Part shown: in pieces, positions 1 to 64,000 of the stretch
How positions within the stretch are numbered: position 1 is the stretch's first letter
Layout of the letters: every line of letters starts with the position of its first letter
NCBI GenBank assembly: GCA_002702655.1
Contig: PABB01000072.1
Span: forward strand, 1 to 64,000
Reading direction: 5' to 3'
Length of the DNA stretch: 64,000 nt
From: Planctomycetaceae bacterium
Lineage (GTDB): Bacteria > Planctomycetota > Planctomycetia > Pirellulales > Lacipirellulaceae
Position numbers and translations under genes: made by a program
The notes under the pieces: model-generated
What the model was told of the DNA's origin: nothing
The model's input: only the letters and a program-made list of their open reading frames with translations
The model's database searches: none

Positions 1-264
1 TAACGACGTCAGTCCTGCAGAAAGCAATGCTGCGATAGCGACGCTTACTCGATGATGCGAAAGACCTTATCTAAAACTAAGTGCCATTCGTGGTTTTGAC
101 CTCAGTAGGATACAGAGAGGCGACGGCGTGCCGGGTCCTTGCCTCGCGAAGGCCGCAGGGAGGCACTATTGCTGATCTGAGTTCGCGAAATCCGGTCGGC
201 CGCCGCGGTCGCCTGACTGCCTCAAACGGAGCTTGCCGCAGAACGCTTGCTGTGCGGCGGCCCC

Positions 265-1146
265 TCAGCGCTTGCGCATCGCGCGCGTGGCCTGCTTGGC
301 ATCAAAGGCGTCCGGGTCGTGGGGACCGCGCCACTCTAAGTATTCCTCGTGGAGCTCATAGTCGGGATCCGCAAGGGCCGCCAAGTACTCGGCGTAGCCC
401 CAGGGACCGCCGATATCCTCGGGGGGACAGGCGCGTTCGCCCTCCACGCAAAGCGGGTACTTCGCCTGGGGGTCGATCGGCGGGTAGCCCTCGAAGATCA
501 CGTCGTGTCGCCAGCCGTCGCCGAAATCGTACTCATAGAGCCATTTCTGTCGTGCGCCTGACTTCGGCGCCAAATCGCTCAACAGGACGTTCGACTCGTC
601 AAGCATCTCGAAACCGAAGTCGTCGTCGTCCAGCCCGAGGGGGCCGTATCGCTGGCCGTCGATCTCAAATCGATGCAGGTGATCGTCGTCCCAGCCGAAA
701 GCCGCTTGGACGTGGCCGTGCAGATCGGCCAAGGACCCGTCCAGGACCTGGATGCGACGCCAGATGACCGGGCTGACCTCTTGCAGCGTGATCTTGAACT
801 GAAACAGCCGGGAGGAGGAACTCGCAGGCCGTTTTCTCGGGGACGGCGGCGGCCTCCGCAAGGCCGCCTCCTGCTGTTCATTCAGGAAGGCCTGCACCTT
901 CTTCAGCACGGCGACAATCCGCTGCTTGGCGGGATGGGGCGTGTAGACCGCAGCCTGGCCCAGCTCGTTCTCCAGGTGGTCCAGTTCCTGCCTTGAAAAA
1001 CCGATGACTTGAGGCCCCTCGTCAGGCGCTGACAACCGGTCCTTGATGGACGCCTTCAGACGCGTGTAGCTCCTCAGGGCCTCTCTCTGCAGCGGCGTGA
1101 GCTTCATGGCGAATACTGGGGACGCTTGCCGGCTCTTCTTGGCCAT
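265..1146 (-). CDS. plasmid pRiA4b ORF-3-like family protein
   Basis: C-terminal WLYEYDFGDGWRHDV motif is typical of the pRiA4b ORF-3 family. Start moved to the internal ATG at 1144-1146, which is preceded by GGAGG. The 468-aa ORF N-terminus is Arg/Pro-rich and likely spurious. Confidence 0.55.
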   Translation of the reverse strand: MAKKSRQASPVFAMKLTPLQREALRSYTRLKASIKDRLSAPDEGPQVIGFSRQELDHLENELGQAAVYTPHPAKQRIVAVLKKVQAFLNEQQEAALRRPPPSPRKRPASSSSRLFQFKITLQEVSPVIWRRIQVLDGSLADLHGHVQAAFGWDDDHLHRFEIDGQRYGPLGLDDDDFGFEMLDESNVLLSDLAPKSGARQKWLYEYDFGDGWRHDVIFEGYPPIDPQAKYPLCVEGERACPPEDIGGPWGYAEYLAALADPDYELHEEYLEWRGPHDPDAFDAKQATRAMRKR

Positions 1147-2066
1147 CGGTTCAGCCTCCACGGACGGACGAGATCGCTGCATTCTATCGCTGCCACAAGA
1201 GGCGTTGTAGTTCGGCCGCAGGGGACCGTGGGCACGGGTCATCGTCAGCGACCTTTCTGGACAGCGAGCCCACGCAACCCCAGGAGTAGAGTCACAGCCG
1301 CAAGGCGGCCGTCGTCCTCTCTGAGGGCCTGCACTGCGTGCTGAGCGTGGCCTGGGCTCCCAGGCAGGCTGAGACCGCAGAAACGCCGCTTGCACTGCGC
1401 TGCGGCCTCGCGAGAGGGCTTTGTCCGGCCGGCCCGTTCTGGCCTCGGCTGCCACGCGATCCGATCGCAGGCTGAGGGGAGCGGAACGTCCTCGTGGCCG
1501 GCCCAGCCGTTTCTCATCCTGCCAGTCGTCGCTCAGGATGAGCAGAGCGGACTTGATGGGTTGTGCATCGCAGGCTGAGTCGACCGCCGTTCTATGGTTC
1601 GGCGGCTTGCGGCTGAAGTCGCTGCGAGTGCAAACGCTCCGTGATGCCACTTGCACCGCCGGCGGGACCAAGCTGAGTGACTTCGGCCGGACAAAATTTC
1701 ATGTCAACTTCAAAATCAAGCTGATCGACGAGCACTCGCGGGGATCGCGTGTCGATGGTGTACTGGCTGAGAGCGGCGTGCTAGGGACGCAACGCGCCAG
1801 CGGGCGGGCCCAATTGGCGCGGGGCGATCTGGATCGCTTCGTCACTGGAGGGCCGTGTGGAGAGATACCATGAGCGGAGGACTGGGCAATTTTTAGCCAG
1901 AAACATCGCGAATCCGAGTGGACAGAGAGCTCAAAACTCCCGCGTCTCCGAGTTTGAGACCACCCGCTCCGGTCGTCTTCCGGTCGCTAAGCTCGACCAC
2001 TTGTTAGAGTTGAGCGCGTGTATCGTCGGGGCCAGCACAAGCAACGATTGAGTCTCTCAATAACAC

Positions 2067-2795
2067 TTACTCGGCAGGCCTGCCCACAACCTCCAAAGGC
2101 AGCTGGACCTCGCCCCATCTCTTTGGTTGCGGCACGTCTGGTCCGTTGTAGCCCAACACCCGAGGCTCGCCGATTACCCGCCACTTCCCTGAGTCCGTGA
2201 TGATGTCGTTCAGCTTGGCGATCGACGCGCTCACTTTGTCCAGGGTCACGTCGCCGGCCACGCCAATCGCGACCACCAGTACTGGCTTCGCGTCGGCGAC
2301 AGTAATCTTGCCGTAGGACTCAATCTTGCCGTCGCTCTTCGCCCGGTACAGGAACGACATTTCGTAGCTGTCAGGCTCGGTGTCATTCTCGGTCAGCCCC
2401 GAGTAGTCGATCTCGACGGGGGCGGTCATGGCGATACCGCGCAGCTTGATATGGGCGAACAGCGGAAAAAACGCCTTCGAGGAGTTCTTCATGCCGTTGG
2501 GACCGGCACCTCGGCCAGTGAACGTTGCCCGACGGACCTCGGGGTATTGTTTCACCTCCACGACGCCTGGCGGCGTCGGGCGCGGATAGCCCTCAGGAAG
2601 GGGCGTGGTCACACGGAAGTCGCCCGCGCGATAGAAGACGGCTCCGTCCTTCTGCGGCGCCGGCGTCACCTCGATGTCGCCTGTCAGACGCTCGATGATT
2701 GGGGATGTTTTGGTCACGGAGTCTTCAGCGAGAGCGGTTCCCGGACCGCAGCACGCGGCGGAAAGGGCAATCAGAGTCGATAGGCGCACGTTCAA
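2067..2795 (-). CDS. SOUL/HBP heme-binding family protein, secreted
   Basis: N-terminal signal peptide (LIALSAACCGPGTALA) followed by the SOUL family fold region. The ORF start is TTG, and a GTG two codons in has better SD spacing (AGGGAG). Confidence 0.6.
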   Translation of the reverse strand: MNVRLSTLIALSAACCGPGTALAEDSVTKTSPIIERLTGDIEVTPAPQKDGAVFYRAGDFRVTTPLPEGYPRPTPPGVVEVKQYPEVRRATFTGRGAGPNGMKNSSKAFFPLFAHIKLRGIAMTAPVEIDYSGLTENDTEPDSYEMSFLYRAKSDGKIESYGKITVADAKPVLVVAIGVAGDVTLDKVSASIAKLNDIITDSGKWRVIGEPRVLGYNGPDVPQPKRWGEVQLPLEVVGRPAE

Positions 2796-3255
2796 TCTCC
2801 CTGCATCTCACCAACGAATTTGGCTGTCGAGGTTACGAATCTTCACCGAAAGATTTTGTGAGTCTCGTCTCCTTCACAATCTTACCGTGGAGCGGTCGAC
2901 GTGAGGCGGTAGAATTAGCGCAACTACATGCGGTTCGACAAAGACTTCGCATTTCGGAATGGACAGTCGCACCCTGCCGGCGCGAATTTGCAGACTGAGC
3001 GTGGCGTCCATTGCAACCTACGCGAAGACATGATCGTACCGGCGGTCCGTCGACGATCGAATCGACCAAGCAGCCATTGAGGTCATCAAGACTGCCGGCA
3101 GTGCTGTGGTGAGCGTAAAGTCAGTGACTGGTTCACCCGCTGACGCGAAGAAGGGCCGCGAATTTCCGGACGAGACGCTTCCGGCGCAGTTCGCGAAGGG
3201 AAGCACAGCGCCGTAATCCTGAGTGCCGGCGAATCCTGCAGTTTGCTGCCAGTAG

Positions 3256-4743
3256 CTAATCGGTGTCTGTTTTGTCCTGCCCAGTGAGGCCCAGCCGTCT
3301 CAGCATCGGCCCCATGGTCAGCCCGCCGACGAGGATCGAGAAGGCGACGACGACGTAGGTCATGGTCAGGACCAGTTCGCCGACGTTATCGTACTGCGAT
3401 TGCTGGGCGTGAATCTCTTCCTTGAGCGATAGGGCGAGTGCAACACTGATCCCGCCGCGCAGGCCGCCCCAGGTCATGACCTTGATCGCGTGCGGCGTGA
3501 ACTCTCGGCCGGTCGCCTTTTTCAAGGCGGTCACCACCGTACCGACAGACAGGAACCTCGCCATCAGCGCCGCGGGGATCGCCAGGGCCCCGGCGAGCAG
3601 ATACTGCCTCTCGAACGAAAGCACCAAGACCTCCAGCCCGATCAGCACAAACAGCACCGCGTTGAGCAATTCGTCCACCAACTCCCAGAACGTGTCCAGG
3701 TGCTCGCGCGTTTTGTCGGACATCGCCAGCGTTCGGCCATGGTTGCCCAGGATCAGTCCCGCGACCACCATCGCCAACGGCCCGGACAGGTGCAGCTTCA
3801 TCGCCAGCGCATATCCGCCCGTCACCACCGCCAGCGAAAGCAAGATTTCCGTCGCGTAGTGATCGATTGATCGCAACAGGAAGAAGGCGAGCAGCCCCAG
3901 CACAAAGCCCAACGCAATCCCGCCGCCGGCTTCGAGGGCGAAGAGCTTGGCGACGTCGATTGCTTGCGTCTCTGTCTCGCCCAGGCCTTCTTGAACATCG
4001 TGCGGATGTTCACGTTCGAGCTGTTTCGCATCATGAGGTGCGTGAAGCATGACGGTTGGCGAAGCGCCAGCGTTGGGTCGCATGCCGACATCGCCCTGGA
4101 CCTGCTCAATGACGCCATCGAAATCAGCCTTCTTCTTGAGGTCTTCAGGCGACTCACCATGCCCGCCCAACCCCGCGATCCCCAAGAGCGCAATAAACAC
4201 CACCACGCCCACGCCATCGTTGAACAGCGACTCGCCCGCGATCTTGGTTTCCAGCGACTTGGGTGCGCCGAGGCTCTTGACGATCCCCAAGACCGCGATC
4301 GGGTCGGTTGGCGCAATGATCGAGCCAAAGATCAGGCAGTAGACGAAGCGGACCTCGATGCCGAGCCAGCCGGTGATGACGTAGGCGAGTCCCCCGACGA
4401 TGAACGTCGTGGCGAGGACGCCGACGGTTGCGAGCAGGACGATGACCGCGGTTTGTTGCTTGAGGTCGTTGAGGTTGACATGCAACGCCCCGGCAAAGAG
4501 CAGGTAGCCGAGCATCCCCTGCATCAGCGTCTGGTCGAAGTCGATCGAGCCGATGAGCGTCTCGGCCAAGGTGAGCACGCCCGCCCCCGGCACGATCCAA
4601 TCAGTCAGCAGCAATGCGACCGCGTGCAGCATGGCCAGCAGCATCAAGCCCACCGTCGTTGGCAGCTTGAGCAGTTTGTGGTTGATGAACGCGAAGGCCG
4701 CTGCGAGGGCCACGAGGACGCCGGCGATATCGAAGAAGCTCAT
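3256..4743 (-). CDS. Na+/H+ (cation:proton) antiporter, CPA1/NhaP type
   Basis: 10-12 TM segments with the [11 protein letters not shown] and SLFNDG motifs. Start ATG at 4741-4743 is preceded by AAGGAGGG. Contains an unusual hydrophilic insert of about 75 aa. Confidence 0.8.
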
Positions 4744-5401
4744 GCCCTCCTTTGTACGGTACTTCGCCCGAGGAAGAAATCGCGTAACGCTTTCGGACCG
4801 TCTGCCGAAACGTCGGACGTGGGCGCGCTTCGGGGGGACTGGTCGTCTCACCCATTCGAATCCAGCCAGTCAAGTCACCCCTGCCGCAACAGCGAGCCAT
4901 GGAGGAAGGTCTCTCACCGTTCCGCTGCCACTTTGCGGAGAAACTGCCCTTGTTCAGCGAGCGGGGCAACCTTGATCGGGTCTTTCTTCTCCGATTTGTC
5001 CGCCGTCGCCATTTCAGATCCTCGCCCCGCAAATGCCGCTGATGTGTAAGCACGCCGTCCTGCCTATCATGCGGCTTGATCGAACGTGCGCCCACTTCGT
5101 GACGGATTTCACGAACTCAATTTTCTCATTTTCTTAGAAATTGTGCGTGAACCTTTCCCGGTTTCCGACATCTATACATGTAGCCCGCGACCGACAAGGG
5201 AAATGCGAGCTTAGATTTGAGTAGTGCAGTTTTCGATTTCGTTGTTGGAGAACGAATCATGTTACGGCTGAGTTTCATATGCTCATCGCTCGCGGCGAAT
5301 ATCGCCGGCTTGCCGTTCGCCCATCAGGCGAGCGATAAGCCCGGTTGTGCGCCCGCCGGCGAACAAAGGCGCAGATGACACTTGGCCGAACTCTTTGATG
5401 A

Positions 5402-5410
5402 GCCACAAGG
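5402..5410. repeat. 9-bp direct repeat GCCACAAGG, left copy; the right copy is at 11272-11280
   Basis: Identical 9-mer occurs immediately before the first tRNA-like gene and immediately 5-prime of the terminal tRNA-Asn. Confidence 0.35.
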
Positions 5411-5444
5411 CCCGGTGTCACTGCGACATCGGGCCTTTTTCTTT
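5409..5444 (+). terminator. Rho-independent terminator-like hairpin
   Basis: GGCCCGGTGTCACTGCGACATCGGGCC stem-loop followed by TTTTTCTTT. Confidence 0.5.
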
Positions 5445-5485
5445 GGCCGAGTGCCGATCGAAGAGGCCGACCCCCTACGGAATTT

Positions 5486-5557
5486 GGGCTGGTAGCTGAG
5501 ACGGTCTAGCGGCGGTCTGAAGAACCGCAGACGAGGATTCGAGCGCCTCCCGGCCCA
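5486..5557 (+). tRNA. tRNA-Phe(GAA)
   Basis: Acceptor GGGCTGG/CCGGCCC, D stem GCTG/TAGC, anticodon stem GCGGT/ACCGC with loop CTGAAGA. T-loop TTCGAGC with a noncanonical A53.G61 pair. 4-nt variable loop. Confidence 0.5.
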
Positions 5558-5593
5558 CTCTGCGCACCCGGTGCGCGCACTGCGAAACAACAC

Positions 5594-5666
5594 GGCCCGT
5601 TCGACTTCGGGTGAGGTCATCGGTCTTTCAAGCCGATCAGGTAGGGTTCGACTCCCACACGGGTCA
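5594..5666 (+). tRNA. tRNA-Glu(TTC)
   Basis: Acceptor GGCCCGT/ACGGGTC, anticodon stem TCGGT/GCCGA with loop CTTTCAA. T-loop TTCGACT with only a 3-bp T stem. Confidence 0.45.
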
Positions 5667-5739
5667 CTGCAAATCAGAACGTAGCGAAGTTTGGCATCGC
5701 GCTTGGCTGGGGGCCAAGAGATCGTCGGTCGATTTCTTG

Positions 5740-5788
5740 CTACCGCCCTGCGCTCGGCTGACGTTGAGTCAGCCGTGCTCGGTTGCTC
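5740..5788 (+). ncRNA. conserved-flank hairpin element, copy A
   Basis: Flanks CTACCGCCCTGCGC and GCTCGGTTGCTC are identical to copy B at 8799-8847. Between them is a perfect 7-bp hairpin GGCTGAC/GTCAGCC. The stem sequence differs between copies but the structure is kept. Confidence 0.4.
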
Positions 5789-5812
5789 GTTCTGACTTAC
5801 GCAATGACAACT

Positions 5813-5885
5813 CGGGCGGAGGTGCAGATGGGAGCACGCCGGTTTTGGGAACCGGAGGCTCTGGGTTCGACCCCCAGGCGCCCGA
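5813..5885 (+). tRNA. tRNA-Pro(TGG)
   Basis: C1-G72 first pair typical of bacterial tRNA-Pro. D stem GTGC/GCAC, anticodon stem CCGGT/ACCGG with loop TTTGGGA, T arm CTGGG-TTCGACC-CCCAG. Confidence 0.6.
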
Positions 5886-5903
5886 CTGATACGCAAACCA
5901 CGG

Positions 5904-5973
5904 TAGTCGAGGGCTGGTCGCCCCTACCCGGCTGATAACCGGGTCGCGCTGAGTTCGATTCCCTGGGCTACCA
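5904..5973 (+). pseudogene. degenerate tRNA-like, Ile(GAT)-type anticodon arm, with encoded CCA
   Basis: Anticodon arm CCCGG-CTGATAA-CCGGG and a TTCGATT T-loop, but the acceptor and T stems cannot be paired. Ends in CTACCA. Confidence 0.3.
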
Positions 5974-6057
5974 CTCGCATTCAACTTCACAAGCCACGAG
6001 GAACAACACGATGACGATCGTCCGGCGATGTAAACGGATACGCCCAACCCTGAACTT

Positions 6058-6129
6058 GGGGCTGTGGTGTAGCGGCTGCACAGCGGACTTTTAATCCGCA
6101 CGGTGAGGGTTCAAGTCCTTCCGGCCCCA
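6058..6129 (+). tRNA. tRNA-Lys(TTT)
   Basis: Acceptor GGGGCTG/CGGCCCC, D stem GTGT/GCAC, anticodon stem GCGGA/TCCGC with loop CTTTTAA, T arm GAGGG-TTCAAGT-CCTTC. Confidence 0.6.
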
Positions 6130-6133
6130 CTAT

Positions 6134-6207
6134 TGGCGCGTAGCGCAGTGGTGAGAGCGGCGACATTATAAGTCGCACCCTCGGAGGTTCGATTCCTCCC
6201 GCGCCAA
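6134..6207 (+). tRNA. tRNA-Ile(TAT), rare anticodon
   Basis: Perfect acceptor TGGCGCG/CGCGCCA with U1-A72. Anticodon stem GCGAC/GTCGC with loop ATTATAA, giving anticodon TAT. T arm GGAGG-TTCGATT-CCTCC. 6-nt variable region. Confidence 0.5.
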
Positions 6208-6218
6208 CTGAATAACAC

Positions 6219-6291
6219 GGGACTGAGGTGTTAGCGGCAGCATCCCTGGTTCTTACCCAGGCGGGTGAGGGTTCAAGTCCCTCTGGTCCCA
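6219..6291 (+). tRNA. tRNA-Lys(CTT)
   Basis: Acceptor GGGACTG/TGGTCCC, anticodon stem CCTGG/CCAGG with loop TTCTTAC, T arm GAGGG-TTCAAGT-CCCTC. Confidence 0.6.
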
Positions 6292-6380
6292 CTGAGTTTG
6301 ATGTCGGATGGCAAGCACGAGGCGTGTCGCAGCATTGCTCGGCGTGGATGACTCGTAAGGCGTTCGGCGCGAAAAAGGCA

Positions 6381-6530
6381 CTGGTCGTCTAGCGGCGAAG
6401 ACTCCGCTCTCGTACAGAGCAACTGAGGCCGCTGAGCGATAGCGAGGAGGGAGGCCGAAGGCGGTAGTAAGACACTGCTTCGAGTCCGGCCCGGTGCTCT
6501 GCCGTTCTTTGACAACTTACTTCGCATTGC
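6381..6530 (+). other. degenerate tRNA-like segment carrying repeat copy R1
   Basis: Has a D-arm-like GTCT-AGCGGCGA-AGAC and an anticodon-like GCTCT-CGTACAG-AGAGC. No pairing acceptor or T arm. Contains the 49-nt repeat at 6419-6467. Confidence 0.25.
6419..6467 (+). repeat. 49-nt repeat family copy R1 (GCAACTGAGGCCGCTGAGCGATAGCGAGGAGGGAGGCCGAAGGCGGTAG)
   Basis: 45/49 identical to R2 at 8629-8677. A more diverged copy R3 lies at 8955-9004 inside a long tRNA-like element. Confidence 0.6.
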
Positions 6531-6533
6531 TTT

Positions 6534-6604
6534 GCGCCCATGATGTAGTGGCAGCCTTCCTGCTTGCCATGCAGGGTGTGTCGGTTCGATTCCGGCTGGG
6601 CGCA
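6534..6604 (+). tRNA. tRNA-Gly(GCC)
   Basis: Perfect acceptor GCGCCCA/TGGGCGC, anticodon stem CCTGC/GCAGG with loop TTGCCAT, T arm GTCGG-TTCGATT-CCGGC. Followed by a T6 run. Confidence 0.55.
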
Positions 6605-6610
6605 TTTTTT

Positions 6611-6684
6611 CAGGACGTGGGAAAGCTTGGTATTCCGCGTGCTTCGGGCGCACGAGATCGCTGGTTCAAATCCAGCCGTCCTGA
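6611..6684 (+). tRNA. tRNA-Pro(CGG)
   Basis: Perfect acceptor CAGGACG/CGTCCTG with C1-G72, D stem GGAA/TTCC, anticodon stem CGTGC/GCACG with loop TTCGGGC, T arm GCTGG-TTCAAAT-CCAGC. Confidence 0.65.
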
Positions 6685-6692
6685 CTGACTAT

Positions 6693-6767
6693 TGCGGTGG
6701 GTCCTGTGCTGGTACGGGAAGGCGACTGTTAATCGTCGTGACGCAGGTTCGATTCCTGCCTCCGCAG
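6693..6767 (+). tRNA. tRNA-Asn(GTT)
   Basis: Acceptor TGCGGTG/CTCCGCA with one mismatch. Anticodon stem GGCGA/TCGTC with loop CTGTTAA, T arm GCAGG-TTCGATT-CCTGC. Confidence 0.55.
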
Positions 6768-6779
6768 CTCAAACGGACG

Positions 6780-6865
6780 GGCAAGCCAACGGGCGATGGC
6801 AGCTGCCTCGAAAGCAGTCGAGCGCCGAGCGCGCCTTGTGAGTTCGACTACCTCTCCTTCCGCTT
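6780..6865 (+). pseudogene. tRNA-like remnant
   Basis: Anticodon-like arm CTGC-CTCGAAA-GCAG and a T-loop-like GAGTTCGACTACCTC, but no acceptor pairing. Confidence 0.2.
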
Positions 6866-6868
6866 CAC

Positions 6869-6940
6869 GTGCCCTTGACCGAGCGGCCAAGGTGCCAGTC
6901 TTCCAAACTGGATAGGCGGGTTCGACTCCCGCAGGGCACT
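6869..6940 (+). tRNA. tRNA-Gly(TCC)
   Basis: Perfect acceptor GTGCCCT/AGGGCAC, anticodon stem CCAGT/ACTGG with loop CTTCCAA, T arm GCGGG-TTCGACT-CCCGC. Confidence 0.55.
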
Positions 6941-6949
6941 CTCAAGCTT

Positions 6950-7024
6950 TCCGGGGTCGTCGCTGTTGGTAGTGATGCCTGGCCTTGAACCAGGAGTCCG
7001 TAGGTTCGATTCCTACCCCCGGAA
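6950..7024 (+). tRNA. tRNA-Gln(TTG)-like with C33
   Basis: Perfect acceptor TCCGGGG/CCCCGGA, anticodon stem CCTGG/CCAGG with loop CCTTGAA, T arm GTAGG-TTCGATT-CCTAC. Confidence 0.45.
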
Positions 7025-7080
7025 CTCGCGAACCGTCCCCCACATGGGCTGGTCATGGTTCGACAACGCGAGGAGCTTCC

Positions 7081-7680
7081 ATGACCCAATTCCGTGAGAT
7101 ACGAGCCGATTTTGATCGCGACTCGATCGTCGTTTACCAGGCGTACCGTCCAGCCATCGCTGATGCAGCTTTGGAGGCCGGGCGATTCGTTGCTCCGTTC
7201 TCGTTCGGTCGTATGACTTGGATCAAGCCGTCGTTCCTATGGCTGATGGAGAGAAGCAATTGGGCCCGAAAGTCGGGCCAAGAGCGTATCTTGGCCATCC
7301 GCATAAAACGCAGCGGATGGGATTTGGCGTTAAGTGAGGCAGTGCTGACGTGTTTCGAGCCGAGGACTCATGGATCGATCGACCAATGGCGAGAGAAGTT
7401 TGACGAAGCCCACGTCCACGTGCAGTGGGATCCAGAGCGATCAATTCACGGGAAGAAGCTTGAGCATCGGTCGATTCAGGTCGCTATCGGCAGACAAGTG
7501 ATCAGCGAGTACGTGGAAGACTGGATTATCGAGCTAACGGACCTGACGCCACTTGCCAACAAAATCCGCCGACTGTGCGAGGAGGGCCACGCCGACCGAG
7601 GCAAGAGACTCCTCCCGTCGGAGAAACCATACGAGGTGTCGAATGAAACGGCTACACGACTGGCTATGACCGCCAGCTGA
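7081..7680 (+). CDS. DUF4291-like protein embedded in the tRNA array
   Basis: ATG at 7081 preceded by GAGGAG. The VYQAY and MTWIKPSFLWLM motifs match DUF4291 from memory. Stop TGA at 7678-7680, three nt before the next tRNA. Confidence 0.55.
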   Translation: MTQFREIRADFDRDSIVVYQAYRPAIADAALEAGRFVAPFSFGRMTWIKPSFLWLMERSNWARKSGQERILAIRIKRSGWDLALSEAVLTCFEPRTHGSIDQWREKFDEAHVHVQWDPERSIHGKKLEHRSIQVAIGRQVISEYVEDWIIELTDLTPLANKIRRLCEEGHADRGKRLLPSEKPYEVSNETATRLAMTAS

Positions 7681-7683
7681 CAC

Positions 7684-7754
7684 TGCGGGGTCGCGTAACG
7701 GCAGGACGGGGCGCTCTGAACGCCTTGGTGTTGGTTCGATTCCAGCCCCCGCAG
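7684..7754 (+). tRNA. tRNA-Gln(CTG)
   Basis: Perfect acceptor TGCGGGG/CCCCGCA, anticodon stem GGGCG/CGCCT with loop CTCTGAA, T arm GTTGG-TTCGATT-CCAGC. D arm irregular. Confidence 0.45.
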
Positions 7755-7759
7755 CTTAC

Positions 7760-7844
7760 GGAAGTCATCCGGCTGGATGAGGACGCTGTCTTGAAAACAG
7801 TTGGTCGCACCGGCGACTTGGGGATTCGAGTCCCTCGGCTTCCG
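7760..7844 (+). tRNA. tRNA-Ser(TGA), class II
   Basis: Acceptor GGAAGTC/GGCTTCC, anticodon stem GCTGT/ACAGT with loop CTTGAAA, long variable arm TGGTCGCACCGGCGACTT. T loop ATTCGAGT carries one extra nt. Confidence 0.55.
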
Positions 7845-7857
7845 CTCAACTCAACAC

Positions 7858-7930
7858 GGTCCTGTGGCCTAGCGGCAAAGGCAGCTTCCTTACAAGAAGA
7901 TGATCGGTGGTTCGAGTCCACCCAGGACTA
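7858..7930 (+). tRNA. tRNA-Val(TAC)
   Basis: Acceptor GGTCCTG/CAGGACT, D stem GCCT/AGGC, anticodon loop CTTACAA, T arm GGTGG-TTCGAGT-CCACC. Confidence 0.55.
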
Positions 7931-7940
7931 CTGGATAAGC

Positions 7941-7995
7941 GATGAACGATGAACGCGGAACTATGAACGGAGCGTTCAACGCTCATAGTTCATAG
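7941..7995 (+). other. AT-rich repeat/palindrome element between tRNAs
   Basis: Tandem GATGAAC GATGAAC is followed by nested inverted repeats CTATGAAC-GGAGCG-TTCAA-CGCTC-ATAGTTCATAG. Confidence 0.4.
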
Positions 7996-8010
7996 CTCGT
8001 TGTTCCAATT

Positions 8011-8085
8011 GTCCTCGTGGAGCAGCCTGGAGTGCTCGCCTGCCTGTCACGCAGGAGGACGCGGGTTCAAATCCCGCCGGGGACG
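8011..8085 (+). tRNA. tRNA-Asp(GTC)
   Basis: Acceptor GTCCTCG/CGGGGAC, D stem GAGC/GCTC, anticodon stem CCTGC/GCAGG with loop CTGTCAC, T arm GCGGG-TTCAAAT-CCCGC. Confidence 0.7.
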
Positions 8086-8167
8086 CTTTTGATGGCGGAT
8101 TGCGACATTCGCTATGTGCATGGATCTCAATCGGTTGTCGATTCGTGACTCGCATGCCAATAGGAAA

Positions 8168-8244
8168 GGCACGGTACGCAAACAGGAAAAGCGACGAAGC
8201 TCAAACCTTCGTGACGTTTGCGGGTTCGACTCCCGCCCGTGCTA
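8168..8244 (+). tRNA. tRNA-like with Leu anticodon CAA but class-I-like architecture
   Basis: Acceptor GGCACGG/CCGTGCT, 3-bp D stem CGC/GCG with an 11-nt loop, perfect anticodon stem CGAAG/CTTCG with loop CTCAAAC, 8-nt variable loop, T arm GCGGG-TTCGACT-CCCGC. Confidence 0.4.
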
Positions 8245-8259
8245 CTGACCGAGACACAT

Positions 8260-8358
8260 GCGTCGGCTGGGCACTGGCGAGCCGCAGTATTATTTGGAAA
8301 CGCGGGGCTGTAACCCACCCGCTTCCGAGCTATGCAGGTTCAACTCCTGCCCGGCGCA
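8260..8358 (+). tRNA. 99-nt tRNA-Tyr(GTA)-like with an AT-rich insertion
   Basis: Acceptor GCGTCGG/CCGGCGC pairs, T arm GCAGG-TTCAACT-CCTGC is perfect, and the Tyr-type loop CTGTAAC is present. A 17-nt AT-rich insert AGTATTATTTGGAAACG and an irregular anticodon stem disrupt the fold. Confidence 0.35.
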
Positions 8359-8368
8359 CTGACAACAC

Positions 8369-8439
8369 GGCCCGTTGGTCTAGCGGCAGGATGCGAGACC
8401 CTCAATCTCGCGGCGCGGGTTCGATTCCCGTACGGGCTA
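8369..8439 (+). tRNA. tRNA-Glu(CTC) with C33
   Basis: Acceptor GGCCCGT/ACGGGCT, anticodon stem CGAGA/TCTCG with loop CCCTCAA, T arm GCGGG-TTCGATT-CCCGT. Confidence 0.5.
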
Positions 8440-8446
8440 CTGATGC

Positions 8447-8549
8447 AGCCAAGTGGTGGAATAGGCGGGCACCAACCGTAGGTTGGTCGGCGCGACACTC
8501 AGAATGTCGTGCCACTTGTGGCGTGGGAGTTCGACTCTCCCCTTGGCTA
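8447..8549 (+). tRNA. tRNA-Leu(CAG), class II, with a 17-nt hairpin inserted in the D region
   Basis: Perfect acceptor AGCCAAG/CTTGGCT, anticodon arm CGACA-CTCAGAA-TGTCG, variable arm TGCCACTTGTGGCGT, T arm GGGAG-TTCGACT-CTCCC. An extra hairpin ACCAA-CCGTAGG-TTGGT sits between the D region and the anticodon stem. Confidence 0.45.
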
Positions 8550-8558
8550 CTGATTGAT

Positions 8559-8625
8559 GCGGGTGAGCCAGGCTCAGCCGGGCCTCATAAGCCCGGACCG
8601 TCGGGTGCGACTCCCGGACCCGCTA
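8559..8625 (+). pseudogene. degenerate tRNA-Met(CAT)-like
   Basis: Anticodon arm CCGGGC-CTCATAA-GCCCGG. T-loop TGCGACT, with G in place of the conserved U55. No room for a D arm. Confidence 0.3.
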
Positions 8626-8628
8626 CTA

Positions 8629-8677
8629 GCAACTGAGGCCGCCGAGCGATAGCGAGGATGAAGGCCGAAGGCGGTAG
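8629..8677 (+). repeat. 49-nt repeat family copy R2
   Basis: GCAACTGAGGCCGCCGAGCGATAGCGAGGATGAAGGCCGAAGGCGGTAG, 45/49 identical to R1. Confidence 0.6.
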
Positions 8678-8710
8678 CTCACCAAGAACTGCCGCGCAGC
8701 GACGATTGAT

Positions 8711-8786
8711 GACTGGGTACGCAAACTGGAAAAGCGACCAGGTCGAGAGCCTGGTGATTCTGTGGGTTCGACTCCCACCCTAGTCA
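8711..8786 (+). tRNA. tRNA-like with Leu anticodon GAG, class-I-like, paralogue of 8168-8244
   Basis: Acceptor GACTGGG/CCTAGTC, 3-bp D stem CGC/GCG with an 11-nt loop, anticodon stem CCAGG/CCTGG with loop TCGAGAG (C33), 7-nt variable loop, T arm GTGGG-TTCGACT-CCCAC. Confidence 0.4.
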
Positions 8787-8798
8787 CTTCGTGACAAA

Positions 8799-8847
8799 CT
8801 ACCGCCCTGCGCATACATGCCTTTTGGGCATGTATGCTCGGTTGCTC
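8799..8847 (+). ncRNA. conserved-flank hairpin element, copy B
   Basis: Same flanks as copy A. Perfect 11-bp hairpin GCATACATGCC-TTTTG-GGCATGTATGC. Confidence 0.4.
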
Positions 8848-8852
8848 TGAAT

Positions 8853-8925
8853 GATCCCGTGGTCCAACGGCAACGACGCCTGGGTGACAACCAGGAGAGC
8901 GATGGTTCGACTCCATCCGGGATCA
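8853..8925 (+). tRNA. tRNA-Val(GAC)
   Basis: Perfect acceptor GATCCCG/CGGGATC, anticodon stem CCTGG/CCAGG with loop GTGACAA, T arm GATGG-TTCGACT-CCATC. Confidence 0.6.
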
Positions 8926-8929
8926 CTTT

Positions 8930-9055
8930 GGTCTGTAAGTGTTGCGGCCGCACAAGCAAGGGCCGCCGCCGAGCAGTGCGCAGGAAGGAGGCTGGCCCGC
9001 GGTAGCAGAAAACACATAAGGACGAGGGCCGGGTTCAATTCCCGGACACGGACCT
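8930..9055 (+). other. 126-nt tRNA-like element with acceptor and T arm but a roughly 50-nt internal insertion (repeat copy R3)
   Basis: Acceptor GGTCTGT/ACGGACC pairs and T arm CCGGG-TTCAATT-CCCGG is intact. The interior carries the palindrome TTGCGGCCGCAA and an R-family repeat at 8955-9004. Confidence 0.3.
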
Positions 9056-9119
9056 TCAACCGAGCACGCTTGCCCAGAAGGCAAGCGAGCGCAGGGCGAA
9101 AGCAACTGACGAAAATCGC

Positions 9120-9192
9120 GGGCTGGCATGTTCCAAGGGGGCGACTGACTCTTGCAAGGTCGGTGCGAAGGGTTCGATTCCCTTCCGGTCCA
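9120..9192 (+). tRNA. tRNA-Ala(TGC)-like
   Basis: Acceptor GGGCTGG/CCGGTCC with 2 GU pairs, anticodon stem TGACT/GGTCG with loop CTTGCAA, T arm AAGGG-TTCGATT-CCCTT. D stem poor. Confidence 0.4.
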
Positions 9193-9202
9193 CTCACGAC
9201 GA

Positions 9203-9273
9203 GGGCTCATGGTCCAACGGGACGACACCGGCTCGGCAGGTCGGAGATCTGGGTTCGATTCCCAGTGGGTCCA
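9203..9273 (+). tRNA. tRNA-Ala(GGC)-like with C33
   Basis: Acceptor GGGCTCA/TGGGTCC, anticodon stem CCGGC/GTCGG with loop TCGGCAG, T arm CTGGG-TTCGATT-CCCAG. Confidence 0.45.
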
Positions 9274-9277
9274 CTCA

Positions 9278-9568
9278 TCAATCAGGCCAGATGCCGGCGT
9301 CAACGGCGGCTTGGCGATTGTGACCGCAGTCGACTTTGGCGCCATCTATCAGGACTTCAGGATAGTCACCCCGTTCAACATACAGTTGAGTATTGCCATC
9401 AGTCTCAACCATAGCGAACCAAGGCCCTTGATCTGTGTCAGAAACCATCGTTGAAGCGACAAGTTTTTCCTTGGGAAGCATGGTGTAGTCTTCGCCCCAG
9501 GGCTCGATCCATACGATGTGAGGACGAGGACGATCGTTGTAGATCTCGATTGAGGAGACTCGCTGCAT
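9278..9568 (-). CDS. hypothetical small protein (low-GC cargo ORF inside the array)
   Basis: ORF sits in a roughly 50% GC stretch between tRNAs. Start chosen at MQRVSS. No clear SD. Confidence 0.2.
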   Translation of the reverse strand: MQRVSSIEIYNDRPRPHIVWIEPWGEDYTMLPKEKLVASTMVSDTDQGPWFAMVETDGNTQLYVERGDYPEVLIDGAKVDCGHNRQAAVDAGIWPD

Positions 9569-9589
9569 GGCACCAGGATAGCGACTTCG

Positions 9590-9700
9590 AAACACGGAAG
9601 GTAGCCGGATACGGCTCGCCGGGCCAGTTTGCTCGGGCCGTGCGACTCCACAAGGGTCATGTGGGATCAAATCGGGCACCGACGCGCAGCGTTGGTCTAC
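9590..9700 (+). pseudogene. degenerate tRNA-like remnants
   Basis: TGCGACTCC T-loop variant and ATCAAAT loop fragments without a complete cloverleaf. Confidence 0.2.
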
Positions 9701-9729
9701 CTTCCGCTCGCGTTGATCGAATACGACAC

Positions 9730-9801
9730 AGCTCGATGGTGAAACGGACATCATGTCTCGCTTCTAACGAGAGGTTCCAGGTTCGAATCCTGGTCGAGCT
9801 G
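9730..9801 (+). tRNA. tRNA-Arg(TCT)
   Basis: Perfect acceptor AGCTCGA/TCGAGCT, D stem GTGA/TCAT, anticodon stem TCTCG/CGAGA with loop CTTCTAA, T arm CCAGG-TTCGAAT-CCTGG. Confidence 0.65.
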
Positions 9802-9812
9802 CTGAAGAGTAA

Positions 9813-9897
9813 GGAAGGGCAACCCGATTGGCGACGGGACCCGGTTGGAAGCCGGTTGAGCTTCATGGCCTTGAGGGTTCGACTCCCTCTCCTTCCG
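9813..9897 (+). tRNA. tRNA-Ser(GGA), class II
   Basis: Acceptor GGAAGGG/TCCTTCC, anticodon stem CCGG/CCGG with loop TTGGAAG, roughly 15-nt variable arm, T arm GAGGG-TTCGACT-CCCTC. Confidence 0.5.
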
Positions 9898-10519
9898 CTG
9901 GTTTGGTACGACCCTTTCCTGAGCGACTGTGGAAAACACGGAATGGGACAGATGCTACCAAAGAAATCCCAACAGAGATTAACCATATCAATAGCCAGGT
10001 ATGCCACCCGGAGTCCAGGAATCGCCCCCAATAGTCGATAACGCCGTGCTCACGCGACCAGCTTGCATCAGCAATGATGAGCGATGCAGTCACACAACTT
10101 GCCGCCCAACAGCCCAGGAACAACCACCACCCGGACGCCAGAACGCAGATCGCTAGAGGAAGTAGCAAGTTCAAAAGGCAACCAACGACCCAGCCGCCAA
10201 ATCCAAAACCGCGTATGAAAGGGCCAGCCCAATATACGGCCGAGGTCGCAACCAGGAATGCAACTACCGTCGAAACCGACTTTCCAGTCTCCGTTCCTGC
10301 AAACAGCTTTCTCTTGAAACTAACCGATCGAGGATGACACAAGATAGCAATCGCGAGTGCCGGCACAAACCCGATTGCAGAAAACACTGCCGCGATCCAA
10401 GGCGCGTCAGCAACACCTCCCCGAATCCATGACATCGCCACTGAAGTAAACAACCCAAATGCCGCTGCGCACAAGACCGCTTCCGAAGGAGAAAACGACT
10501 TTTGGTTCGAGTTGGCCAT
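9863..10519 (-). CDS. hypothetical multi-pass membrane protein (low-GC cargo ORF)
   Basis: 5-6 predicted TM helices. Roughly 50% GC, against above 60% for the surroundings. The ATG at 10517-10519 is preferred over the upstream TTG. The 3-prime 35 nt overlap tRNA-Ser on the opposite strand. Confidence 0.35.
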   Translation of the reverse strand: MANSNQKSFSPSEAVLCAAAFGLFTSVAMSWIRGGVADAPWIAAVFSAIGFVPALAIAILCHPRSVSFKRKLFAGTETGKSVSTVVAFLVATSAVYWAGPFIRGFGFGGWVVGCLLNLLLPLAICVLASGWWLFLGCWAASCVTASLIIADASWSREHGVIDYWGRFLDSGWHTWLLIWLISVGISLVASVPFRVFHSRSGKGRTKPAEGEGVEPSRP

Positions 10520-10551
10520 GAATCGCAAGTTACCACACAAATGAAGTCTGT

Positions 10552-10617
10552 GGTGTACACGGTACGCACGCCTGCCTGTGAAGCAGGAGGTACGGGTTCG
10601 ATTCCCGTCGGATACCC
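10552..10617 (+). pseudogene. tRNA-His(GTG)-like, degenerate
   Basis: Anticodon arm CCTGC-CTGTGAA-GCAGG and T arm ACGGG-TTCGATT-CCCGT, but a truncated D arm and a poorly pairing acceptor. Confidence 0.35.
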
Positions 10618-10622
10618 CTTAT

Positions 10623-10692
10623 GCGAGTGTGCTCCTGGGAGAGCAGTCAGCCTCCAAAACTGACGAACAGGGTTCGAATCCTTGCGCTCGTG
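10623..10692 (+). tRNA. tRNA-Trp(CCA)
   Basis: Acceptor GCGAGTG/CGCTCGT with 2 GU pairs. Anticodon loop CTCCAAA is closed by GTCAG/CTGAC plus a C.A pair. T arm CAGGG-TTCGAAT-CCTTG. Confidence 0.5.
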
Positions 10693-10696
10693 CTTT

Positions 10697-10784
10697 GCCG
10701 ACGTGGCCGAATAGCTAGGCGCCGGTTTTGCCCCGTCCCTAGATAAAGCAGCGGTTGATGCTGGTGCGACTCCAGTCGTCGACC
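10697..10784 (+). pseudogene. class-II-like tRNA-like with G55 T-loop variant
   Basis: Acceptor GCCGACG/CGTCGAC pairs 6/7. T arm GCTGG-TGCGACT-CCAGT. Anticodon region ambiguous. Confidence 0.3.
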
Positions 10785-10788
10785 CTAC

Positions 10789-10852
10789 ATCTCGATGGTG
10801 TAACGGACCGCACGGGGCTCTCCAAGTCCTGGTTCGATTCCAGGTCGAGATG
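10789..10852 (+). pseudogene. truncated tRNA-like, 64 nt
   Basis: Perfect acceptor ATCTCGA/TCGAGAT, D arm and T arm intact, CTCCAAG loop, but the 3-prime half of the anticodon stem and the variable loop are missing. Confidence 0.3.
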
Positions 10853-10860
10853 CTGCGAAC

Positions 10861-10932
10861 AGCCCGTGAGTGTGCCGGATAGCATGTCAGCTTCCGAAGC
10901 TGTTGGACCAGGTTCGATTCCTGGACGGGCTA
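10861..10932 (+). tRNA. tRNA-Arg(CCG)
   Basis: Perfect acceptor AGCCCGT/ACGGGCT, anticodon stem CAGC/GCTG with loop TTCCGAA, T arm CCAGG-TTCGATT-CCTGG. Confidence 0.6.
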
Positions 10933-10936
10933 CTAC

Positions 10937-11009
10937 GCCTTGCGAGTGTGACGGACGAGCACGGCAGACTTCGAATCTGCAAGACGGGGTTCGATTCCCT
11001 GGCGAGGTA
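10937..11009 (+). tRNA. tRNA-Arg(TCG)
   Basis: Acceptor GCCTTGC/GCGAGGT, D stem GTGT/GCAC, perfect anticodon stem GCAGA/TCTGC with loop CTTCGAA, T arm CGGGG-TTCGATT-CCCTG. Confidence 0.65.
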
Positions 11010-11013
11010 CTTC

Positions 11014-11084
11014 AGCCTGTGAGTGTGTTGGATGCACGCGACCGTGCGAAGGTCGTAGGCCAGGTTCGATTCCTGGACGGGCTG
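11014..11084 (+). tRNA. tRNA-Arg(GCG)
   Basis: Acceptor AGCCTGT/ACGGGCT, D stem GTGT/GCAC, perfect anticodon stem CGACC/GGTCG with loop GTGCGAA, T arm CCAGG-TTCGATT-CCTGG. Confidence 0.6.
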
Positions 11085-11091
11085 CTAATTT

Positions 11092-11162
11092 GACGCTGGA
11101 GCCAGATGGCCAGGCAGCCGGCTGCAACCCGGCCAAAGTGGGTTCGACTCCCACCGGCGTCT
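11092..11162 (+). tRNA. tRNA-Cys(GCA)
   Basis: Acceptor GACGCTG/CGGCGTC, perfect anticodon stem GCCGG/CCGGC with loop CTGCAAC, T arm GTGGG-TTCGACT-CCCAC. Confidence 0.6.
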
Positions 11163-11274
11163 CTTTGTAAGCGAGGTTTTGAAAGCGCTGGGCCAGCGGC
11201 GCCCTCGGCCCCTTTCACCAGGTTGGCCGGGTGTGTTCCGTGGATGGATTGTTACGAAGGCGCGCGAGACCGCC

Positions 11275-11348
11275 ACAAGGTTAGCTCAGTTGGTTAGAGC
11301 ACCAGGCTGTTAACCTGGCTGTCACGGGTTCGACTCCCGTACCACACC
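11275..11348 (+). tRNA. tRNA-Asn(GTT) with canonical body but non-pairing acceptor stem
   Basis: Canonical D arm TAGCTCAGTTGGTTAGAGC, anticodon arm CCAGG-CTGTTAA-CCTGG and T arm ACGGG-TTCGACT-CCCGT. The 5-prime acceptor ACAAGGT pairs with the 3-prime ACCACAC over only 3 of 7 positions. The 9-bp direct repeat abuts its 5-prime end. Confidence 0.5.
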
Positions 11349-11807
11349 GCAGGCTGAAAACCTGCTCCCTACGTGAGGGACCGACGCGGAAGCGTCACCA
11401 TGAAGCCCGAGGGTAGCGGACGGTCGATTGGTCTGCCGCGCGTGAGTGCGAGGCTTTGGCCTAGGCAAGCTCGTAGCGGCAGCACAGACCGGCGCTATGC
11501 AGTGCGTGGATACCGCTTTCACGCACGCTGTGTCCGAAGGTTGTGGAAGCCAAGTGTCGCCCAACGAGCAATGCTCGTGACGGCCTCACCGGTGAAAGCA
11601 ACTGGGAGATACAGCGAACATGACCGCTCAAATTGCACTCCGCGCACGGATGTGTGACCAGGCGAACCAGTTCGCTGCCCGAGGGCCTTTTTCCGTGAAC
11701 CAAGTACAGGCAACCGTCGTCCTGCACTTCCTATACACACCGTTTCTGTATTCGGGGCGGGCAGCCGACCGCCAACCTATCTCGGCTGGAAAGGAGGTAC
11801 ATGCCTC

Positions 11808-12914
11808 ATGTTGTTTTTCAAGAAGGTGAAGATCAAGAGTTACGAGGTCGGCCTGTACTTCCGTGACGGCGAGTTCAAGCGATTGCTGACCACCGGTCGA
11901 CACTGGTTGTTCGATCCGCTGTGGAAGGTCCGCGTCGACGTCGTGTCGCAGCGTGATCCGTGGCTGGTCCACGACAAGCTGGACGTGATCGTCAAGAGCG
12001 GCGCCCTGACGGGTCTGGCCAAGGTCGTCGACCTCAAGGACCACGAGCGGGCGCTCGTGTGGATCGAGGGCCGCTTCAGCCATGTTCTGCCGCCGGGACT
12101 GTACGCCTACTGGACCGGCTTCAAGGACGTGCGGGTCGCGGTGATCAACGCCCGTGAAGTTCGGCTGCAGCATGCGGACTTCAAGGCGATCGTCCGTTCG
12201 CCGCACGCTGCGCAGGTGCTCGACATCTGCACGGTCGAGCGGAACCACGTGGGCGTTGCCTTCGTCGACGGCGAGTACGTCGAGACGCTCACCCCGGGCC
12301 AGTACGCCTGGTGGCGTGGCGTCGCCGACGCGAAGGTGGTCGAGGTCGACCTACGCGAGCAGGCCTTGGACGTGGCGGGTCAGGAAATCATGACCGCCGA
12401 TAAGGTCACGCTCCGCATGAACGCCTTGGTCAACTACCGCGTGACCGACGCTCGCAAGGCTGTGATGGTCAGCGACGGCGCGACGCAGTCGCTGTACCGC
12501 GAGGCTCAGCTGGCGTTGCGTGCCGTGGTTGGGATTCGCGACTTGGACTCGTTCCTGACGGACAAGGACGCCGTCGCCAGCGAGTTCGCGGAGCAGGTCA
12601 GCCGACGGGCGGGTGAGTTGGGTCTGGAAGTGGTTTCGGTAGGTGTCCGCGACGTCATCTTGCCGGGCGACATGAAGGACCTGATGAACAAGGTCACCGA
12701 GGCCAAGAAGGCCGCCGAGGCGAACCTGATCTCGCGACGCGAGGAGACGGCGGCCATGCGTAGCCAGGCGAACACCGCCAAGCTGCTCGCCGACAACCCG
12801 ACGCTGATGCGTCTCCGGGAACTGGAGGTCCTGGAGAAGGTCGCCACGAGCGGCAAGCTCAACGTCGTCTTGGGCGAGAAGGGCCTCGCCGATCGCGTGG
12901 TCAACCTGTTGTAG
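11808..12914 (+). CDS. SPFH/band 7 domain protein (stomatin/slipin-like)
   Basis: ATG at 11808 preceded by AAGGAGG. SPFH core with a C-terminal coiled coil. Followed by a strong terminator. Confidence 0.8.
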   Translation: MLFFKKVKIKSYEVGLYFRDGEFKRLLTTGRHWLFDPLWKVRVDVVSQRDPWLVHDKLDVIVKSGALTGLAKVVDLKDHERALVWIEGRFSHVLPPGLYAYWTGFKDVRVAVINAREVRLQHADFKAIVRSPHAAQVLDICTVERNHVGVAFVDGEYVETLTPGQYAWWRGVADAKVVEVDLREQALDVAGQEIMTADKVTLRMNALVNYRVTDARKAVMVSDGATQSLYREAQLALRAVVGIRDLDSFLTDKDAVASEFAEQVSRRAGELGLEVVSVGVRDVILPGDMKDLMNKVTEAKKAAEANLISRREETAAMRSQANTAKLLADNPTLMRLRELEVLEKVATSGKLNVVLGEKGLADRVVNLL

Positions 12915-12937
12915 CCAATCCCCTTGTTGATGCGGGA

Positions 12938-12972
12938 CCGGAGCCCGGGAGTGATCTCGGGCTCCGGTTTTC
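12938..12972 (+). terminator. Rho-independent terminator
   Basis: CCGGAGCCCGGGAGTGATCTCGGGCTCCGG followed by TTTT. Confidence 0.7.
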
Positions 12973-13147
12973 CGTGCGCGAACCTTCGTTGCCATGCCGT
13001 GTCATTCCCGCGGCACAACCGCAACCCCACCTTCAGCTATGAACACGTTCGAATCAAGCCAAACATCCTCGTCAACCTCGTCAGACGCTTCGGCGTCGGG
13101 CCGTAGGACAGCGCTTGCGTATGGCTGATTAATTTCAGAACGCTAGC

Positions 13148-13186
13148 AAAGCCCGCCCGGCTCACGAGCCTGGCGGGCTTTTTTCG
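13148..13186 (+). terminator. Rho-independent terminator-like hairpin
   Basis: AGCCCGCC...GGCGGGCT stem followed by TTTTTT. Confidence 0.55.
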
Positions 13187-13347
13187 TTTCTGGAGATGGG
13201 GAACGGCTTCGTTTGCCAACAACCCCTGTCGAGTTGCGACCGCTGCCCTGGCGCTGCATGGGCACAAAAAGGCCGTTGAGGCTGCTCACCTCTCCGGCTG
13301 GCCAGCGGTCGCGACGCAATTCCTTGTAGGAAAGGAGTGATAGAGCG

Positions 13348-14529
13348 ATGGTTCAAAAGATCCACGTCAACGTCGGCACGATCGGTCACATCGACCACGG
13401 GAAGACGACGCTTACCACCGCGAACTTGCGCGTGCAGTCCGGGCGCGGCCTGGCCGAGTATAAGTCCTACGCCGAGGTCGCCAAGGGCGGCGTCACCCGC
13501 GACAAGAACAAGACCGTCACGGTCATCACTTCGCACGTGCAGTACGAGACGGAGTCGCGCAGCTACGCGCACGTCGACTGCCCGGGCCACGCGGACTACA
13601 TCAAGAACATGATCACCGGCGCCGCCCAGATGGACGGGGCCGTGCTCTTGGTGTCGGCCGTGGACGGCCCGATGCCGCAGACGCGGGAGCATATCCTGCT
13701 GGCGCGGCAGGTCGGCGTGCCTCACCTGGTCGTCTTCATGAACAAGTGCGACCTGGTCGAGGACCCGGAGTTGCTCGACCTCGTGGAGCTGGAGATGCGC
13801 GAGATGCTCACGCACTACGGGTTCCCAGGAGAGGACGTTCCGTTCGTGCGGGGCTCCGCGCTCTTGGCGCACGACAACCCGGCGGACGCGGAGTCGAGTC
13901 GTTGCATCGGCGAGTTGCTGGACGCGCTCGACACGTACGTGCCTGCCCCCAAGCGGGCGGTCGACAAGCCGTTCCGGATGTCGATCGAGAACGTGTTCTC
14001 GATCGAGGGGCGGGGCACCGTTGTGACCGGCGTGGTCGATCAAGGCCGGATCGCTCCCGGCGACTCGGTCGACATCGTCGGCCTGGCGGACCAGCCGCGG
14101 ACGGTCGTGTGCACGCAGCTCAAGACGTTTCAGGACGTCTTGGAGTCCGCCGAGGCGGGCGACAACGTCGGTTGTTTGCTCCGTGGCGTCGGCCGCGATG
14201 AGGTCGAGCGCGGGCAGGTGATTGTCGCTCCCGGATCGCTCGCGCCGCACACACGGTTCGAGTCGGAGGTGTACGTGCTCGACCAAGGAGAGGGCGTCCG
14301 GCACACGCCGTTCATAAACGGTTACACGCCGCAGTTCTTCTTCCGCACGACGGACGTGACCGGAGAGGTGAGCCTGCTGGGAGGCGCCGAGGTCGCGATG
14401 CCGGGCGACGGCATCAAGCTCGGTGTCCGGCTGCAGAAGCCAATCGCCCTGGATGCTGGCTCGCGTTTCGCGATCCGCGAAGGGAACCGCACGGTTGGTT
14501 CCGGTGTCGTGACGTGTATTATTGAGTAG
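13348..14529 (+). CDS. tuf: elongation factor Tu paralogue with a divergent switch I
   Basis: 393 aa with G1 [24 protein letters not shown] and the EF-Tu C-terminal [10 protein letters not shown]. The switch I/effector region is [15 protein letters not shown] where canonical EF-Tu has [19 protein letters not shown] SD. Not in a str/S10 ribosomal context. Confidence 0.85.
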
Positions 14530-14589
14530 CTTGAACGCCGGAGGCCGGGAGCTATCCCGGCCTCCGGCCTGTTTCAGTGGAGAGAGTTC

Positions 14590-15150
14590 ATGGCCAACGA
14601 GCGCATTTACCTCGCCCTCGGCGATAGTATGAGCATTGATGACTACACCGGCGTGAAGGGCGGCGGTGCGGTCAATCAGTTCTTTCGCTCCTTGGGCAGC
14701 GACTGGTCGCTCGACGACCGTACGTTTGACGGTTGTCAGATGGCCGGTGTCCCGAGAGACGGGGTCGGCGATATCGTCACGCTGACTATCGGCGGCAATG
14801 ACCTGTTGTGGAACAAAGAAGAGTACCTCCGTGAAGGAGTTGCCGACTTCGCGGCGGAGCATCTCGCCCTGCTGCGGGCGCTCCGGAAGCAGAACCCGAC
14901 CTCGCTGCTGATCGTGGGAGACATCTACGGCCCCGCAGCGCCCCTTACGGACGCCGAGGCGCATGGTCTGGCGCACGCGAATCAAGCGATCCACGAGAAC
15001 TGCCGCGAGGTGGGGGCCCGACTCGCCACGATTCACGAGGCATTCCAGGGCCGCGAAGATTCGCTGTTGTGTCTTGGAATCGAGCCGACTCTTAAAGGGG
15101 CTGAAGTGATTGCAGGGCTGTTTGCGGATGCAATGACACGCGAGCGGTAG
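14590..15150 (+). CDS. SGNH/GDSL hydrolase family protein
   Basis: GDSMS block I and GGNDL block III. GGAGAG SD. Confidence 0.75.
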   Translation: MANERIYLALGDSMSIDDYTGVKGGGAVNQFFRSLGSDWSLDDRTFDGCQMAGVPRDGVGDIVTLTIGGNDLLWNKEEYLREGVADFAAEHLALLRALRKQNPTSLLIVGDIYGPAAPLTDAEAHGLAHANQAIHENCREVGARLATIHEAFQGREDSLLCLGIEPTLKGAEVIAGLFADAMTRER

Positions 15151-15199
15151 TTCGTCGTTGCCTTGCTGCGAGAGTGGCTTTGGTGCTGCCTTTCGAGTC

Positions 15200-16833
15200 A
15201 TCAGTAGCAACGTGGCGTCGTGAGGTTGAAGAGCCTTCGGTCCAGGTTGGTTTGGTTCGCTGTCATAAACGTTTGAAGCATGTTTCGGCCACCCGGTTCG
15301 CTTCTCACCGCCCCACCAGCGCTTCGGCGGGACCGGGACAACCGTTCCTCGCAGCGGCAGCACGCGGTCGTGCAGCTTCTCCATCTCGTAGTTGATCGTC
15401 TCGTCGCTCATCCGCAGGCTCATCTCCGTCATGCTGATGAACGGGCCTTCCTCCGCCTCACGCGGGTGACGGGCCTCCCATTCCCGGACCTTCTCGTGCG
15501 CCTCCCGCGAGTGCGTCGTCATCAGCGCCGAACGGCACTCGGACGTCTGCTCGTGGTCATCGCTCGCGTCCAGAGCGCCGGCCAGCTCCGCGCGGCCCCA
15601 GGGCTGGTCGACGATCGCCAGCGCCGCCGCAGCCGTGATGCGGTTGCAGGGAATCTCTGAACGCAGCGCCCGCCGAAACGTCTCTACCGCGATGTCGGGA
15701 AAGAACTCCAGCGCCAGCAGCGCAGCGTCTCCCAGGCAGTTCGACTCGATGCGGCGGAGCGTCTGCTTGATCCCCGAGGAGCGTCCCCGCCGCAGCAGGT
15801 ACTCGGCGCAGGCGCGCCACACGTACGGCTGCGGGATCTCCCCGTTGGCGTTGATGCGGTTGATCAGCGCCTCGACCTCGTCGGTCCAGTCAGAATCGAT
15901 CTGGGCGAGCACTTCTAGCGCCGCGGAAGTCTCGCCCGAGGGCGGGCCCGCCAGGCACCGGCGGAGCACCCCTTCGAGCCGGTCGCTGCCGAGCGCCCGC
16001 AGCGCGTGCAGCGACTCCGCCCGGTCGACCCCGGCGTCGAAGTCGGATTCGAGGGCCGCCGCCCTCTCCGCCACGTGCTCACTGTGCAAACGCTCCGCCG
16101 TCGCCGAGTCGTCCCCCTCGACCAGCGACGCGACACAACCCCAGTCCCCGAGCGCCGCCCCCAGGCAGCAGCGGACCTCGGCGCTGCCCCAGCGCTCTTC
16201 AATCCGCGCGAGCAACTCGGCGATCGCTTCATGCTGAAAACCAACCCGAACGCCGCTGCTCTCCTCGAACGTCTCGAGCAGGCCCGCGTCCTTGAGCCGC
16301 CTCATCGCCAGCCGGACCGCGGCCCCGCGGGGGTGCAGCGCCTTGACCCGCTCCTCGACAAACGCCGGCGCCTTCAGCGACTCGAGATACCATACAAAGA
16401 AGTACGGGTCGGTCCAGTCGCAGGAGTCGTCGTAGAAGTCGACGTCGATGGCCTCGCCGCTTTGCCGGTGGGTGAGGCAGCAGCCCCGGCCGTGGAAATA
16501 GTACTCCCAGTCATCATCCCCGGGCACTACTCCTCGCCCCGGCCGATCCGGGTGGCCGGCGTATCCAGATGTCGCCAGGGCCTGAAGGCTGCCGCCAAGT
16601 CGAGCGACCACCGTGTCGGCGACGAACTGCTGGCGTTCCCGGTGCCGCACCAAGCAGAGCAGTGTCCAGGCCTCCCACGGAGAGATGGGCAGCGGCGCAC
16701 TGAGCCAGCGCCGCCAGAGACCAGGGTGGTCAACGTCATCGGCGATGGATCTGAGTCGCTCGGTCAGTGCTCTTATAGTTTTTTCCAACCTACTGACGCC
16801 CTGTAATCTCCGGCCTTCATCGGCCACTCCCAT
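15200..16833 (-). CDS. hypothetical protein (N-terminal third of a 1223-aa ORF)
   Basis: The first roughly 500 aa have protein-like composition (W/F/Y/D/E-rich). The remainder of the ORF is antisense to the GDSL and EF-Tu genes and is regarded as spurious read-through. There is no in-frame stop, so the C-terminal boundary is unknown. Confidence 0.3.
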
Positions 16834-17155
16834 ATACTGGCGATGACAGCAATTCTAAACGCTCTCCCGGTTCTTGCGAACCTTTCGTGGCACGCCGCGG
16901 TCTGTCTGGCGGTAAATGTTCCAAGCTGATCTGGAGGACAGACTCGTGTACGCCCAACTCTCCACTCTTGCCCCGCTGAGCCCGCGCTGCTGCTAGGCTC
17001 GGCCGCTGCGCCTTTCGTGGCGTCGGTTCGGTCTGCCTTCGCGGGCTCCTCTTGCCGCTGATTGTTCTTGATCAGTTCGGCCGGCGCGGTGTTGCGCCGG
17101 TGCTTCTTAATCAGGCAAGGGTCCCAAGCTGGGGCCACGTACCACGAGGATGGCT

Positions 17156-17590
17156 ATGGCGCTTGATAAGCGTACGCGCGAGCAGATGCTCGCAATGTGT
17201 GGAGAGATCCACGAGGACGACGGGGTCGACCCCCGCGAATTCTTCAAGTCGGGACGTGGTCCCCGCAAGCAAGACCACAAAGCGCGGCAGCTCTGCCGCC
17301 AGGCGGCGGCGACCTTGGACCAGGTACTCTCTGGAGAGACGGGCGACGATCGACTGGCCTGCCTGCGGGTCGTCTCGGTGCAGCCAGCACCGGACGCATC
17401 GCGGCTGCTGGTCACAGTTGTGGCGACCTGCGCTGCAGTGGACTTCTGTCGAGATGCGACAGCAGCCCACCTGCAAGGGTCCGCAGGGCGATTGAGGACC
17501 GCGGTCGCGGCGGCGATCACGCGTCGCAAGGCGCCGACGCTGGCGTTCGTCTTGCTCGGCCCCGATGGAGAGGAGGCCCAACATGGTTGA
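17156..17590 (+). CDS. hypothetical small protein, translationally coupled to rtcB
   Basis: ORF ends 7 nt into the rtcB start region and has plausible composition. No recognised domain. Confidence 0.4.
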   Translation: MALDKRTREQMLAMCGEIHEDDGVDPREFFKSGRGPRKQDHKARQLCRQAAATLDQVLSGETGDDRLACLRVVSVQPAPDASRLLVTVVATCAAVDFCRDATAAHLQGSAGRLRTAVAAAITRRKAPTLAFVLLGPDGEEAQHG

Positions 17591-18716
17591 GCCACAACTC
17601 GCGGAACTGCAAACCTGGCTCACCGAACCGCTGACGTCGGCCGTCGCGGAGTCCGTATCAAGACTCCGCGCGGCCGAGGGCGTGAAGAAGGTTTGCCTGA
17701 TGCCCGACGTGCACCTCGCTGCAGAGGTGTGCGTCGGCGCTGTGGTCGCTACCGAGGGCGCCCTCTACCCACAAGCGGTTGGAGGCGACATAGGTTGTGG
17801 CATGGCGGCGCTGCGTTTCGACCTCGAAGCCGAAGCGCTTAGCAACGAGCGGCCGGCCGGCGCCGTGCTGGCCGCCCTGTACCGGTCTGTGCCCAGCAAC
17901 AAGCACCGCCAGGCGGTCCCTCTCCCTGAGGCGTTACGCCCCGCCGATCTGAGCGAGCAGACACTGGCTAAGCTCGCCACGCGTGACGGCGCTGTGCAAC
18001 TCGGAACGCTCGGTCGCGGCAACCATTTTCTGGAGTTCCAAGTAGACGAAGCCGGGCAGCTGTGGGTGATGCTGCACAGCGGCTCGCGGGCGATGGGGCA
18101 GGCGATCACCGCTCTCCATGTATCAAACGGAGAGCCAAACCGTTTCGGGCTCCGCGGCCTCGACGCCGAAACCCATCTCGGCGCCGCCTATCTTAAGGAC
18201 GTGGCTTGGGCGAGGAAGTACGCCACGGAGAACCGGTTGGCGATGCTGCGGGCGGTTGAAGAGCTCATGTCTCGGCTCTTCCGAGCCGACGCGGACTGGA
18301 AATCACTCATCCACGCCGACCACAACCACGTGCAGAGAGAGGCTTACGGCGGGCGGAGCTATTTCGTCCACCGCAAAGGCGCTCAATCCGCGGCGGACGG
18401 CGAATCCGGCGTCGTTCCCGGTTCGATGGGCGCCGCCAGTTTCCACACCGTCGGCCGAGGCTGCGCAGCGTCACTCTCGTCCTGTTCCCACGGGGCCGGA
18501 AGGCGCATGAGCCGGACAGAAGCCCGCCAAGAGATCACCAGTAAGTCGTTCCAGCGGCAAGTTGGCGGGCTCTGGTACGATCACCGCCGCGTCGATCGCC
18601 TGCGAGACGAGTCGCCCGGCGCCTACAAGAACATCCGTGAGGTGATGCGCGCCCAGCGCGAGCTCGTCAAAATCGTCCGCAAACTCCGGCCCCTGCTGAG
18701 CTACAAGGGCGTCTAA
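17583..18716 (+). CDS. rtcB: RtcB-family RNA ligase (3-prime-phosphate/5-prime-OH)
   Basis: PDVHLA, GGDIGCGM, GRGNHFLE, HADHNH and SHGAGR motifs. GGAGGAGG SD before the ATG at 17583. Short, about 378 aa form. Confidence 0.85.
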   Translation: MVEPQLAELQTWLTEPLTSAVAESVSRLRAAEGVKKVCLMPDVHLAAEVCVGAVVATEGALYPQAVGGDIGCGMAALRFDLEAEALSNERPAGAVLAALYRSVPSNKHRQAVPLPEALRPADLSEQTLAKLATRDGAVQLGTLGRGNHFLEFQVDEAGQLWVMLHSGSRAMGQAITALHVSNGEPNRFGLRGLDAETHLGAAYLKDVAWARKYATENRLAMLRAVEELMSRLFRADADWKSLIHADHNHVQREAYGGRSYFVHRKGAQSAADGESGVVPGSMGAASFHTVGRGCAASLSSCSHGAGRRMSRTEARQEITSKSFQRQVGGLWYDHRRVDRLRDESPGAYKNIREVMRAQRELVKIVRKLRPLLSYKGV

Positions 18717-18787
18717 TTGCTGAGAAGGTGGGAGTCGTTAGCAGCTTATCACCTACGAGGGCGGCACGTGATGGACCTTCGCTTGGA

Positions 18788-18807
18788 TGACTGACCTATA
18801 TCAACCT
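18788..18807. repeat. tandem 10-bp repeat CCTATATCAA x2
   Basis: Seen in the convergent intergenic region between rtcB and mcrC. Confidence 0.3.
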
Positions 18808-18817
18808 ATATCAATTG

Positions 18818-19852
18818 TCAGCTCAAGACCGTCAATAGTCGATCGTGAATGATGGGCCACGGCCGATCGAGATCGATGCTCTTGATGCCGATCGCGTGGC
18901 CGAGCAGCGTGAAATCGAGGTCCAGGTGGTGGTTCACCGCGGGGTAGAGCAGGACCCCCGCGACCGACTCCCACCCGGGGTCGCGGGATTTGTTGCTCAG
19001 GTAGGCGGTCAACTGGTAGAGGTGCGCCGAGTGCAGGCGGTGGCGGTTGTGGCGGGTCGCCAAGGCTGACTTGTAGAACTTGCAATCGAGGATCGTTTTC
19101 TTGGCGGGCCGGTCGAGCGTCACGTCGGTGTGCATCCGCGGCAGCACCTGCTCGACCTCGTCCCCCCATGACCCGTCCCAGTTGATCGCCATGGCCGACA
19201 CCCTGGCGTCGGGGCAGTGCCGGATCGCGAACTTTCGCACAAACGCCTCGAAAACCCGGTGCATGACCGTTTCCGATTCCAGGATGCTCCGGAACCGCTT
19301 GCCGCCCGCTTGCTGCGAGGGCAGGTGCGCCTCGTGCAGCAGCTGGCACACGTGCATCAGCAGACGGTAGTGCCGGTTGTTGCGGTGCAGCTGATAGCGG
19401 CGGAAGGTTCTCGAAGTAATCGCCACCGGCTGGATGTCCGACAGCAGCGCGAGCGCGTGCCGCGCCTCCAGCCGGTTTTCCTTGGTGAGCTGGGAGCCGG
19501 CGGCCGCGAGCCGCAGGCAGGTGCTCTTGAGGATGCGGTTGGGGAGCGTGTTCGCCGTCAGCTCGTCATACTCGCAGAGCATCCGCCCGGAGACGTGCAT
19601 CATCCGCCGGCAGCTCGCCAGCACGTCGACGCGACCGCGCAGACGCGGCGTCGCCTCCCGAAACTCATGGTAGCCCTTGTCCATCCCTTGGCTGGCTAGG
19701 CAGCGCACCCCGCCGGTCAACAGCATCGCCAGCAGGTTGTGGGCGTCGGGGCACTGCCGCGGGTCGATGTTGACCTCCTCGCCGCTGCGGAAGTGGTCCC
19801 ACGCGTAGGCGAGCAGGTAGTAGACGTTCTGAACGGGGATCGCACTGATCAT
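18818..19852 (-). CDS. mcrC: McrC-like restriction system subunit
   Basis: PD-(D/E)xK-like LDCKFYK motif. ATGA overlap with the upstream McrB gene. Confidence 0.8.
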   Translation of the reverse strand: MISAIPVQNVYYLLAYAWDHFRSGEEVNIDPRQCPDAHNLLAMLLTGGVRCLASQGMDKGYHEFREATPRLRGRVDVLASCRRMMHVSGRMLCEYDELTANTLPNRILKSTCLRLAAAGSQLTKENRLEARHALALLSDIQPVAITSRTFRRYQLHRNNRHYRLLMHVCQLLHEAHLPSQQAGGKRFRSILESETVMHRVFEAFVRKFAIRHCPDARVSAMAINWDGSWGDEVEQVLPRMHTDVTLDRPAKKTILDCKFYKSALATRHNRHRLHSAHLYQLTAYLSNKSRDPGWESVAGVLLYPAVNHHLDLDFTLLGHAIGIKSIDLDRPWPIIHDRLLTVLS

Positions 19853-21981
19853 TCGACCGGCCCGTCGAGCAGTTCCAGCGCCGCGGCCAGTTGCGTGGCG
19901 TCGTCGCAGTAGTACTCTTCCAGCAGCGGCCTGATCTCATAGGCGAGCACCTGATTGAGCCAGGCGGCGTTGGCCGGCTCGCCGTCGGTCGGGCAGAAGA
20001 AGCTGTGGCCGATGCGGTAGCCCCGGCCCAGGTTCGACTCGTCCGCGGCGATCATCTCGTTAAGCCGTTTCATGCGACTCGCAATCTCGGCGGTCAGCTC
20101 AGCGGGAGCGCCGCGGCTTTGTAACAGGCTCGTGAAGACCGGCGAGTCGAAGCCGGGGGCGAGCTCGACGAACGCAAACCGGCGGCGCAGCGCGTAGTCG
20201 ACCATCGAGAGCGACCTATCGGCGGTGTTCATGGTGCCAATGAGGTGGACGTTGGGCGGGACGTAGAAGGTCTCTTCGGGGTCGGAGGAGTAGCTCAGCG
20301 GGATCGCGAACTCGGACGACCGCTTGTCCGGCTCGATGAGCATCATCAGCTCTCCGAACACCTTGGACATGTTGCCGCGGTTGATCTCGTCGATGATGAA
20401 CACAAACGGCAGCGTGGGTTTCGCGAGCGCCGCGTCGACGAAGCCGTGGAACGTCCCGTTCTCCAGCTTAAAGCCGCCGTCGCCGCTCGGCTTGAACCCC
20501 TGCACAAAATCCTCGTAGGTCAGGGACTGGTGAAACTGCACCATCTGCACGCGGGACTCGTCCTGCTGCCCCATCAGCAGGTAGGCGAGCCGCTTCGCCA
20601 CGAACGTTTTGCCGGTGCCGGGCGCGCCCTGCAGCACGAGGTTCTTCTTCCGCTTCAGCAGCTCGACGCAGGACTCGACCTGCAGCTGAGGCAAGAACAG
20701 GTCGGTCATTGCTTCGGTGATGCCGTAGGCGCGGTGAACGGGCTTGGGCGTAACTTTACGGGCGGGCTCCGGTGGAGGCCCCACCGATTCCAGGCCCGGG
20801 ACGCCCTGGTACTCCTGGGCCATCTGGGCCAGGAAGCTGGTCTTGGTCGTGACGCGGGTGATCGTCTTGAGCGGCAACTGCGTCCCGGTCGGCATCTTCG
20901 CCTCGGTGTCGCCCTGCCAATCGATCTTCCGGACGTTGTAGTACGGGTCGCGGCTCTCGTCGTACTGATAATCGCCGGCGACGACCCCCCAGCCGCAGAT
21001 CTTGTGCAGGCCCTGCTTCGCGAACACGACGTCGCCCGGCCGCATCTCGCGTGCGAACTCCCACAACATATGGGCGACGTGCAGCGGCCCGGAGTCCTCG
21101 TAGACCTTGGGCAGGTACTCCATCATCGCTTCTTTCGAGGGGTACTCGTTGAGGTCCCCCATACCGTTCCAGCCGATCGCCCCAAGCCCTTCGGCAAACC
21201 AGGTATCCCACAGCACGGCCCCTCGCCCCGGGGCGAGCAGCCAGTAGTTGCGGTCGGAAGCGGGGGCGGGGCCCACATCTTCGTCATCGTCCGGCACGGG
21301 CTTCTCCTCCAGGGTGTTGAGGTGCGCTTGGAGTGAGAATTCGCAGGTTGATTTGTCGGTCTTCTGCCGGACCTCTTCGAGCCACTTCAGGTAGTCCGCC
21401 CCGCCGGCGACCTGGCGGGTGACGCCCAGCGAGGAGGCGTACTCGCGATTCTTCTTGTCGACCGCGATCCACAATTCCGGTCGGCTCCAAAACATCCCCA
21501 TGGTTAGCGACGCGGGGGCGACCTTCCGCAATGCACAGCAGGCGTCGAACAGTTCGGTGTCAAGCTCGCTGGGGGCGTCGATCTCCAGGCAGTGCCGGTA
21601 GAAACGCCAGAGAGTCGCCACGTGGTGAGGTTCGCGGCGTTTCTGATACGGCATGAACCAGCTCGATTGCAGGTTCATGATTGGCAAGCCATCAAAATCC
21701 TGCGGCAACTCCGCGCCCAGTTTCCACTCGTCTTTGATCGCTGCAATGATGGCCCGGCGGTTGTCGTAGGTCACGCCCCGGTTGAAGTTGGCGAAGAACG
21801 AGAAGGGGTCGATCTCCGCCATGGGGACTTCCTTGTCGTTCACGTCCCGATCCACGACGCTCGACACTTTGAGGCCTTGGTCGTGCAGCTTGATCATCAG
21901 CGCGACAAGCTGGTCGTGCGAGTGCTCGAACTCGCAAAGCTTCTGGGCAATCTCTGCGTAAATGGGCTTCCATGTGAACAT
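19849..21981 (-). CDS. mcrB: McrB-like AAA+ GTPase restriction subunit with N-terminal domains including an EVE/PUA-like reader domain
   Basis: Walker A GAPGTGKT, FIIDEINRGN and the McrB GTPase core. N-terminal region YWLLAPG...GDVVFAKQG..ICGWGVV resembles the EVE/PUA-like fold. Confidence 0.85.
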   Translation of the reverse strand: MFTWKPIYAEIAQKLCEFEHSHDQLVALMIKLHDQGLKVSSVVDRDVNDKEVPMAEIDPFSFFANFNRGVTYDNRRAIIAAIKDEWKLGAELPQDFDGLPIMNLQSSWFMPYQKRREPHHVATLWRFYRHCLEIDAPSELDTELFDACCALRKVAPASLTMGMFWSRPELWIAVDKKNREYASSLGVTRQVAGGADYLKWLEEVRQKTDKSTCEFSLQAHLNTLEEKPVPDDDEDVGPAPASDRNYWLLAPGRGAVLWDTWFAEGLGAIGWNGMGDLNEYPSKEAMMEYLPKVYEDSGPLHVAHMLWEFAREMRPGDVVFAKQGLHKICGWGVVAGDYQYDESRDPYYNVRKIDWQGDTEAKMPTGTQLPLKTITRVTTKTSFLAQMAQEYQGVPGLESVGPPPEPARKVTPKPVHRAYGITEAMTDLFLPQLQVESCVELLKRKKNLVLQGAPGTGKTFVAKRLAYLLMGQQDESRVQMVQFHQSLTYEDFVQGFKPSGDGGFKLENGTFHGFVDAALAKPTLPFVFIIDEINRGNMSKVFGELMMLIEPDKRSSEFAIPLSYSSDPEETFYVPPNVHLIGTMNTADRSLSMVDYALRRRFAFVELAPGFDSPVFTSLLQSRGAPAELTAEIASRMKRLNEMIAADESNLGRGYRIGHSFFCPTDGEPANAAWLNQVLAYEIRPLLEEYYCDDATQLAAALELLDGPVE

Positions 21982-22105
21982 GCTGTGCTCTCGTCCGTCG
22001 TCGTGCCTTACGGGTGGATGTAACCATCCGCCGCTCGACGCCCATTATCGCGGATCGGCGACCACCCGCCAGGACCGCCCCCTGCGTTGAGCAAGTCAGT
22101 CGCCC

Positions 22106-23380
22106 CTACCGGGGCTTGCGAGGGATGTGACCCTCACGCGCGAGCAGGTCTTCGTCTACCTTCTCATCGAGAACGGAATGCGGGCTGGGGCGCAGCGGGT
22201 CAAGACGGTCCGCCTGCTCAAAACCCCACCTCAAGTAGTCGGCAAGGCGGCTGTCAATCGCCACAACCCCGTCGGGGGCCTTCGCCCAGCACAGCTGGTC
22301 CAGGTATTCGCGTAGCACCTCGCTCTGACGCAACGAGTCGGCGTGATGGATCAGCCGCTCGACACAGGCACGCTCCTCGTCCTGGCGCTGCTTTAGAGCG
22401 TCGCGCAGACGCTTCAGTTCTGCCTCACGTTCCAGACGGACCCGCTCTGCCTCGGCTCGACGACGCTCTTTTTCCTCGCGTTCACGGCGGGCAATTCGCC
22501 CCTCCCCGGCCTCCTTCACGAATCCGATCACCAAGCCCTCCAGCTTGTCTTCAATCTTCTTCGCCTTGCCGTCGATCGCGAGCGGGGAGCGGTAGCTCGA
22601 CGGCCCATCGTCCAGCAAGAGATTACCGCTGGGCACCAGGTCGAGTTGGTCACGCTCCCATGAATACTGCGCGTCCGGATTCTTGGTGCGGACCTGGTTG
22701 TGCTTCTCACGGATCCGCAGCGTCGTCACGGTCTCGCCGGCGAAGCGAACCACCGTCTCGTACTGATTGGCGTTGTAATGCTTCGGCTCGACTTGGACGA
22801 CTCCCCCGACTTGCTCGATCCGCTTGATGAGGGCGTCCATAATGCGCAGCGCTCTCTTTAGCAAAGAGCCGCCTACCTCCACCGACAAACCACGCGGGGC
22901 CTTGTCGCGACAGTCGCTGGAACGCTGCGACCAAGGGAGTCTCTGCTGAGCCGCTTCGCGCTGTAGGCGTTCTTTCGTGGCCAGGATCAGGGGGTGCGGC
23001 TTGCGGAGCTTCTCGGGAACCAACACGGCGCCGAGAGACGTCGCCTTGGCGAGCAGCTGGCGAATGTCGTCATCGTACTGGAGTTCGCGTGGCGGTTCGT
23101 CGACCGTCGATTCATAGTCTTCGTGCTGATGAAAGACGATCCTGCGTTGGTCCGCCTCTTCGTCCGGCGGCAGCGGCGTCTTCTTGGTCGTTTTGCCGTT
23201 GGCCAGCTTGACCCAGTAGCCGGGGTAAGGCTTGGGGATGTTGTACGAACGGCAGGTCTTGCCAATGGTGACGTCCGAGCACCCTAGCTCTTTTGCCAGT
23301 CGGGTCGCCGGCGCAGACCACACAAAGTCGTAAAACTCTTGGCGAGTGAACGAACGAGTTTCACATTCTGTTACTGGCAA
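22106..23380 (-). CDS. hypothetical protein with N-terminal HTH-like region and a central Arg/Glu coiled coil
   Basis: TRLAKELGCSDVTIGKTC helix-turn-helix-like segment. RREREEKERRRAEAERVRLEREAELKRLR coiled coil. GGGAG SD. Confidence 0.5.
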   Translation of the reverse strand: MPVTECETRSFTRQEFYDFVWSAPATRLAKELGCSDVTIGKTCRSYNIPKPYPGYWVKLANGKTTKKTPLPPDEEADQRRIVFHQHEDYESTVDEPPRELQYDDDIRQLLAKATSLGAVLVPEKLRKPHPLILATKERLQREAAQQRLPWSQRSSDCRDKAPRGLSVEVGGSLLKRALRIMDALIKRIEQVGGVVQVEPKHYNANQYETVVRFAGETVTTLRIREKHNQVRTKNPDAQYSWERDQLDLVPSGNLLLDDGPSSYRSPLAIDGKAKKIEDKLEGLVIGFVKEAGEGRIARREREEKERRRAEAERVRLEREAELKRLRDALKQRQDEERACVERLIHHADSLRQSEVLREYLDQLCWAKAPDGVVAIDSRLADYLRWGFEQADRLDPLRPSPHSVLDEKVDEDLLAREGHIPRKPR

Positions 23381-23804
23381 TAGTCCGCTCCCGTATTGAT
23401 TAAACCTTGAGACGTCCCTGGCAACCTATCAATAGGCAGGATCTCGTGAGTAAGCAAACATGGTGGGGCTCGATCGCTGTTCAGTAAACTGAGGCAGTGC
23501 TCCAACCCGGCCGAACTGAGGGCGCTGTTGCCTTGATCTTGCAATACGGTGTGTATTCACCCCTTGATGTTTGTGTCGAGGTCGAAGCGAACTTAGAAAA
23601 CGCGATGAAGCTCCCAAACCACCATCTCGGATGCGTTGGGGCAAGGGATCAAAACGCCATGTTGGGCAACTCCGTGGATTGTAACAGCTGCGAGGCTTGG
23701 CAACCCGGCCGAGGGCTCACTGCATGAATACGCGGCATTGATGCGTGGTCACAAATGCGCGCCCGGCGGGTATCATAGGGGTTTTCATACACGATCGATT
23801 CCGC

Positions 23805-25028
23805 ATGCCCGACGAAGAGAAGCACGACCCGCGTCAGCCGCTTCCGTACCATTTTGCGATCCGCGACTACCTCAAGAACGAGGAGTCGCAGATTTGGGAG
23901 TGGTACGCGTCGAACCGCGTGCGCGCTGAGCAGAACGAGGCGATCCGCTTCGACCTGCTCAAGTCGACCTACCGCATCGACCGGGACGCCCAGCCGGCCC
24001 TATACGACATGGCCGACAAGGTCGCAAAGAGTCTCGGGATGGAGGTCCCGGTGACGCTCTACCAGGCCCAGAACCCGCAGGGCCTGAATGCGTCGCTGGC
24101 GTACATCCCCGACGAAGCCCACGTCGTCTTGCACGGCCCCATCGCGTCTCGCCTGACCGAGCCGGAACTGCGGGCGTTGCTGGCCCATGAGTTGGGCCAT
24201 CTTCTGCTCCACAGCCGGTGGGGCGGGGACCTCCTGGTCGCCGAGCAGGTCCTCGCGGCGATGACCCACGACCGCGACGCCGACACGCCGCACTTCGCCA
24301 GCGCCCGGCTGTTCGGGCTTTACACGGAGGTGTTCTGCGACCGGATCGCGCTCGACGTGTCGGGCTCTCCGCTGGAGGTGATCTCGATGCTGGTGAAGAT
24401 CGCCACCGACCTGGACGAGGTGAACCCGGAGAGCTACCTGAAGCAGGCCGCCGAGATACTCGGGAAAGGCCCGATCAAGACCGCCGGCCTGTCCCACCCC
24501 GAAGCGTACATCCGCGCGCACGTGCTGCAGCTGTGGCATGAACAAGCCGTCGAGGCAAACGCGCGGATCGCGGAGCTGATCGAGGGCCCGCCCGCGCTCG
24601 ACGAGCTTGACCTCACGGCCCAGGTGCGCGTCATGGGCGTCACGCGGCGACTGATCGACGCCATGCTGGCGCCGAAGTGGCTGCAGACCGACGTGATCCT
24701 CGCCCACGCCCGCCTCTTCTTCGAGGAATACGCACCGGCCGACAACGACATCGCAATCGAATCGCTCCGCGAAGATATCCAACAGAGCGACCAGCCCCTC
24801 CGGGACTACTACTGTTACGTCCTATTGGACTTCGCCTCGGCCGACCGGGAATTGGAGGAAGCGCCTCTGGCGCAGGCGATCGGCGTGGCGGACGCCGTGG
24901 GCCTCGATGATGGCTTTCTCAGCATCGCCGCAAAAGAACTCAAACTCCGCAAGAAGCAGGTCGAGAAGATCTCCGCCGACCGAGAACGCATTGTCGCCGC
25001 CGCGGCCAAGCTGGAGGCGGCGTCATGA
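23805..25028 (+). CDS. soluble M48-like zinc metallopeptidase-fold protein
   Basis: HELGH motif with a downstream EVFCDRIA third-ligand motif, M48/HtpX-like, and no TM segments. The stop overlaps the start of the downstream helicase gene (ATGA). Confidence 0.6.
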   Translation: MPDEEKHDPRQPLPYHFAIRDYLKNEESQIWEWYASNRVRAEQNEAIRFDLLKSTYRIDRDAQPALYDMADKVAKSLGMEVPVTLYQAQNPQGLNASLAYIPDEAHVVLHGPIASRLTEPELRALLAHELGHLLLHSRWGGDLLVAEQVLAAMTHDRDADTPHFASARLFGLYTEVFCDRIALDVSGSPLEVISMLVKIATDLDEVNPESYLKQAAEILGKGPIKTAGLSHPEAYIRAHVLQLWHEQAVEANARIAELIEGPPALDELDLTAQVRVMGVTRRLIDAMLAPKWLQTDVILAHARLFFEEYAPADNDIAIESLREDIQQSDQPLRDYYCYVLLDFASADRELEEAPLAQAIGVADAVGLDDGFLSIAAKELKLRKKQVEKISADRERIVAAAAKLEAAS

Positions 25029-28000
25029 CAACACTCGCCGATTTCCTACGCGACCGTTTCGAGGTCGACGGCTTCACGACCGAAGACGCGCTGGCCAGCT
25101 TCCTACCCCTGGCGCGGGAGGTCCTCGACGCCCACGCGGCGGGCATGGCCGCGCCATTGGACGGCCTCGACGAACTCCGTGTCGAGGGCGTGCGGATCTG
25201 GTTTGAAGAGGCCAAACGACGGGAAGTCCGCCGCGTCAGCAGTGACTTGCAGCGGATCGAACGGGCGGGCCGAGCGGCCGTCGAGATCGTCTCGGAGACG
25301 CGCATTACAACCGAACTGGACGACGGCGTCGAAAAGGTCGTCGACCTGGCGATTGGCGACGCCGACGAGACGCCGACGCGGCCGATTTATCTGCCGGGCT
25401 ATCGCTGCTGGGAGCACCGGCTGGGCGTCCACGACCCGCTGACGGACGTCTTTGCCCTGGGCATGATCCTGGCGAGCCTGGCGTGCGGGCTCGACTTCTT
25501 TGACAAAGAGCAACTCGAAGAGTTTGTCGCCCACCGCAAGAACCTCTTCGCGCTCAACTCCGGCCTGCACCCGGTTATTGCGCGCGTGATCGTGCGGATG
25601 ACCCAGCTCGATCGGCGGGACCGCGCGCAGGACCTCGCGTCGCTGGTCAAGACGCTCCAGAGCTACCGCGACCAGGAAGTCGACTTCGAGTTCGATCTTG
25701 CGCACTCCTCGGAATTCGCCAAGGGATCGAAACGCGACCGGCAAACGGTCATCCTCGCCAAGCTCCGCGAGCGGCTCTTCGAGATTTCCCGCCGCAACAA
25801 GCTGCTGCATTTTCGGCCGACGATGCAGAGCGTGAACCTCACGCACGCGTCGGTGCCGTTGTCCTTCGACATCCAGAGCATCCGCCCCGGGCAGATCCTG
25901 GTCTGGAACGATCGGTTGCATCGCGAGGTGACAGGCGGCAAGCCGATCTCGTTGAACAAGTACCTGAATTTCTCGGAGGTCCTCTACCTGCCAAGCCAGC
26001 TGGAGCGGTTGATCGCCGAGGCCCGGCGCGACCAATCCGAATTCGGCTTCGCCCAGCTGCGGCTGGTGATCTGCTTCTTGCACTGGGCCAACCTCAAGGA
26101 AAAACCGGTCGAGCAGTACGACTCGCCGCTGGTGCTGCTGCCGGTCCAGCTGCGCAAGAAGAAGGGGATCCGCGACACCTACTACCTGGACGTCGTCTCG
26201 ACCGAGGCCGAAATCAATCCAGTGATCCGGCACCAATTCAAGCAGCTGTACGACATCTCCCTGCCCGAGTCGATCGACTTGGCCACGTCGTCGCTCGACG
26301 GGCTGTTTGAACTGCTGTCGCGCAAGATCGCGGCGTCCGAGTCGGCGGTGAATCTCACCAAGATCGATCGTCCGCGTATTGCGCTGATCCACGAGAAGGC
26401 CCGCCGCAAGCTGGACCAGTACCGCCGCCGTGCGCGGCTGGCCGGTCGCGGGGTCCGCAAGTACCTCGATCTCGACTACAGCTACGACCCGGCCAACTAC
26501 CACCCGCTGGGGATCAAGTTGTTCGGGGCCAAGGTGCGGCCCGCGCAGACCCACCTCCGCGAGATCATCGAAGAGAAGCCCCGGCCCAGGACGTTTGCGA
26601 CCGCCGAGCCGGACCCGCCCGTTGCCGAGAAGGAGCGACAGTTCTATGCGTTGCAATCGGGCGGCGAGGCGAACCCCTATGACTGGACGTTCGACCTGTG
26701 CAGCGTAACGCTCGCGAATTTCAAGTACCGCCGCATGTCCCTGGTGCGGGACTACGAAGCGCTATTGGGCGATGGGCTGACGAACCCCGCGTTCGAGGCG
26801 ACGTTCTCCCTGGCGCCGCGCCCGATCGACAACCAGCCGCTCGACGCCCGCGCGTTGGCGGACCGCTTCGACGTGGTGCCCTGCGATCCGACGCAGGCCC
26901 GCGCGATCGCCGAGGCCGAGCTGGGCAAGAGCTTCATTATCCAGGGCCCGCCGGGCACGGGGAAATCGCAGACGATCACCAACCTGATCGCCGACTACGT
27001 CGCGCGGGGCAAACGCGTCCTGTTCGTGTGCGAGAAGCGGGCCGCGATCGACGTGGTCTATGCGCGATTACGGCAGTGCGGCCTGGCCGACCTCTGCTGC
27101 CTGATTCACGACTCGCAGACCGACAAGAAAGAGTTCGTGATGGACCTCAAGCAGTCTTACGAGAAGCTGCTTGAATCGCCGCAAACAAAGTCCCAGGCGG
27201 CTGGCCGGGGCGAGATGATCCAGCAATTGAGCCGGACAATTACGCCGCTGGATCGATTCAGCGCTGCGATGCAGTCAGATCGCCCGGAGCTTGGGACGTC
27301 CGCCCGCGATCTGTTGGACCGCTGCATTGAGCTCCGCCGCGATCTGCCTGAGTTGGATGCCCTCACCCGCGAACAGCTCCCGACGCACGCTGAGTGGCTT
27401 GCCAGCCGGTCCGCAGTGGGGCGTTTCGAACGCGCCCTGGCCGACGCGGGGGGCGGAAAGGTGCTCGCCGAGCATCCCATGCGCATCCTGTCACCGCGGC
27501 TTGCCTCCGAGGAGCACCCGCTGGAGACGATTTCCCACTGCGTGCGTGAAGCTATCCCGCAGTTGGACCAAGCGGAACAATTGCTCGGCCGGTGCGGCGT
27601 GCCTCGTAGCGGGTGGGAACCGTTGGAGCGGGCGGTGCAGCTTACGCAATTCGCGTCTCGACTCAAGGAAGTGGCCGAGGCGGGTCTGGTGCACCTCTTG
27701 GATCCCCAGCACGAGCAGGCCAGGTGGCTGGGCGAGCAGGTCAAGGCCCTGCAGAAGTCCAAGCAGGCGGTTACAGTGGCCGAGCAGGTGAACGTCAACT
27801 GGGCGGAGAAACTGACCGCCGAGGAGACGGGGCTCGCCCTGGAGCAGGCCCGACAATTCGAGCAAGCGAGGTTCGCTTGGCTCTCGCCCGCTTGGTGGCG
27901 GCTGCGCAGCGTTCTGAAGCGTGGTTACCGCTTCGGGGCCCACAAGATTCGGCCGCCTTGGTCGCGAGTCCTTGAGCAACTCGCCAGCGAGCATGAAGCG

Positions 28001-30538
28001 GTCGCAGCTCGGCGTCGTCTGTTGCAAGAGACGGCCGACCGCTTGGGGGTGGACGTCGAAGCTGCGCCGGGGCTGATCGAAACCATTGGCGAGGTCTCCA
28101 CGCACGCCCCGAAGCTTCCCCGTTGGCTCTCCGCGGTTCACGCCGCGCTCGTGAAGTCGCCGCGGGCGGGCGAGATCGTCGCGCGGGTGCTCCAAGCGAA
28201 GACCGCCGTAGAATCCGCTCACGGGCAGCTGGCGAGGATCTCCGACTCGGCCGCTCAGCTGCCGCTTGCTGAGTTGAAGAGTTCCCTTAAGCACGTTAGC
28301 AACAACCTCGAATCTGTTCCCGACTTTCTGGAGTGCATCCGCGAACTGCGGGCGACTCCGCAGGCGGTCGCCGCCGCCCTGCGGACGCTGCCGCATACAC
28401 CGCGCGAAATCGAAGCGGCCGTAGCGGACCGCGGCCTCGCCGAGCTGTATCGGCAGGACAAGCAGTTCGAACGGTTCACCGCCAGAACCCGCCACGCGCT
28501 GGCCTCGCGCCTGGAGGGGAGTTACGACCAATGGCTCGGGCTCAATGCGGCCGAGATCCGTGATCGCGTGCGGCGCCAGTTCCTCAAGAGCCTGCACGTC
28601 ACTGAGCAGCCGGCGGCAAAGCTGTCGGCGGAAGAGAAGGAGTTCAAGCGACGCTACAACCGGGGCCGCCGGGAACTGGAGCACGAGTTCGGCAAGCAGA
28701 TGCGCTACAAGGCGATCCGCGACTTGGTCAGCGACGAGTCGGGCGACGTGGTCAACGACCTGAAGCCGGTCTGGCTGATGAGCCCGTTGAGCGTTTCGGA
28801 CACGCTACCGCTCTCGCCAGACCGGTTCGACGTAGTCATCTTCGACGAGGCGAGTCAGATCACGCTCGAAGAGGCGGTGCCTGCGCTGTTTCGCGCCGCG
28901 CAGTCGATCATCGTTGGCGACGAGATGCAGCTGCCGCCGACCGACTTTTTTTCCGCGAAGCAGTCGGCCGAGGAAGAGGAGGAATTGCTCGTCGAGTCGG
29001 ATGGGGAACTCGTGCAGTACGACCTCGATTCGGGCAGCTTCCTCAGCCACGCTGCGAAGAACCTTCCTTCGACGATGCTCGGTTGGCACTACCGCAGCCG
29101 GAGCGAATCGCTGATCAGTTTCTCGAACTGGGCATTTTACGACGGCCGGCTGCTGACGGTCCCGGAGGAGTCGCTCGCCAATGTCCAGCGGGAGCCGATC
29201 GTCGCCGAATCGCCGGAGCACGGCGCGGTTGGCGCTCAGGAGGCGTTAGCCCGCCCCATTAGCTTCCACCTCCTGCGGCACGGCGTCTATGACAAGCGTC
29301 GCAATCGCGCCGAGGCAGAATACATCGCCGAGATGGTGCGGCAAGTGTTGACCGACTCGCCGCAGCAGACGATCGGGATCGTGGCGTTCTCCGAGGCGCA
29401 GCAGGACGAGATCGAGCAAGCGCTCACGCGCCTGGCAGCCGACGACAAGCCTTTTGGCGAAGCCTTGGAGCAGGCCTACGAGCGGGAGGACGACGGGCAG
29501 TTCGTCGGACTGCTGGTCAAGAACCTGGAGAACATCCAAGGGGACGAGCGGGACATCATTATCCTCAGCGTTTGCTACGGTCGTCCCCCGACGGGCAAGA
29601 TGCGGATGAACTTCGGGCCCATAAACAAGAGCGGCGGCGAGAAACGGCTGAACGTCGCCTTCTCCCGCGCCAAGCAGTACATGGCAGTCGTCAGCTCGAT
29701 TGAGTCGACTGAGATCACTAACGACTACAACGACGGCGCCAACTGCCTGAAGAGCTACCTGCGCTACGCCGAGGCGGTGTCGGCCGGGGATGCGGAGGCG
29801 GCCGCAAGGGTTACGAGAAGTCTCTCCCGTTGGACGCACGACGAACAGGACCAGGCGACGCCCGCAAGGGAACTGCTCGCCGAGCAGCTGGCCGAGCGAC
29901 TCGCGGCCGCGGGCTATCAGGTGGATCACGCCGTGGGGCAGTCCCATTTCCGGTGTGATTTAGCCGTTCATCGCGAGGGAGATTCCGTCTATCGACTTGG
30001 CATCCTCATCGACGGCTGCGGTTACTACGAGCAGTCGGATCTGCTCGAACGCGACATGATGCGCCCCCGGCTGCTGCGTGCGTTCGGCTGGCGGATTGTG
30101 CATGTCCTGGCGAAGGACTGGTACGCCGACAGTCAGGATGTAATGGATCGACTTGTCGCCATCCTTGAAGGGGGTGAGATTGACGACGACGAAGACGTCG
30201 ACCTTGAGCTGGATGACCTCGATGTCACCAATGACTCGACTGCGATCGAGGAAGACGCCGACGCATCCGCAGGGGGCGATACGAATCAGCAAGGTGGCGA
30301 TTCGGACGCGGCTGGCTCAAGCAGCCAAGGCTCGCGCCGATTCGAACTGCGAGATGGCAAGTCGAGCAAGTTCTGGGAAATCTCTCTCGCGGGCGAGCAG
30401 CATTCGGTCACGTTCGGACGAATCGGGACGACCGGCCAGACTCGTACAAAGTCGTTCAACGACGAAGCGGCGGCTCGCAGAGACTGCGAGCGACTTATTC
30501 GCGAGAAGACGAAGAAGGGCTATGTCGAGGTCGACTAG
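25025..30538 (+). CDS. DUF4011-family Upf1-like SF1 helicase with C-terminal DUF559/MTES-like endonuclease domain and terminal WGR domain
   Basis: 1837 aa with an N-terminal DUF4011-like region (LRLVICFLHWANLKE) and an AAA_11/AAA_12 helicase core (GPPGTGKSQT, DEASQ, VGDEMQLPP, GDERD). DUF559-like block GYQVDHAVG...RLGILIDGCGYYEQ...GWRIVHV. An acidic linker is followed by a WGR domain (SKFWEISL...GRIGTTGQTRTKSF...LIREKTKKGY). Confidence 0.85.
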   Translation: MTTLADFLRDRFEVDGFTTEDALASFLPLAREVLDAHAAGMAAPLDGLDELRVEGVRIWFEEAKRREVRRVSSDLQRIERAGRAAVEIVSETRITTELDDGVEKVVDLAIGDADETPTRPIYLPGYRCWEHRLGVHDPLTDVFALGMILASLACGLDFFDKEQLEEFVAHRKNLFALNSGLHPVIARVIVRMTQLDRRDRAQDLASLVKTLQSYRDQEVDFEFDLAHSSEFAKGSKRDRQTVILAKLRERLFEISRRNKLLHFRPTMQSVNLTHASVPLSFDIQSIRPGQILVWNDRLHREVTGGKPISLNKYLNFSEVLYLPSQLERLIAEARRDQSEFGFAQLRLVICFLHWANLKEKPVEQYDSPLVLLPVQLRKKKGIRDTYYLDVVSTEAEINPVIRHQFKQLYDISLPESIDLATSSLDGLFELLSRKIAASESAVNLTKIDRPRIALIHEKARRKLDQYRRRARLAGRGVRKYLDLDYSYDPANYHPLGIKLFGAKVRPAQTHLREIIEEKPRPRTFATAEPDPPVAEKERQFYALQSGGEANPYDWTFDLCSVTLANFKYRRMSLVRDYEALLGDGLTNPAFEATFSLAPRPIDNQPLDARALADRFDVVPCDPTQARAIAEAELGKSFIIQGPPGTGKSQTITNLIADYVARGKRVLFVCEKRAAIDVVYARLRQCGLADLCCLIHDSQTDKKEFVMDLKQSYEKLLESPQTKSQAAGRGEMIQQLSRTITPLDRFSAAMQSDRPELGTSARDLLDRCIELRRDLPELDALTREQLPTHAEWLASRSAVGRFERALADAGGGKVLAEHPMRILSPRLASEEHPLETISHCVREAIPQLDQAEQLLGRCGVPRSGWEPLERAVQLTQFASRLKEVAEAGLVHLLDPQHEQARWLGEQVKALQKSKQAVTVAEQVNVNWAEKLTAEETGLALEQARQFEQARFAWLSPAWWRLRSVLKRGYRFGAHKIRPPWSRVLEQLASEHEAVAARRRLLQETADRLGVDVEAAPGLIETIGEVSTHAPKLPRWLSAVHAALVKSPRAGEIVARVLQAKTAVESAHGQLARISDSAAQLPLAELKSSLKHVSNNLESVPDFLECIRELRATPQAVAAALRTLPHTPREIEAAVADRGLAELYRQDKQFERFTARTRHALASRLEGSYDQWLGLNAAEIRDRVRRQFLKSLHVTEQPAAKLSAEEKEFKRRYNRGRRELEHEFGKQMRYKAIRDLVSDESGDVVNDLKPVWLMSPLSVSDTLPLSPDRFDVVIFDEASQITLEEAVPALFRAAQSIIVGDEMQLPPTDFFSAKQSAEEEEELLVESDGELVQYDLDSGSFLSHAAKNLPSTMLGWHYRSRSESLISFSNWAFYDGRLLTVPEESLANVQREPIVAESPEHGAVGAQEALARPISFHLLRHGVYDKRRNRAEAEYIAEMVRQVLTDSPQQTIGIVAFSEAQQDEIEQALTRLAADDKPFGEALEQAYEREDDGQFVGLLVKNLENIQGDERDIIILSVCYGRPPTGKMRMNFGPINKSGGEKRLNVAFSRAKQYMAVVSSIESTEITNDYNDGANCLKSYLRYAEAVSAGDAEAAARVTRSLSRWTHDEQDQATPARELLAEQLAERLAAAGYQVDHAVGQSHFRCDLAVHREGDSVYRLGILIDGCGYYEQSDLLERDMMRPRLLRAFGWRIVHVLAKDWYADSQDVMDRLVAILEGGEIDDDEDVDLELDDLDVTNDSTAIEEDADASAGGDTNQQGGDSDAAGSSSQGSRRFELRDGKSSKFWEISLAGEQHSVTFGRIGTTGQTRTKSFNDEAAARRDCERLIREKTKKGYVEVD

Positions 30539-30619
30539 GTTTCTTCTCTGAGGGGTGTCAAGGTGATGACAGGTAGGTAAGGCACTTCATCAGGCGATCT
30601 TTACCACTGCCTGGCACGG

Positions 30620-31792
30620 TCAAGCTATTCGTTTAGTTGGTGACGCGGGCGACCACCCGCCCAGGACTGCCTCAACCTCAGCCTCGTAGGCGTTCACGCC
30701 GCGGTGGACGACGTTCGGCAGCAGGTCGCCAAAGGCGTTGATTTCAAGCAGGTAGTGCGATCGAAACCCAGGCGTAAAGAGCACGTCTAATCCGAGATGG
30801 AGCGACTCTGGGAACAACCGAGCGCACCTCCGGCATGTTTCCCACAATTGACGCTGCTGCTCTTCCGGGATACGGCGCCAGAACTCCTCGATGTCGCCGC
30901 GACGGTTGCCAAGGTGAAGGTTCGTAAGCGGAGAGCGACTCGTTCGGACGACGGTATGGCGGGGCTCGCCCGCGATGACCAGCAAACGCAAGTCGCACAC
31001 CCTCCCGGACAAAGAGGCTTTGGGCAACCACTGCTCCGCGCAGGCTCGATGAGCGGCCAGCGCGTCGATCAGCTGCTGAACTTCCTCCGTGCTCGTGTAG
31101 CGTTTGATCTTGAGCGAATTGTACATCTCCACGGCCCGGGCGCCTTGCACGACTTCCACCGACGTCGTCGCCGAGACTTCGCCTCGGCGTCGGTGGAGTG
31201 CGACGACGCCGCTGGCGGAGGAGCTGTTGGCCAGCTTCACGAAGACGCGTTCGATGCCCTGATCCGACATCTTCTGGCAGAGCTCATCAAAACCGGAGAT
31301 GACGCCAAGTGGCGTGGGCGTGGGAATGCCGGCCTGGCGACACCGCGTCTGACAGAGCGGCTTGTCGAACTGCAATGCGAGCGCATCGGCCGTGGTCGTC
31401 CACAGCTGCTCGGATGACTCCGAGCAGGTCGCGGCCCAGTCCCTCATCGACGTGACGTACCCCAGGTACCACTGCCGCGGCGCGATGATTCTGCCGTGAT
31501 CTCGCGGCAGTTGCGAGAGCGTCTGACCGGCATAGATACACGAGTTCTCACGCTTCGCCGCAGACTCGCCCGCTTGCACCAACAGGTGCTCGACGGCTAG
31601 GTTCTCCCCGGGGGACTCCACGCGGACAATCGCACTGCGTGGCAGGGATTGCAGGGCCGTACTGTCCGCCAGCAAGTCCTCGTAGCTCAGCACGACCGCC
31701 GGCGCCAATCCGCGGCTCTTCAGCGCGTGCTGAAATCCTGCGACCCGTCGGTTCTCCGGGTTGCCGATGATCGCCCACGGGCGCTGGGCCAT
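30620..31792 (-). CDS. ATP-grasp fold protein, STM4014-like
   Basis: ATP-grasp-like C-terminal LEINAFGDL. Neighbourhood matches the STM4011-STM4015 family set. Confidence 0.55.
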   Translation of the reverse strand: MAQRPWAIIGNPENRRVAGFQHALKSRGLAPAVVLSYEDLLADSTALQSLPRSAIVRVESPGENLAVEHLLVQAGESAAKRENSCIYAGQTLSQLPRDHGRIIAPRQWYLGYVTSMRDWAATCSESSEQLWTTTADALALQFDKPLCQTRCRQAGIPTPTPLGVISGFDELCQKMSDQGIERVFVKLANSSSASGVVALHRRRGEVSATTSVEVVQGARAVEMYNSLKIKRYTSTEEVQQLIDALAAHRACAEQWLPKASLSGRVCDLRLLVIAGEPRHTVVRTSRSPLTNLHLGNRRGDIEEFWRRIPEEQQRQLWETCRRCARLFPESLHLGLDVLFTPGFRSHYLLEINAFGDLLPNVVHRGVNAYEAEVEAVLGGWSPASPTKRIA

Positions 31793-32730
31793 TATTCGCC
31801 GACCGCGACGTAGCGGTGCGGCTCGCCATCCCAGTCATCCGGCTGCTGGACGTCGTCCGCGTTGACTGCAGGAACCACGGACTTGAGTTGCGATACGGCC
31901 TCAGCGGACATGTAGTGGAAGTGCATATCGAGAACCTTAAGCTGTCCCAGCCAAGGACAGCCGGAAAGGGCGCTGGCCCCTTCGTCACCCAATGTCCCCA
32001 ACGACAGGTCGAGGGTCTTCAGGGTCGGCGGGACAGATGTCTCCGCGAGGAGCTTGGCCGTAGCGTCGGCGTTGCAGTCATCCCGCAGGCCGAGATAGGT
32101 GAGCCGACTACACGCCCCGCTGGAGAGGAGGCCGCGCAGGTCGTCTTCCGAGACGTCGTTGCCATAGCCATCGTCCCCCAGCCACAGCTCAAGGTGCACG
32201 AGCTCGGGAAACTCGCCCGAGGCCACCTCGCGAACGATTGCGCCGCTCATTCCCCCGGTTTCGATCACCAATTTGCGAAGGGCTTTGTGCCGCGGCTTGC
32301 CTAGTCGTAGATCGTTGCCTCCTCTGATGCAGAATGTTTCCAGCAACGGAAAGGCTTCGAAGATGGGAGACACATCGCTCTGGGTGATCCAGGAGATTTC
32401 GGACTCCTCCATCGTCATCTCGCCAAGGAACAGATGACGAAGGTTGGGCAATCGGTCTCGTGCGCTCACTAGCGCCTCCACGACTGGCCCCGAGTCATTA
32501 CCCTCGCCAGTGCCGCCCCAGTCGCCTATTAGAAGGGCAAGCACTTCGGCGGACCCGGGCGCATCGAGAAATGCCGCGAAGAGGTCGAGGAAAGACTGGC
32601 CCGAATCATGGGCCTCCCAGTCCAGCGCGATGCGGATCGCCTTCGATCCGTCCGACGGTAAAGCGGAATCGCACGAAAAGTCGACTACAGGCAAACCCTG
32701 GAACTCATCCAAGTGAGCGTTGATGGTCAT
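31792..32730 (-). CDS. leucine-rich-repeat-like protein, STM4015-like
   Basis: Repeated LxxLxL segments. Start chosen at MTINAHLDEF. Abuts the ATP-grasp gene. Confidence 0.5.
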   Translation of the reverse strand: MTINAHLDEFQGLPVVDFSCDSALPSDGSKAIRIALDWEAHDSGQSFLDLFAAFLDAPGSAEVLALLIGDWGGTGEGNDSGPVVEALVSARDRLPNLRHLFLGEMTMEESEISWITQSDVSPIFEAFPLLETFCIRGGNDLRLGKPRHKALRKLVIETGGMSGAIVREVASGEFPELVHLELWLGDDGYGNDVSEDDLRGLLSSGACSRLTYLGLRDDCNADATAKLLAETSVPPTLKTLDLSLGTLGDEGASALSGCPWLGQLKVLDMHFHYMSAEAVSQLKSVVPAVNADDVQQPDDWDGEPHRYVAVGE

Positions 32731-32836
32731 GCGGCCCTCGCACAGGACGGGTGTTAGATTGGCTAACCAAGGACCGTAGTGTACAACAAAGCCTACGGTC
32801 GTGGTACTAAAGCCCCTGCGTGGAGAGGAGCATAGA

Positions 32837-33133
32837 ATGTGGCGACATGGCGATGTCTTTATCGAGAAAGCTGGCAGCGTTCCGCCGTCGGCAGCGGAAC
32901 TGCCACACTGTATCCTCGCCAAGGGGGAACTGACGGGGCATGCGCATCGAGTCGAACCTCGCGGCGCCGCAACGCTCTACCGGTCCGGCGATTCGCTTTA
33001 CCTCCGGGTGACAGCGGACCGAGCTACGCTGATGCACGAGGAGCATGCTCCGATCAACCTCGATAAGGGCGTCTATCGCGCCTGGATTCAACGCGAGTAC
33101 TCTCCACAAGAGATCCGCCGCGTAGTCGACTGA
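32837..33133 (+). CDS. hypothetical small protein
   Basis: GGAGAGGAG SD before the ATG at 32837. 98 aa. Confidence 0.35.
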   Translation: MWRHGDVFIEKAGSVPPSAAELPHCILAKGELTGHAHRVEPRGAATLYRSGDSLYLRVTADRATLMHEEHAPINLDKGVYRAWIQREYSPQEIRRVVD

Positions 33134-34120
33134 ATGATGGGCGGTGGCATGTTTCGATGGCTCTACGAGCGGATCAAAGACTTTCAGGCGACGAGGGAGC
33201 TGGCGCGAGCTTACAAGGACGGCTTCCACTTCGATGCGGACGAACACAAGAGAAAAGAAGTGGGCAAGAAGATGGAACTGGCGAACTCGCTAGCCCCCAA
33301 CTCGCGGCGCACTTCTCTTGATCTTTCCGAGTCGGACATTGAAGAGCTGCCGGAAGGGCTCACCGTCCAGTTTGGGCTCAACCTCCATGGCTGCCACCGC
33401 CTGAAGCGACTGCCCGCCGGCTTGCGAGTCGGTTCGCTGAACGTCAGCGATTGCCCGGCGCTCGAGGCCTTGCCGGAGGGCATTGAGGCGTCGTTCCTGG
33501 ACATCAGCGATTGCCCGCAACTCGAGGAGTGGCCCATGACAGGCTCGCTGCAAGTAGGTCGGCTGCGAGCGCGCAACTGCCTCGGCATCCGAACGTTGCC
33601 ACTGTGGCTGGGCAGGCTTTCGCAGCTCGACCTCGCGGGTTGCACGCCGATCGCGGAGCTTCCCGAGGGCCTGGAGGTGACCTCTTGGATCGACCTCGCA
33701 GATACCTCGATTCGATCGCTTCCCGCATCACTGACGGGCGTGGGGCTTCGCTGGAGAGGGGTGGCTATCGACCAGCGCATCGCTTTCCGTCCAGTGGAGA
33801 TCACCGCGAACGAGGTGCTCAGCGAACAGAACGCCGAGCTTCGCCGGGTCAAACTTGAGCGGATGGGGTTTGAACGCTTTCTTGCCGAGTCGAATCCCGA
33901 GCTGCTTGACTCCGACGTAGATGCAGGCGGCGAGCGAAAGCTCTTCCGCGTTGAACTCGGAGACGACGAGCCGCTGGTATGCGTCTCGGTGAATTGTCCC
34001 TCGACGGGCCGCCACTACCTGCTCCGAGTGCCCCCTGCCACGACGAGCTGCCGACAGGCGGTTGCGTGGACCGCCGGTTTTGACAACCCGGACGACTATC
34101 GACCGCTCATTGAGACGTAG
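33134..34120 (+). CDS. leucine-rich repeat protein with conserved C-terminal domain
   Basis: Repeated LPEGL/LxxLP LRR units and a C-terminal RHYLLRVPP...AVAWTAGF block. Confidence 0.55.
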   Translation: MMGGGMFRWLYERIKDFQATRELARAYKDGFHFDADEHKRKEVGKKMELANSLAPNSRRTSLDLSESDIEELPEGLTVQFGLNLHGCHRLKRLPAGLRVGSLNVSDCPALEALPEGIEASFLDISDCPQLEEWPMTGSLQVGRLRARNCLGIRTLPLWLGRLSQLDLAGCTPIAELPEGLEVTSWIDLADTSIRSLPASLTGVGLRWRGVAIDQRIAFRPVEITANEVLSEQNAELRRVKLERMGFERFLAESNPELLDSDVDAGGERKLFRVELGDDEPLVCVSVNCPSTGRHYLLRVPPATTSCRQAVAWTAGFDNPDDYRPLIET

Positions 34121-34128
34121 AGGGCGGA

Positions 34129-34956
34129 ATGGTCGACTGGGACATGAATCAGATCGTCGGCGGTCGCGACATCTTCGTGATGACCCTCGACACGCTCCGC
34201 TACGACGTCGCTCAATCATGCTGGCAACGGGGAGCGACCCCGAATCTGGCCAAGGTGATGCCAGCGACGGGCTGGCAGCGCCGTCACTCGCCCGGCAGCT
34301 TCACGTACTCGGCCCACCAAGCGATCTTCGCGGGATTCCTGCCCACCCCGGTCGGGCCCGGCCCGCACCCCCGCTTGTTCGCGGCCAGGTTCGAGGGGAG
34401 CGAAACGACCACCTCCGAAACGTTCGTTTTCGATGAAGCCACGTGGATTGAGGGCCTTGCTGCCGTGGGGTACCACACGGTGTGTATTGGCGGCGTGGGC
34501 TTCTTCAACAAGCAAACCGCTCTCTGCCGCGTGCTGCCCGGGCTGTTCAGCGAGAGCCATTGGTCGCGGGAGATGGGGGTCGCCAGTGCACAGTCGATGG
34601 AGACCCAGGTCCAGTTGGCGGTGGACCGATTGGGCGAGTCCCCGGCGGATCGACGGATTCTGCTGTTTATAAACGCCTCCGCCATTCACCAACCGAATTG
34701 CCTCTTCGGCATGCAAACCGAGGACTCCTGCTCGACGCAAGCCGAGGCGCTGCAGTACGTCGATGCGTGCCTGCCTCCGCTGTTCGAGGCGTTGCGTCGC
34801 CGAGGTCCGTCGTGCTGCTTGATCTTCTCCGATCATGGGACTGCTTATGGAGAGGATGGCTACCATGGGCACCGTCTTGCCCACCAAGTCGTGTGGGACG
34901 TCCCGTACGCTCAGTTCTTGCTCGACGCCGTCGAGGGCGAGGCAGCCAATGTCTAG
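34129..34956 (+). CDS. DUF229/sulfatase-like (alkaline phosphatase superfamily) protein, STM4013-like
   Basis: N-terminal VMTLDTLRYD metal-site motif of the sulfatase/AP superfamily. Confidence 0.65.
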   Translation: MVDWDMNQIVGGRDIFVMTLDTLRYDVAQSCWQRGATPNLAKVMPATGWQRRHSPGSFTYSAHQAIFAGFLPTPVGPGPHPRLFAARFEGSETTTSETFVFDEATWIEGLAAVGYHTVCIGGVGFFNKQTALCRVLPGLFSESHWSREMGVASAQSMETQVQLAVDRLGESPADRRILLFINASAIHQPNCLFGMQTEDSCSTQAEALQYVDACLPPLFEALRRRGPSCCLIFSDHGTAYGEDGYHGHRLAHQVVWDVPYAQFLLDAVEGEAANV

Positions 34957-36268
34957 TCTCAGCGCAGTCATCAACGGCTCGCCTTATGCCGGCTATACCT
35001 ATTCCTACCCGCACAAGTCGGCCTACCGCACATTCGATCCACCGATTCCGCTGCAGCAGGCCTGGGCCGACGAACCGCGTGACTCGCTGTTTCTCTATCT
35101 GCACGTTCCTTTCTGTGAATACCGGTGCGGCTTCTGCAATCTGTTCACAATGGCGAATGCAGAGGGCGGTTGGGTCGGGCGCTACCTGGACCAGATTCGC
35201 TGCGAAGCGGACGCCGTTGGCAGGATATTGTCAGATGCGAAGTTCGCTAGTGTGGCGATCGGCGGCGGCACTCCAACGTATCTTGACGAAGCAGGGTTGT
35301 CCGAGCTGATGGCAACCGCCAACCTCCTGCTTGGTGAAGAATCGAGAGTCGTGCCAACATCGTGCGAAGCGTCGCCGGCGACGCTCACCATTGGTAAGGC
35401 CCGGCTGCTGCGAGACTGGGGCGTCGATCGACTGAGCGTAGGGGTGCAGACGTTCGATGACGGTGAAGCGCGATCGCTGGGCCGGCCTCAGACGACGCTG
35501 GAGATCGAGCGCGCCATTGATGTCGTGCGCCAGGCAGGGGTTCCCGTTCTTAACCTTGATTTGATCTACGGTTCGAGCGAGCAAAGCTTCGACTCGTGGC
35601 GCCGCACCGTGGATAGCGCCATTCGCCACCAGCCAGAGGAGGTGTACCTCTACCCCTTGTATGTGCGGGAGCTGACAGGGTTGGGTCGAATTGGCGCGGC
35701 GCCCCGGGATGACCGACTTGCGCACTATCGGGCCGGTCGCGACGCTCTGCTCGCCGCCGGGTACGAGCAAGTCTCGATGCGGATGTTCCGCAAGCCGGTC
35801 CCGGTTGCGGCAGCAGGGCCGATCTACTGCTGCCAATCGGATGGCATGGTCGGGCTCGGCTGCGGGGCCCGTTCCTACACGCGAAGCCTGCACTACTCGT
35901 CGGAGTTCGCGGTGGGGCGCGCTGGCGTGCGGTCGATCCTGGAGGGCTATCTCGTACGGAGCCCCGAGTCTTTTCGCTATGCCCACCACGGCTATCGCTT
36001 GTGCGACGGGGAACAGAAGCGTCGGTACCTGCTGCAGGGCCTCCTGCAGTCGGCAGGATTGTCGATCTCGGCCTACGAAGGCCGCTTCGGCACACGGGTT
36101 GGTGAGGACTTCCCTCAAGTGGCCTCGTTGCAGGAGGCGGGTTTGGCCCGGCGGGACAAGGACGCCTTGCAGCTCACGACAGCGGGGCTGGAGCGTTCGG
36201 ATGCGATCGGTCCGTGGCTTTACTCGCCGCAGGTCGTCGATTTGATGGAGGCATTCGAGTGCGTTTGA
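34949..36268 (+). CDS. radical SAM protein, HemN-like, STM4012-like
   Basis: CEYRCGFC CxxxCxxC cluster motif. 8-nt overlap with the upstream gene. Confidence 0.75.
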   Translation: MSSLSAVINGSPYAGYTYSYPHKSAYRTFDPPIPLQQAWADEPRDSLFLYLHVPFCEYRCGFCNLFTMANAEGGWVGRYLDQIRCEADAVGRILSDAKFASVAIGGGTPTYLDEAGLSELMATANLLLGEESRVVPTSCEASPATLTIGKARLLRDWGVDRLSVGVQTFDDGEARSLGRPQTTLEIERAIDVVRQAGVPVLNLDLIYGSSEQSFDSWRRTVDSAIRHQPEEVYLYPLYVRELTGLGRIGAAPRDDRLAHYRAGRDALLAAGYEQVSMRMFRKPVPVAAAGPIYCCQSDGMVGLGCGARSYTRSLHYSSEFAVGRAGVRSILEGYLVRSPESFRYAHHGYRLCDGEQKRRYLLQGLLQSAGLSISAYEGRFGTRVGEDFPQVASLQEAGLARRDKDALQLTTAGLERSDAIGPWLYSPQVVDLMEAFECV

Positions 36269-37134
36269 ATCTCTCCATCCTCTACCGTGGGACGTTGTCG
36301 AGCTGCAACTACGAATGCCCCTACTGTCCGTTCGCCAAGCACTGGGAATCGCCTCAGGAACTGCTCAAGGACAGGCGGGGACTTGAGCGTTTCGTAGACT
36401 GGGTCAGCCGACGTGATGGGGATCGGATTTCCGTGTTCTTTACGCCTTGGGGGGAGGCTCTGGTGCGACGCTGGTACCGCGACGCGATCGTTCAGCTCAG
36501 CCACCTACCGCACGTGCCCAAGGTCGCGGTGCAAACCAATCTATCGTGCCAACTTGCTTGGCTCGAACAAGCGGACGTCGACAAAATCGGGCTCTGGTGC
36601 ACGTATCACCCTGGGGAGACGACCCTCGAATCATTCCTCCGCCAGTGCCAGCGACTCGCCAGCCTCGGCGTCGCGCACAGCGTGGGATGCGTCGGCCTGC
36701 GTGAGCATCTCGTTGAGATTCAGCGACTGCGTGATGCGTTGTCCCCGTCCACCTACCTCTGGGTCAACGCCTACAAGTCGTCCCCCGACTACTACGATGA
36801 GCCGCTGCTGACTTCGCTTGAAGCAGTGGACCCCCTGTTCCCCATCAACAATCAACGCCATGCGAGCCAAAGTCGCGCCTGTCGGACGGGGGTGAGCGTC
36901 GTGACCGTCGACAGCGATGGCGACGTTCGCCGCTGTCACTTTGTGAAGGACAAGATAGGAAACCTTTACGACGAGCGCCTTGAGAGCGTGCTTTACGAGC
37001 GGCCGTGTCCGAATGAAACCTGCGGCTGTCATATTGGCTATGTCCATCTCGAACATCTTAAGTTGGACGGCCTATTCGAAAGCGGTGTCCTAGAACGAAT
37101 CCCCAAGGGACTGGCTGCGTCGGAACAGATGTGA
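36259..37134 (+). CDS. radical SAM protein, STM4011-like
   Basis: CNYECPYC motif. GTG start at 36259 with a GGAGG SD, overlapping the upstream stop. Confidence 0.7.
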   Translation: MRLNLSILYRGTLSSCNYECPYCPFAKHWESPQELLKDRRGLERFVDWVSRRDGDRISVFFTPWGEALVRRWYRDAIVQLSHLPHVPKVAVQTNLSCQLAWLEQADVDKIGLWCTYHPGETTLESFLRQCQRLASLGVAHSVGCVGLREHLVEIQRLRDALSPSTYLWVNAYKSSPDYYDEPLLTSLEAVDPLFPINNQRHASQSRACRTGVSVVTVDSDGDVRRCHFVKDKIGNLYDERLESVLYERPCPNETCGCHIGYVHLEHLKLDGLFESGVLERIPKGLAASEQM

Positions 37135-37149
37135 CAACGCCGCCGCTGG

Positions 37150-38300
37150 TCCCCTCGCGATCGCAGCGCTACGACGTCACATCCTCACGCGGCGGCCCGC
37201 TCATAGTGCTTCAGCACGCCGCCGAGCCACTCGCGACAGACCACCTCCTCGACCTTGCCTGGCGGATCATCTACCTCCGGCCAGACCCCAAGCAGAGGCT
37301 TGTTGTCCTTCCGTTGGTGCGGACGCGCCTGGTGATAGTATTCGAGATACCAAGCCACCAGATGATCGAGGTGCCCCAGGCCGAAGGCGATAAACCGATT
37401 GAGGCACTCGTTTCGGATTGAGCCGATCCAACGCTCCACGAAGGCATTTTGATTTGGCGCCCGCGGGGCGGTGGGTTCGATCGCCACGCCGGCGGAAGTG
37501 AAGACTTGGTCAAACCGCTTGGAGTACTTGAAGTCGAGGTCCCGCACCAAGTAGCTGACTGGGAGGTTCATACCGCGGGCTTGTTCGAGCATCGATTGCG
37601 CCTGCGTCGTGACCCACTTGTCATCCGGCTCGATCGTCGCCGGCGAGCAAATCCCCCGCCGCGAATCGACGTGCAGAAAGGCCAGCACATAGGCCTGCCG
37701 CTGGCCGCTGCTGGTCATCACTATTTTGGAGAAGAAGTCGCATTGCCAGAGCGTGTCGGCATGGACCTTGATGAACTCGTCCCAGCTGCCCTTGCCTCGC
37801 TTGGGACTGGGATGGACTCCCTCGTCTTTGAGGATCGTGCGGACGGTGGTCCGTCCGACGCAGCGGATACGGAGCTTGCGGAGTTCTCCCACAATCCGGC
37901 CGTACCCCCAACCGTTCTCGCGGGCGAGCCTGACAACGATCTGCCGAGTCGTTTCGGACGTGCCTTTACGGCCCATCTTCTTGGCGGGCTCTTGTCCCCC
38001 GCTTCTCCGCTCCAGCCAGCGACGGTAAGTTCGGGGATGAACGATGGAAACCAACTTCAACACATCTGAGCCGATGCCGTCCCCCAGTTCAAGCAACCTC
38101 TGTCGTTCGTCGTTGGTGAGGAAGATGCGCTGCTTCTCGACCCGCTGGCGGGTCATTTCCAACTCGGCCTTGAGGAACAGGAGTTGTCGTCGGAGTTGCT
38201 CCTCGCTGGAGCGGGCGAACAGGAAGAATAGCGGCGAGAACCAACTCGACATTGGCGGACAGTCCTGGCAAAAAACGAGGCGCTGGTGTGGTGACAATCT
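37150..38300 (-). mobile_element. IS481-family insertion sequence (approximate ends)
   Basis: Single transposase ORF with DDE/rve core. Possible imperfect terminal inverted repeats near 37154-37170 and 38286-38300 (TGTGAC-like). Ends not resolved. Confidence 0.55.
37185..38252 (-). CDS. IS481-family transposase (DDE integrase core)
   Basis: HADTLWQCDF, RDLDFKYS and NAFVERWIGSIRNE motifs with an N-terminal HTH region. Confidence 0.8.
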   Translation of the reverse strand: MSSWFSPLFFLFARSSEEQLRRQLLFLKAELEMTRQRVEKQRIFLTNDERQRLLELGDGIGSDVLKLVSIVHPRTYRRWLERRSGGQEPAKKMGRKGTSETTRQIVVRLARENGWGYGRIVGELRKLRIRCVGRTTVRTILKDEGVHPSPKRGKGSWDEFIKVHADTLWQCDFFSKIVMTSSGQRQAYVLAFLHVDSRRGICSPATIEPDDKWVTTQAQSMLEQARGMNLPVSYLVRDLDFKYSKRFDQVFTSAGVAIEPTAPRAPNQNAFVERWIGSIRNECLNRFIAFGLGHLDHLVAWYLEYYHQARPHQRKDNKPLLGVWPEVDDPPGKVEEVVCREWLGGVLKHYERAAA

Positions 38301-38356
38301 TTCCGCACCCCTGGGGTTGGCCCGATTCTTCGCGGCGGCGCGCGGCCGCCATCGGT

Positions 38357-38429
38357 TCCTAGTTTGGGATGCTAACGCTTGCTAATCGATGACAATCATC
38401 GCTAATGTTTGCAAGCCTCCCAAACTAGG
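38357..38429. repeat. 13-bp inverted repeat TCCTAGTTTGGGA / TCCCAAACTAGGA flanking a GCTAA-rich 47-bp spacer
   Basis: Lies immediately upstream of the IS481 transposase start. Confidence 0.4.
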
Positions 38430-39028
38430 ATAGACTCATAAAAACCGCTGTAAATACAGGGTTTCTCAGGGCTGATCGTGGGTCCTCATGACCTCGAGGT
38501 CGTCGCGGCAGGTACATTGCTGCCGAACCGGTGTGCATGACAAGTGGGCCTGCCGAGTAGCTCGTGACGATTCGGTCGGCTTCTTCATTCGGCTCGAAGG
38601 GTTCTGCTTCGTCTGTCGTGACAGCCTGGTCAGGGGCGTTGATCCCCTCGCACTGCTCGGCATTGAAGACGTTGTAGTGTCGCAGTACCGGGATGCAGAT
38701 CTCTTCTCCGCTCTCTTTGTCTTTCGTGGCTGCTTGCTTCCAGAACACGACACCCACTTGGCGACCGACCCAGGCGGCTCGGGGGCCACTTTGGCCCGAA
38801 GTCTCGGTTGTTTCTGTGTCGCGCCAGGGGGCGGGTTATCAGGACGTTCGGTCCGCTCTTCCGGGCCGGAGCGGACTCCTCCCAATACGAAATACGAAGG
38901 GGTGGAGCCAGAGATTCTTTGTCCGCGAAATCGGGCCGTAGGCTGCGCCGTTCCGGACCACCCGCCTGGGACACGTTGCGAATCCCGAACCAATTTGTCG
39001 AAGCCTGAATCGGTGGAAGCCCAATCAC
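38425..39028 (-). pseudogene. ArdC-like (DUF1738 N-domain) antirestriction protein, frameshifted and truncated
   Basis: VLRHYNVFNAEQCEGI matches the ArdC N-domain motif. The upstream part lies in another frame, and the 3-prime end abuts the IS481 region. Confidence 0.35.
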
Positions 39029-39059
39029 AAAAGGGGTTGTAGGCCTGTGGCGTCAGGAG

Positions 39060-39473
39060 GGCCTGAAAACGCTAAAGAAACGGCCCAAACGGAAACGTCT
39101 GTGGTTGGTCGACGGATCGTGCTTCCGCCTGCAACGAAAGTATCGCGATCACGTCTGGAGCTACGACTTCGCGCAGGATCGCACGAGCGACGGCCGGGCG
39201 TTCCGGATGCTGACGCTGATCGACGAGCACACGCGGGAATGCCTGGCGATCGATGTCGCCCCGTGGTTGTCGACCGAAGGCATGCTCCGGCGGCTGAGCG
39301 ACCTGTTCATCCGCCGGGGCGTGCCCGGGCGTCTGCAGAGCGACAATGGTTCGCAGTTTACCGCGATGAAGGTTCGCCAGTGGTTGGTGCGTGTCGACGT
39401 GAGGGAGTTTGGTCCGCACTCTTTCCGCGCGACTCCGGACGAGCGCCAGCACGCTTCGTGGTGTCGATTTTAG
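39060..39473 (+). pseudogene. IS3-family OrfB transposase fragment
   Basis: KRKRLWLVDGSCF...VWSYDF...DRTSDGRAFRMLTLIDEHTRE...QSDNGSQF rve core. Truncated after about 135 aa with no OrfA. Confidence 0.5.
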
Positions 39474-39931
39474 TCTGCGTGCTGGCTCGGCATGTCGGGC
39501 TGCGAGGTCGGGGGAAGCAACTCAATGTCGGCGGGCTCGGGCTGATCCTCCTGGGGCGCCCATGATTGCTCCAGCGGATCGGCGTCGCTGGGCTGCACGA
39601 TCGGCGTCGGCGACCCGACGGAGTCCCCTGGGACCGGGGCCGCGTAGCAACCGCCATCCGGGCAATGACCGCCGTAGCAGTGAGAATCTCGCCATTCCGC
39701 CGCCGTTCCGGGCCACGGTCGCCAACACGTCGGTTTCAGCCCGTGGTATGCCTGCGCGGGGCCACAGGGGCACATGAAGATTGCGTCTTCGCCGTAGCAC
39801 CAGGGGACGGTCTTTCGTACGTCCGTGGGACAACGGACTTCTGATTCCCGCTTCACGAAGGGACCGTGGGCGCGACAGCCCAGCGCGGTCGCGGCGAGCA
39901 TCAACATGAAACAGATGCGTGAACGTGGCAT
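39470..39931 (-). CDS. hypothetical secreted Cys-rich protein
   Basis: Signal peptide MPRSRICFMLMLAATALGC followed by a Cys/Pro/Gly-rich region. Start at the internal ATG 39929-39931. Confidence 0.35.
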   Translation of the reverse strand: MPRSRICFMLMLAATALGCRAHGPFVKRESEVRCPTDVRKTVPWCYGEDAIFMCPCGPAQAYHGLKPTCWRPWPGTAAEWRDSHCYGGHCPDGGCYAAPVPGDSVGSPTPIVQPSDADPLEQSWAPQEDQPEPADIELLPPTSQPDMPSQHAD

Positions 39932-40067
39932 GGCAGATCTCGGCAAGCCGCGGAAGCGCTTGCCGTCGCGATGGTGGGGAAACGACAGGCGCGTTGTCGT
40001 AGTTCCTGGGGAGCGCCGTCGATGAACCTCGTTGTGCTGGTGTATGTCTCTGGGCTGAGCGAGATTT

Positions 40068-41123
40068 CTAGAATCCGAAACCGCGCGTTGCGGTCTCCTC
40101 AAAATAGATGGCCCGTTGTGCCGTCTGCGTGCCGAGCAACGTGACGCCGAATATTCGCTCCAGCGGCGAGAACACCTTGCCCAGCGTGGTGTCGAATGCC
40201 ACGAGCTTATCCTCGGACACGTAGACACGGTCGCCGGGGAGAACCTGGTAATTCGTCGCCACGTCGCCGCGTTGGGTCACAGCCAGCCAATCCACAGGTA
40301 GGATTTGATCGCCGCCGCACTCATTGCCGCCGGGGCGCGCAATCCACATTCGCGTGGACGACGTCGATTCCAGACCTTGCACTTGGCCGATCGCGTCGAG
40401 AACTGTCTCATTGCCCCGGGAGGGCAAGATGATGACGCGGTCGCCCAGGCCGGCTCCTTGCGTGATGACGTAGAATACCTTGCTATTGAAACCGACGACA
40501 TCCAGCGCAATTCTGGGCGACTCGAGATACAGCGACAGGTGCGCTTCGATGGTCGCGCGGGCCTCTTCCATGGTCAGGCCGACGACGCGGACGCGCCCGT
40601 AAGCGCCGAGATTGACTTTGCCGTCCGGCGCCACTAGGTGCTCGCCGGCGATCTGCTGCAGTGCGGCGACTTGGGCGAGAGCGACGACGACCTGGGGCTT
40701 GTTGTAGGTCTGCTGGAGCTTGGCCAAGAGCTGTTGTTGCAACTCCTCGACCGTGAGGCCGGCGGCCGGAATCGCCCCAAATTCGAAGCCGAGTTGCACC
40801 GTCCCATTCGCCTGAACGATAAACTCGCCGCTGAGATTCGCGCTGTCCGGCAACCCCTCGGTCAATATCGTGACCGAATCCAACGGTCCCAAGCGATACG
40901 GCTGCTTTGGGACGAGGCTGATCGCTTCGATAGTCAGCACGTCCGGCGGCTCGATAATGTAGTCGGGCAGCGAGACCTTGCAGAGTTCGCGGGCGGTCTG
41001 CGGCGGTACGCAGGGCGCCGGACCGTCGAGTTTGCGGCCCGGGTAGACGACGTGGCATCCGCACGCGCACGCAGCCAAGGCGACGTACAAGACGGTCATG
41101 TGTAAATTGAGGCGTGCTTTCAT
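40068..41123 (-). CDS. polysaccharide export protein, Wza/Poly_export + SLBB
   Basis: Lipoprotein-like signal followed by the Poly_export and SLBB domain pattern. Confidence 0.8.
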   Translation of the reverse strand: MKARLNLHMTVLYVALAACACGCHVVYPGRKLDGPAPCVPPQTARELCKVSLPDYIIEPPDVLTIEAISLVPKQPYRLGPLDSVTILTEGLPDSANLSGEFIVQANGTVQLGFEFGAIPAAGLTVEELQQQLLAKLQQTYNKPQVVVALAQVAALQQIAGEHLVAPDGKVNLGAYGRVRVVGLTMEEARATIEAHLSLYLESPRIALDVVGFNSKVFYVITQGAGLGDRVIILPSRGNETVLDAIGQVQGLESTSSTRMWIARPGGNECGGDQILPVDWLAVTQRGDVATNYQVLPGDRVYVSEDKLVAFDTTLGKVFSPLERIFGVTLLGTQTAQRAIYFEETATRGFGF

Positions 41124-41332
41124 GCGTCCGCTAGTCGTTGCGAACTGTCCGCGGGATAACTCGCGACCGATTCGAGGAACTGTGATCGACGACAGGACCC
41201 AGCCTGCCGCTGTCGGTAAAATCGGGACAGACGGCAGAATCCTTGAGGGCGTCTGGGGGGCTTGCCGAAAATACGAGAAGCAGCGTCGCGCCGGCGGCGT
41301 CGCTCACAGCTCAGTTGAACGGTGAAATCGCA

Positions 41333-41719
41333 ATGCGAATTGCTCATACGGGCTTTACTGCCAGCGCATGCTTGCTAGCACTCGCGCTCGTCGCCGACGC
41401 GGCGCACTGTCAGGTTCAGCGGTATCAGCCGTCGACCCCGACAGTCAGCCCGTACCTCAATCTGACGCGCACGAACCTGTCGGGCCTGCCAAATTACTAC
41501 AGTTTGGTGCGGCCGCAGCTCAATCAGCGGGCGTTCAATCAGCAACAGTTGCAAACACAGGCTCGGCAGGCGCAAACCCTGGATCAATTACGGGCCGATG
41601 TGCAGGGGTCGCTGACCCCCACCGGAAAGAATGCGGGCTTCATGACCCTGGGGCAGTCAGGGGCGTTTCTCGACACGACGCGCTACTATCCGTCGCCGCC
41701 CGCGATACGTCGTCGCTGA
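41333..41719 (+). CDS. hypothetical secreted Gln-rich protein
   Basis: Signal peptide MRIAHTGFTASACLLALALVADAAHC. Low confidence. Confidence 0.3.
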   Translation: MRIAHTGFTASACLLALALVADAAHCQVQRYQPSTPTVSPYLNLTRTNLSGLPNYYSLVRPQLNQRAFNQQQLQTQARQAQTLDQLRADVQGSLTPTGKNAGFMTLGQSGAFLDTTRYYPSPPAIRRR

Positions 41720-41836
41720 CGCGATTCTCGAGAACCGGGACGATTCGCGCGCAGCTCGCGCCCGTCAGCATCGAATCCGTGATGTCGTGAACGCTCCGTC
41801 GCCGTCGACGGGCGGACTGAGGGTGCGGCCCCAGGA

Positions 41837-42826
41837 TCAGACGGGCGCCTGCTCGGCCGGGGCGACGCAACCCAGCGGCGGGGTGCGGAGATGCTCCGTG
41901 GTTTTCGTCTTGCGACTGAAGTCGCCGTACGCGCGTCGCACCTGCTCCTCGGTCAGGTCGACGACATTCGCTGCGTCGTCGGCGGGGACCTCGTGCTCCC
42001 ACGCGTACCACAGCAGGTCAAGCATCTCAAACGGCAGGCGGAAGAAGAATTCCTGCTGCGTACTATTGGCACTGTACGTGTCGGAGGTCGGCGGGCGCAC
42101 CAGAATCTCCTGCGGCACGTCCAGGTACTCGGTCAGTTGATAAATCTGCGACTTGTACAGATGCACGATCGGTCGCAGATCCATGGCGCCGTCGCCGTAC
42201 TTCACGAAGAATCCCAGGTCGTGCTCGTTCTTAGGGGGCGTGCCGATCACGGCGTAGTCGTTCAATTCCGCATGGTAATAGAGCAATGCGGCGCGGCTCC
42301 GCTGTTTGAAATTCGAGGCCGCGACAATCTGCCGCAATTGGTCGGGCTTCAGGCGTTTCTTCTTGATCTCGCCCTCGGGGCTGACGATCGTCGCGCTGTA
42401 CACGCTGAGCGTATCGCGGGTGAGCAGAGTCTCGGGCAGCGTGATTTTGAGCCGATAGGTGCTGTCGTATTCGGGAAAGAGGGCCCGGACGGCGGCGTCG
42501 CGGCGACGGTAGCAGCCAAAACCGATCAACGGCGCCGTCACGTCCTCCACGACGGCGTGGACCCCGAACTGCCGGCACACTTGGCGCGCCAGTCGCGCGC
42601 TTTCTGGACTTGATTCCATTTCCGGCAAGATCAAGGCAACGAGCCGCTCGGGGCCCAGGGCGCGCACTGCCATGGCCAGCACCACCGCCGAATCGACGCC
42701 GCCGCTCACGCCCATCACGCCGCCGCGTTTGCCGAGCGTCGTCAACACGTCGCGGTGGATCTGGCGAACGATCTGGTTCGTCTCGGCCTCGGCATCAAGC
42801 TTCAAGACGTCGCGATGAAAACTCAT
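41837..42826 (-). CDS. nadE: NAD+ synthetase
   Basis: SGGVDS PP-loop. GGGAG SD. Confidence 0.8.
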   Translation of the reverse strand: MSFHRDVLKLDAEAETNQIVRQIHRDVLTTLGKRGGVMGVSGGVDSAVVLAMAVRALGPERLVALILPEMESSPESARLARQVCRQFGVHAVVEDVTAPLIGFGCYRRRDAAVRALFPEYDSTYRLKITLPETLLTRDTLSVYSATIVSPEGEIKKKRLKPDQLRQIVAASNFKQRSRAALLYYHAELNDYAVIGTPPKNEHDLGFFVKYGDGAMDLRPIVHLYKSQIYQLTEYLDVPQEILVRPPTSDTYSANSTQQEFFFRLPFEMLDLLWYAWEHEVPADDAANVVDLTEEQVRRAYGDFSRKTKTTEHLRTPPLGCVAPAEQAPV

Positions 42827-44916
42827 GATTGGTCGCTCCCGATTGGCGTCGTGGCAACGGATTGCCAGTGCGGCAGACCTGCCTCCGCCGCTCTCGTGTG
42901 GCCGTCGCCGCGCAAGACCACCTTCACGCGATCACGACCGTCGATGGGGGCCGGCGGACGGAAGTCGACCACGAATTGTTGCTGAATCAACTGCGTCGAC
43001 AGCACGCCCGCCAACGCCATTTGTTCCGTTTCGCTCAACTCGCCGCGGCGTTGGAGTTTGTGGACGAGTTTGCCCACGGCGGCAGCATCGAAGCAGCCTG
43101 CCGCGTCGAGCGCCCGGGGGTCGAGCATCTCCGCGACCCATTCGAGCGGCTTGCCGCCCGGAAAGAAGCACGCGTGAATGGGGGCCCGATAGGGCTGCTT
43201 CGCTCGCTGGCAGACGCCGCGCGGCAAGCGGTCGCGCATGGCTCGTTTGAGAACGTGCTTTTCATTCAGGCCGCACAACTTGAGCCGCGGCTTCATCTGA
43301 TTGCACAATTGAATGACGCGGTGATCGAGAAACGGGAATCGCCCCTCGACGGAATTCGCCATCGCCATCCGATCCCCCTGGGAGCAGAGCAGGTACTCCG
43401 CGAGGAATAACTTCGCCTCCAGGTACTGCGCTTGGGCCAGCGGGCTCCACCGCGAGAAGTCATCTGGCAGCGACAGCGGAGGTCGCTCTCCGGCGATCGC
43501 GCTCTCCGATCGTCCTGCTTCGGCGATCCGCGCCTGCAGGTCGGCCGAGAAGAGCCGCCGAGTTCGGCTTGTGTTTGTCCACCGCAGGCGGTGCGAGTAG
43601 CAGGGGTCGTCGACTTGCTCGAAGTCCTGCCCGAAGAATTGTTGCAGGCATGCCCGATTGGCGCCCGCGAGCGAACTGATATACGGATACAGCCTCGTCA
43701 GCAGCAACGGCCGGCGCGCCGACCCCGGCTGACGAGCCCAGAATCGTCGGACTTTCGCTTCTTTGAAGATGTTGTACCCCGCCAGCGTTTCGTCGGCTCC
43801 CTCGCCGGTCAACACGACCTTCAGTCGATTGTCGCGTACCAGCCGTGACAGCAAGAACAGCGGCACGGGGGAGGTGCGCAGAATCGGCGTCTCGGCGTGC
43901 CAGACGACTGCAGGAAACGCGGCTCCGATCTCCGCGGCCGTGCATGCGATTAGATGATGGCGTGTTCCGAGCCATCGTGCCATCTCAGCCTGAAACGCCC
44001 GCTCGTCGAAGGCCGCGTCCTCAAAGGCAATCGAAAACGTCTGGAGGCATCGCGGCGAGCCGTCCTGCACCAGCGCGGCGATCGTCGACGAGTCGAGGCC
44101 GCCGCTCAAGTACGCACCCACTGGCACGTCGGCGCGCAATCGCAATCGCACGGCGTCGGCGAGCAGTTCACGGAGCTGCTCGCACGCCTCTTCAAGTCGG
44201 ACAAGCGTCTCCCCGCCGCGGGCGGGGAACTCAAAGTCCCAGTATCGAACCACGCGTTCCGGTTGGCCGGGCTCCATGACCGCGTAATGCCCGGGCGGCA
44301 GGCTCGCAATGTTGCGGAATGCCGTGTGCGGCGGCAGGGGCGACCAGACCGAGAATACCTCGTCGAGCGCCGTCGGATGCAGTTCCGCGCGGACCCGTCG
44401 GCTCGCCAACAGAGCCTTGATCTCCGAGGCGAACGCGATCCCGCCGTCTTGCTGGCAGTAGTATAGCGGCCGAATTCCCACGCGGTCGCGAGCCAAAACC
44501 AGCCGCTGCCGCCGCTCATCCCAGATCGCAAAGGCAAACTGCCCGTTCAGTTGCGAGACGGCCTCCGGGCCGTACTGCTCAAACAGGTGGATCACGACCT
44601 CGGTGTCAGAATTCGTCGCGAACCGATGCCCTGCCGCTTCGAGCGTTCGCCGCAACTCGAGGTGGTTGTAGATTTCCCCGTTAAAGACGATCCACAGGTC
44701 GCCAGATTCGTTGGAGATCGGTTGTTGCCCGCCGACCAAGTCGACGATGCTCAGTCGCGCGCTGCCGAGTCCCATTGAGGACCCGCCGCGATGGTGTAGG
44801 TAGACGCCAAACTCGTCGGGACCACGGTGGCGGACGGCGCCCAACATGCAACGTATGTCCGCCTCGCCGACCGGCCGGCGGCCGTCACGCTCCCAGATCC
44901 CAACGATGCCGCACAT
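42823..44916 (-). CDS. asnB: asparagine synthase (glutamine-hydrolysing), exosortase-system-type amidotransferase
   Basis: N-terminal MCGI Ntn Cys, SGGLDSS PP-loop. Stop overlaps the nadE start. Confidence 0.85.
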   Translation of the reverse strand: MCGIVGIWERDGRRPVGEADIRCMLGAVRHRGPDEFGVYLHHRGGSSMGLGSARLSIVDLVGGQQPISNESGDLWIVFNGEIYNHLELRRTLEAAGHRFATNSDTEVVIHLFEQYGPEAVSQLNGQFAFAIWDERRQRLVLARDRVGIRPLYYCQQDGGIAFASEIKALLASRRVRAELHPTALDEVFSVWSPLPPHTAFRNIASLPPGHYAVMEPGQPERVVRYWDFEFPARGGETLVRLEEACEQLRELLADAVRLRLRADVPVGAYLSGGLDSSTIAALVQDGSPRCLQTFSIAFEDAAFDERAFQAEMARWLGTRHHLIACTAAEIGAAFPAVVWHAETPILRTSPVPLFLLSRLVRDNRLKVVLTGEGADETLAGYNIFKEAKVRRFWARQPGSARRPLLLTRLYPYISSLAGANRACLQQFFGQDFEQVDDPCYSHRLRWTNTSRTRRLFSADLQARIAEAGRSESAIAGERPPLSLPDDFSRWSPLAQAQYLEAKLFLAEYLLCSQGDRMAMANSVEGRFPFLDHRVIQLCNQMKPRLKLCGLNEKHVLKRAMRDRLPRGVCQRAKQPYRAPIHACFFPGGKPLEWVAEMLDPRALDAAGCFDAAAVGKLVHKLQRRGELSETEQMALAGVLSTQLIQQQFVVDFRPPAPIDGRDRVKVVLRGDGHTRAAEAGLPHWQSVATTPIGSDQS

Positions 44917-44967
44917 GGAGAGTTTTTACGAAATGGCTTCGGAACGTCGCTGCTGGGCGACGTCCCG

Positions 44968-46503
44968 TCAGGTCAATGTCGTTTTGCGGATCTTTCCGCT
45001 CGTTGTTTTCGGCAGTTCGTCGACGAACTCGACGTACTTGGGCACCATGAAGTCTTCCAGGTGTGCCCGGCAGTGGCGTTGGACGTCGGCCGCGGATAAG
45101 GCGCCGTTTTGAGTCACGACGAACGCTTTCACCGCTTGCCCGAGGATCGGATCGGGAACGCCGATGACCGCCGCCTCGGCGACGCCGTCCAGCGCGTATA
45201 GTCGGTTCTCGACTTCTTTGGGCGCGACCTTCTCGCCGCGGCTCTTGATGATGTCATCTTGCCGCCCGACGAAGTAGAAGTAGCCCTCTTCGTCCATGCG
45301 AAACAGATCGCCTGTGTAGCACAGCGTCTCCCCTGGCAACGAGCCGGGGCGGTACCGTTGGGCCGTCGCCTCGGGTTTCTCCCAGTAGCCGCGCATCACG
45401 TGACGACCGCGGACGACCAATTCGCCGATCTGATTCGGCCCGAGCCGTTGGTCACGCTCGTCGACCAGCCACGCCTCCGTTCCCGGAATCGGAATGCCGA
45501 CCGAATCGGGTCGTCGGGCCAGCTGCTCCGGCGGCAGATACAGCGTGCGCTTGGTCTCAGTCAGACCGTACATCGAGTACAGCCGCGCGTGCGGAACGGC
45601 CTGCTGCAACCGAAGGATATGGCTGGGCGGCAACGCCGCGCCGGTGTTCGTCAGATACCGCAAGCTGCTGAGGTCGTAGCCGCTGAGGTCCATCTGCAGC
45701 AACAGGGCGAACATCGTCGGCACGCCGGGAAAGCCAGTGGCCCGCTCCGCCACCAGCCGCTGCAGAAACTGCACGGGATAAGCAAAGGACCGCTCCAACA
45801 CCAACGTGGCGCCCACGCGGACCGACATGATTAGCTGGTACAGACCGTAGTCGAACGACAACGGCAACGCGCTGATGATGACATCCTCGGACGCGTTCTC
45901 CAGGTAGGTGCAGATCGACCACGCGGCAAAGACGACATTGGCGTGCGACGACATGACGCCTTTCGGTTCGCCGCTGCTGCCCGAGGTGTAGATCAGACAC
46001 GCGAGATCCTGATCGATCGCAGCGCTGGCCGGCGGGTTGGCCGAGGCGTTCTGCTGAATGTCGTCGTAACGCAGCACGCCCGCTTGCTGCTCCGCGGATT
46101 TCGCATCGGCATCGCCCGTGAGAATGATCAATCGCACGGATTCGGCATCGGCCATGACGGCGGCTGCCGCATCGCCGTAACGGGTTGGCGCGACAATCGC
46201 AGCCGCGCGGCAATCGTGGATCATCCGCGTCAGTTTGTCGGGCTTCGTCGAGGTGTTCGCCATAACGAACACGCCGCCGGCCTTCAGCACGGCAAAGATG
46301 CCAACGGCGGCTTCAATGTTGTTTGGCAGCCACAATACGACGCGATCGCCACGCACGACGCCTTGCTTCAGCAGCGCATTGGCCAAACGGTTGGCAGCCG
46401 CGTCGAGCTCGGCGTAGGTCAATCGCTGCGATTCACTGACGACGGCGACCTTGCACGGGACGCGGCGAGCGCTGTGTTCTAGAAAGTGATGGACCATCAA
46501 CAT
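44968..46503 (-). CDS. AMP-dependent synthetase/ligase (acyl-CoA/acyl-ACP ligase)
   Basis: YTSGSSGEPKGV AMP-binding motif. Confidence 0.8.
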   Translation of the reverse strand: MLMVHHFLEHSARRVPCKVAVVSESQRLTYAELDAAANRLANALLKQGVVRGDRVVLWLPNNIEAAVGIFAVLKAGGVFVMANTSTKPDKLTRMIHDCRAAAIVAPTRYGDAAAAVMADAESVRLIILTGDADAKSAEQQAGVLRYDDIQQNASANPPASAAIDQDLACLIYTSGSSGEPKGVMSSHANVVFAAWSICTYLENASEDVIISALPLSFDYGLYQLIMSVRVGATLVLERSFAYPVQFLQRLVAERATGFPGVPTMFALLLQMDLSGYDLSSLRYLTNTGAALPPSHILRLQQAVPHARLYSMYGLTETKRTLYLPPEQLARRPDSVGIPIPGTEAWLVDERDQRLGPNQIGELVVRGRHVMRGYWEKPEATAQRYRPGSLPGETLCYTGDLFRMDEEGYFYFVGRQDDIIKSRGEKVAPKEVENRLYALDGVAEAAVIGVPDPILGQAVKAFVVTQNGALSAADVQRHCRAHLEDFMVPKYVEFVDELPKTTSGKIRKTTLT

Positions 46504-46579
46504 GGTTGGCCCTCTTTGATGTGTATATGCGTGCGCATTGCACGCAGCGACAGACTGCGCGGCTTCGGATCCCGCCAGC

Positions 46580-46849
46580 CTACGACTTCACGGCGCAATC
46601 GGCGCCATGCCGCTTCTGCTGAATGAAAGCGGCGATCTTGTCGACCGAGTCGAAATTTCCGGGAACGACGTCGTCGTCGGCCACAGGCACGCCCAGATCG
46701 CCCTCGAGAAACTGAATGAGTTCCAGCACGCCGGTGGAATCGACGACACCGTTCTCAAGCAACGAATCGTCGTCAGCCAGATCGAAGCCGTGCGCCGAAA
46801 ACAGGAAGTTCTCGGCAAGAAAGTCGCGAATTCTCTGCTTGGTGTCCAT
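46580..46849 (-). CDS. acyl carrier protein
   Basis: DSTGVLELIQFLE phosphopantetheine-site motif. AAGGAAGG SD before the ATG at 46847-46849. Confidence 0.7.
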   Translation of the reverse strand: MDTKQRIRDFLAENFLFSAHGFDLADDDSLLENGVVDSTGVLELIQFLEGDLGVPVADDDVVPGNFDSVDKIAAFIQQKRHGADCAVKS

Positions 46850-46875
46850 GATTCGCCTTCCTTGTGTTGAACAGG

Positions 46876-47904
46876 TCAATTGCACAACCCGGCCCGCCGG
46901 ACGGCCTGGTTGAGAAACGGCACAAAGGCGGCCGTCGCGCGGCGGTTGCCAGCGGCATTGGGGTGACTATCTTCTCCGCGGCGACCGGTCGGGTACTTCG
47001 AGAAATTGGACTCGCCGTTGTCGGTGAGCAGGTCGTATAGGTCAAACACGGCGACGTTGGTCGCGTCGTAGTCAGCCAGCCACCCGTTTTTGGCGTCTGT
47101 CAGCCAGTTGTTGAATTCCCGCGCCAACGGTCCGGAGGCGGTCACGTCGCCGCGACGCAGCAGACGCTTTGCGACGGCTTTGTACAGCGGCTCGACGCTG
47201 CGCGCGATAGGCGGCGCTGTGACAGCGACGAACAGCGTTTCAGGCCGCTTGCGGAATTCGGGCAGCAGCTCGCGATAGGCGTCCTTGGCATTGGCGACAG
47301 TCAGTCGCCAGCCGCCGCCGTTGCCTGACGGCGCGTCGGCAGCCACGAAGAGGCTTTGCGTGAAGCACGATTTGAAAACGACAATGTCATTGCAGCCCGA
47401 GTCGCTGTACGGCGTGTCCTGTCTGTCGCATCGCAGGACATCGTCCATCTGCCGCCGGAACTTCTCCGGCCAATCGGGCACGTCGGTCGCGGCGCCAAGG
47501 CGACTGCCGTACGACGCTTCGTGCACGCTGTAGCCGGCGCCTGTGAGTGCGTCGCGCAATCCTCCGCCGTTGACGGCCGTCCGATAAATGCAGTTTTCGC
47601 CATCATCCGGGCCTGGCGTAGCCAGCCACTGCCCGCCGCAGGAGTGATGGATGAAAAGCAGACGGAGTGGTTGCGACGGCGCCGCGTCCGAAAATGCGTT
47701 GAAATTCATCGGTTTGACTTTCGCCCGATCGAGTTGCTCTGGCGGCGGCGACACCGGCAGGGCAAGCACGGCGCCAGCCAGCAATCCGCCAGCGAGCCCT
47801 CCAATGACGCGTCGGCGCGTCAGCGTGCGGGGTCGACGAGAATCTTGCAGCGACACCTGTCCGTTGCGGTCAAGAGTCGGCATGGCAGCATTCGGTCCGC
47901 TCAT
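46876..47904 (-). CDS. hypothetical secreted protein, possible Tat signal
   Basis: SRRPRTLTRRRVIGGLAGGLLAGAV N-terminus. ATGA overlap with the upstream gene supports the start at 47904. Confidence 0.4.
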   Translation of the reverse strand: MSGPNAAMPTLDRNGQVSLQDSRRPRTLTRRRVIGGLAGGLLAGAVLALPVSPPPEQLDRAKVKPMNFNAFSDAAPSQPLRLLFIHHSCGGQWLATPGPDDGENCIYRTAVNGGGLRDALTGAGYSVHEASYGSRLGAATDVPDWPEKFRRQMDDVLRCDRQDTPYSDSGCNDIVVFKSCFTQSLFVAADAPSGNGGGWRLTVANAKDAYRELLPEFRKRPETLFVAVTAPPIARSVEPLYKAVAKRLLRRGDVTASGPLAREFNNWLTDAKNGWLADYDATNVAVFDLYDLLTDNGESNFSKYPTGRRGEDSHPNAAGNRRATAAFVPFLNQAVRRAGLCN

Positions 47905-48611
47905 GGGCTCAGTAGCTTCGACGACGGCTGGGAGAAGGTTTTTTCGTCGGTGGCCGACAAGGCGACCGCTGCACGGTACGCCCGTTCGGCGTCTCTGATG
48001 ATCGTCTGAATCTCCGCGTTGACGTACCACGGGTCATCCCGCGGCACGCCGCGGATGTAGGCCGCCGACGCGTCCTGTACCGCTTGGCGAATGTCATCGA
48101 CGGTCACCCGGCCCTGCTCCACGTCCTCTTTGCGAATCACCGTTGCGCCGCACAGCGCCTTGGCGTGCGATTGCAGCAGGTCGGCGTACGTTCCGTAGGG
48201 ACGAGCGGGATTGCCCGCCGCGGCCATGCCCGAGCCGATGTCGCGATTGACCAGCGCTCCGGCTGCGATGAGCGCGTCAGGCCCAATCGTGACGCCCGGC
48301 ATAATGATGGCCCGCTCGCCGATGAAGCTGCCTTCGAGGATCCGCACGGGCGCCAGCCGAGTCGCTCCCAAGTGACGGAACACCGTTGCGTCGTGCGTGA
48401 GAATCCGCACTCCTCGGCAGATACGACAGTTGTCGCCAATTTCGATCAAGAAGGGATAGTTGCTGTCGAACTCCACGCCCTCGGTGATGTACACGTTCTT
48501 GCCCACGCGCATGCCGCGGCTGATGTAGCGAGCCAGGCGAATGCGATCGAGCCGATGCCGCACCTGCGAGGCCAACCATGCCAGAGGACTTACAAGACGG
48601 GCAACAGACAT
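47901..48611 (-). CDS. hexapeptide-repeat acetyltransferase (left-handed beta-helix)
   Basis: Repeated [LIV]GxxxxI hexapeptides. Confidence 0.75.
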   Translation of the reverse strand: MSVARLVSPLAWLASQVRHRLDRIRLARYISRGMRVGKNVYITEGVEFDSNYPFLIEIGDNCRICRGVRILTHDATVFRHLGATRLAPVRILEGSFIGERAIIMPGVTIGPDALIAAGALVNRDIGSGMAAAGNPARPYGTYADLLQSHAKALCGATVIRKEDVEQGRVTVDDIRQAVQDASAAYIRGVPRDDPWYVNAEIQTIIRDAERAYRAAVALSATDEKTFSQPSSKLLSP

Positions 48612-48623
48612 GGGACTTCTCGA

Positions 48624-49694
48624 CTAAACTGCATTGCGCCGCATGCGGCGCCACAGCGCCGCATCGTTGGCTCGGTTTATCAGCCAGTGGACATTGGCCT
48701 GGACGACCGGTCGGTCCAAGACACGTCGCAGCCATGGACGCTGCGGCGCCGCCACCACGCCGGCAATCACAGCAATGCGATGCATCGTTTCGCAGAGCAG
48801 CAACAGGGCCGCGGGGAACGCCGGCGCCGGGCCCAATCCGGCGAGAAACGCCCGCTGCAGCGCTTGCACGCGCCGCGCACTGTTGGGAATCTCCAGCCCG
48901 ACAGATTCCAGGTAGACGAGCATCTTCAGGGCGTCGATCGGAACCAGACCGAAGCGATATCCGTAGAAGTCAATGACAGTGACGTTGCCACGATTCACGA
49001 TGACATTCCACGGGCCGAAGTCGCCATGCCGGCCCGTTTCGAGCAGATCCTCGCCCTGCAGGTTGTCGGCGCAGCGTTGCATGAGCTCCGCGGTTTGGTA
49101 GTGCAGCTGTTTCGACCACGCGCGATGTCCCGCTTCTTCAATCATCCGCAATCGCTCGTGACACCTGATCAGCACGTCGCGCAAGGCATCGGGGCCGGCC
49201 GGCCGCATGCCGGTAAACTTCTGAAAGCACCGCAGCCACAGCCCGCAGTTGAAATACGCGGTTTTCAACGCGTCCAAGCGACGCCGCCCCCCCAAGTAAT
49301 GGACCGCCCGAAACCGATCGACGAGCAACTCGCCGTCGACGTGTTCCATGACCACCGTATTCACCGCCGGCAAGCACGCGATCGGGCGCGGCGCCGCACA
49401 ATGCGGGATCGAGGTAAACTTCCCGTGCAGTAACTGGAGAATCCCAAATTCGACCGACGCCTGATCCGGTTCACGCACCAAAGTTGTGTTGGCGGGGTGG
49501 GCCAGTTGTCGTTTGGCAACCAGCCGATGAATTCCGCGCTGCGTGACGGCGGTGAGAAAGGTCGTCTCGGAAAAAGGCTTGCGCAGAACTCGCTGCACTT
49601 GCACTCGCAACAGTTGCTCGCCATGCTCTCTTGCAAAATAGGTGCGGAGCGTCTCGTCCAGCGAGTCCGCAGCAGCATTTTGAACAGCGTTCAT
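48624..49694 (-). CDS. phosphotransferase/kinase-like (APH/choline-kinase fold) protein
   Basis: HGDFGPWNV catalytic-loop motif. Confidence 0.6.
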   Translation of the reverse strand: MNAVQNAAADSLDETLRTYFAREHGEQLLRVQVQRVLRKPFSETTFLTAVTQRGIHRLVAKRQLAHPANTTLVREPDQASVEFGILQLLHGKFTSIPHCAAPRPIACLPAVNTVVMEHVDGELLVDRFRAVHYLGGRRRLDALKTAYFNCGLWLRCFQKFTGMRPAGPDALRDVLIRCHERLRMIEEAGHRAWSKQLHYQTAELMQRCADNLQGEDLLETGRHGDFGPWNVIVNRGNVTVIDFYGYRFGLVPIDALKMLVYLESVGLEIPNSARRVQALQRAFLAGLGPAPAFPAALLLLCETMHRIAVIAGVVAAPQRPWLRRVLDRPVVQANVHWLINRANDAALWRRMRRNAV

Positions 49695-51199
49695 GTCGTT
49701 GTTTGTGCGGCGAGCGAACGCGTGTCGCCGTTGTCGCCAAACGCGACGTGTCCCCGCCACCCTGACGGCGGCTGGAATTGATATCGCCGATATGGCTCGC
49801 CGACGCGCACGTCGGCCAAGACCGCGCTGTCCGTCACGATGCCAATGTCCTCGGGCGAGAAGTCTGTCAACGCGAACGAGCGACTCTGAAAAGCTCGAGC
49901 GATCAGCGGAATACGGCGATAGTCGAAGCCTGCCAAGGTGGCCGCCACCGCATCGACTGCGGCCGCGTTGACGCCCCCCAGCAGCAGGCCGCAGCGCCGT
50001 GTGGTGGGTTCCATGGGGCCTTCTCCGTCACCGGCGATGATGCCGTCGACGACGCTGAAGCACGTCCGCTGCGTCGTCGGTTTCATGCGGCCGTCGCGGT
50101 CGCAATAGAGCACAATGCGGTTGAGGTCCAGGACGGTGCGCCATAGCGTGTCATTGCCATACCAACTCCCCTCGCGGTAGGGATCGCGTGAGCAACGGCG
50201 ACCGGCCCGGTTGGCAATGCGGATGGCAAGCGCCCGTACGCGACTGCCCGCCGAGTGCGGCGCCCGGTCCGCGGCTTCAATTAGCCGCGTCTGAATTCGC
50301 TTGAGCCACGAGCGGTGCTCGTACTCGTCGCCGCCCTCAGCGGGCGATTTCACGCGATGGTGGGGAAGCCAGTCCTTGTGACCGTTGACGCCCACCATGT
50401 TCTTCAGAGCGGCCGTCAGTCCGACCTTGCGATGGGTCTTCAGCTTGGGGAGATTGATAACGACGTTGGACTCCAACACGGTCCGCGGAATCAGGTATTC
50501 GTGCGACTTGAGATTGTGGTGTTCGCGCATCTCCCGCGGGTCGTAGTTCGTCACGCGAAACTGTTGAAAATCGTCCGAAATGGCTGCCAGCAGGCTGTCG
50601 TTTCCTAGATCGACGGGACAATAGCCTCGCGAATCGCCCGGCCGTGCCGTGCGCGCTGTCAGCCGGTGATCCGCATCGACGTCTACGGACTCCCGTCGGA
50701 AATCTATGAGTTCAACGGGAATTTCCCAACGATGCGCCGCATCGTCACACGCGGCACGAAGGCCCGTGCGAGCGACCGCTTCCTCGAAGTTCGCGCTCTG
50801 CACCGGCGCGTCGCCGACAATCAGGCGTCCTCGCCCGCTCAGCGCCAGCGCTGCGTAGTCCAACAGACACCGAACGACTGACGCGTGCGTGACGACCGCT
50901 TGGTAGCTTCCGCCGGCCAAGTGATTGTGCCGCACCAGGTTCGGTTTCAGGAGCACTTGGTCCCCAGGCGTGATCAACTCGCCGAGGGGATTCCAGTCAC
51001 TGCCTCCGAGACGCCTCTCGTCGAGGCTCAGCGTAGCGAGCAACTGCCGAACCGCTGCGTACGCATTATTGCGTTCGGCGCCGGCAGGCGCTCGCCCCGC
51101 GAACTCCGGGTATTGTTCGTGCGGAGGGAACGGGGCCGTCGCGGGATAGTCCCAGGGCTGCCCGGCCACTGTCACGCCGACAATTTCAGGATTAAACAT
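49691..51199 (-). CDS. DUF362 domain protein
   Basis: VLLKPNLV and INLPKLKTH motifs. Confidence 0.6.
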   Translation of the reverse strand: MFNPEIVGVTVAGQPWDYPATAPFPPHEQYPEFAGRAPAGAERNNAYAAVRQLLATLSLDERRLGGSDWNPLGELITPGDQVLLKPNLVRHNHLAGGSYQAVVTHASVVRCLLDYAALALSGRGRLIVGDAPVQSANFEEAVARTGLRAACDDAAHRWEIPVELIDFRRESVDVDADHRLTARTARPGDSRGYCPVDLGNDSLLAAISDDFQQFRVTNYDPREMREHHNLKSHEYLIPRTVLESNVVINLPKLKTHRKVGLTAALKNMVGVNGHKDWLPHHRVKSPAEGGDEYEHRSWLKRIQTRLIEAADRAPHSAGSRVRALAIRIANRAGRRCSRDPYREGSWYGNDTLWRTVLDLNRIVLYCDRDGRMKPTTQRTCFSVVDGIIAGDGEGPMEPTTRRCGLLLGGVNAAAVDAVAATLAGFDYRRIPLIARAFQSRSFALTDFSPEDIGIVTDSAVLADVRVGEPYRRYQFQPPSGWRGHVAFGDNGDTRSLAAQTTT

Positions 51200-51395
51200 T
51201 GCTTTGGCTTGATACCAACCGACCAGTGCGAGCGACCTGCGCCAACAGATTCTGCGAGACATGCTGACTTGAATCTGCGCGGGAACGCGACGATACGTCA
51301 TGGGGCCGCGACGCAGCGGGCGCCGCCGACGCCGCCCTAGCGCCTCGCGCGTCCCGGCATCGCTGGATGGTCAGCGGGAGCATTTGATCCTCGAT

Positions 51396-52730
51396 TCAAT
51401 CGCACGGCGCGGGTTCGCGAAATACGAATCGAAACTTGCCCGTCGGCGTCTTGACGAAGTGGTCCACCTCTTCGAATCGCAACGTCACGCAGGATGGCAA
51501 GTAAGGCCGATATGTGTTGGCGATTCGTCGTCGTAGTGCATCGTCGACCGCGTCTTGACGGCGCGTGCGCAGGACGACTGTCGCGTCCGACGTCTGGACG
51601 AACTGGTACTCATTCAGCGGCAGGTCTTTCATCAGGTGGATGAACATCTCGCCGGCAATGCGCGTGCCGTCGACGAAGCGGAACACCTCAGTCGTCCGGC
51701 CGATCACCCGCCTGATCAGCGGCAACCCGCGTCCGCAATCGCACGACTCCGCCGAACTGGGGACCCCAATGTCGCCGATCCGATAGCGAATGAAGGGCAT
51801 CGCGTAGTTGTTGAGGTTGGTCACCAGGATATTGCCGGCGTCGGGATGCCCCGGCAGGGTAATTGGCTCGAACTCGAGATAGTTGTTCTCCGACACCTCG
51901 TGCAGCCCGGCGTGAGCAGCGCATTCCATGGCCATCAGGCTTGCTTCGCGCCCGCCGTAAGTGTTGTAGGTGCGGGCCTGAAGAACGCGCTCGACGTAGT
52001 CGCGCGACGGCGCGTCGACCGTCTCAGCGCACAGCAAGACGCCCTTCAGCGGTGGAAGGCGAACTTTGTTCTCGTCGATGAACCGGGCGAAATCCTTCAC
52101 TGCCGTAAAATATCCCCGCAGCAACGTCGGTCGCAGCTTTTGGCAGCGGCGTACGAGGTCCCACTTGCGGTCGTCGCTCAGGTTGAAGGAATTGAGCTTG
52201 ATCTCCCCGTTCAGCAACAGATCGCTGAGCCGCTCCCAACGGGAGAAGTCGGACTTTAACTCGTGCATGCAGCCCCAGAGCACGGCGCAGCGGTCGCCCG
52301 GCACGCAATCGGCGATGCTGTACCACCCGCGCCACCGCGCGGCGCTGGCCCACAACTCGAACCGTCGGTCCTGGAAATATTGCAGTGGTTCGCCAGTCGA
52401 TCCTCCGGTGGCATTGGGCAAGAACTCGTGTTGGGCGAGATTGCTTGCTTTCAATTCGGATGCGTGAGCGCGAATGTCCTGCTTCGTCAGCACCGGCACC
52501 GCGACCAAGTCCTCGAAACGACGAATGTCGTCAGGAGTTGCGCCGATCTGATCGAACTGCCGACGGTAGTAAGGCACGTTGTCAAAGGCATGCCTAAGCA
52601 ATCGCTTGAGCTTGCCGAACTGGTACTGCCGGATTCGCTCGCGCGACCAGAACTGCGTGGTTAGCAGGAGCCTCAGCACGCGCCACTCGCGGGGACGTCT
52701 CAATCGCTGGTAGCACGTCGCAGTGGTCAT
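51396..52730 (-). CDS. phenylacetate-CoA ligase family (PaaK/CapK-like adenylate-forming enzyme)
   Basis: TGGSTGEP motif. Confidence 0.7.
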   Translation of the reverse strand: MTTATCYQRLRRPREWRVLRLLLTTQFWSRERIRQYQFGKLKRLLRHAFDNVPYYRRQFDQIGATPDDIRRFEDLVAVPVLTKQDIRAHASELKASNLAQHEFLPNATGGSTGEPLQYFQDRRFELWASAARWRGWYSIADCVPGDRCAVLWGCMHELKSDFSRWERLSDLLLNGEIKLNSFNLSDDRKWDLVRRCQKLRPTLLRGYFTAVKDFARFIDENKVRLPPLKGVLLCAETVDAPSRDYVERVLQARTYNTYGGREASLMAMECAAHAGLHEVSENNYLEFEPITLPGHPDAGNILVTNLNNYAMPFIRYRIGDIGVPSSAESCDCGRGLPLIRRVIGRTTEVFRFVDGTRIAGEMFIHLMKDLPLNEYQFVQTSDATVVLRTRRQDAVDDALRRRIANTYRPYLPSCVTLRFEEVDHFVKTPTGKFRFVFREPAPCD

Positions 52731-54193
52731 GCTAGGTCCCTTTTCTCCTTGCTGAGGCGGCGCTGGCAGTCAGCGGCCACAAGTCCGAACGCGGCCAACC
52801 ACAACCAATTGAATCGGTACAAGTTGTGTCCAAACAGACCCGCGAATAGCAACAAGACGACCGACGCCTGTGCAGCCACGGCAAATTGGCGCAGCGTATC
52901 GGAAGTTGCCGAACAATTGCGATTCGCCGCTGCCTTCACGCGTCGATAATTCCCAACCAAAGCCCACAGCAGCCACAGAAAGCCGCCCGCGCCGCAAAGC
53001 CCCGTCTCGCCGAGCAACTGTCCCGCCAGGTTGTGCGCCTGCAGCGGGACGCCGTCGACGGCTTTGACGCGATAGTCGACAAAGTTGCCGACGCCGACGC
53101 CCGACAACGGAAACCGCCGGAACATCGTCATCCCGGCGTGGAATCCCTCGACGCGCCCCTCGGCGGAGACCTGCGCATTGTGCGGCCCCGCGTCGGGGTC
53201 CCAAATCGTCCGCAGGCGACCCTGAATTTCCGCTGGGAGCACGCACCATAGAAGGGCGAGCAACGCTATTGCCCCGACCAGGCAGTAGGCCTTGCCCGCG
53301 GCATTGCGACGCTGAAACGCCATCAACAACACAAACACGACGAATCCGAGCATTCCGCTGCGGCTATTGGTCATCGTAAGCGACGTCAACGCCAGGACCA
53401 CGTACGACCACAGTCCCCACTTGAACCATTTCTCGTAGCGTAGCGGCCATTCGCAGCAGAAGTCGCGCCGCACGCGCTGCAGCAGCACCAGCATTGGCAT
53501 CGACACGACAATCGACATCGCGAGCGCGTTGGGGCCGCCGAAGGTCGACTCGATTCCCACGAGCCGAATGACCCCCTGGTCATAGCGATGCTGGCCGTGA
53601 ACAAAGAACTCCCACAGCGACTTGGCCAGGTACAGCCACATGGTCGCTACGTAGCAGGCAACCATGAAAACCAACTCATAGGGCGTCCGCACAATGGCGA
53701 CCAGCACCATGAAGAACACGACAAGCGTCAAGTACGTGTAGTAGGGCTCCCAGCACAGGCTGGGGTCTTTGGCAAATGCCCAAGACACTGTCAGCGCACC
53801 AAGAAAGGCGCCGACAGCAAGAGTCTGAGACGCACCAATGTGCCTGAGACCGCGCGTGCAGAGGACGGTGCCGATCATGGCCACGGCGTAGAGTCGCTCG
53901 AAGTGCCAATCGCCCAGCGCCGGCCAAAGCTGCTCCCAGGGACGGGTGATGAACAGCGCCACGTAGATTGCCGCCATCCAGACCGCCACACTTTGCGGCC
54001 AGATTCCGTTTCGCACGCGGTCCAGAGGGCCGATCAGGCCGTCGCCGACGTCCGCGGGCGGAGCTTCGCCATACGTCTGACTCCGAGCGATGTCGCTTCG
54101 TCTTGCAGATGTTGCTATCGACTGTCGCACGATGAAACCAACGATGCTGCCTGTTGTTTGCCTACCCTGCCTGCACTTGCGAAATCGCAGCAA
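52727..54193 (-). CDS. O-antigen ligase/polymerase family membrane protein (Wzy_C)
   Basis: Multi-TM protein with a Wzy_C-like loop. Confidence 0.7.
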   Translation of the reverse strand: MLRFRKCRQGRQTTGSIVGFIVRQSIATSARRSDIARSQTYGEAPPADVGDGLIGPLDRVRNGIWPQSVAVWMAAIYVALFITRPWEQLWPALGDWHFERLYAVAMIGTVLCTRGLRHIGASQTLAVGAFLGALTVSWAFAKDPSLCWEPYYTYLTLVVFFMVLVAIVRTPYELVFMVACYVATMWLYLAKSLWEFFVHGQHRYDQGVIRLVGIESTFGGPNALAMSIVVSMPMLVLLQRVRRDFCCEWPLRYEKWFKWGLWSYVVLALTSLTMTNSRSGMLGFVVFVLLMAFQRRNAAGKAYCLVGAIALLALLWCVLPAEIQGRLRTIWDPDAGPHNAQVSAEGRVEGFHAGMTMFRRFPLSGVGVGNFVDYRVKAVDGVPLQAHNLAGQLLGETGLCGAGGFLWLLWALVGNYRRVKAAANRNCSATSDTLRQFAVAAQASVVLLLFAGLFGHNLYRFNWLWLAAFGLVAADCQRRLSKEKRDLA

Positions 54194-54209
54194 GCGCTGC
54201 CATGAGTGG

Positions 54210-55820
54210 TCATTTCAGCAGGCTCCGATTCGGGTCCTCAAACTGCTTCGCCAACTCGTGCGAATTGCGGGGCGTCCACGCGCGGCCGACTCGCTCGATC
54301 GCGTCTGCGAGCGGCGATAACAGGAACCTGCGTCGCTCCTGCCGGGTCAACCCAATCGACGCGATGAGTCCCACGGCCGCTCCGCCCGCGAGGGCGCCTT
54401 GCCAAGCCAACTCCGACCACGACGCGGCGGTGGGGAGCGCAGCCTTCAACAGAGCGACGGCGCCCCCGCACAACGCGGCCACGACGATCGGCCGCACGTA
54501 CGTTGTCCGAACAAACTCGCTCAGGGGAATTTCAAGCAGCCGACACACGAGCACCGGGTGCACGCACCCCTGGAAAGCGACGGCGGCGCCCGCCACAGCA
54601 CAGGCAACGCCGGCGAGCCCGAACGGCTCGGCCAACAGGCAGGCCGCCGTGAAGCTGGTCAGGCCCTCGATTGCCGTGAGCTGACCCAACGTCTTCAACC
54701 GGCGGGTCGCGTAGAAGACCTGATTGCCAATTGACTGACCGGCGACGAAGATCGAACCGGAGATGAGCACGCAAAACACTCCGGCGATTGACTCGGCGTC
54801 CTGGTAAGCGCCGCTGCGAGTTCCAAGCCACAGCGCGTAGAACTCGCCCGCCCACGCAAACGCGATGATCCCGGCCGCAGAGGCCAGCAGCAGCAGGATG
54901 CGCGACCCGTGCATGTATACATTGCGCAACTGTTGACGCTCTCCGCGGGCGTCGAGGTCGGTCATCGCCGGGAAGAAGACGTTCCCAATTGGTACGAACA
55001 GACGTTCGAAATGCTGGACTAACCCCTGCGCTAACGCAAAGGCGCCGATCGCGGCAATCGGCATCGTCAGGCCCACGATGACGGCATTCGCGTTGTATTT
55101 CAGACCGCGCGCTGCAGCGACGAGAAAACTCCACGCCCCGAACGTCACGATCGCGCCCAGGCTGCGGTAGTTCGCCACAGACAACGAGATCTTCAGCTGC
55201 GGCAAGATGCGGTACGCCAGGCGCCACCGCACCGCATAGCTCGCGTGGTTTCCCGCGACGGTGATCAAGCTGAGACTGATCAGCCCGAAACCCGCCCGCA
55301 GCGCGAGGTAGGTTGCTGTCGCGATGCACAGCGTGCTGCAAATGCCAACCGCATTCGCGAGATCAAACCGCTGCGTGACAGTAAATACGGTAGAGAACGG
55401 ATACCATAGGAATTGCAGAGCCACCGACGCGCCGATCACCAGCAGGCAGATTTGCGTCTCGCGCACGGCCGTGGCCGGCATGTCGAACCAGCGGGGAGCG
55501 AAGGCGGCCAGCAGCAACGTCGCCGGCAGCAAGATCACACTGCAGGTCGCCAACGCAGCGAACCCCGTACTGGCCGTTTCGTTAAGCTTCGCAAAGTCGC
55601 GCGCCGCCATGTGCCTTGTCATGTACTGAGCCATCCCGGCCCGGCAGCCCAGGTCGAGCAGTCCGTAGTAGCCAGTCACGCCGACGACCAACGCCCACAC
55701 GCCATATCGCACTTCGCCCAGACTGGCGACGACGAACGGCGTCAGAAAGAACGTGACAACCGCCTGAACGGCAAACCCGGCCCAGTTGCTCGTGACGTTT
55801 CGTAGCAGAGTTTTGTACAC
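54210..55820 (-). CDS. polysaccharide flippase (Wzx/MOP family)
   Basis: 12-14 TM protein with a Wzx-like N-terminus. Confidence 0.75.
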   Translation of the reverse strand: MYKTLLRNVTSNWAGFAVQAVVTFFLTPFVVASLGEVRYGVWALVVGVTGYYGLLDLGCRAGMAQYMTRHMAARDFAKLNETASTGFAALATCSVILLPATLLLAAFAPRWFDMPATAVRETQICLLVIGASVALQFLWYPFSTVFTVTQRFDLANAVGICSTLCIATATYLALRAGFGLISLSLITVAGNHASYAVRWRLAYRILPQLKISLSVANYRSLGAIVTFGAWSFLVAAARGLKYNANAVIVGLTMPIAAIGAFALAQGLVQHFERLFVPIGNVFFPAMTDLDARGERQQLRNVYMHGSRILLLLASAAGIIAFAWAGEFYALWLGTRSGAYQDAESIAGVFCVLISGSIFVAGQSIGNQVFYATRRLKTLGQLTAIEGLTSFTAACLLAEPFGLAGVACAVAGAAVAFQGCVHPVLVCRLLEIPLSEFVRTTYVRPIVVAALCGGAVALLKAALPTAASWSELAWQGALAGGAAVGLIASIGLTRQERRRFLLSPLADAIERVGRAWTPRNSHELAKQFEDPNRSLLK

Positions 55821-55821
55821 G

Positions 55822-56901
55822 TCAGGCCGTACTTTTTCGCTGGGCAGTTGCCAGAGGTTGATGCCGCCCCCGCAACGGCGACGACCACGGCCGCCCCGCG
55901 ACGGTCTCTTTCACCAAGCCCCAGCCGAGCCCCAAGTGCGTCGTCGCAATGGCCGCCGCGATCTTCAGCGACGCCAGCAGTCCCTTGTGCTTCGGCGGGG
56001 AGGCAATTCCAGTCGCCAGCAAGATTGCCGCGTAGACGGCGAATCCGGTTGCGTAGACGGCGGCCCACAGGGGACGCCACACCCCCAACGCCGCGACAGC
56101 CGCCAGGAGGGCGAAGTACAAGAAGATTCCCGCAGGCACGAGCGTTTCGATTGAAAAGGCGTCCCGATGCTTGCCGATCAGGCGGATTCGCCCGACGCCG
56201 TACCGCGTCATCTGCCGAAACAGTCCCCGCAACGACGAGCGAGGGAACGAGTAGATCGTGAGTTCCGCCGATGTGTACGCCTGAATGCCCGCCCGCTTCA
56301 ATCGGTGGTGAAACTCCACGTCCTCGGCTGCGTCGAAACTCTCGTCGAAGTAGCCAACCTGCTCGAAAATCGCGCGGTCGTAGGCAAATCCGCTGCTGAC
56401 CGGGTCGACGAAACCCTCGTGGTCGCTGTAGATGTACGATACCTGACTGTGCGCCAGCCAAGTCTTGCGGGCCCTGGCGATCCACTCGGCCATCGTTCCT
56501 TTGCCATCGGACATGAACAACGGCGCCGGCCGGGCGAGGCAAAGCGCTGCATGTTGCGTCTTTAACCTTTGCATCGACGCAAAGAGCTGCCGCGTGGGGA
56601 TCTTTACATGGCCGTCGATGACGGCGATCAATTCGCCACGCGCAGCCCGCACGCCAAGGTTACGCGCACAACTCGACAAGCGACCCGGGTTGTCCAACAA
56701 CCGCACTTGCCGGTCCGAACGCTCGCTGATCACGTGCCGAACGACTTGACTCGTGTTGTCGTCCGAACGCCCGTCGACGACTATCACTTCGTACCGATCC
56801 GGCGAATAGTCTTGATCGAGCAATTCCGTCAGCGTCGCTCGAATATTTCGGCCTTCGTTGCGGACCGGTACGACCACAGTGATGTCGATTGGAGACTCCA
56901 T
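55822..56901 (-). CDS. glycosyltransferase family 2
   Basis: VVVPVRNE...VDGRSDD GT-A motifs. Confidence 0.8.
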   Translation of the reverse strand: MESPIDITVVVPVRNEGRNIRATLTELLDQDYSPDRYEVIVVDGRSDDNTSQVVRHVISERSDRQVRLLDNPGRLSSCARNLGVRAARGELIAVIDGHVKIPTRQLFASMQRLKTQHAALCLARPAPLFMSDGKGTMAEWIARARKTWLAHSQVSYIYSDHEGFVDPVSSGFAYDRAIFEQVGYFDESFDAAEDVEFHHRLKRAGIQAYTSAELTIYSFPRSSLRGLFRQMTRYGVGRIRLIGKHRDAFSIETLVPAGIFLYFALLAAVAALGVWRPLWAAVYATGFAVYAAILLATGIASPPKHKGLLASLKIAAAIATTHLGLGWGLVKETVAGRPWSSPLRGRHQPLATAQRKSTA

Positions 56902-56919
56902 CTCTCACGCTCCTTCAAT

Positions 56920-57792
56920 CTAGCCGGGCGAGGACGTCCGTGCGGGGCGCCCCGCGCCGTCGGCCAGTCGCAAGATTGCGCGTTTCACGCGGTCGTACCG
57001 GGGCATGCCCAAGGCGACCTTGGGAAGTCGCAGCAACTCATAGCGAATCCGATTACGCCAGAGCAGCCGGCGGTCCCGCGCGACGAGCCGATCGATGTCG
57101 TACGCCGTGTGATGCGCCTGCACGTGGTTGCGGCGCAGTTCGACCCAGCGCGCGTCAGCCACGGAAAGGCCCGGGACCATTGTTGCAAACGCAACGTAGC
57201 CGACTTGCCGGGCGTATCGGCTCATCCAAACCTGGTGATGCCCGCCCACCGGGGCGAACGCGCGGACGCGCAGGCCAAGCTGATGTTCGATTTGCAGCTT
57301 GGAGTCGCGCATCTCGCGCATGGCGTCGCGCCGCGGCTTCGTGACGAGATACTCGTGACGGATTCCGTGACTGGCGATTTCCATCCCGGCGTCCGCCATT
57401 TGCCGCAGATGGTCCCAGGTCGCGTAGCCCGGGCGTCCGACATTACTCGTGGTGACGAAGAAGGTCCCGCAGAGCCCCGCTTCCGCGAGCATCGGAGCGA
57501 CCACGTCGAAGTCGCTGAGCAAACCGTCATCGAATGTCAGGACCAACCACGCCCCGGACCGCTGCTCGCTAAACGCTGCCGCACGGCACACCGGAGCAGC
57601 AGCACACGTCTCAACCAAATGCGCGAACAGCTCCGTTGCGACTCGATACCGCGCAGCCCCGGCGTCGTTCAGAGCGGTGGAGGCGTTTCCGACGCCGTGA
57701 AGCGTCACAACCAGCGCGGTAGCAGGTTCGTTAGGCACCGCTGAACCTTGGAACGGCCGCAAGCAAGCGATCATTGGTACGGCGGCTTTCAT
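56920..57792 (-). CDS. polysaccharide deacetylase (NodB homology)
   Basis: TFDDG motif. Start is uncertain and overlaps the end of the upstream GT4 gene. Confidence 0.65.
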   Translation of the reverse strand: MKAAVPMIACLRPFQGSAVPNEPATALVVTLHGVGNASTALNDAGAARYRVATELFAHLVETCAAAPVCRAAAFSEQRSGAWLVLTFDDGLLSDFDVVAPMLAEAGLCGTFFVTTSNVGRPGYATWDHLRQMADAGMEIASHGIRHEYLVTKPRRDAMREMRDSKLQIEHQLGLRVRAFAPVGGHHQVWMSRYARQVGYVAFATMVPGLSVADARWVELRRNHVQAHHTAYDIDRLVARDRRLLWRNRIRYELLRLPKVALGMPRYDRVKRAILRLADGAGRPARTSSPG

Positions 57793-58963
57793 CGTCGAGC
57801 CGTCCGTTCTCCAGCAGACTCGCGTAGAGCTGGCCGTGTCGCTCTGCACATCGGTCCGAGCGATACGCTTGCAGGACGCGCTGTCGCGCAGAAGCGCCCA
57901 GGCGGATCGCCATGCCAGGATCGCCGGTCAGACGGTCGATCGCCTCAGCCAGTGCTGCGGCGTCGCCGGGTCGGGCGAGCAACCCCGTGACCTCGTGCTC
58001 GACGATTTCGACGTTGCCTCCAACGGCGGTGGCGACGACCGCGCGGCCGGCCGCCATCGATTCCAAGAGCGCGTTGGACATCCCCTCGGCGTCCGAACAC
58101 AGGACGCAGATGTGCATCTTGTCCAATACGCTCGGCACGTCGCGAACTGCTCCGAGGAACTCCACGTAACGGTCCACGCCAAGCGACGCGGCAAGCCGCT
58201 GCAAGTCGCCCCGCAGCGGGCCGTCGCCCCCGACGACCAGTCGCAGGTTTCGGTTGCGAAGAACGAGCATCCGGATCGCCGAAAGCAGCAAGTCAATTCG
58301 TTTGATGCGGCGCAAATTTGCGATCGCGCCAACCACTAGCGGCTCCTGATTGCTGGTCGGCCACTGCAGGGGCCGGATGGTCTCGAACGGTTGGCAGGCA
58401 ATGGCGTTGGGAATCACGGCGACTGACTCGGGACGCGTGTGTTCGCCGGCTATGCTCGACTCGCGGCAGGCCTGGCTATTCGCAATCGTGGCTGTCGTCA
58501 TGACGTTGCACAGCCGTCCGAGGACGCGATCTCCTCGAGTCAGGGCGTGCCCCAGGTTGCGCCGCGTGCGGACGACCACAGGCACGCCGCTGAGCCTCGC
58601 AACCGGCACGGCAAAGTACGTGCTGTCGGAGAAGAATGTCTGGACGACGTCGATTTGTTCCCGATGCAGGAATCGCGCGAAACGGACCGCGGCGGAGAGC
58701 GAGGACACGGATCTCAGCGATTGAAGTCCAAGTCGAATCACCGGACAGTCCTGCGGTTCCAGTCGCTGCCGCCCTCCGCCGGCGCCGTCGAGCAAGCAGA
58801 GATACGGCCGGACGACGCGACGATCGAGCGCCCCAAGCAACAATAGCAACTGACCTTCGGTGCCGCCTATGATGTGTCCTTGTTCGTCAGGGCTGAGGTT
58901 GTCAATGACGTAGCACACCCGCAAGGGGCGGTGTCCTGCGGAGCGTCGGTGAAACACACTCAT
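57731..58963 (-). CDS. glycosyltransferase family 4
   Basis: EGMSNALLESMAAGRAVVAT GT-B motif. Start at the internal ATG 58961-58963. Confidence 0.75.
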   Translation of the reverse strand: MSVFHRRSAGHRPLRVCYVIDNLSPDEQGHIIGGTEGQLLLLLGALDRRVVRPYLCLLDGAGGGRQRLEPQDCPVIRLGLQSLRSVSSLSAAVRFARFLHREQIDVVQTFFSDSTYFAVPVARLSGVPVVVRTRRNLGHALTRGDRVLGRLCNVMTTATIANSQACRESSIAGEHTRPESVAVIPNAIACQPFETIRPLQWPTSNQEPLVVGAIANLRRIKRIDLLLSAIRMLVLRNRNLRLVVGGDGPLRGDLQRLAASLGVDRYVEFLGAVRDVPSVLDKMHICVLCSDAEGMSNALLESMAAGRAVVATAVGGNVEIVEHEVTGLLARPGDAAALAEAIDRLTGDPGMAIRLGASARQRVLQAYRSDRCAERHGQLYASLLENGRLDDESRRTNDRLLAAVPRFSGA

Positions 58964-58967
58964 TACG

Positions 58968-60146
58968 TCAACTGCGATTCGGTTTCCACGGAGAACTCGC
59001 GAGGCCGGCGTTTTGTGGCGTCGCGGTGGTCCCGCACTCCGATAGCAGTTCGGCAGCCAGTTGCTCGTATTGCCTTGCTTGATGTTCGAAGCTGAACGTC
59101 TGCTGGACGTACTCGCTGGCGGCACGTCCCATCGCGGTTCGCCGTGCCGGGGCGTCGACGAGCTGCACGATGCGCTCTGCGAGAGCCGTGGCGTCGTCAG
59201 GAGGGACGACGTAGCCTGTGACGCCGTCACGAACGACCTCGGCGTTGCCGCCAACGTCCGTTGCCACGATCGGCACTCGAGCCACGCTGGCTTCGAGCGC
59301 GACGTTGGACAGCCCCTCGGTACGCGACGGAATGACACAAAGGTCAAGGTGCGGCATTAGGCAATCCAAATCCGCGGTGAACCCCGCCAACACAAATCGA
59401 CTGGCGAGTCCTCGCACGCGCGCCCGTGCCACCAACTGGCGACGGCAAGCTCCCTCGCCAAACAGGATAAATCCGACTTGGTCGCGGCGCCGCACCACCT
59501 GGGCCGCCGCGTCAATCAGGACGTCGAAGCCCTTTTCCGGGCTGAGTCGCCCAGCCGCCCCCGCCACGATGGCCGGCCGATCTGGGAACAACGACCGCAG
59601 GCGGCAGGCGTACTCGGACGCCGCGTTCAGAAACCGCTCCGGACGAATCGCGTTGTGGATCATGCGGACCCGGTCGCCCGCCACGCCAGCCGCCAAGACG
59701 CGGCGAGCCTGGGCATGCGCGACGCACACCACGCGATCCATGCGTCGCAGCACCCAGCGGTCAAGCCGCTCGTACTGCGCGACCCGCCAGCTTTCTGCGG
59801 TCCAGCCGCGCGACACCGAAGCGATTGGCACGCGATGCCGACGCGCCGCCAGCAGGCCCAGCAGATTGGCTTTGTAGCCATGCGTCACGACAAGATCCGG
59901 GGACCAGTCGCCAACGAGTGCGCAGAGGTCGCGCAGGGCGCCAGCCAATCGCGGCGTGTCGCGCCGAAGTTCCGCCGTCTGGAAGCCGTCGGCCTGCACA
60001 CGGTCGAGGAATTCGCGGCAGCGACCGCCTTCTGAGAACGACACGAATCGCGAATCGCACCTCCCGGCCAGTGTTCGGGCCAGTTCGAGCATCTGCCGTT
60101 CCGGCCCGCCGAAAAACCGCGAGGACGTGACATGCACCAGGCGCAT
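58968..60146 (-). CDS. glycosyltransferase family 4
   Basis: GT4 fold. AAGGAGG SD before the ATG at 60144-60146. Confidence 0.8.
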   Translation of the reverse strand: MRLVHVTSSRFFGGPERQMLELARTLAGRCDSRFVSFSEGGRCREFLDRVQADGFQTAELRRDTPRLAGALRDLCALVGDWSPDLVVTHGYKANLLGLLAARRHRVPIASVSRGWTAESWRVAQYERLDRWVLRRMDRVVCVAHAQARRVLAAGVAGDRVRMIHNAIRPERFLNAASEYACRLRSLFPDRPAIVAGAAGRLSPEKGFDVLIDAAAQVVRRRDQVGFILFGEGACRRQLVARARVRGLASRFVLAGFTADLDCLMPHLDLCVIPSRTEGLSNVALEASVARVPIVATDVGGNAEVVRDGVTGYVVPPDDATALAERIVQLVDAPARRTAMGRAASEYVQQTFSFEHQARQYEQLAAELLSECGTTATPQNAGLASSPWKPNRS

Positions 60147-60273
60147 TAGGGGGCAGCCTCCTTCGTGCCAGCATGCCATGAGCACTGACAAGTAGCGGCG
60201 CCAACGCCATCGCCACGCTGAGGATCCCGCTGAGTTCGCCTGACCGGTCTATTCACAATGTGCGATGCCGATG

Positions 60274-61518
60274 TCACGGCCGATTCCCAGAGAGTCGTCT
60301 TGCAGTCGCCCATTCGTCCTCGGCGCGGGGCGTACGCCGCCATGTCACTGGCCGTTGTATAACGCCGCGCAGCGCAATAGCCGAATACCGCATGATGTTC
60401 CACGGGAGTTCCAACAGAAGCCGGCATCGCCGCCAAGTGAGACCAAATGCAATGACCGCGGCCAGGCCGTATGCCAGATAGAGTCCAGCCGCCGCGACGA
60501 CGCCGCCGATCAGCAGAGTCGACAATGGTCCTGGCGCAACAAAGCGACACAGCGCCGCGGCCGCCGCGGCGAGGATCAGTTCGGCGCACAGCAACGGTCG
60601 ACTCAACAACAACAAGGTCCACCCGGCATCAAACACTTGCAGCCGCCGCAGGCGGACGCCGTCTCGCAGCAACGGCCACGCCTCCCGTTTGACGACCTGA
60701 ACGGCGCCGAAGACCCAGCGCGCGCGCTGGACCGACAACGCTGCGACAGCCACCGGACACGACGTGGTGACCGTTGCGCGGCACGTGAAAGTGATCGGAA
60801 CGCCGGCGCGGAGCAAACGGCAGGAGTACTCCGTGTCCTCCGTCAACGAAGTCGCATGCCAAGGATGGGCAGTGAGAACCGCACGGTCGAACACCATTCC
60901 CGTGCCTTGCAGCAGGACTGCCAACCCGAGCGACGACTTTGCTAGGTAGAAGAATCGGTCCTCGACAAACAACGCGAGCCCCTGCAGATACGTCATTCCG
61001 GTATCATCCGGATTGGCGACGCGGTAGGCCGCTTGAATGACCTGACGTCCCTGCCGCAGTTCGCCGTCGAATACTCGTAGCGACTGACGGTTCAACTGGC
61101 AGTCCGCGTCCAGGACGACAACCGCCGCGTGATCGCGCTCGAGCACCTGCGGCAACGCCCACTGCAGCGCGAATCCTTTGCCAAACTCTCGATCAGTGCG
61201 ACGCACGAGGAGCCGAGCTCCTCCGGCTGCGGCTATGCGCGCCGTGTCGTCATCGCAGTTGTCGGCGATGACATACACGGCGTACAGCTCATCCGGGTAG
61301 TCAATCCGCGCGCACGATTGCAGTGCACTTTGGAGGACGCCGCTCTCGTTGTGCGCCGGGATAACGATCGCGAAATCAGTATACGGCTCACCGGGCGTCG
61401 GCGACGCCGTGTTCGGTAGTATGTGCGCCGCGACAGCCGCCGCCACCTGATACAGACACGCTGCCAGCGCCAGCAGGACGAGGGGGCAGGCGACGGCGTA
61501 GAGCACAAATGCAATCAT
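60274..61518 (-). CDS. membrane glycosyltransferase family 2 (processive GT2-like)
   Basis: GT-A core with flanking TM helices. Confidence 0.7.
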   Translation of the reverse strand: MIAFVLYAVACPLVLLALAACLYQVAAAVAAHILPNTASPTPGEPYTDFAIVIPAHNESGVLQSALQSCARIDYPDELYAVYVIADNCDDDTARIAAAGGARLLVRRTDREFGKGFALQWALPQVLERDHAAVVVLDADCQLNRQSLRVFDGELRQGRQVIQAAYRVANPDDTGMTYLQGLALFVEDRFFYLAKSSLGLAVLLQGTGMVFDRAVLTAHPWHATSLTEDTEYSCRLLRAGVPITFTCRATVTTSCPVAVAALSVQRARWVFGAVQVVKREAWPLLRDGVRLRRLQVFDAGWTLLLLSRPLLCAELILAAAAAALCRFVAPGPLSTLLIGGVVAAAGLYLAYGLAAVIAFGLTWRRCRLLLELPWNIMRYSAIALRGVIQRPVTWRRTPRAEDEWATARRLSGNRP

Positions 61519-62447
61519 TTCCAGAGGCCGATAGCTTGAGAGCGTTGATTCAACGCCGGTCCCCGCAGCATCGGCAAACGTCCGCCGGGAAGCCCCGCCG
61601 CATGGTGCGCCACCGAATCGCTAAGCCGCCCGAAACGGAACTCGCTAAGGAGGCAAGCGAAGCGCCGGTAGGTGGCCGTCAAGTTGAAGTAATGCCGCCA
61701 TCGGCTCAGGCGCGTCCCTGTGGTCAGTCGAGGTTGGCGGGGGTCCAGTTCCCAGGGATGGATGTAGAACACAAACGGACGCCCCGCACGGCGGTTTACG
61801 CTCGCCAGCGCCTGCCGCGTTATCTCGTACGGCAGGAAACGAAAGTAGCCGCCGCCGGAAACCGGCACGTTCAACTTCCCCAGCCGCAAGGCGGTCGCGG
61901 GAAACTCCGTCACCGTGCCGCCGGGCGTTTCAATGGCAAATGGCGCCCGCGGGGCGTGCGGAATTCCATAACGATCGTGACGAATCGGAAACACGCTGGA
62001 GTCAAGCGTGAAGCCTTCGTCAGCAAGAATATCGTACGCCCACAATGACTGCAGCGTGATCGAAAACGAAGGAGCACGGAAAGCGGACACCCGCTTGCCC
62101 AAGAGATCTTCCAGTACTCGCCGCGATTGACGTAGGTCTGCTCGGAATTCGTCGGGAGTCAAGCGATACGCCAACCGATGCCAGTAACTGTGGGAACCCG
62201 CCTCGTGCCCCGCGGCGTCAATCGCCCGCACCAACTCCGGGAATCGTTCAGCGACCCAGCCGAGAATGAAGAACGTGGCGTGTACGTCGCACTCCGCCAG
62301 GAGTTCAAGAACGCGTTCCGTGTTGCCGACAACGCGACTCTCGAACCGTTCCCAATGGTCACGAGGAATGTCGCGCTCGAATCCGGTGACCTGAAAATAG
62401 TCTTCCACGTCCACTGTCAATGCGTTGATGACTTCGGCGTCAGGCAT
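61515..62447 (-). CDS. DUF3473 polysaccharide deacetylase (exosortase/PEP-CTERM locus type)
   Basis: NALTVDVEDYF N-terminus and HSYWH motif. Confidence 0.75.
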   Translation of the reverse strand: MPDAEVINALTVDVEDYFQVTGFERDIPRDHWERFESRVVGNTERVLELLAECDVHATFFILGWVAERFPELVRAIDAAGHEAGSHSYWHRLAYRLTPDEFRADLRQSRRVLEDLLGKRVSAFRAPSFSITLQSLWAYDILADEGFTLDSSVFPIRHDRYGIPHAPRAPFAIETPGGTVTEFPATALRLGKLNVPVSGGGYFRFLPYEITRQALASVNRRAGRPFVFYIHPWELDPRQPRLTTGTRLSRWRHYFNLTATYRRFACLLSEFRFGRLSDSVAHHAAGLPGGRLPMLRGPALNQRSQAIGLWK

Positions 62448-62530
62448 CCGAATCAGGTTGATTCCGCGACGGCGTCATTTGTCCGAACAGTCGTTCGATG
62501 TTCTGACACTCGCAATCGGGCGGGAGACAA

Positions 62531-63433
62531 TCATCGAAAAGGGTTTGTTGGCACGACTCGGGTGCGTGAGCTCGCTTTGTGCCTGACGCCGATGGCGGCG
62601 TGCTTGGCGGGCGTATGCGGAGCGATTCGTGTGCGCCGACAATTCGCGACGGGGCAGCCATGTACGCGGCCGCGGCCGTTCCTTTCAGCCATTGCATATT
62701 CATCGTTGAATCCCGATGGGCGCTGCAGCCGCACGACTCGTGCCGCCGTCTCGCGCGGGCATCCCAGGCACTGCAGTAACGTGCCAAGCAGAATTCGACA
62801 GTCGATGCCCAAACTCGCGGTCGCAATGTACTCCAGATCGAGCGCGACCTTGTCGCGCACGCTTTCAGCGCCGTCGTTCGCCGGGAGGTTCAGCTGGGCG
62901 AGCCCCGTGATGCCCGGCAACACGCGCGTGCGCGCCGAAAACCCAGGCACAATCTCTGTCAGGTGATGACGGGCGACAATCTCCCGGCGTTCCGGACGCG
63001 GACCAACTAGGCACATTTCGCCGCGCACGACATTCAGCAGTTGAGGAAGTTCGTCAAGGTGCAGGTTGCGCAAGTAGCGCCCCAACGGCGTAATTCGTGG
63101 ATCGTCGCGGCAGCAAAACGTCGGGCCCGTGATCCGCTCGGCATCCGCATGCATGGTGCGGATCTTCAGCACGAAGAACTCTCTGCCGTTCTTGCCCAGT
63201 CGCCGTTGCCGGTAGAGCGCGGGCCCGCGCGAACTCATGCGCACCGCCAGCATCAGCAACAGCATCACGGGCGACGAAACCGTCAGCAGAAGGAGACCGA
63301 CGGCCCGCATCAGGGGGCGTTTGCGCGAGAAGTAGCGCGAGGCCCGTTGAGAGCCCATTGGATTGCCGTTGCCGTCAAAACGCGAACCTCGGTGACGTTC
63401 GCAACCGTTCCCGTTGTGAAGCGAGTTCATCAT
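62531..63433 (-). CDS. sugar transferase (polyprenyl-phosphate glycosyl-1-phosphate transferase)
   Basis: Bact_transf signature DELPQL...GEMSLVGPRP-like (DELPQLLNVVRGEMCLVGPRP). Start uncertain. Confidence 0.75.
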   Translation of the reverse strand: MMNSLHNGNGCERHRGSRFDGNGNPMGSQRASRYFSRKRPLMRAVGLLLLTVSSPVMLLLMLAVRMSSRGPALYRQRRLGKNGREFFVLKIRTMHADAERITGPTFCCRDDPRITPLGRYLRNLHLDELPQLLNVVRGEMCLVGPRPERREIVARHHLTEIVPGFSARTRVLPGITGLAQLNLPANDGAESVRDKVALDLEYIATASLGIDCRILLGTLLQCLGCPRETAARVVRLQRPSGFNDEYAMAERNGRGRVHGCPVANCRRTRIAPHTPAKHAAIGVRHKASSRTRVVPTNPFR

Positions 63434-63472
63434 CCGACCGTTACACCCGATCGTCGCCAGCCGCAACGAACG

Positions 63473-64000
63473 TCAGCCGTGACGTGTCGCTGCGGCTGTT
63501 CGATCTCTCGTGTCCTTGGCCGACTTCGTGTCGGTGTGCATATCGCGCGGTAGTTGCGCCGCTTCCCGCGTTTGCCCACCCGAATGCGAACGCGAGGCCC
63601 CGGCGCGGGGCGCTGCAGACCACGACAGTGCGGTCAACGCTTCAAGAAAGTCGCGACCAGCGTCGCGGGCGCCGCTCTCTGGTAATTGGCAGGCGAGTTG
63701 AATCTTCAGCAGCCATGGCGCGCCGGCAAAGCCCAGTCGCGGCGACTCCGACGCCGTCCACAGTTCGCCGCGGCTCCACGCGTAGTAAACTCTTAGCCCG
63801 CTGTCGCGGTTGTCGTGCTCGATGAAGTCGACGACCCAGAACGTATGTGACGGATCCGGCAGGTGCGGCAGACGAATGACACGTCGCTCATCACGCAATT
63901 CGTAGGCGCGACTGGAGAAACAGATCTCCGGCGTATGCACCGCAATGGGACCGGCCGGACCCACGAGAATCGCCATACTAATGACTTGTCCCGAAACCCG
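63473..64000 (-). CDS. EpsI-like exosortase-associated protein, 5-prime partial at window edge
   Basis: HTPEICF motif. The reading frame stays open to the window end. Confidence 0.4.
   Translation of the reverse strand, partial: RVSGQVISMAILVGPAGPIAVHTPEICFSSRAYELRDERRVIRLPHLPDPSHTFWVVDFIEHDNRDSGLRVYYAWSRGELWTASESPRLGFAGAPWLLKIQLACQLPESGARDAGRDFLEALTALSWSAAPRAGASRSHSGGQTREAAQLPRDMHTDTKSAKDTRDRTAAATRHG

Follow-up and report, generated by a model that had tools for sequence, protein, structure and literature searches.

A strictly conserved two-gene cassette pairing an M48-type metallopeptidase with a giant ProA-related helicase

The window analysed here is a stretch of 64,000 nt from a Planctomycetaceae bacterium (GenBank assembly GCA_002702655.1, contig PABB01000072.1, positions 1 to 64,000), and it contains two overlapping genes on the forward strand, the first encoding a peptidase and the second a giant multidomain helicase (Table 1). 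An earlier note on this DNA had described them as an ATGA-overlapping pair; both ORFs lie at exactly the coordinates given there, and they are independently reproduced by the public gene calls for the same TARA metagenome contig. The outputs of promoter and terminator scans resemble those for shuffled sequence: a single promoter site turned up where shuffled sequences would yield 0.8, a chance-level match. The adjoining McrC and McrB genes are real, as the note had indicated, whereas two of its further assignments fell away: there is no Pfam EVE domain in McrB, which carries DUF8425/DUF8426 in the public annotation, and the supposed HTH protein (22106-23380) yields a single weak RWP-RK match (E = 0.043).

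Table 1. Positions of the peptidase–helicase pair, its domains and motifs, and the adjoining McrBC genes within the 64,000-nt window
Feature	Positions	Strand	Basis
McrC gene	18818-19852		
McrB gene	19849-21981		
Weak sigma-70-like promoter match, 29 nt 5' of the peptidase ATG	23748..23776	+	Chance-level match
Peptidase gene, ATG start, 407 aa	23805..25028	+	ORF listing, Pfam, homologue alignment
HELGH, zinc-binding and catalytic motif, aa 128-132	24186..24200	+	Conservation
E175, putative third zinc ligand	24328-24330	+	Analogy with M48
All-helical C-terminal peptidase domain, aa about 248-407	24546..25025	+	
ATGA overlap of peptidase TGA stop and helicase ATG start; translational coupling	25025..25028	+	Sequence
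Helicase gene, 1837 aa, multidomain SF1	25025..30538	+	ORF listing, Pfam/NCBIfam/PADLOC HMMs
Protein-kinase C-lobe-like N-terminal domain, aa 1-220	25025..25684	+	Fold match
DUF4011, aa 250-402	25772..26230	+	Pfam, 48.5 bits (cut-off 22.2); aligns to ProA DUF4011
SF1 helicase domain 1A, Walker A GPPGTGKS at aa 641-648	26885..27244	+	Pfam AAA_11; near-invariant
Long insertion of lower conservation separating the helicase halves, aa about 741-1255	27245..28789	+	Conservation profile
Rest of helicase core: Walker B DEASQ (aa 1274), QGDERD (aa 1505), motif VI RLNVAFSRAK (aa 1541)	28790..29698	+	
MTES_1575/Vsr-like endonuclease-fold domain, aa 1620-1713	29882..30163	+	Pfam, 71.2 bits (cut-off 38.2)
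Acidic low-complexity linker, aa 1716-1771	30170..30337	+	19 D/E against 1 K/R
C-terminal WGR domain, aa 1772-1836	30338..30532	+	Pfam, 63.1 bits; PDB 2ra8, E = 8.6e-11

The peptidase belongs to the M48 group both by its Pfam score (PF01435; 26.0 bits, the cut-off being 20.3, although the model covers only ~70 aa of the protein) and by its structural matches, which indicate an M48-type fold. His128, Glu129 and His132 of the HELGH motif, together with Glu175, are invariant across 25 homologues; by analogy with M48 enzymes, Glu175 is the putative third zinc ligand. There is neither a transmembrane segment nor a signal peptide (the highest Kyte–Doolittle mean over 19 residues is 1.36, and the N-terminus is hydrophilic), and the description of a soluble HExxH(+E) M48-like protein is borne out. 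The predicted soluble, cytosolic character distinguishes this protein from the M48 enzymes Ste24/ZMPSTE24, HtpX, BepA and Oma1, which are membrane or periplasmic proteins; moreover, relative to these enzymes and to the zinc-protease domain of BlaR1, it possesses an additional helical C-terminal domain of ~160 aa, and it has a helicase as its dedicated partner. BlaR1, a signal-transducing M48-type zinc protease, is itself among the structural matches. The score against the SprT-like Pfam model falls under the cut-off, and the fold is that of M48 rather than SprT. A search of PDB sequences with the peptidase profile gave zero matches, and neither PADLOC nor NCBIfam gave a specific match. Helical-bundle matches of the C-terminal domain to TerB-like proteins or KaiA were considered and set aside as too weak. 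Apparent peptidase–helicase fusions were likewise dismissed: these long ORFs arise where the helicase frame stays open through the peptidase gene, which lies in a different frame, and the longest of the 150 best peptidase representatives does not exceed 545 aa.

For the helicase, Pfam reproduces the architecture described in the earlier note, namely DUF4011, an Upf1-like SF1 helicase, an MTES-like domain, an acidic linker and a WGR domain. AAA_11 and AAA_12 match at residues 621-740 and 1346-1558 (80 and 67 bits), the second AAA_11 stretch and AAA_12 supporting the remainder of the core, and the PDB sequence matches for this region are to IGHMBP2, UPF1 and SEN1 (the last at residues 1256-1341). 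Orthologues show almost no variation in Walker A, Walker B and motifs III, V and VI; the protein is, by these motifs and by its similarity to Upf1, IGHMBP2 and Sen1, a member of the Upf1-like SF1 helicases. Toward the C-terminus, the acidic linker is poorly conserved and frequently missing. The WGR domain, which acts as a DNA-break-binding module in PARPs, is present here, but the fusion is optional: only about half of the orthologues (64/116) are of sufficient length (>1790 aa) to include it.

Residues 1-220, which had been overlooked in the earlier note, adopt the fold of the C-lobe of a Hanks-type protein kinase. The domain begins at residue 1, with no preceding sequence to form an N-lobe; at the positions of HRD..N and DFG (placed by eye), the family consensus reads 'VAPLEGL' and 'IWFEE', so the catalytic motifs are absent, and there was no match to a Pfam kinase model. 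This domain is restricted to the present clade and is not found in ProA.

The association of the two genes was surveyed from both sides. Starting from the peptidase, 80 genome loci were collected, of which 77 were informative: a same-strand helicase match lies immediately downstream in 76 of these, and in 75 the helicase is either full-length or truncated solely by the end of the contig. Starting from the helicase, the peptidase is found upstream in 18/18 loci; these comprise 14 Ralstonia megaplasmids, which are exactly those with a full-length orthologue, and four further loci picked by helicase similarity, including the isolates Anaeromyxobacter terrae and Roseimaritima ulvae. The genes overlap or abut in 64 of the 75 pairs, by 4 nt in 49 and by 8 nt in 10 others, and the pairwise distance matrices of peptidase and helicase are correlated with r = 0.97, a value reached by none of 999 permutations. 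The recurrence of a peptidase partner, which the earlier note had suggested checking, is thus strongly conserved rather than incidental, and the situation it had envisaged as a refutation, in which homologues never co-occur with the peptidase, does not apply.

The pair is found in Planctomycetota, Verrucomicrobiota, Acidobacteriota, Myxococcota and Ralstonia, and clustering at 50% identity divides the peptidase family into at least 425 groups; cultured isolates that carry the cassette include Roseimaritima ulvae, Blastopirellula marina and Anaeromyxobacter terrae, as well as some plant-pathogenic Ralstonia, such as R. solanacearum Po82 and CFBP 8697, but it is missing from strain GMI1000. Its distribution is patchy and varies between strains: a pattern search was positive for 286 of 185,579 species genomes, and of the 136 Ralstonia megaplasmids that match the query, most with the flank containing a UvrA paralogue, only about 14 contain the pair. 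In R. syzygii, the match at this site is limited to the two genes and roughly 30-60 nt per side, the flanks of the query being unmatched. Within phyla, inheritance appears to be largely vertical, and the 55-60% identity seen across the Pirellulales is on the high side for a gene involved in defence. Apart from the 14 Ralstonia megaplasmids, no plasmid among those searched carries a relative of the peptidase. A phage origin was also considered and rejected: IMG/VR pattern scans and 50,697 phage records contained no relative of the peptidase, and the helicase gave just one distant, partial match. The pair is an undescribed and strictly conserved two-gene cassette, and it behaves as a unit in inheritance and transfer across at least five phyla.

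The earlier note had regarded proteins of this DUF4011 type as poorly characterized; this does not hold for the core, residues 244-1715 of which are homologous to ProA (NCBIfam NF058533, an equivalog with a curated cut-off of 1500 bits, corresponding to the PADLOC candidate PDC-S37) and to Hhe (NCBIfam NF042953, cut-off 2000 bits, also represented in PADLOC). Sequence comparison shows shared ancestry of the core with these anti-phage proteins: DUF4011, the SF1 helicase and MTES_1575, all past their Pfam cut-offs, are arranged as in ProA, and hhalign aligns residues 244-1715 with ProA 369-1710 at a probability of 100%, the colinearity extending to the large insertion between the helicase halves. 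The ProA/PDC-S37 giants, such as those on Klebsiella and Burkholderia plasmids, have the order DUF4011–SF1 helicase–MTES_1575–DUF3320. In the present protein, the first 243 residues resemble a kinase C-lobe and cannot be aligned to the ProA N-terminus; at the other end, the DUF3320 tail is absent and is replaced by the acidic linker and WGR domain, or by nothing. Correspondingly, the N-terminal region of ProA (about 370 aa) and its DUF3320/wHTH tail are unmatched.

It might be argued that the helicase is simply an ordinary single-gene member of the ProA/PDC-S37 group and that the neighbouring peptidase is incidental. The HMM matches are indeed strong, at 704 bits for ProA (707 for the Ralstonia orthologue) and 705.6 bits for PDC-S37, and PADLOC might label the protein as PDC-S37. 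The PDC-S37 match spans model positions 224-1350 of 1550 (protein residues 560-1726); for proteins of the ProA type, the PDC-S37 model gives 1182-1238 bits, and the Klebsiella example matches it over positions 9-1531. However, the ProA score is under half of the cut-off, bona fide plasmid ProA proteins scoring 2224 and 2310 bits, and the match spans only positions 630-1721 of the 1903 in the ProA model. Moreover, both termini are non-homologous to ProA, and the peptidase, present with overlapping reading frames in the proportions given above, is missing from true ProA loci, the sampled ProA-type genes standing alone with no upstream peptidase. The conservation data already contradict this reading, which we regard as highly improbable.

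Nor does the protein come near the Hhe cut-off, as it scores 453.5 bits in NCBIfam (best stretch residues 1215-1715) and 313 bits with the PADLOC model. The claim that the pair is unnamed stands, as no curated model places it in a named system. Hhe is reportedly a single-gene defence, attributed to Gao et al. 2020; its resemblance to the present helicase lies in the C-terminal half of the helicase and the Vsr-like domain. Searches of the literature on ProA, PDC-S37 and M48/WGR/helicase systems turned up no description of either ProA or the pair.

Against this background of shared ancestry, the nuclease-like domain has diverged. The MTES_1575 model scores 50-71 bits in the present clade against 118-122 bits in ProA, and the ProA motif 'ECDG..YH' has become 'LIDG..YY': the position of the ProA glutamate (1661) is occupied by leucine in 108/117 sequences, with Phe, Met or Gln in the rest, and is acidic in none, whereas the histidine is replaced by tyrosine in 112/117. 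Asp1645, Asp1663, Glu1675 and Asp1677 are retained, and the extra acidic residues Glu1669 and Asp1672 could compensate for those lost. The earlier note had missed these substitutions; although its helicase–nuclease designation holds as far as the match to the domain model is concerned, the nuclease itself is open to question, with both Glu and His in the E-x-D-G..Y-H motif replaced clade-wide. On this pattern of residues, the domain is probably non-catalytic or altered.

If the domain were nonetheless active, a ProA/Hhe-like helicase–nuclease could still be the effector, and the peptidase would be a regulator or maturation factor: it might, for instance, activate the enzyme by cutting off its acidic tail or its pseudokinase domain, behave like an antitoxin, or sense a phage protein. 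The retained acidic residues and the above-threshold Pfam score are consistent with such an arrangement, as are the presence of BlaR1-type signalling proteases among the structural matches of the peptidase and the plausibly autoinhibitory character of the acidic linker; furthermore, protease-activated effectors are described as frequent in defence (PMC12642450). Nevertheless, we consider this arrangement improbable, given the clade-wide loss of the Glu and His and the low domain scores relative to ProA. In addition, half of the orthologues lack the acidic linker and WGR domain yet retain the peptidase, and the strict stoichiometric coupling implied by overlapping genes is more in keeping with a stable complex than with an enzyme that acts once, in maturation.

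A link between helicases and proteases has a precedent in the giants that are the prototype of MTES_1575 (Anantharaman et al. 2013), since related proteins of this type carry a transglutaminase-like peptidase fused to an SF1 helicase, and protein cleavage has been suggested as a line of defence for them (PMC3710099). The present helicase differs from Hhe and from the prototype in having neither a HEPN nor a transglutaminase domain detectable by Pfam, and its peptidase is a separate zinc enzyme of the M48 fold rather than a fused cysteine peptidase. An analogy may also be drawn with Hachiman HamB–HamA, which likewise combines a helicase that surveys nucleic acids with an adjacently encoded partner enzyme (PMC12278908); it is an analogy alone, as there is no sequence relationship and the present helicase is accompanied by a protease instead of a nuclease.

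The genomic surroundings offer little to suggest a defence island, which the earlier note had inferred from McrBC: there is no further PADLOC match within about 10 kb, and EF-Tu lies 9 kb away. Across about 55 loci, the 144 nearest neighbours are mainly metabolic or housekeeping genes, with only three PADLOC matches (one each to PDC-S24, a reverse transcriptase and DruE/SNF2), and the Ralstonia loci and the four loci picked by helicase similarity are likewise mostly surrounded by housekeeping genes. These variable neighbourhoods argue against a general defence island, and McrBC in the source genome looks like a local insertion. No third conserved gene was found around the loci, the largest clusters of non-core neighbours reaching at most six loci. 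One neighbour cluster, 'BrxL-kinase', was discounted as an association because its members are linked by shared kinase/ATPase domains alone, with 25-33% identity over these common domains.

The interpretation that we favour, to which we assign a probability of roughly 45%, is that the two genes constitute one self-contained, co-translated accessory module, in which the helicase would sense nucleic acid and act as the motor, and the M48 peptidase would be its dedicated partner and probable effector. The module would most likely protect against phages or other mobile elements, a role proposed from the homology of the helicase core to defence proteins. Of the defence or abortive-infection module put forward in the earlier note, the conserved, unnamed pair survives; the nuclease is in doubt, and neither the island argument nor the poorly characterized status is borne out. 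In mechanistic terms, the helicase would load onto DNA or RNA that is foreign or aberrant, with the WGR and nuclease-like domains presumably acting as nucleic-acid-binding modules; ATP-driven engagement would activate or position the bound peptidase, which perhaps docks on the pseudokinase domain; and the output would be proteolysis, not DNA cleavage, the possible targets being an invader protein on nucleic acid or some factor of the host. We also suggest, as a tentative possibility, that this is a helicase-guided protease, in which DNA cleavage would have been abandoned and ATP-driven tracking would aim the zinc protease at DNA- or RNA-bound proteins, for immunity or for crosslink proteolysis, with the kinase-derived C-lobe as a docking or regulatory platform. 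In an immunity version, invader nucleoprotein complexes would be stripped or killed, whereas in a repair version the module would do in bacteria what helicase-assisted proteolysis of crosslinks does in eukaryotes.

The pair could alternatively serve genome maintenance, as a functional analogue in bacteria of the helicase-assisted proteolysis of DNA-protein crosslinks by SPRTN/Wss1-type enzymes: a 5'-3' SF1 helicase moving on DNA or RNA would meet a protein bound covalently or tightly and hand it to the metalloprotease, with the WGR domain sensing nicks or ends. Several observations are compatible with this, namely the housekeeping rather than defence character of the surrounding genes, the fairly high conservation and largely vertical inheritance inside phyla, the UvrA paralogue that abuts the pair in Ralstonia, the RtcB repair ligase that adjoins it in three loci, and the established binding of the WGR domain of PARPs to DNA breaks. 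Moreover, as the nuclease is apparently degenerate, proteolysis would be the sole evident chemistry beyond ATP hydrolysis. However, the patchy distribution is unlike that of a core repair pathway, the closest characterized relatives are anti-phage, the peptidase is of the M48 fold with a sub-cut-off SprT-like score, and half of the family does without the WGR domain; furthermore, a search upstream of the Ralstonia pair found no LexA-box-like site, leaving SOS regulation unsupported. On balance, we judge a maintenance role to be rather unlikely.

Should the module reading be correct, it would provide the DUF4011 helicase group, including ProA and Hhe, with a new effector logic, in which nucleic-acid sensing leads to proteolysis, and it would illustrate module swapping, nuclease residues having been lost and a peptidase, a pseudokinase domain and a WGR domain gained. 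It would also give a function to ~400-aa genes annotated as 'M48 family metalloprotease', and would account for the 'AAA/WGR domain-containing' proteins that partner them and that occur commonly in Planctomycetota and Verrucomicrobiota, two phyla whose defence and repair systems have received little study. As the cassette is present in cultured isolates and in some plant-pathogenic Ralstonia strains, its function is directly testable.

The peptidase and helicase genes overlap by ATGA, and both open reading frames and their overlap lie exactly where the earlier note placed them; the public calls for this contig, which stems from a TARA Oceans metagenome and is archived as a Planctomycetaceae MAG, are identical for both genes. 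The architecture read there for the large protein, namely, DUF4011, an Upf1-like helicase, MTES_1575, an acidic linker and WGR, was likewise recovered in full by Pfam and, for the linker, by residue count. In the PDB, the helicase part matches IGHMBP2, Sen1 and Upf1 by sequence, and the WGR part matches a Bacteroides WGR protein. Of 116 helicase orthologues, 64 have the length needed to include WGR. The peptidase family comprises at least 425 clusters (50% identity, E <= 1e-30), all of about 400 aa, with no fusion to another domain among them; no relatives were found in phage collections, and no PADLOC or NCBIfam family matched the protein outside the HExxH region. The peptidase active site and the ATPase motifs of the helicase are both strictly conserved.

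Coordinates of the features discussed (L-numbers are homologous loci in other genomes, with their own coordinates)
Feature	Locus or protein	Position	Strand	Detail
Peptidase gene	Window	23805-25028	+	407 aa
Helicase gene	Window	25025-30538	+	1837 aa
DUF4011	Helicase	aa 250-402		Pfam
AAA_11 + AAA_12	Helicase			Pfam; Upf1-type helicase domains
MTES_1575	Helicase	aa 1620-1713		Pfam
Acidic linker	Helicase	aa 1716-1771		19 acidic, 1 basic residue
WGR	Helicase	aa 1772-1836		Pfam
RtcB	Window	17565-18716
RtcB	L004	8755-9924
RtcB	L064	1865-3412
RtcB-peptidase region	L004	8755-11224
McrC-McrB-orf424	Window	18818-23380	-
McrB	Window	19849-21981	-
1223-aa ORF	Window	13162-16833	-
266-aa ORF	Window	16006-16806	+
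BrxL-kinase fusion	L002	5170-7548	-	792 aa
UvrA paralogue	L081	20880-26717		1945 aa
Helicase remnant	L048	11209-11739		176 aa
Orphan peptidase	L038	5620-6825
Insertion	L016	11215-12316		1.1 kb
Insertion	L072	11215-12043		0.8 kb
ADP-ribosylglycohydrolase	L001	17428-18429; 20455-21216
ADP-ribosylglycohydrolase	L004	1957-3009
ADP-ribosylglycohydrolase	L047	3454-4860; 8729-9802
ADP-ribosylglycohydrolase	L057	27-314
ADP-ribosylglycohydrolase	L075	1059-2399
ADP-ribosylglycohydrolase	L080	8358-8696
ADP-ribosylglycohydrolase	L085	3034-4893

The pairing of the two genes is real and robust. A scan for peptidase motifs in 185,579 species, each represented by a single genome, returned 286 species, and the best 80 loci were examined; three of these stop at or inside the peptidase gene, leaving 77 that are informative. 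The peptidase loci fall in Planctomycetota, Verrucomicrobiota, Acidobacteriota and Lentisphaerae, as well as a few probably mis-binned contigs. A helicase match lies directly downstream on the same strand in 76 of the 77, and in 75 it is either full-length or interrupted solely by a contig end. The exceptions, a locus where the helicase is reduced to a remnant (L048) and a full-length orphan peptidase that lacks any helicase for 10 kb around it (L038), may represent decay or mis-assembly. Among the 75 loci, 64 show a 4-nt overlap (49), an 8-nt overlap (10), a 1-nt overlap (1) or a gap of 2-3 nt (4); at two loci, L016 and L072, an insertion separates the genes and the usual overlap is gone. Some relative of the helicase occurs on 496 PLSDB plasmids, but it is full-length, at 99% coverage and 43% identity and including WGR, on only 14, all Ralstonia megaplasmids; the peptidase-bearing records are exactly the same 14, with the peptidase adjacent and overlapping by 4 nt. 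The peptidase is likewise found upstream of each of four further orthologues picked by helicase similarity, among them those of Anaeromyxobacter terrae (Myxococcota) and Roseimaritima ulvae. The coupling to a peptidase proposed in the earlier note thus recurs from either side: the helicase follows in 75/77 loci, and the peptidase precedes in 14/14 and 4/4. Moreover, over 56 taxa the pairwise distances of one protein correlate with those of the other at r = 0.97, a figure inflated by shared ancestry and reached by none of 999 permutations, which shows that partners have not been swapped. The two proteins are made together and inherited together, and no other conserved gene was found in the 20-kb neighbourhoods. 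That the large protein is an ordinary ProA (the NCBIfam anti-phage DUF4011-SF1 helicase-MTES_1575-DUF3320 protein) beside an incidental peptidase is contradicted by these data, and we regard it as highly improbable.

A 13-kb query finds matches on 136 megaplasmids of the Ralstonia solanacearum species complex, most with the UvrA-paralogue flank, and only about 14 carry the pair; in R. syzygii the match at that place is limited to the pair and roughly 30-60 nt beyond it at either end, the query flanks being unmatched. This presence and absence, together with the match limits, indicates that the pair is gained, lost and moved as a two-gene unit. In the CFBP 8697 megaplasmid of R. solanacearum (L081), the UvrA paralogue abuts the pair.

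The helicase is of a known kind, a DUF4011 SF1 helicase of the ProA/PDC-S37/Hhe group, its core coming from the same stock as the anti-phage helicase-nucleases; it falls outside ProA and Hhe by their cut-offs, however, scoring 704 bits on the NCBIfam ProA model (cut-off 1500) and 453 bits on Hhe (cut-off 2000), and, in PADLOC, 706 bits on PDC-S37 and 313 bits on Hhe. Genuine ProA proteins encoded by Klebsiella and Burkholderia plasmids reach 2224-2310 bits on the ProA model and about 1200 bits on that of PDC-S37, which the Klebsiella protein matches over nearly its whole length, so that the two models describe the same family. These ProA genes stand alone, whereas the helicase has its peptidase partner. 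In a profile-profile alignment, homology is confined to helicase aa 244-1715 and ProA 369-1710, and the proteins differ at either end: the C-terminus of ProA is DUF3320, which PMC3710099 describes as two winged helices, whereas the helicase clade ends in the acidic linker and WGR, or in nothing, and ProA lacks the kinase-like domain (aa 1-220). The latter is without an N-lobe, yet the C-lobe hallmarks W129-E130 (the 'APE' glutamate), D141 in 'DVFALG' and R200 are invariant in the family, and the sites of HRD..N and DFG (motifs placed by eye) read 'VAPLEGL' and 'IWFEE' in the consensus; hence, we regard it as a pseudokinase C-lobe.

The nuclease-like domain is also altered; neither this nor the kinase-like domain could have been seen by the earlier note. 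The ProA motif, 'F-R-I-D-L-G ... G-V-E-C-D-G-A-T-Y-H ... R-D-R-D', becomes 'F-R-C-D-L-A ... G-I-L-I-D-G-x-x-Y-Y ... E-R-D', and Pfam scores for the domain are 50-71 bits in the helicase clade versus 118-122 bits in ProA. Among 117 orthologues, the ProA Glu position is Leu in 108, otherwise Phe, Met or Gln, and never acidic; Tyr replaces the His in 112; both D1645 and D1663 are retained. To judge from these substitutions, the domain looks degenerate and catalysis has probably been lost, although this is not proven because the additional acidic residues E1669 and D1672 could compensate. A helicase-nuclease that is still active, with the peptidase as its regulator or activator, is conceivable but unlikely. 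The peptidase partner, the pseudokinase domain, the nuclease site lacking two residues conserved in ProA and the optional WGR together define an undescribed variant; we found no publications on ProA or on the pair. Another DUF4011 giant, in Pseudomonas aeruginosa cDHS1 (PMC10250203), has a small conserved upstream partner, and is there core rather than accessory.

The pair is an accessory cassette and not a defence-island gene. The two nearest genes per side at about 55 loci encode 144 proteins of 131 different Pfam families, mostly metabolic or housekeeping, with only three PADLOC matches (PDC-S24, a reverse transcriptase and DruE/SNF2, one each); the Ralstonia megaplasmid loci and the four helicase-chosen loci are similar. 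In the window, no defence system other than McrBC is recognisable over a distance of about 10 kb, EF-Tu being 9 kb away, and the defence island of the earlier note dissolves accordingly, as does its EVE domain, no EVE match being found in the N-terminal half of McrB. Public precomputed Pfam annotation of McrB gives DUF8425, DUF8426 and McrB_lid, and the stretch 246-358 of the protein hits the PADLOC candidate PDC-S02 (61 bits). In the related Bythopirellula locus (L004), the gene immediately before the peptidase is RtcB (61% identity), and since McrC, McrB and a 424-aa ORF (orf424) intervene in the window, this block looks like a lineage-specific insertion. An RtcB RNA ligase is beside or near the pair at three loci, two of which, the window and L004, share synteny; that of a Verrucomicrobium (L064) is distant (26% identity). 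These contexts bear on the proposal that the pair is a genome-maintenance machine clearing protein blocks or crosslinks off DNA or RNA: housekeeping surroundings, the nearby UvrA and RtcB genes and a relatively slow rate of evolution would suit it, but the distribution varies by strain and no SOS box was found upstream of the Ralstonia pair, and we consider it rather unlikely.

ADP-ribosylglycohydrolase genes occur within 10 kb of the pair at six loci from two phyla (a raw count), at L047 and L057 immediately upstream and in the same orientation, and one also adjoins a ProA-like DUF4011 gene in an archaeon; taken with the PARP-type WGR domain, these neighbours hint at a link to ADP-ribosylation. 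At L003, the block of ATP-grasp, LRR, DUF6745 and radical SAM genes likewise adjoins the pair, which is inverted relative to it. In one Pirellulales genome (L002), an unusual fusion of BrxL_N, a BrxL Lon-like ATPase and a protein kinase lies 2.4 kb upstream; the resemblance of candidate relatives at other loci is limited to generic kinase or ATPase domains, and they were discounted. The 1223-aa ORF of the window is as a whole probably spurious, because it is antisense to the public EF-Tu and GDSL lipase calls; even so, its residues 96-157 match Pfam DUF6896 (E = 7e-12), opposite an unannotated 266-aa ORF.

Of the candidate unnamed defence module in the earlier note, the conserved pair stands, unnamed in that it stays below the family cut-offs, whereas the neighbour scan removes the island from its support. 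In the scheme that we favour, at a probability of roughly 0.45, the large protein would act as a nucleic-acid sensor and motor, with the WGR and Vsr-like domains as binding modules; the peptidase would form a complex with it, perhaps through the kinase-like domain, and engagement of the target nucleic acid would license proteolysis. The MTES_1575 prototype, a transglutaminase-like peptidase fused to a helicase (PMC3710099), is a precedent for such coupling in the superfamily. In the same scheme the role of the pair would be defence against mobile elements, which homology makes plausible.

Follow-up and report, generated by a model that had tools for sequence, protein, structure and literature searches.

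Among described gene clusters, the STM4011-STM4015 cassette of Salmonella Typhimurium LT2 (families NF038073, NF006067, NF038075, NF038074 and NF038076) is the closest to the locus studied here, and our literature search found no paper assigning a function to it. Two other groups of systems are relevant for comparison. In the PQQ (PqqA/PqqE), mycofactocin (MftA/MftC) and pearlin pathways, an encoded substrate with an invariant C-terminal or Glu/Tyr motif undergoes processing by SPASM-type radical SAM enzymes, and multiple substrate paralogues can occur. Ligation by ATP-grasp enzymes onto proteins, C-termini included, has been reviewed (PMC4431377), and the C-terminal Glu of LysW is the residue to which LysX couples its substrate (PMC12998189).

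A complete STM4011-STM4015 cassette in two divergent modules

We analyzed a window of 64,000 nt from a Planctomycetaceae genome and found that it carries a complete STM4011-STM4015 cassette, rearranged into two divergent modules. The initial annotation had proposed these five families, and in the HMM search that it suggested, all five NCBIfam models (5/5) matched above their curated cut-offs at the coordinates where it had placed them. The features of the region are as follows.

25025-30538, plus strand: 1837-aa protein with DUF4011, Upf1-like helicase, MTES_1575 nuclease and WGR domains (PADLOC PDC-S37, E 4e-212; Pfam)
30620-31792, minus strand: STM4014, ATP-grasp ligase, 390 aa (NF038074, 379 bits against a cut-off of 175; Pfam ATPgrasp_YheCD, 29.7 against 26.8)
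31792-32730, minus strand (ORF open to 32922): STM4015, RNI-type LRR protein, 312 aa (NF038076, 301 bits against 275; Pfam LRR_6)
31795-31815, minus strand: STM4015 tail codons R-Y-V-A-V-G-E with the stop directly after, read from the sequence; proposed modification or attachment site
32731-32836, no strand: divergent intergenic region between STM4015 and ORF98
32837-33133, plus strand: ORF98, small all-beta protein, 98 aa, of a large family without a Pfam model (phrog_27831, E 3e-16)
33134-34120, plus strand: LRR protein fused to the C-terminal half of DUF6745, 328 aa (Pfam DUF6745, E 1.3e-23)
34129-34956, plus strand: STM4013/SEN3800, alkaline-phosphatase-superfamily hydrolase with a Thr nucleophile (NF038075, 390 bits against 250)
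34949-36268, plus strand (ORF from 34835): STM4012, HemN-family radical SAM protein with a HemN_C domain, 439 aa (NF006067, 534 bits against 380)
36259-37134, plus strand (ORF open from 36214): STM4011, radical SAM protein with a Cys-rich SPASM/twitch-like C-terminal region (NF038073, 400 bits against 200; Pfam SPASM, 22.2 against 21.5)
37185-38297, minus strand: rve-type DDE transposase, no part of the system (IS481 model, 90.5 bits against 224; IS3, 78 against 160)

The likely start codons are ATG 32730 for STM4015, from alignment to homologues, ATG 34949 for STM4012 and GTG 36259 for STM4011. As annotated initially, the ATP-grasp and LRR-like genes lie on the minus strand (30620-31792 and, for the whole open frame, 31792-32922), in the order STM4015>STM4014, and the hydrolase and the two radical SAM genes form an overlapping operon on the plus strand, where the full module reads ORF98>LRR-DUF6745>STM4013>STM4012>STM4011. 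Both modules are translationally coupled. Read directly, the stop of STM4015 and the start of STM4014 overlap as TAATG, ORF98 and LRR-DUF6745 abut as TGAATG, STM4013 and STM4012 overlap by 8 nt, and the overlap of STM4012 with STM4011 is about 10 nt, where a GGAGG precedes the STM4011 GTG by 8 nt. The split into divergent halves, likewise noted before, has the same layout in close planctomycete relatives and in metagenomic locus L081. Positions 32778-32786 of the divergent intergenic region read AGTGTACAA, an extended -10-like motif that, in an intergenic alignment, is kept in four planctomycete relatives (L001-L004) and is not conserved in L081. We infer that this is a candidate promoter element; a generic sigma-70 scan gave no match in the region 32731-32836.

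Distribution, accessory genes and flanks

We compared the window with a set of 80+ related loci. The cassette is patchily distributed over at least 577 species genomes from many phyla and is present in 158 of the 5426 complete genomes of E. coli. The five genes are clustered in at least 9 phyla, and 49 of the 63 complete loci have the collinear order 4015>4014>4013>4012>4011. Where the cassette is split, the STM4015-STM4014 pair stays intact, both in the window and in loci where STM4011, STM4012 and STM4013 are all missing within 10 kb. Salmonella and E. coli LF82 share the chromosomal location of the cassette, which lies there between typA and the yih sugar genes. Another recurrent gene encodes a HAD phosphatase, of which there are three different positions or subtypes: the HAD_2 type is upstream of STM4013 in 20 of 80 loci, and in Salmonella, E. 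coli, Deinococcus and Catellatospora a Cof type follows STM4011 or is close by. STM4015 has an N-terminal WGR fusion in 10-14 loci.

The 98-aa ORF and the LRR protein with a conserved C-terminal block that had been reported between the two halves correspond to ORF98 and LRR-DUF6745. Their earlier description as inserted LRR genes holds for LRR-DUF6745 and needs correction for ORF98, the all-beta protein, which has no Pfam or NCBIfam match; together they form a recurrent module and not an accident. The ORF98 family comprises 6780 cluster representatives at E ≤ 1e-3, its AF2 model has a pLDDT of 84, and its invariant residues are H4, D6, H35, H37, H67, E69, H70 and a C-terminal Asp that is present in 25/25 genomic and 80/80 viral homologues. 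ORF98 and DUF6745 constitute a self-contained two-gene module that is common in phages: at least 94 viral contigs carry ORF98 as a pair with DUF6745 and lack the cassette enzymes altogether, and the module adjoins the cassette in 25 of 80 loci from several phyla. The pair is a phage-type module recruited as a cassette accessory rather than a random insert. In Microcystis phage Ma-LMM01 an ORF98 homologue is likewise followed on the same strand by a DUF6745 protein (gp175/gp174), but there the latter has the full domain and no LRR, whereas its counterpart in the window joins an LRR to the C-terminal half, and the phage pair is surrounded by replication genes (DNA polymerase, UDG, dUTPase), with no STM cassette close to it.

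ORF98 is small and heads an operon encoding radical SAM enzymes, and one could therefore read the locus as a classical RiPP cluster in which ORF98 is the precursor peptide; a search of the 32.7-33.2 kb region for such an ORF had been recommended. What that region holds, however, is a protein conserved over its full length and confidently folded, and roughly two thirds of the cassettes lack it. Since ORF98 is folded and occurs mostly in phages without the enzymes, it is very unlikely to be a precursor, and we consider a RiPP cluster of this kind highly improbable.

The PDC-S37 gene is convergent with STM4014, and the same protein (70% identity), along with its M48-like partner, also flanks the cassette in the Aeoliella locus L004; this neighbor, whose WGR domain recurs in the STM4015 fusions of other genomes, is possibly linked to the cassette. 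On the other side, the cluster had been described as ending at an IS481 insertion, a statement that we could not uphold, as the transposase scores below the IS481 cut-off and no terminal inverted repeats were found for it.

These surroundings bear on a potential anti-phage or conflict role, in which WGR and LRR proteins would act as sensors of an invader, a signal or toxic product would come from the enzymes, and ORF98/DUF6745 would serve as a co-opted sensor, decoy or regulator. Such a proposal concerns the biological role and is compatible with either of the chemistries considered below. It is consistent with the position of the window cassette, which abuts the WGR-bearing PDC-S37 helicase-nuclease, McrBC and RtcB, with Wadjet genes about 3 kb away in L081, with ivWA, bpMoxR or GT4-conflict neighbors in a few loci, and with the patchy distribution, the WGR fusions and the recruited phage-borne gene pair. 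However, none of the five proteins has a significant PADLOC match, no defence family recurs in the heterogeneous flanks of 64 loci, the Salmonella/E. coli LF82 site is no obvious defence island, and viral contigs almost entirely lack STM4014, giving no sign of an exchange of the cassette itself with phages. We therefore regard a defence role as unlikely.

Enzymes of the cassette

Catalytic motifs are conserved in all four enzymes. Members of the STM4014 family match YheC/D-like models and also a "sugar-transfer associated" model, while their RimK and TTL matches are sub-threshold; the best solved-structure match of STM4014, a weak one, is the ATP-grasp domain of cyanophycin synthetase, which extends a C-terminal carboxylate. 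STM4013 had been called DUF229 sulfatase-like, but it has no DUF229 match, and its Sulfatase, Metalloenzyme and Phosphodiest matches are all sub-threshold. At the place of the sulfatase C/S-x-P-x-R motif, as aligned by eye, it has T-Y-S-A-H, with a Thr nucleophile and no formylglycine motif, and the family invariants are D21, T59, H63, N182, H187, D235, H236 and H248. STM4011 conserves C31/C35/C38 together with C145, C223, C241, C265, C270 and C272 (numbering of the ORF from 36214).

STM4012 has the HemN fold and a HemN_C domain, and the two radical SAM genes could accordingly be ordinary HemN/HemW heme-pathway paralogues whose clustering is incidental, as the initial annotation had cautioned. 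Model scores and synteny refute this reading, which we consider almost certainly wrong: STM4012 is far above the cut-off of its own model (534 bits) and below those of HemW (123 bits, cut-off 205), HemN (119, cut-off 325), HemZ and ChuW, and the clustering of the five genes extends across phyla. The closest solved structures are NocN (9p2u, 8.7e-22) and HemN (1olt, 3.2e-21). With NocN and the other class C radical SAM methyltransferases (NosN, TbtI), STM4012 shares the conserved CX3CX2C (C56/C60/C63), GGGTP and HemN_C and may belong to their subclass, but the NocN match covers the core alone.

The STM4015 tail and its proposed maturation

STM4015 consists of an RNI-type LRR domain, an acidic linker of variable length and a tail, R-[Y/F]-x4-E, that ends at the stop codon. 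The terminal Glu is present in 77/77 homologues, the Arg at -6 in 96%, and position -5 is aromatic; the linker ranges in length from 22 to 45 residues, and Asp and Glu make up about 38% of the 15 residues that precede the motif. In STM4014, STM4013 and STM4011, taken as controls, the C-termini vary freely. Among 3046 ORFs of at least 150 aa from 86 genomic loci and the window (87 sequences), 115 end in R-[YF]-x4-E, where we estimated that fewer than one would do so by chance, and all 115 lie in cassette neighborhoods. They are spread over 76 of the 87 sequences, 22 of which have two to five paralogues in tandem, and in 62 of 80 loci the stop of the tail-bearing ORF is no more than 200 nt upstream of the ATP-grasp start. 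In the Nostoc paralogues the x positions vary and R, Y and E are kept; cassette-adjacent LRR relatives without the motif also exist (cluster 13). In enterobacterial tails (Salmonella …YMNAMYTE, E. coli LF82 …YMNPMFTE) the acidic stretch, an aromatic residue and the final Glu persist, but the Arg is missing and the spacing is not preserved, so only the terminal Glu is universal. The peptide or small-molecule modification chemistry suggested initially stays the best general reading, but the invariant STM4015 tail is a better substrate candidate than ORF98.

Tentatively, and short of an even chance, we propose that the cassette is a protein-tail maturation system in which the terminal Glu is the target of the ATP-grasp enzyme and the tail that of the radical SAM enzymes. 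STM4014 would activate a carboxylate of this Glu as an acyl phosphate and form an amide, adding an amine or amino acid or closing a ring. RimK carries out such chemistry on ribosomal protein S6, tubulin-tyrosine ligase on tubulin, and LysX on the carrier LysW. STM4012, HemN-like and resembling class C methyltransferases, and STM4011, with SPASM/twitch-type auxiliary clusters, would follow with modification of the tail, for which the conserved Arg-Tyr is the most plausible site. The Thr-nucleophile phosphoesterase STM4013 would act on a phosphorylated intermediate or substituent, in many other genomes with the help of a HAD phosphatase. The end product may be an LRR protein with a chemically altered tail or, by the logic of PQQ, mycofactocin and pearlins, a tail-derived small molecule built on a protein scaffold. 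The conserved tail with its terminal Glu, the restriction of the motif to cassette neighborhoods, the coupling of STM4015 with STM4014, the enzyme types and the precedents for ATP-grasp ligation onto proteins all argue for this model. Against it, the cassette has no protease or amidase, leaving release of a small product unexplained, the two phosphoesterase families (alkaline-phosphatase superfamily and HAD) suit small phospho-metabolites better than a protein tail, and the enterobacterial tails diverge as described. Moreover, phage ORF98 and DUF6745 C-termini are also invariant, in phages without any ATP-grasp, so an invariant C-terminus by itself is no proof of a ligase substrate, and the many invariant polar residues of the STM4015 LRR domain point to a function beyond that of a passive carrier.

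Alternatively, with a probability that we put lower, the four enzymes and the HAD protein may synthesize or alter a phosphorylated metabolite, for instance a sugar phosphate, a nucleotide or a derivative of an amino acid, with STM4015 as a regulatory or scaffold protein whose tail docks onto an enzyme. The ever-present STM4013 phosphoesterase, the recurrent HAD phosphatase, the "sugar-transfer associated" matches and the lack of a peptidase are consistent with this, but it leaves unexplained the invariant C-terminus on a variable acidic linker, the multiplied tail-bearing paralogues beside the ligase, and the travelling of STM4015 and STM4014 as a pair.

Compared with the LT2 cassette, the window has the same five families above cut-off, clustered and translationally coupled, but its order is split into two divergent modules, its enzyme operon is headed by the phage-type pair, it has no Cof-type HAD gene after STM4011, and its tail is the canonical RYVAVGE. 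Under the tail-maturation model, the substrate would be the tail of a large folded protein, unlike those of the PQQ, mycofactocin and pearlin pathways; the cassette has no RRE/PqqD-like chaperone, peptidase or PEARL ligase, and nothing in those pathways corresponds to its second, HemN-like radical SAM enzyme or to its alkaline-phosphatase-type hydrolase. LysW/LysX, RimK with ribosomal protein S6, and tubulin-tyrosine ligase each combine an ATP-grasp ligase with a partner whose acidic C-terminal tail has its Glu end as the ligation site (PMC4431377, PMC12998189). STM4014 is only a sub-threshold relative of RimK and TTL and is accompanied by two radical SAM enzymes and a phosphoesterase, LysZ, LysY, LysJ and LysK homologues are absent, and the partner is a 300-aa LRR protein rather than a small zinc-ribbon carrier (LysW), a ribosomal protein or tubulin; nevertheless, the adjacency of STM4015 and STM4014 and the invariant terminal Glu match the pattern of these systems.

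Identity and arrangement of the five-gene cassette

All five NCBIfam models of the STM4011-STM4015 set matched the window proteins above their curated cut-offs, bearing out the family assignment of the initial annotation: STM4014 scored 379 bits (cut-off 175), STM4015 301 (275), STM4013/SEN3800 390 (250), STM4012 534 (380) and STM4011 400 (200). The corresponding long ORFs were found at 30620-37134, where they had been placed. In Pfam, STM4014 matched ATPgrasp_YheCD, STM4015 LRR_6, STM4012 Radical_SAM and HemN_C, and STM4011 Radical_SAM and SPASM. Deposited CMJ58_ proteins, from a Planctomycetaceae MAG, are identical to the STM4014 and ORF98 products of the window. The cassette is already catalogued by NCBI as NCBIfam hypothetical equivalogs, and the window locus is a variant of it, split and carrying a phage-type accessory pair. 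In the literature searched, we found no paper assigning the cassette a function; STM4011, STM4013 and STM4015 are each mentioned in a gene table only, and mentions of SEN3800 and of ATP-grasp/radical SAM/LRR combinations are likewise confined to gene lists. The genes of the locus that are discussed below are the following.

Start probably ATG 32730, minus strand: STM4015, LRR protein, 312 aa
32837-33133, plus strand: ORF98, 98 aa, preceded by the ribosome-binding site GGAGAGGA
Plus strand: LRR-DUF6745, 328 aa: helical region at the N-terminus, LRR solenoid, C-terminal half of DUF6745
Start 8 nt past the end of LRR-DUF6745, plus strand: STM4013, hydrolase
Start ATG 34949, plus strand: STM4012, radical SAM protein, overlapping the STM4013 stop by 8 nt
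Start probably GTG 36259, plus strand: STM4011, radical SAM protein, starting 8 nt past GGAGG and overlapping the STM4012 stop
37185-38297, minus strand: transposase, rve-type DDE, 370 aa, flanking the cassette

The STM4015 gene ends in …CGC TAC GTC GCG GTC GGC GAA TAATG, so that its stop codon and the start codon of STM4014 share one base, and ORF98 abuts its downstream gene as TGAATG. The 106-bp divergent intergenic region carries an extended -10-like motif, AGTGTACAA(T), which is kept in four planctomycete relatives and may be a promoter element. A generic scan for promoters and terminators gave no more matches than shuffled sequence, and an Rfam scan of 30.0-38.6 kb returned no riboswitch and no other RNA family. 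Downstream of STM4011, nothing is conserved with the relatives. The cassette had initially been described as ending at an IS481 insertion, which is not established because the flanking transposase scored 90.5 bits against the IS481 model NF033577 (cut-off 224), also missed the IS3 cut-off, and showed no terminal inverted repeats in 36900-38800. Just upstream of the transposase gene lies a 17-nt inverted repeat (38357-38430; 94% complementary, 40-nt spacer), whose outer arm is overlapped by a minus-strand sigma-70-like promoter match at 38454-38427.

When one genome per GTDB species was scanned by pattern, at least 577 relatives of STM4014 were obtained. The best 80 of these loci were taken, the seven window proteins were mapped on them by tblastn, and the arrangements were then counted. 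These best 80 loci belong to Planctomycetota, Cyanobacteria, Bacteroidota, Chloroflexota, Actinomycetota, Myxococcota and further groups, including Burkholderiales, Verrucomicrobiota, Acidobacteriota and one Promethearchaeota (Asgard) MAG. All five genes were clustered in 63 of the 80, and 49 of the 63 complete loci had them collinear on one strand in the order 4015>4014>4013>4012>4011, as in Salmonella, E. coli LF82 and Deinococcus. The window differs from this arrangement in holding two divergent modules, which agrees with the split first reported for it; the layout is common to its close relatives (L001-L004 and L006) and the metagenomic locus L081. The block 4013-4012-4011 was contiguous in 53 of 64 loci, broken cassettes separate as [4015+4014] and [4013+4012+4011], and several loci have the pair 4015+4014 alone within 10 kb. 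In E. coli the cassette is an accessory element, present in 158 of 5426 complete genomes (2.9%) and chromosomal in every case; carriers include the Crohn's-associated LF82 and NRG 857C, and Salmonella LT2 carries it as well.

Two loci deserve separate mention. The Promethearchaeota contig JAFGGO010000093.1 (L052) has a full collinear cassette, in which two STM4015 paralogues bear the tail, together with the ORF98/LRR-DUF6745 pair, possibly by horizontal transfer or through a binning error. At L083 (10001-12094), the sole product encoded after ORF98 and DUF6745 has 261 aa and matches HemN_C weakly, and the other cassette genes are absent from the calls within the 20-kb locus, which looks like a decayed cassette.

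The C-terminal tail of STM4015

When every STM4015 match was extended to its stop codon, all were found to have R-[Y/F]-x-x-[V/A/I]-[S/G/A/T]-E directly before the stop, preceded by an acid-rich stretch (an example of such a tail peptide is DDWDGEPHRYVAVGE). In an alignment of 77 STM4015 sequences the terminal Glu is invariant, position -5 is aromatic and Arg occupies position -6 in 96%. From the last conserved LRR column to the motif there are 22 to 45 residues, and Asp and Glu make up about 38% of the 15 residues preceding the motif; judged from its composition and variable length, this segment would look like a flexible linker. The C-termini of STM4014, STM4013 and STM4011, taken as controls, were free to vary in both sequence and length. 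Enterobacterial tails are divergent (Salmonella …DIYMNAMYTE, E. coli LF82 …EVYMNPMFTE) but still have the acidic stretch, an aromatic residue and the terminal Glu.

The 86 genomic loci and the window contain 3046 stop-to-stop ORFs of 150 aa or more, all of which we scanned for this ending. R-[YF]-x4-E termini were found in 115 ORFs, against a chance expectation that we roughly estimate at less than one, and all 115 lie in cassette neighbourhoods, spread over 76 of the 87 sequences. Two to five such proteins are encoded in 22 sequences, mostly in tandem and just upstream of the ATP-grasp gene; in 62 of 80 loci, a tail-bearing ORF has its stop upstream of the STM4014 start at a distance of no more than 200 nt. 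Among the Nostoc paralogues (RYCSVAE, RYYSVWE, RYCALYE) the R, Y and E stay fixed while the x positions drift. Neither the motif nor the multiplicity of tail-bearing paralogues was found described in the literature searched. The tail narrows the question of what the five genes do to one testable site, the last peptide of one protein.

Seven Nostocales loci (L011, L012, L014, L020, L026, L027 and L038) have expanded cassettes with up to five tail-bearing paralogues. They also encode a WD40 protein that shares the N-terminal motif of the paralogues and is without the tail, an ankyrin-repeat protein between STM4012 and STM4011 and, upstream, an Hsp70-like gene and two more small conserved genes.

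Neighbouring genes and the ORF98/DUF6745 pair

The neighbours of the cassette in the window bear on a possible role in defence.

17565-18716, plus strand: RtcB RNA ligase, upstream of the cassette
18818-19852, minus strand: McrC-like, member of a McrBC-type restriction pair, next to RtcB
19849-21981, minus strand: McrB-like (AAA_5), the other member of the pair
1837-aa protein: DUF4011, Upf1-like helicase, MTES_1575 nuclease and WGR (PADLOC PDC-S37, E 4e-212)

The stretch 17565-21981 is defence-island-like. The gene for the 1837-aa protein is preceded by an M48-like peptidase gene that overlaps its start by 4 nt, the two spanning 23745-30538, and the same two genes flank the cassette of Aeoliella (L004, 11236-17869) in the opposite relative orientation. 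At about 10-14 loci STM4015 has, as an in-frame N-terminal fusion, a WGR domain, in some cases duplicated or with a TIGR02996-like motif; Nostoc versions have HEAT-like N-termini, and in the window WGR instead forms the C-terminus of the 1837-aa neighbour. These neighbours and the WGR/LRR architecture, together with the patchy distribution of the cassette and its phage-type accessory pair, would fit a role in defence or conflict. Such a role concerns biology and not chemistry, and would be compatible with chemistry either on the tail or on a small molecule. We consider it improbable. The comparative flank analysis gives it no support: no recurrent defence family was present among 125 flanking proteins from 64 loci. 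Searched against PADLOC-DB v2, the cassette proteins had no significant match, the weak ones being to PDC-M51A (1.4e-6 over 80 residues) and pVip (1e-3).

Further observations in these flanks include Wadjet genes near L081 and, across the 80 genomic loci, members of the NTP-dependent 'ternary' conflict-system families ivWA and ivWA-helical_N (three proteins each), bpMoxR (two) and GT4-conflict (two), too few for an association. In the window, a 1223-aa ORF (13162-16833, minus strand) has as its sole match DUF6896 at residues 96-157.

ORF98, which lies between the divergent halves of the cassette, belongs to no Pfam or NCBIfam family and matches phrog_27831. Searched by profile, 1.84 billion cluster representatives yielded 6780 relatives at E<=1e-3, nearly all of about 100 aa. 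The invariant residues of ORF98 are H4, D6, H35, H37, H67, E69 and H70, and its motif G-x4-H-x-H-x3-E points to a small, cupin-like protein that binds metal. AF2 confidently predicts an all-beta fold for it (pLDDT 84), for which no convincing structural neighbour was found. The last ~11 residues (…EYSPQEIRRVVD; 33101-33133) are predicted to be disordered (pLDDT <50), yet they are highly conserved. In the adjoining LRR-DUF6745 protein, DUF6745 (PF20530) scored 83.8 bits against a cut-off of 27 over model positions 84-206 only, an LRR domain replacing its N-terminal half. No fold was identified for the DUF6745 C-domain, as LRR matches dominate the whole-protein model, and profiles of ORF98, DUF6745 and STM4014 found no usable relatives among PDB sequences.

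The same two genes are widespread in phages. In Microcystis phages, gp175 (an ORF98 homologue) and, next after it, gp174 (DUF6745) lie among genes for DNA polymerase, UDG and dUTPase, and ORF98 relatives are encoded on at least 94 IMG/VR contigs. Of the 81 viral loci analysed, 63 have a DUF6745 gene adjoining the ORF98 relative, with both on one strand, and these 81 loci show no other recurrent neighbour. Among the other contigs, many break off within the partner gene. The cassette is on none of the ORF98-bearing IMG/VR contigs, and viral contigs are almost devoid of STM4014, with a single match. Next to cassettes, the pair occurs at 25 of the 80 loci and in Deinococcus, in a range comprising Planctomycetota, Chloroflexota, Actinomycetota, Cyanobacteria, Deinococcota and an Asgard MAG. 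Its varied positions and orientations there argue for a functional linkage over a single chance insertion. A very common phage gene pair is here physically linked to a bacterial enzyme system; neither this module nor its association with the cassette was found described in the literature searched, in which no paper mentions DUF6745. ORF98 itself ends in …V-x-D in 80 of 80 viral and 25 of 25 genomic homologues, and DUF6745 proteins mostly end in E-T or E-S, which calls for caution in reading C-terminal invariance alone.

Among the viral loci L087-L166, 20 of 80 end at most 1 kb downstream of the ORF98 homologue, inside DUF6745, and four end at most 1 kb upstream; the excess could stem from assemblies breaking at a hypervariable gene or from closeness to genome ends. 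The sole viral-collection contig with both STM4015 and STM4014 (L167, IMGVR_UViG_2627853558_000003), where the match reaches the contig end, is probably host DNA at a prophage border.

It had been suggested to look for a small precursor peptide in 32.7-33.2 kb. This region turned out to hold ORF98, which we reject as a precursor since it is a folded, phage-type protein missing from most cassettes. No short RiPP precursor with leader and core is present at the cassette, and STM4011 starts at its CX3CX2C motif, leaving no space for an N-terminal RRE; in these respects the locus does not fit a RiPP cluster of graspetide or radical SAM type.

Catalytic motifs and candidate chemistry

The STM4013 protein retains the metal site of the alkaline phosphatase superfamily (D21, D235-H236, H248) and a conserved Thr59. 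It had been labelled a DUF229 sulfatase-like protein. Pfam returned no DUF229 match and only sub-threshold matches to Sulfatase (22 bits vs. 25), Metalloenzyme and Phosphodiest, and at the site of the formylglycine motif (C/S-x-P-x-R), as placed by eye, the protein reads T59-Y-S-A-H. We therefore discard a formylglycine-dependent sulfatase and read STM4013 as a probable phosphoesterase or phosphotransferase. With it falls the idea of STM4011 as its sulfatase maturase (anSME), which scored 17 bits against 349 for TIGR03942 and would have a partner lacking the formylglycine motif. In 20 of 80 loci the gene directly preceding STM4013 is of HAD_2 type, and HAD genes of Cof type come after STM4011 in Salmonella and E. 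coli and are found nearby in Deinococcus and Catellatospora; the window has no HAD hydrolase.

The radical SAM proteins are distinct from plain HemN/HemW paralogues, in line with the initial reading: STM4012 scored 119 bits against 325 for HemN (TIGR00538) and 123.5 against 205 for HemW (TIGR00539), ruling out both. It keeps CX3CX2C (C56, C60, C63) and GGGTP and has no fourth Cys after the cluster motif, which presumably sets it apart from HemN; its closest solved structures are the class C methyltransferase NocN (8.7e-22) and HemN (3.2e-21). STM4011 opens almost at CX3CX2C and has six more conserved cysteines (C145, C223, C241, C265, C270, C272), as would fit one or two auxiliary clusters. 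Among ATP-grasp models, the STM4014 protein of the window passes ATPgrasp_YheCD only. Matches of the family to RimK/LysX/TTL models (PF08443, PF03133) were all sub-threshold (RimK 18 bits vs. 21 for a Niastella homologue, TTL 14.5 vs. 20.1 for the E. coli one), as were matches to a 'sugar-transfer associated' model. When PDB sequences were searched with an STM4014 profile, the one match, a weak one, was to the ATP-grasp domain of cyanophycin synthetase, and single-sequence PDB searches with STM4011, STM4013 and STM4014 gave nothing.

The five family identities, the modular gene order, the tail, the multiplication of paralogues, the coupling to the ATP-grasp gene and the intact catalytic motifs of the four enzymes are established. 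SPASM-type radical SAM enzymes such as PqqE and MftC act on invariant Glu/Tyr or C-terminal motifs of encoded substrates. For ATP-grasp enzymes, acidic, Glu-terminated protein tails are the substrates in the cases of RimK on S6, TTL on tubulin and LysX on LysW (PMC4431377, PMC12998189). On these precedents we adopted, tentatively, a model in which the cassette would be a protein-tail maturation system. STM4014 would form an amide at the terminal Glu of STM4015, STM4012 and STM4011 would modify the tail, probably at Arg-Tyr, and STM4013, with the HAD where present, would handle a phosphate. If true, this would be a new protein C-terminal chemistry uniting ATP-grasp and radical SAM enzymes. The main rival, a small-molecule pathway with STM4015 as regulator or scaffold, is favoured by the absence of a peptidase and by the occurrence of two phosphoesterase families but not by the tail data, and we think it rather unlikely.

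It is also possible, if doubtful, that the STM4015 LRR proteins represent a new class of protein-templated chemistry that is functionally tied to the phage pair ORF98/DUF6745. A folded repeat protein would then bear the R-Y-x4-E-COOH tail and be processed by a ligase, two radical SAM enzymes and a phosphoesterase. The outcome would be either a new modification or cofactor bound to the protein or a molecule that derives from the tail and is released; the tie to the phage pair would imply a role in phage-host interaction. For the tail-maturation model, the likeness to RimK/LysX/TTL-type systems lies in the presence here of a candidate cognate protein substrate with an acidic, Glu-ended tail, STM4015.
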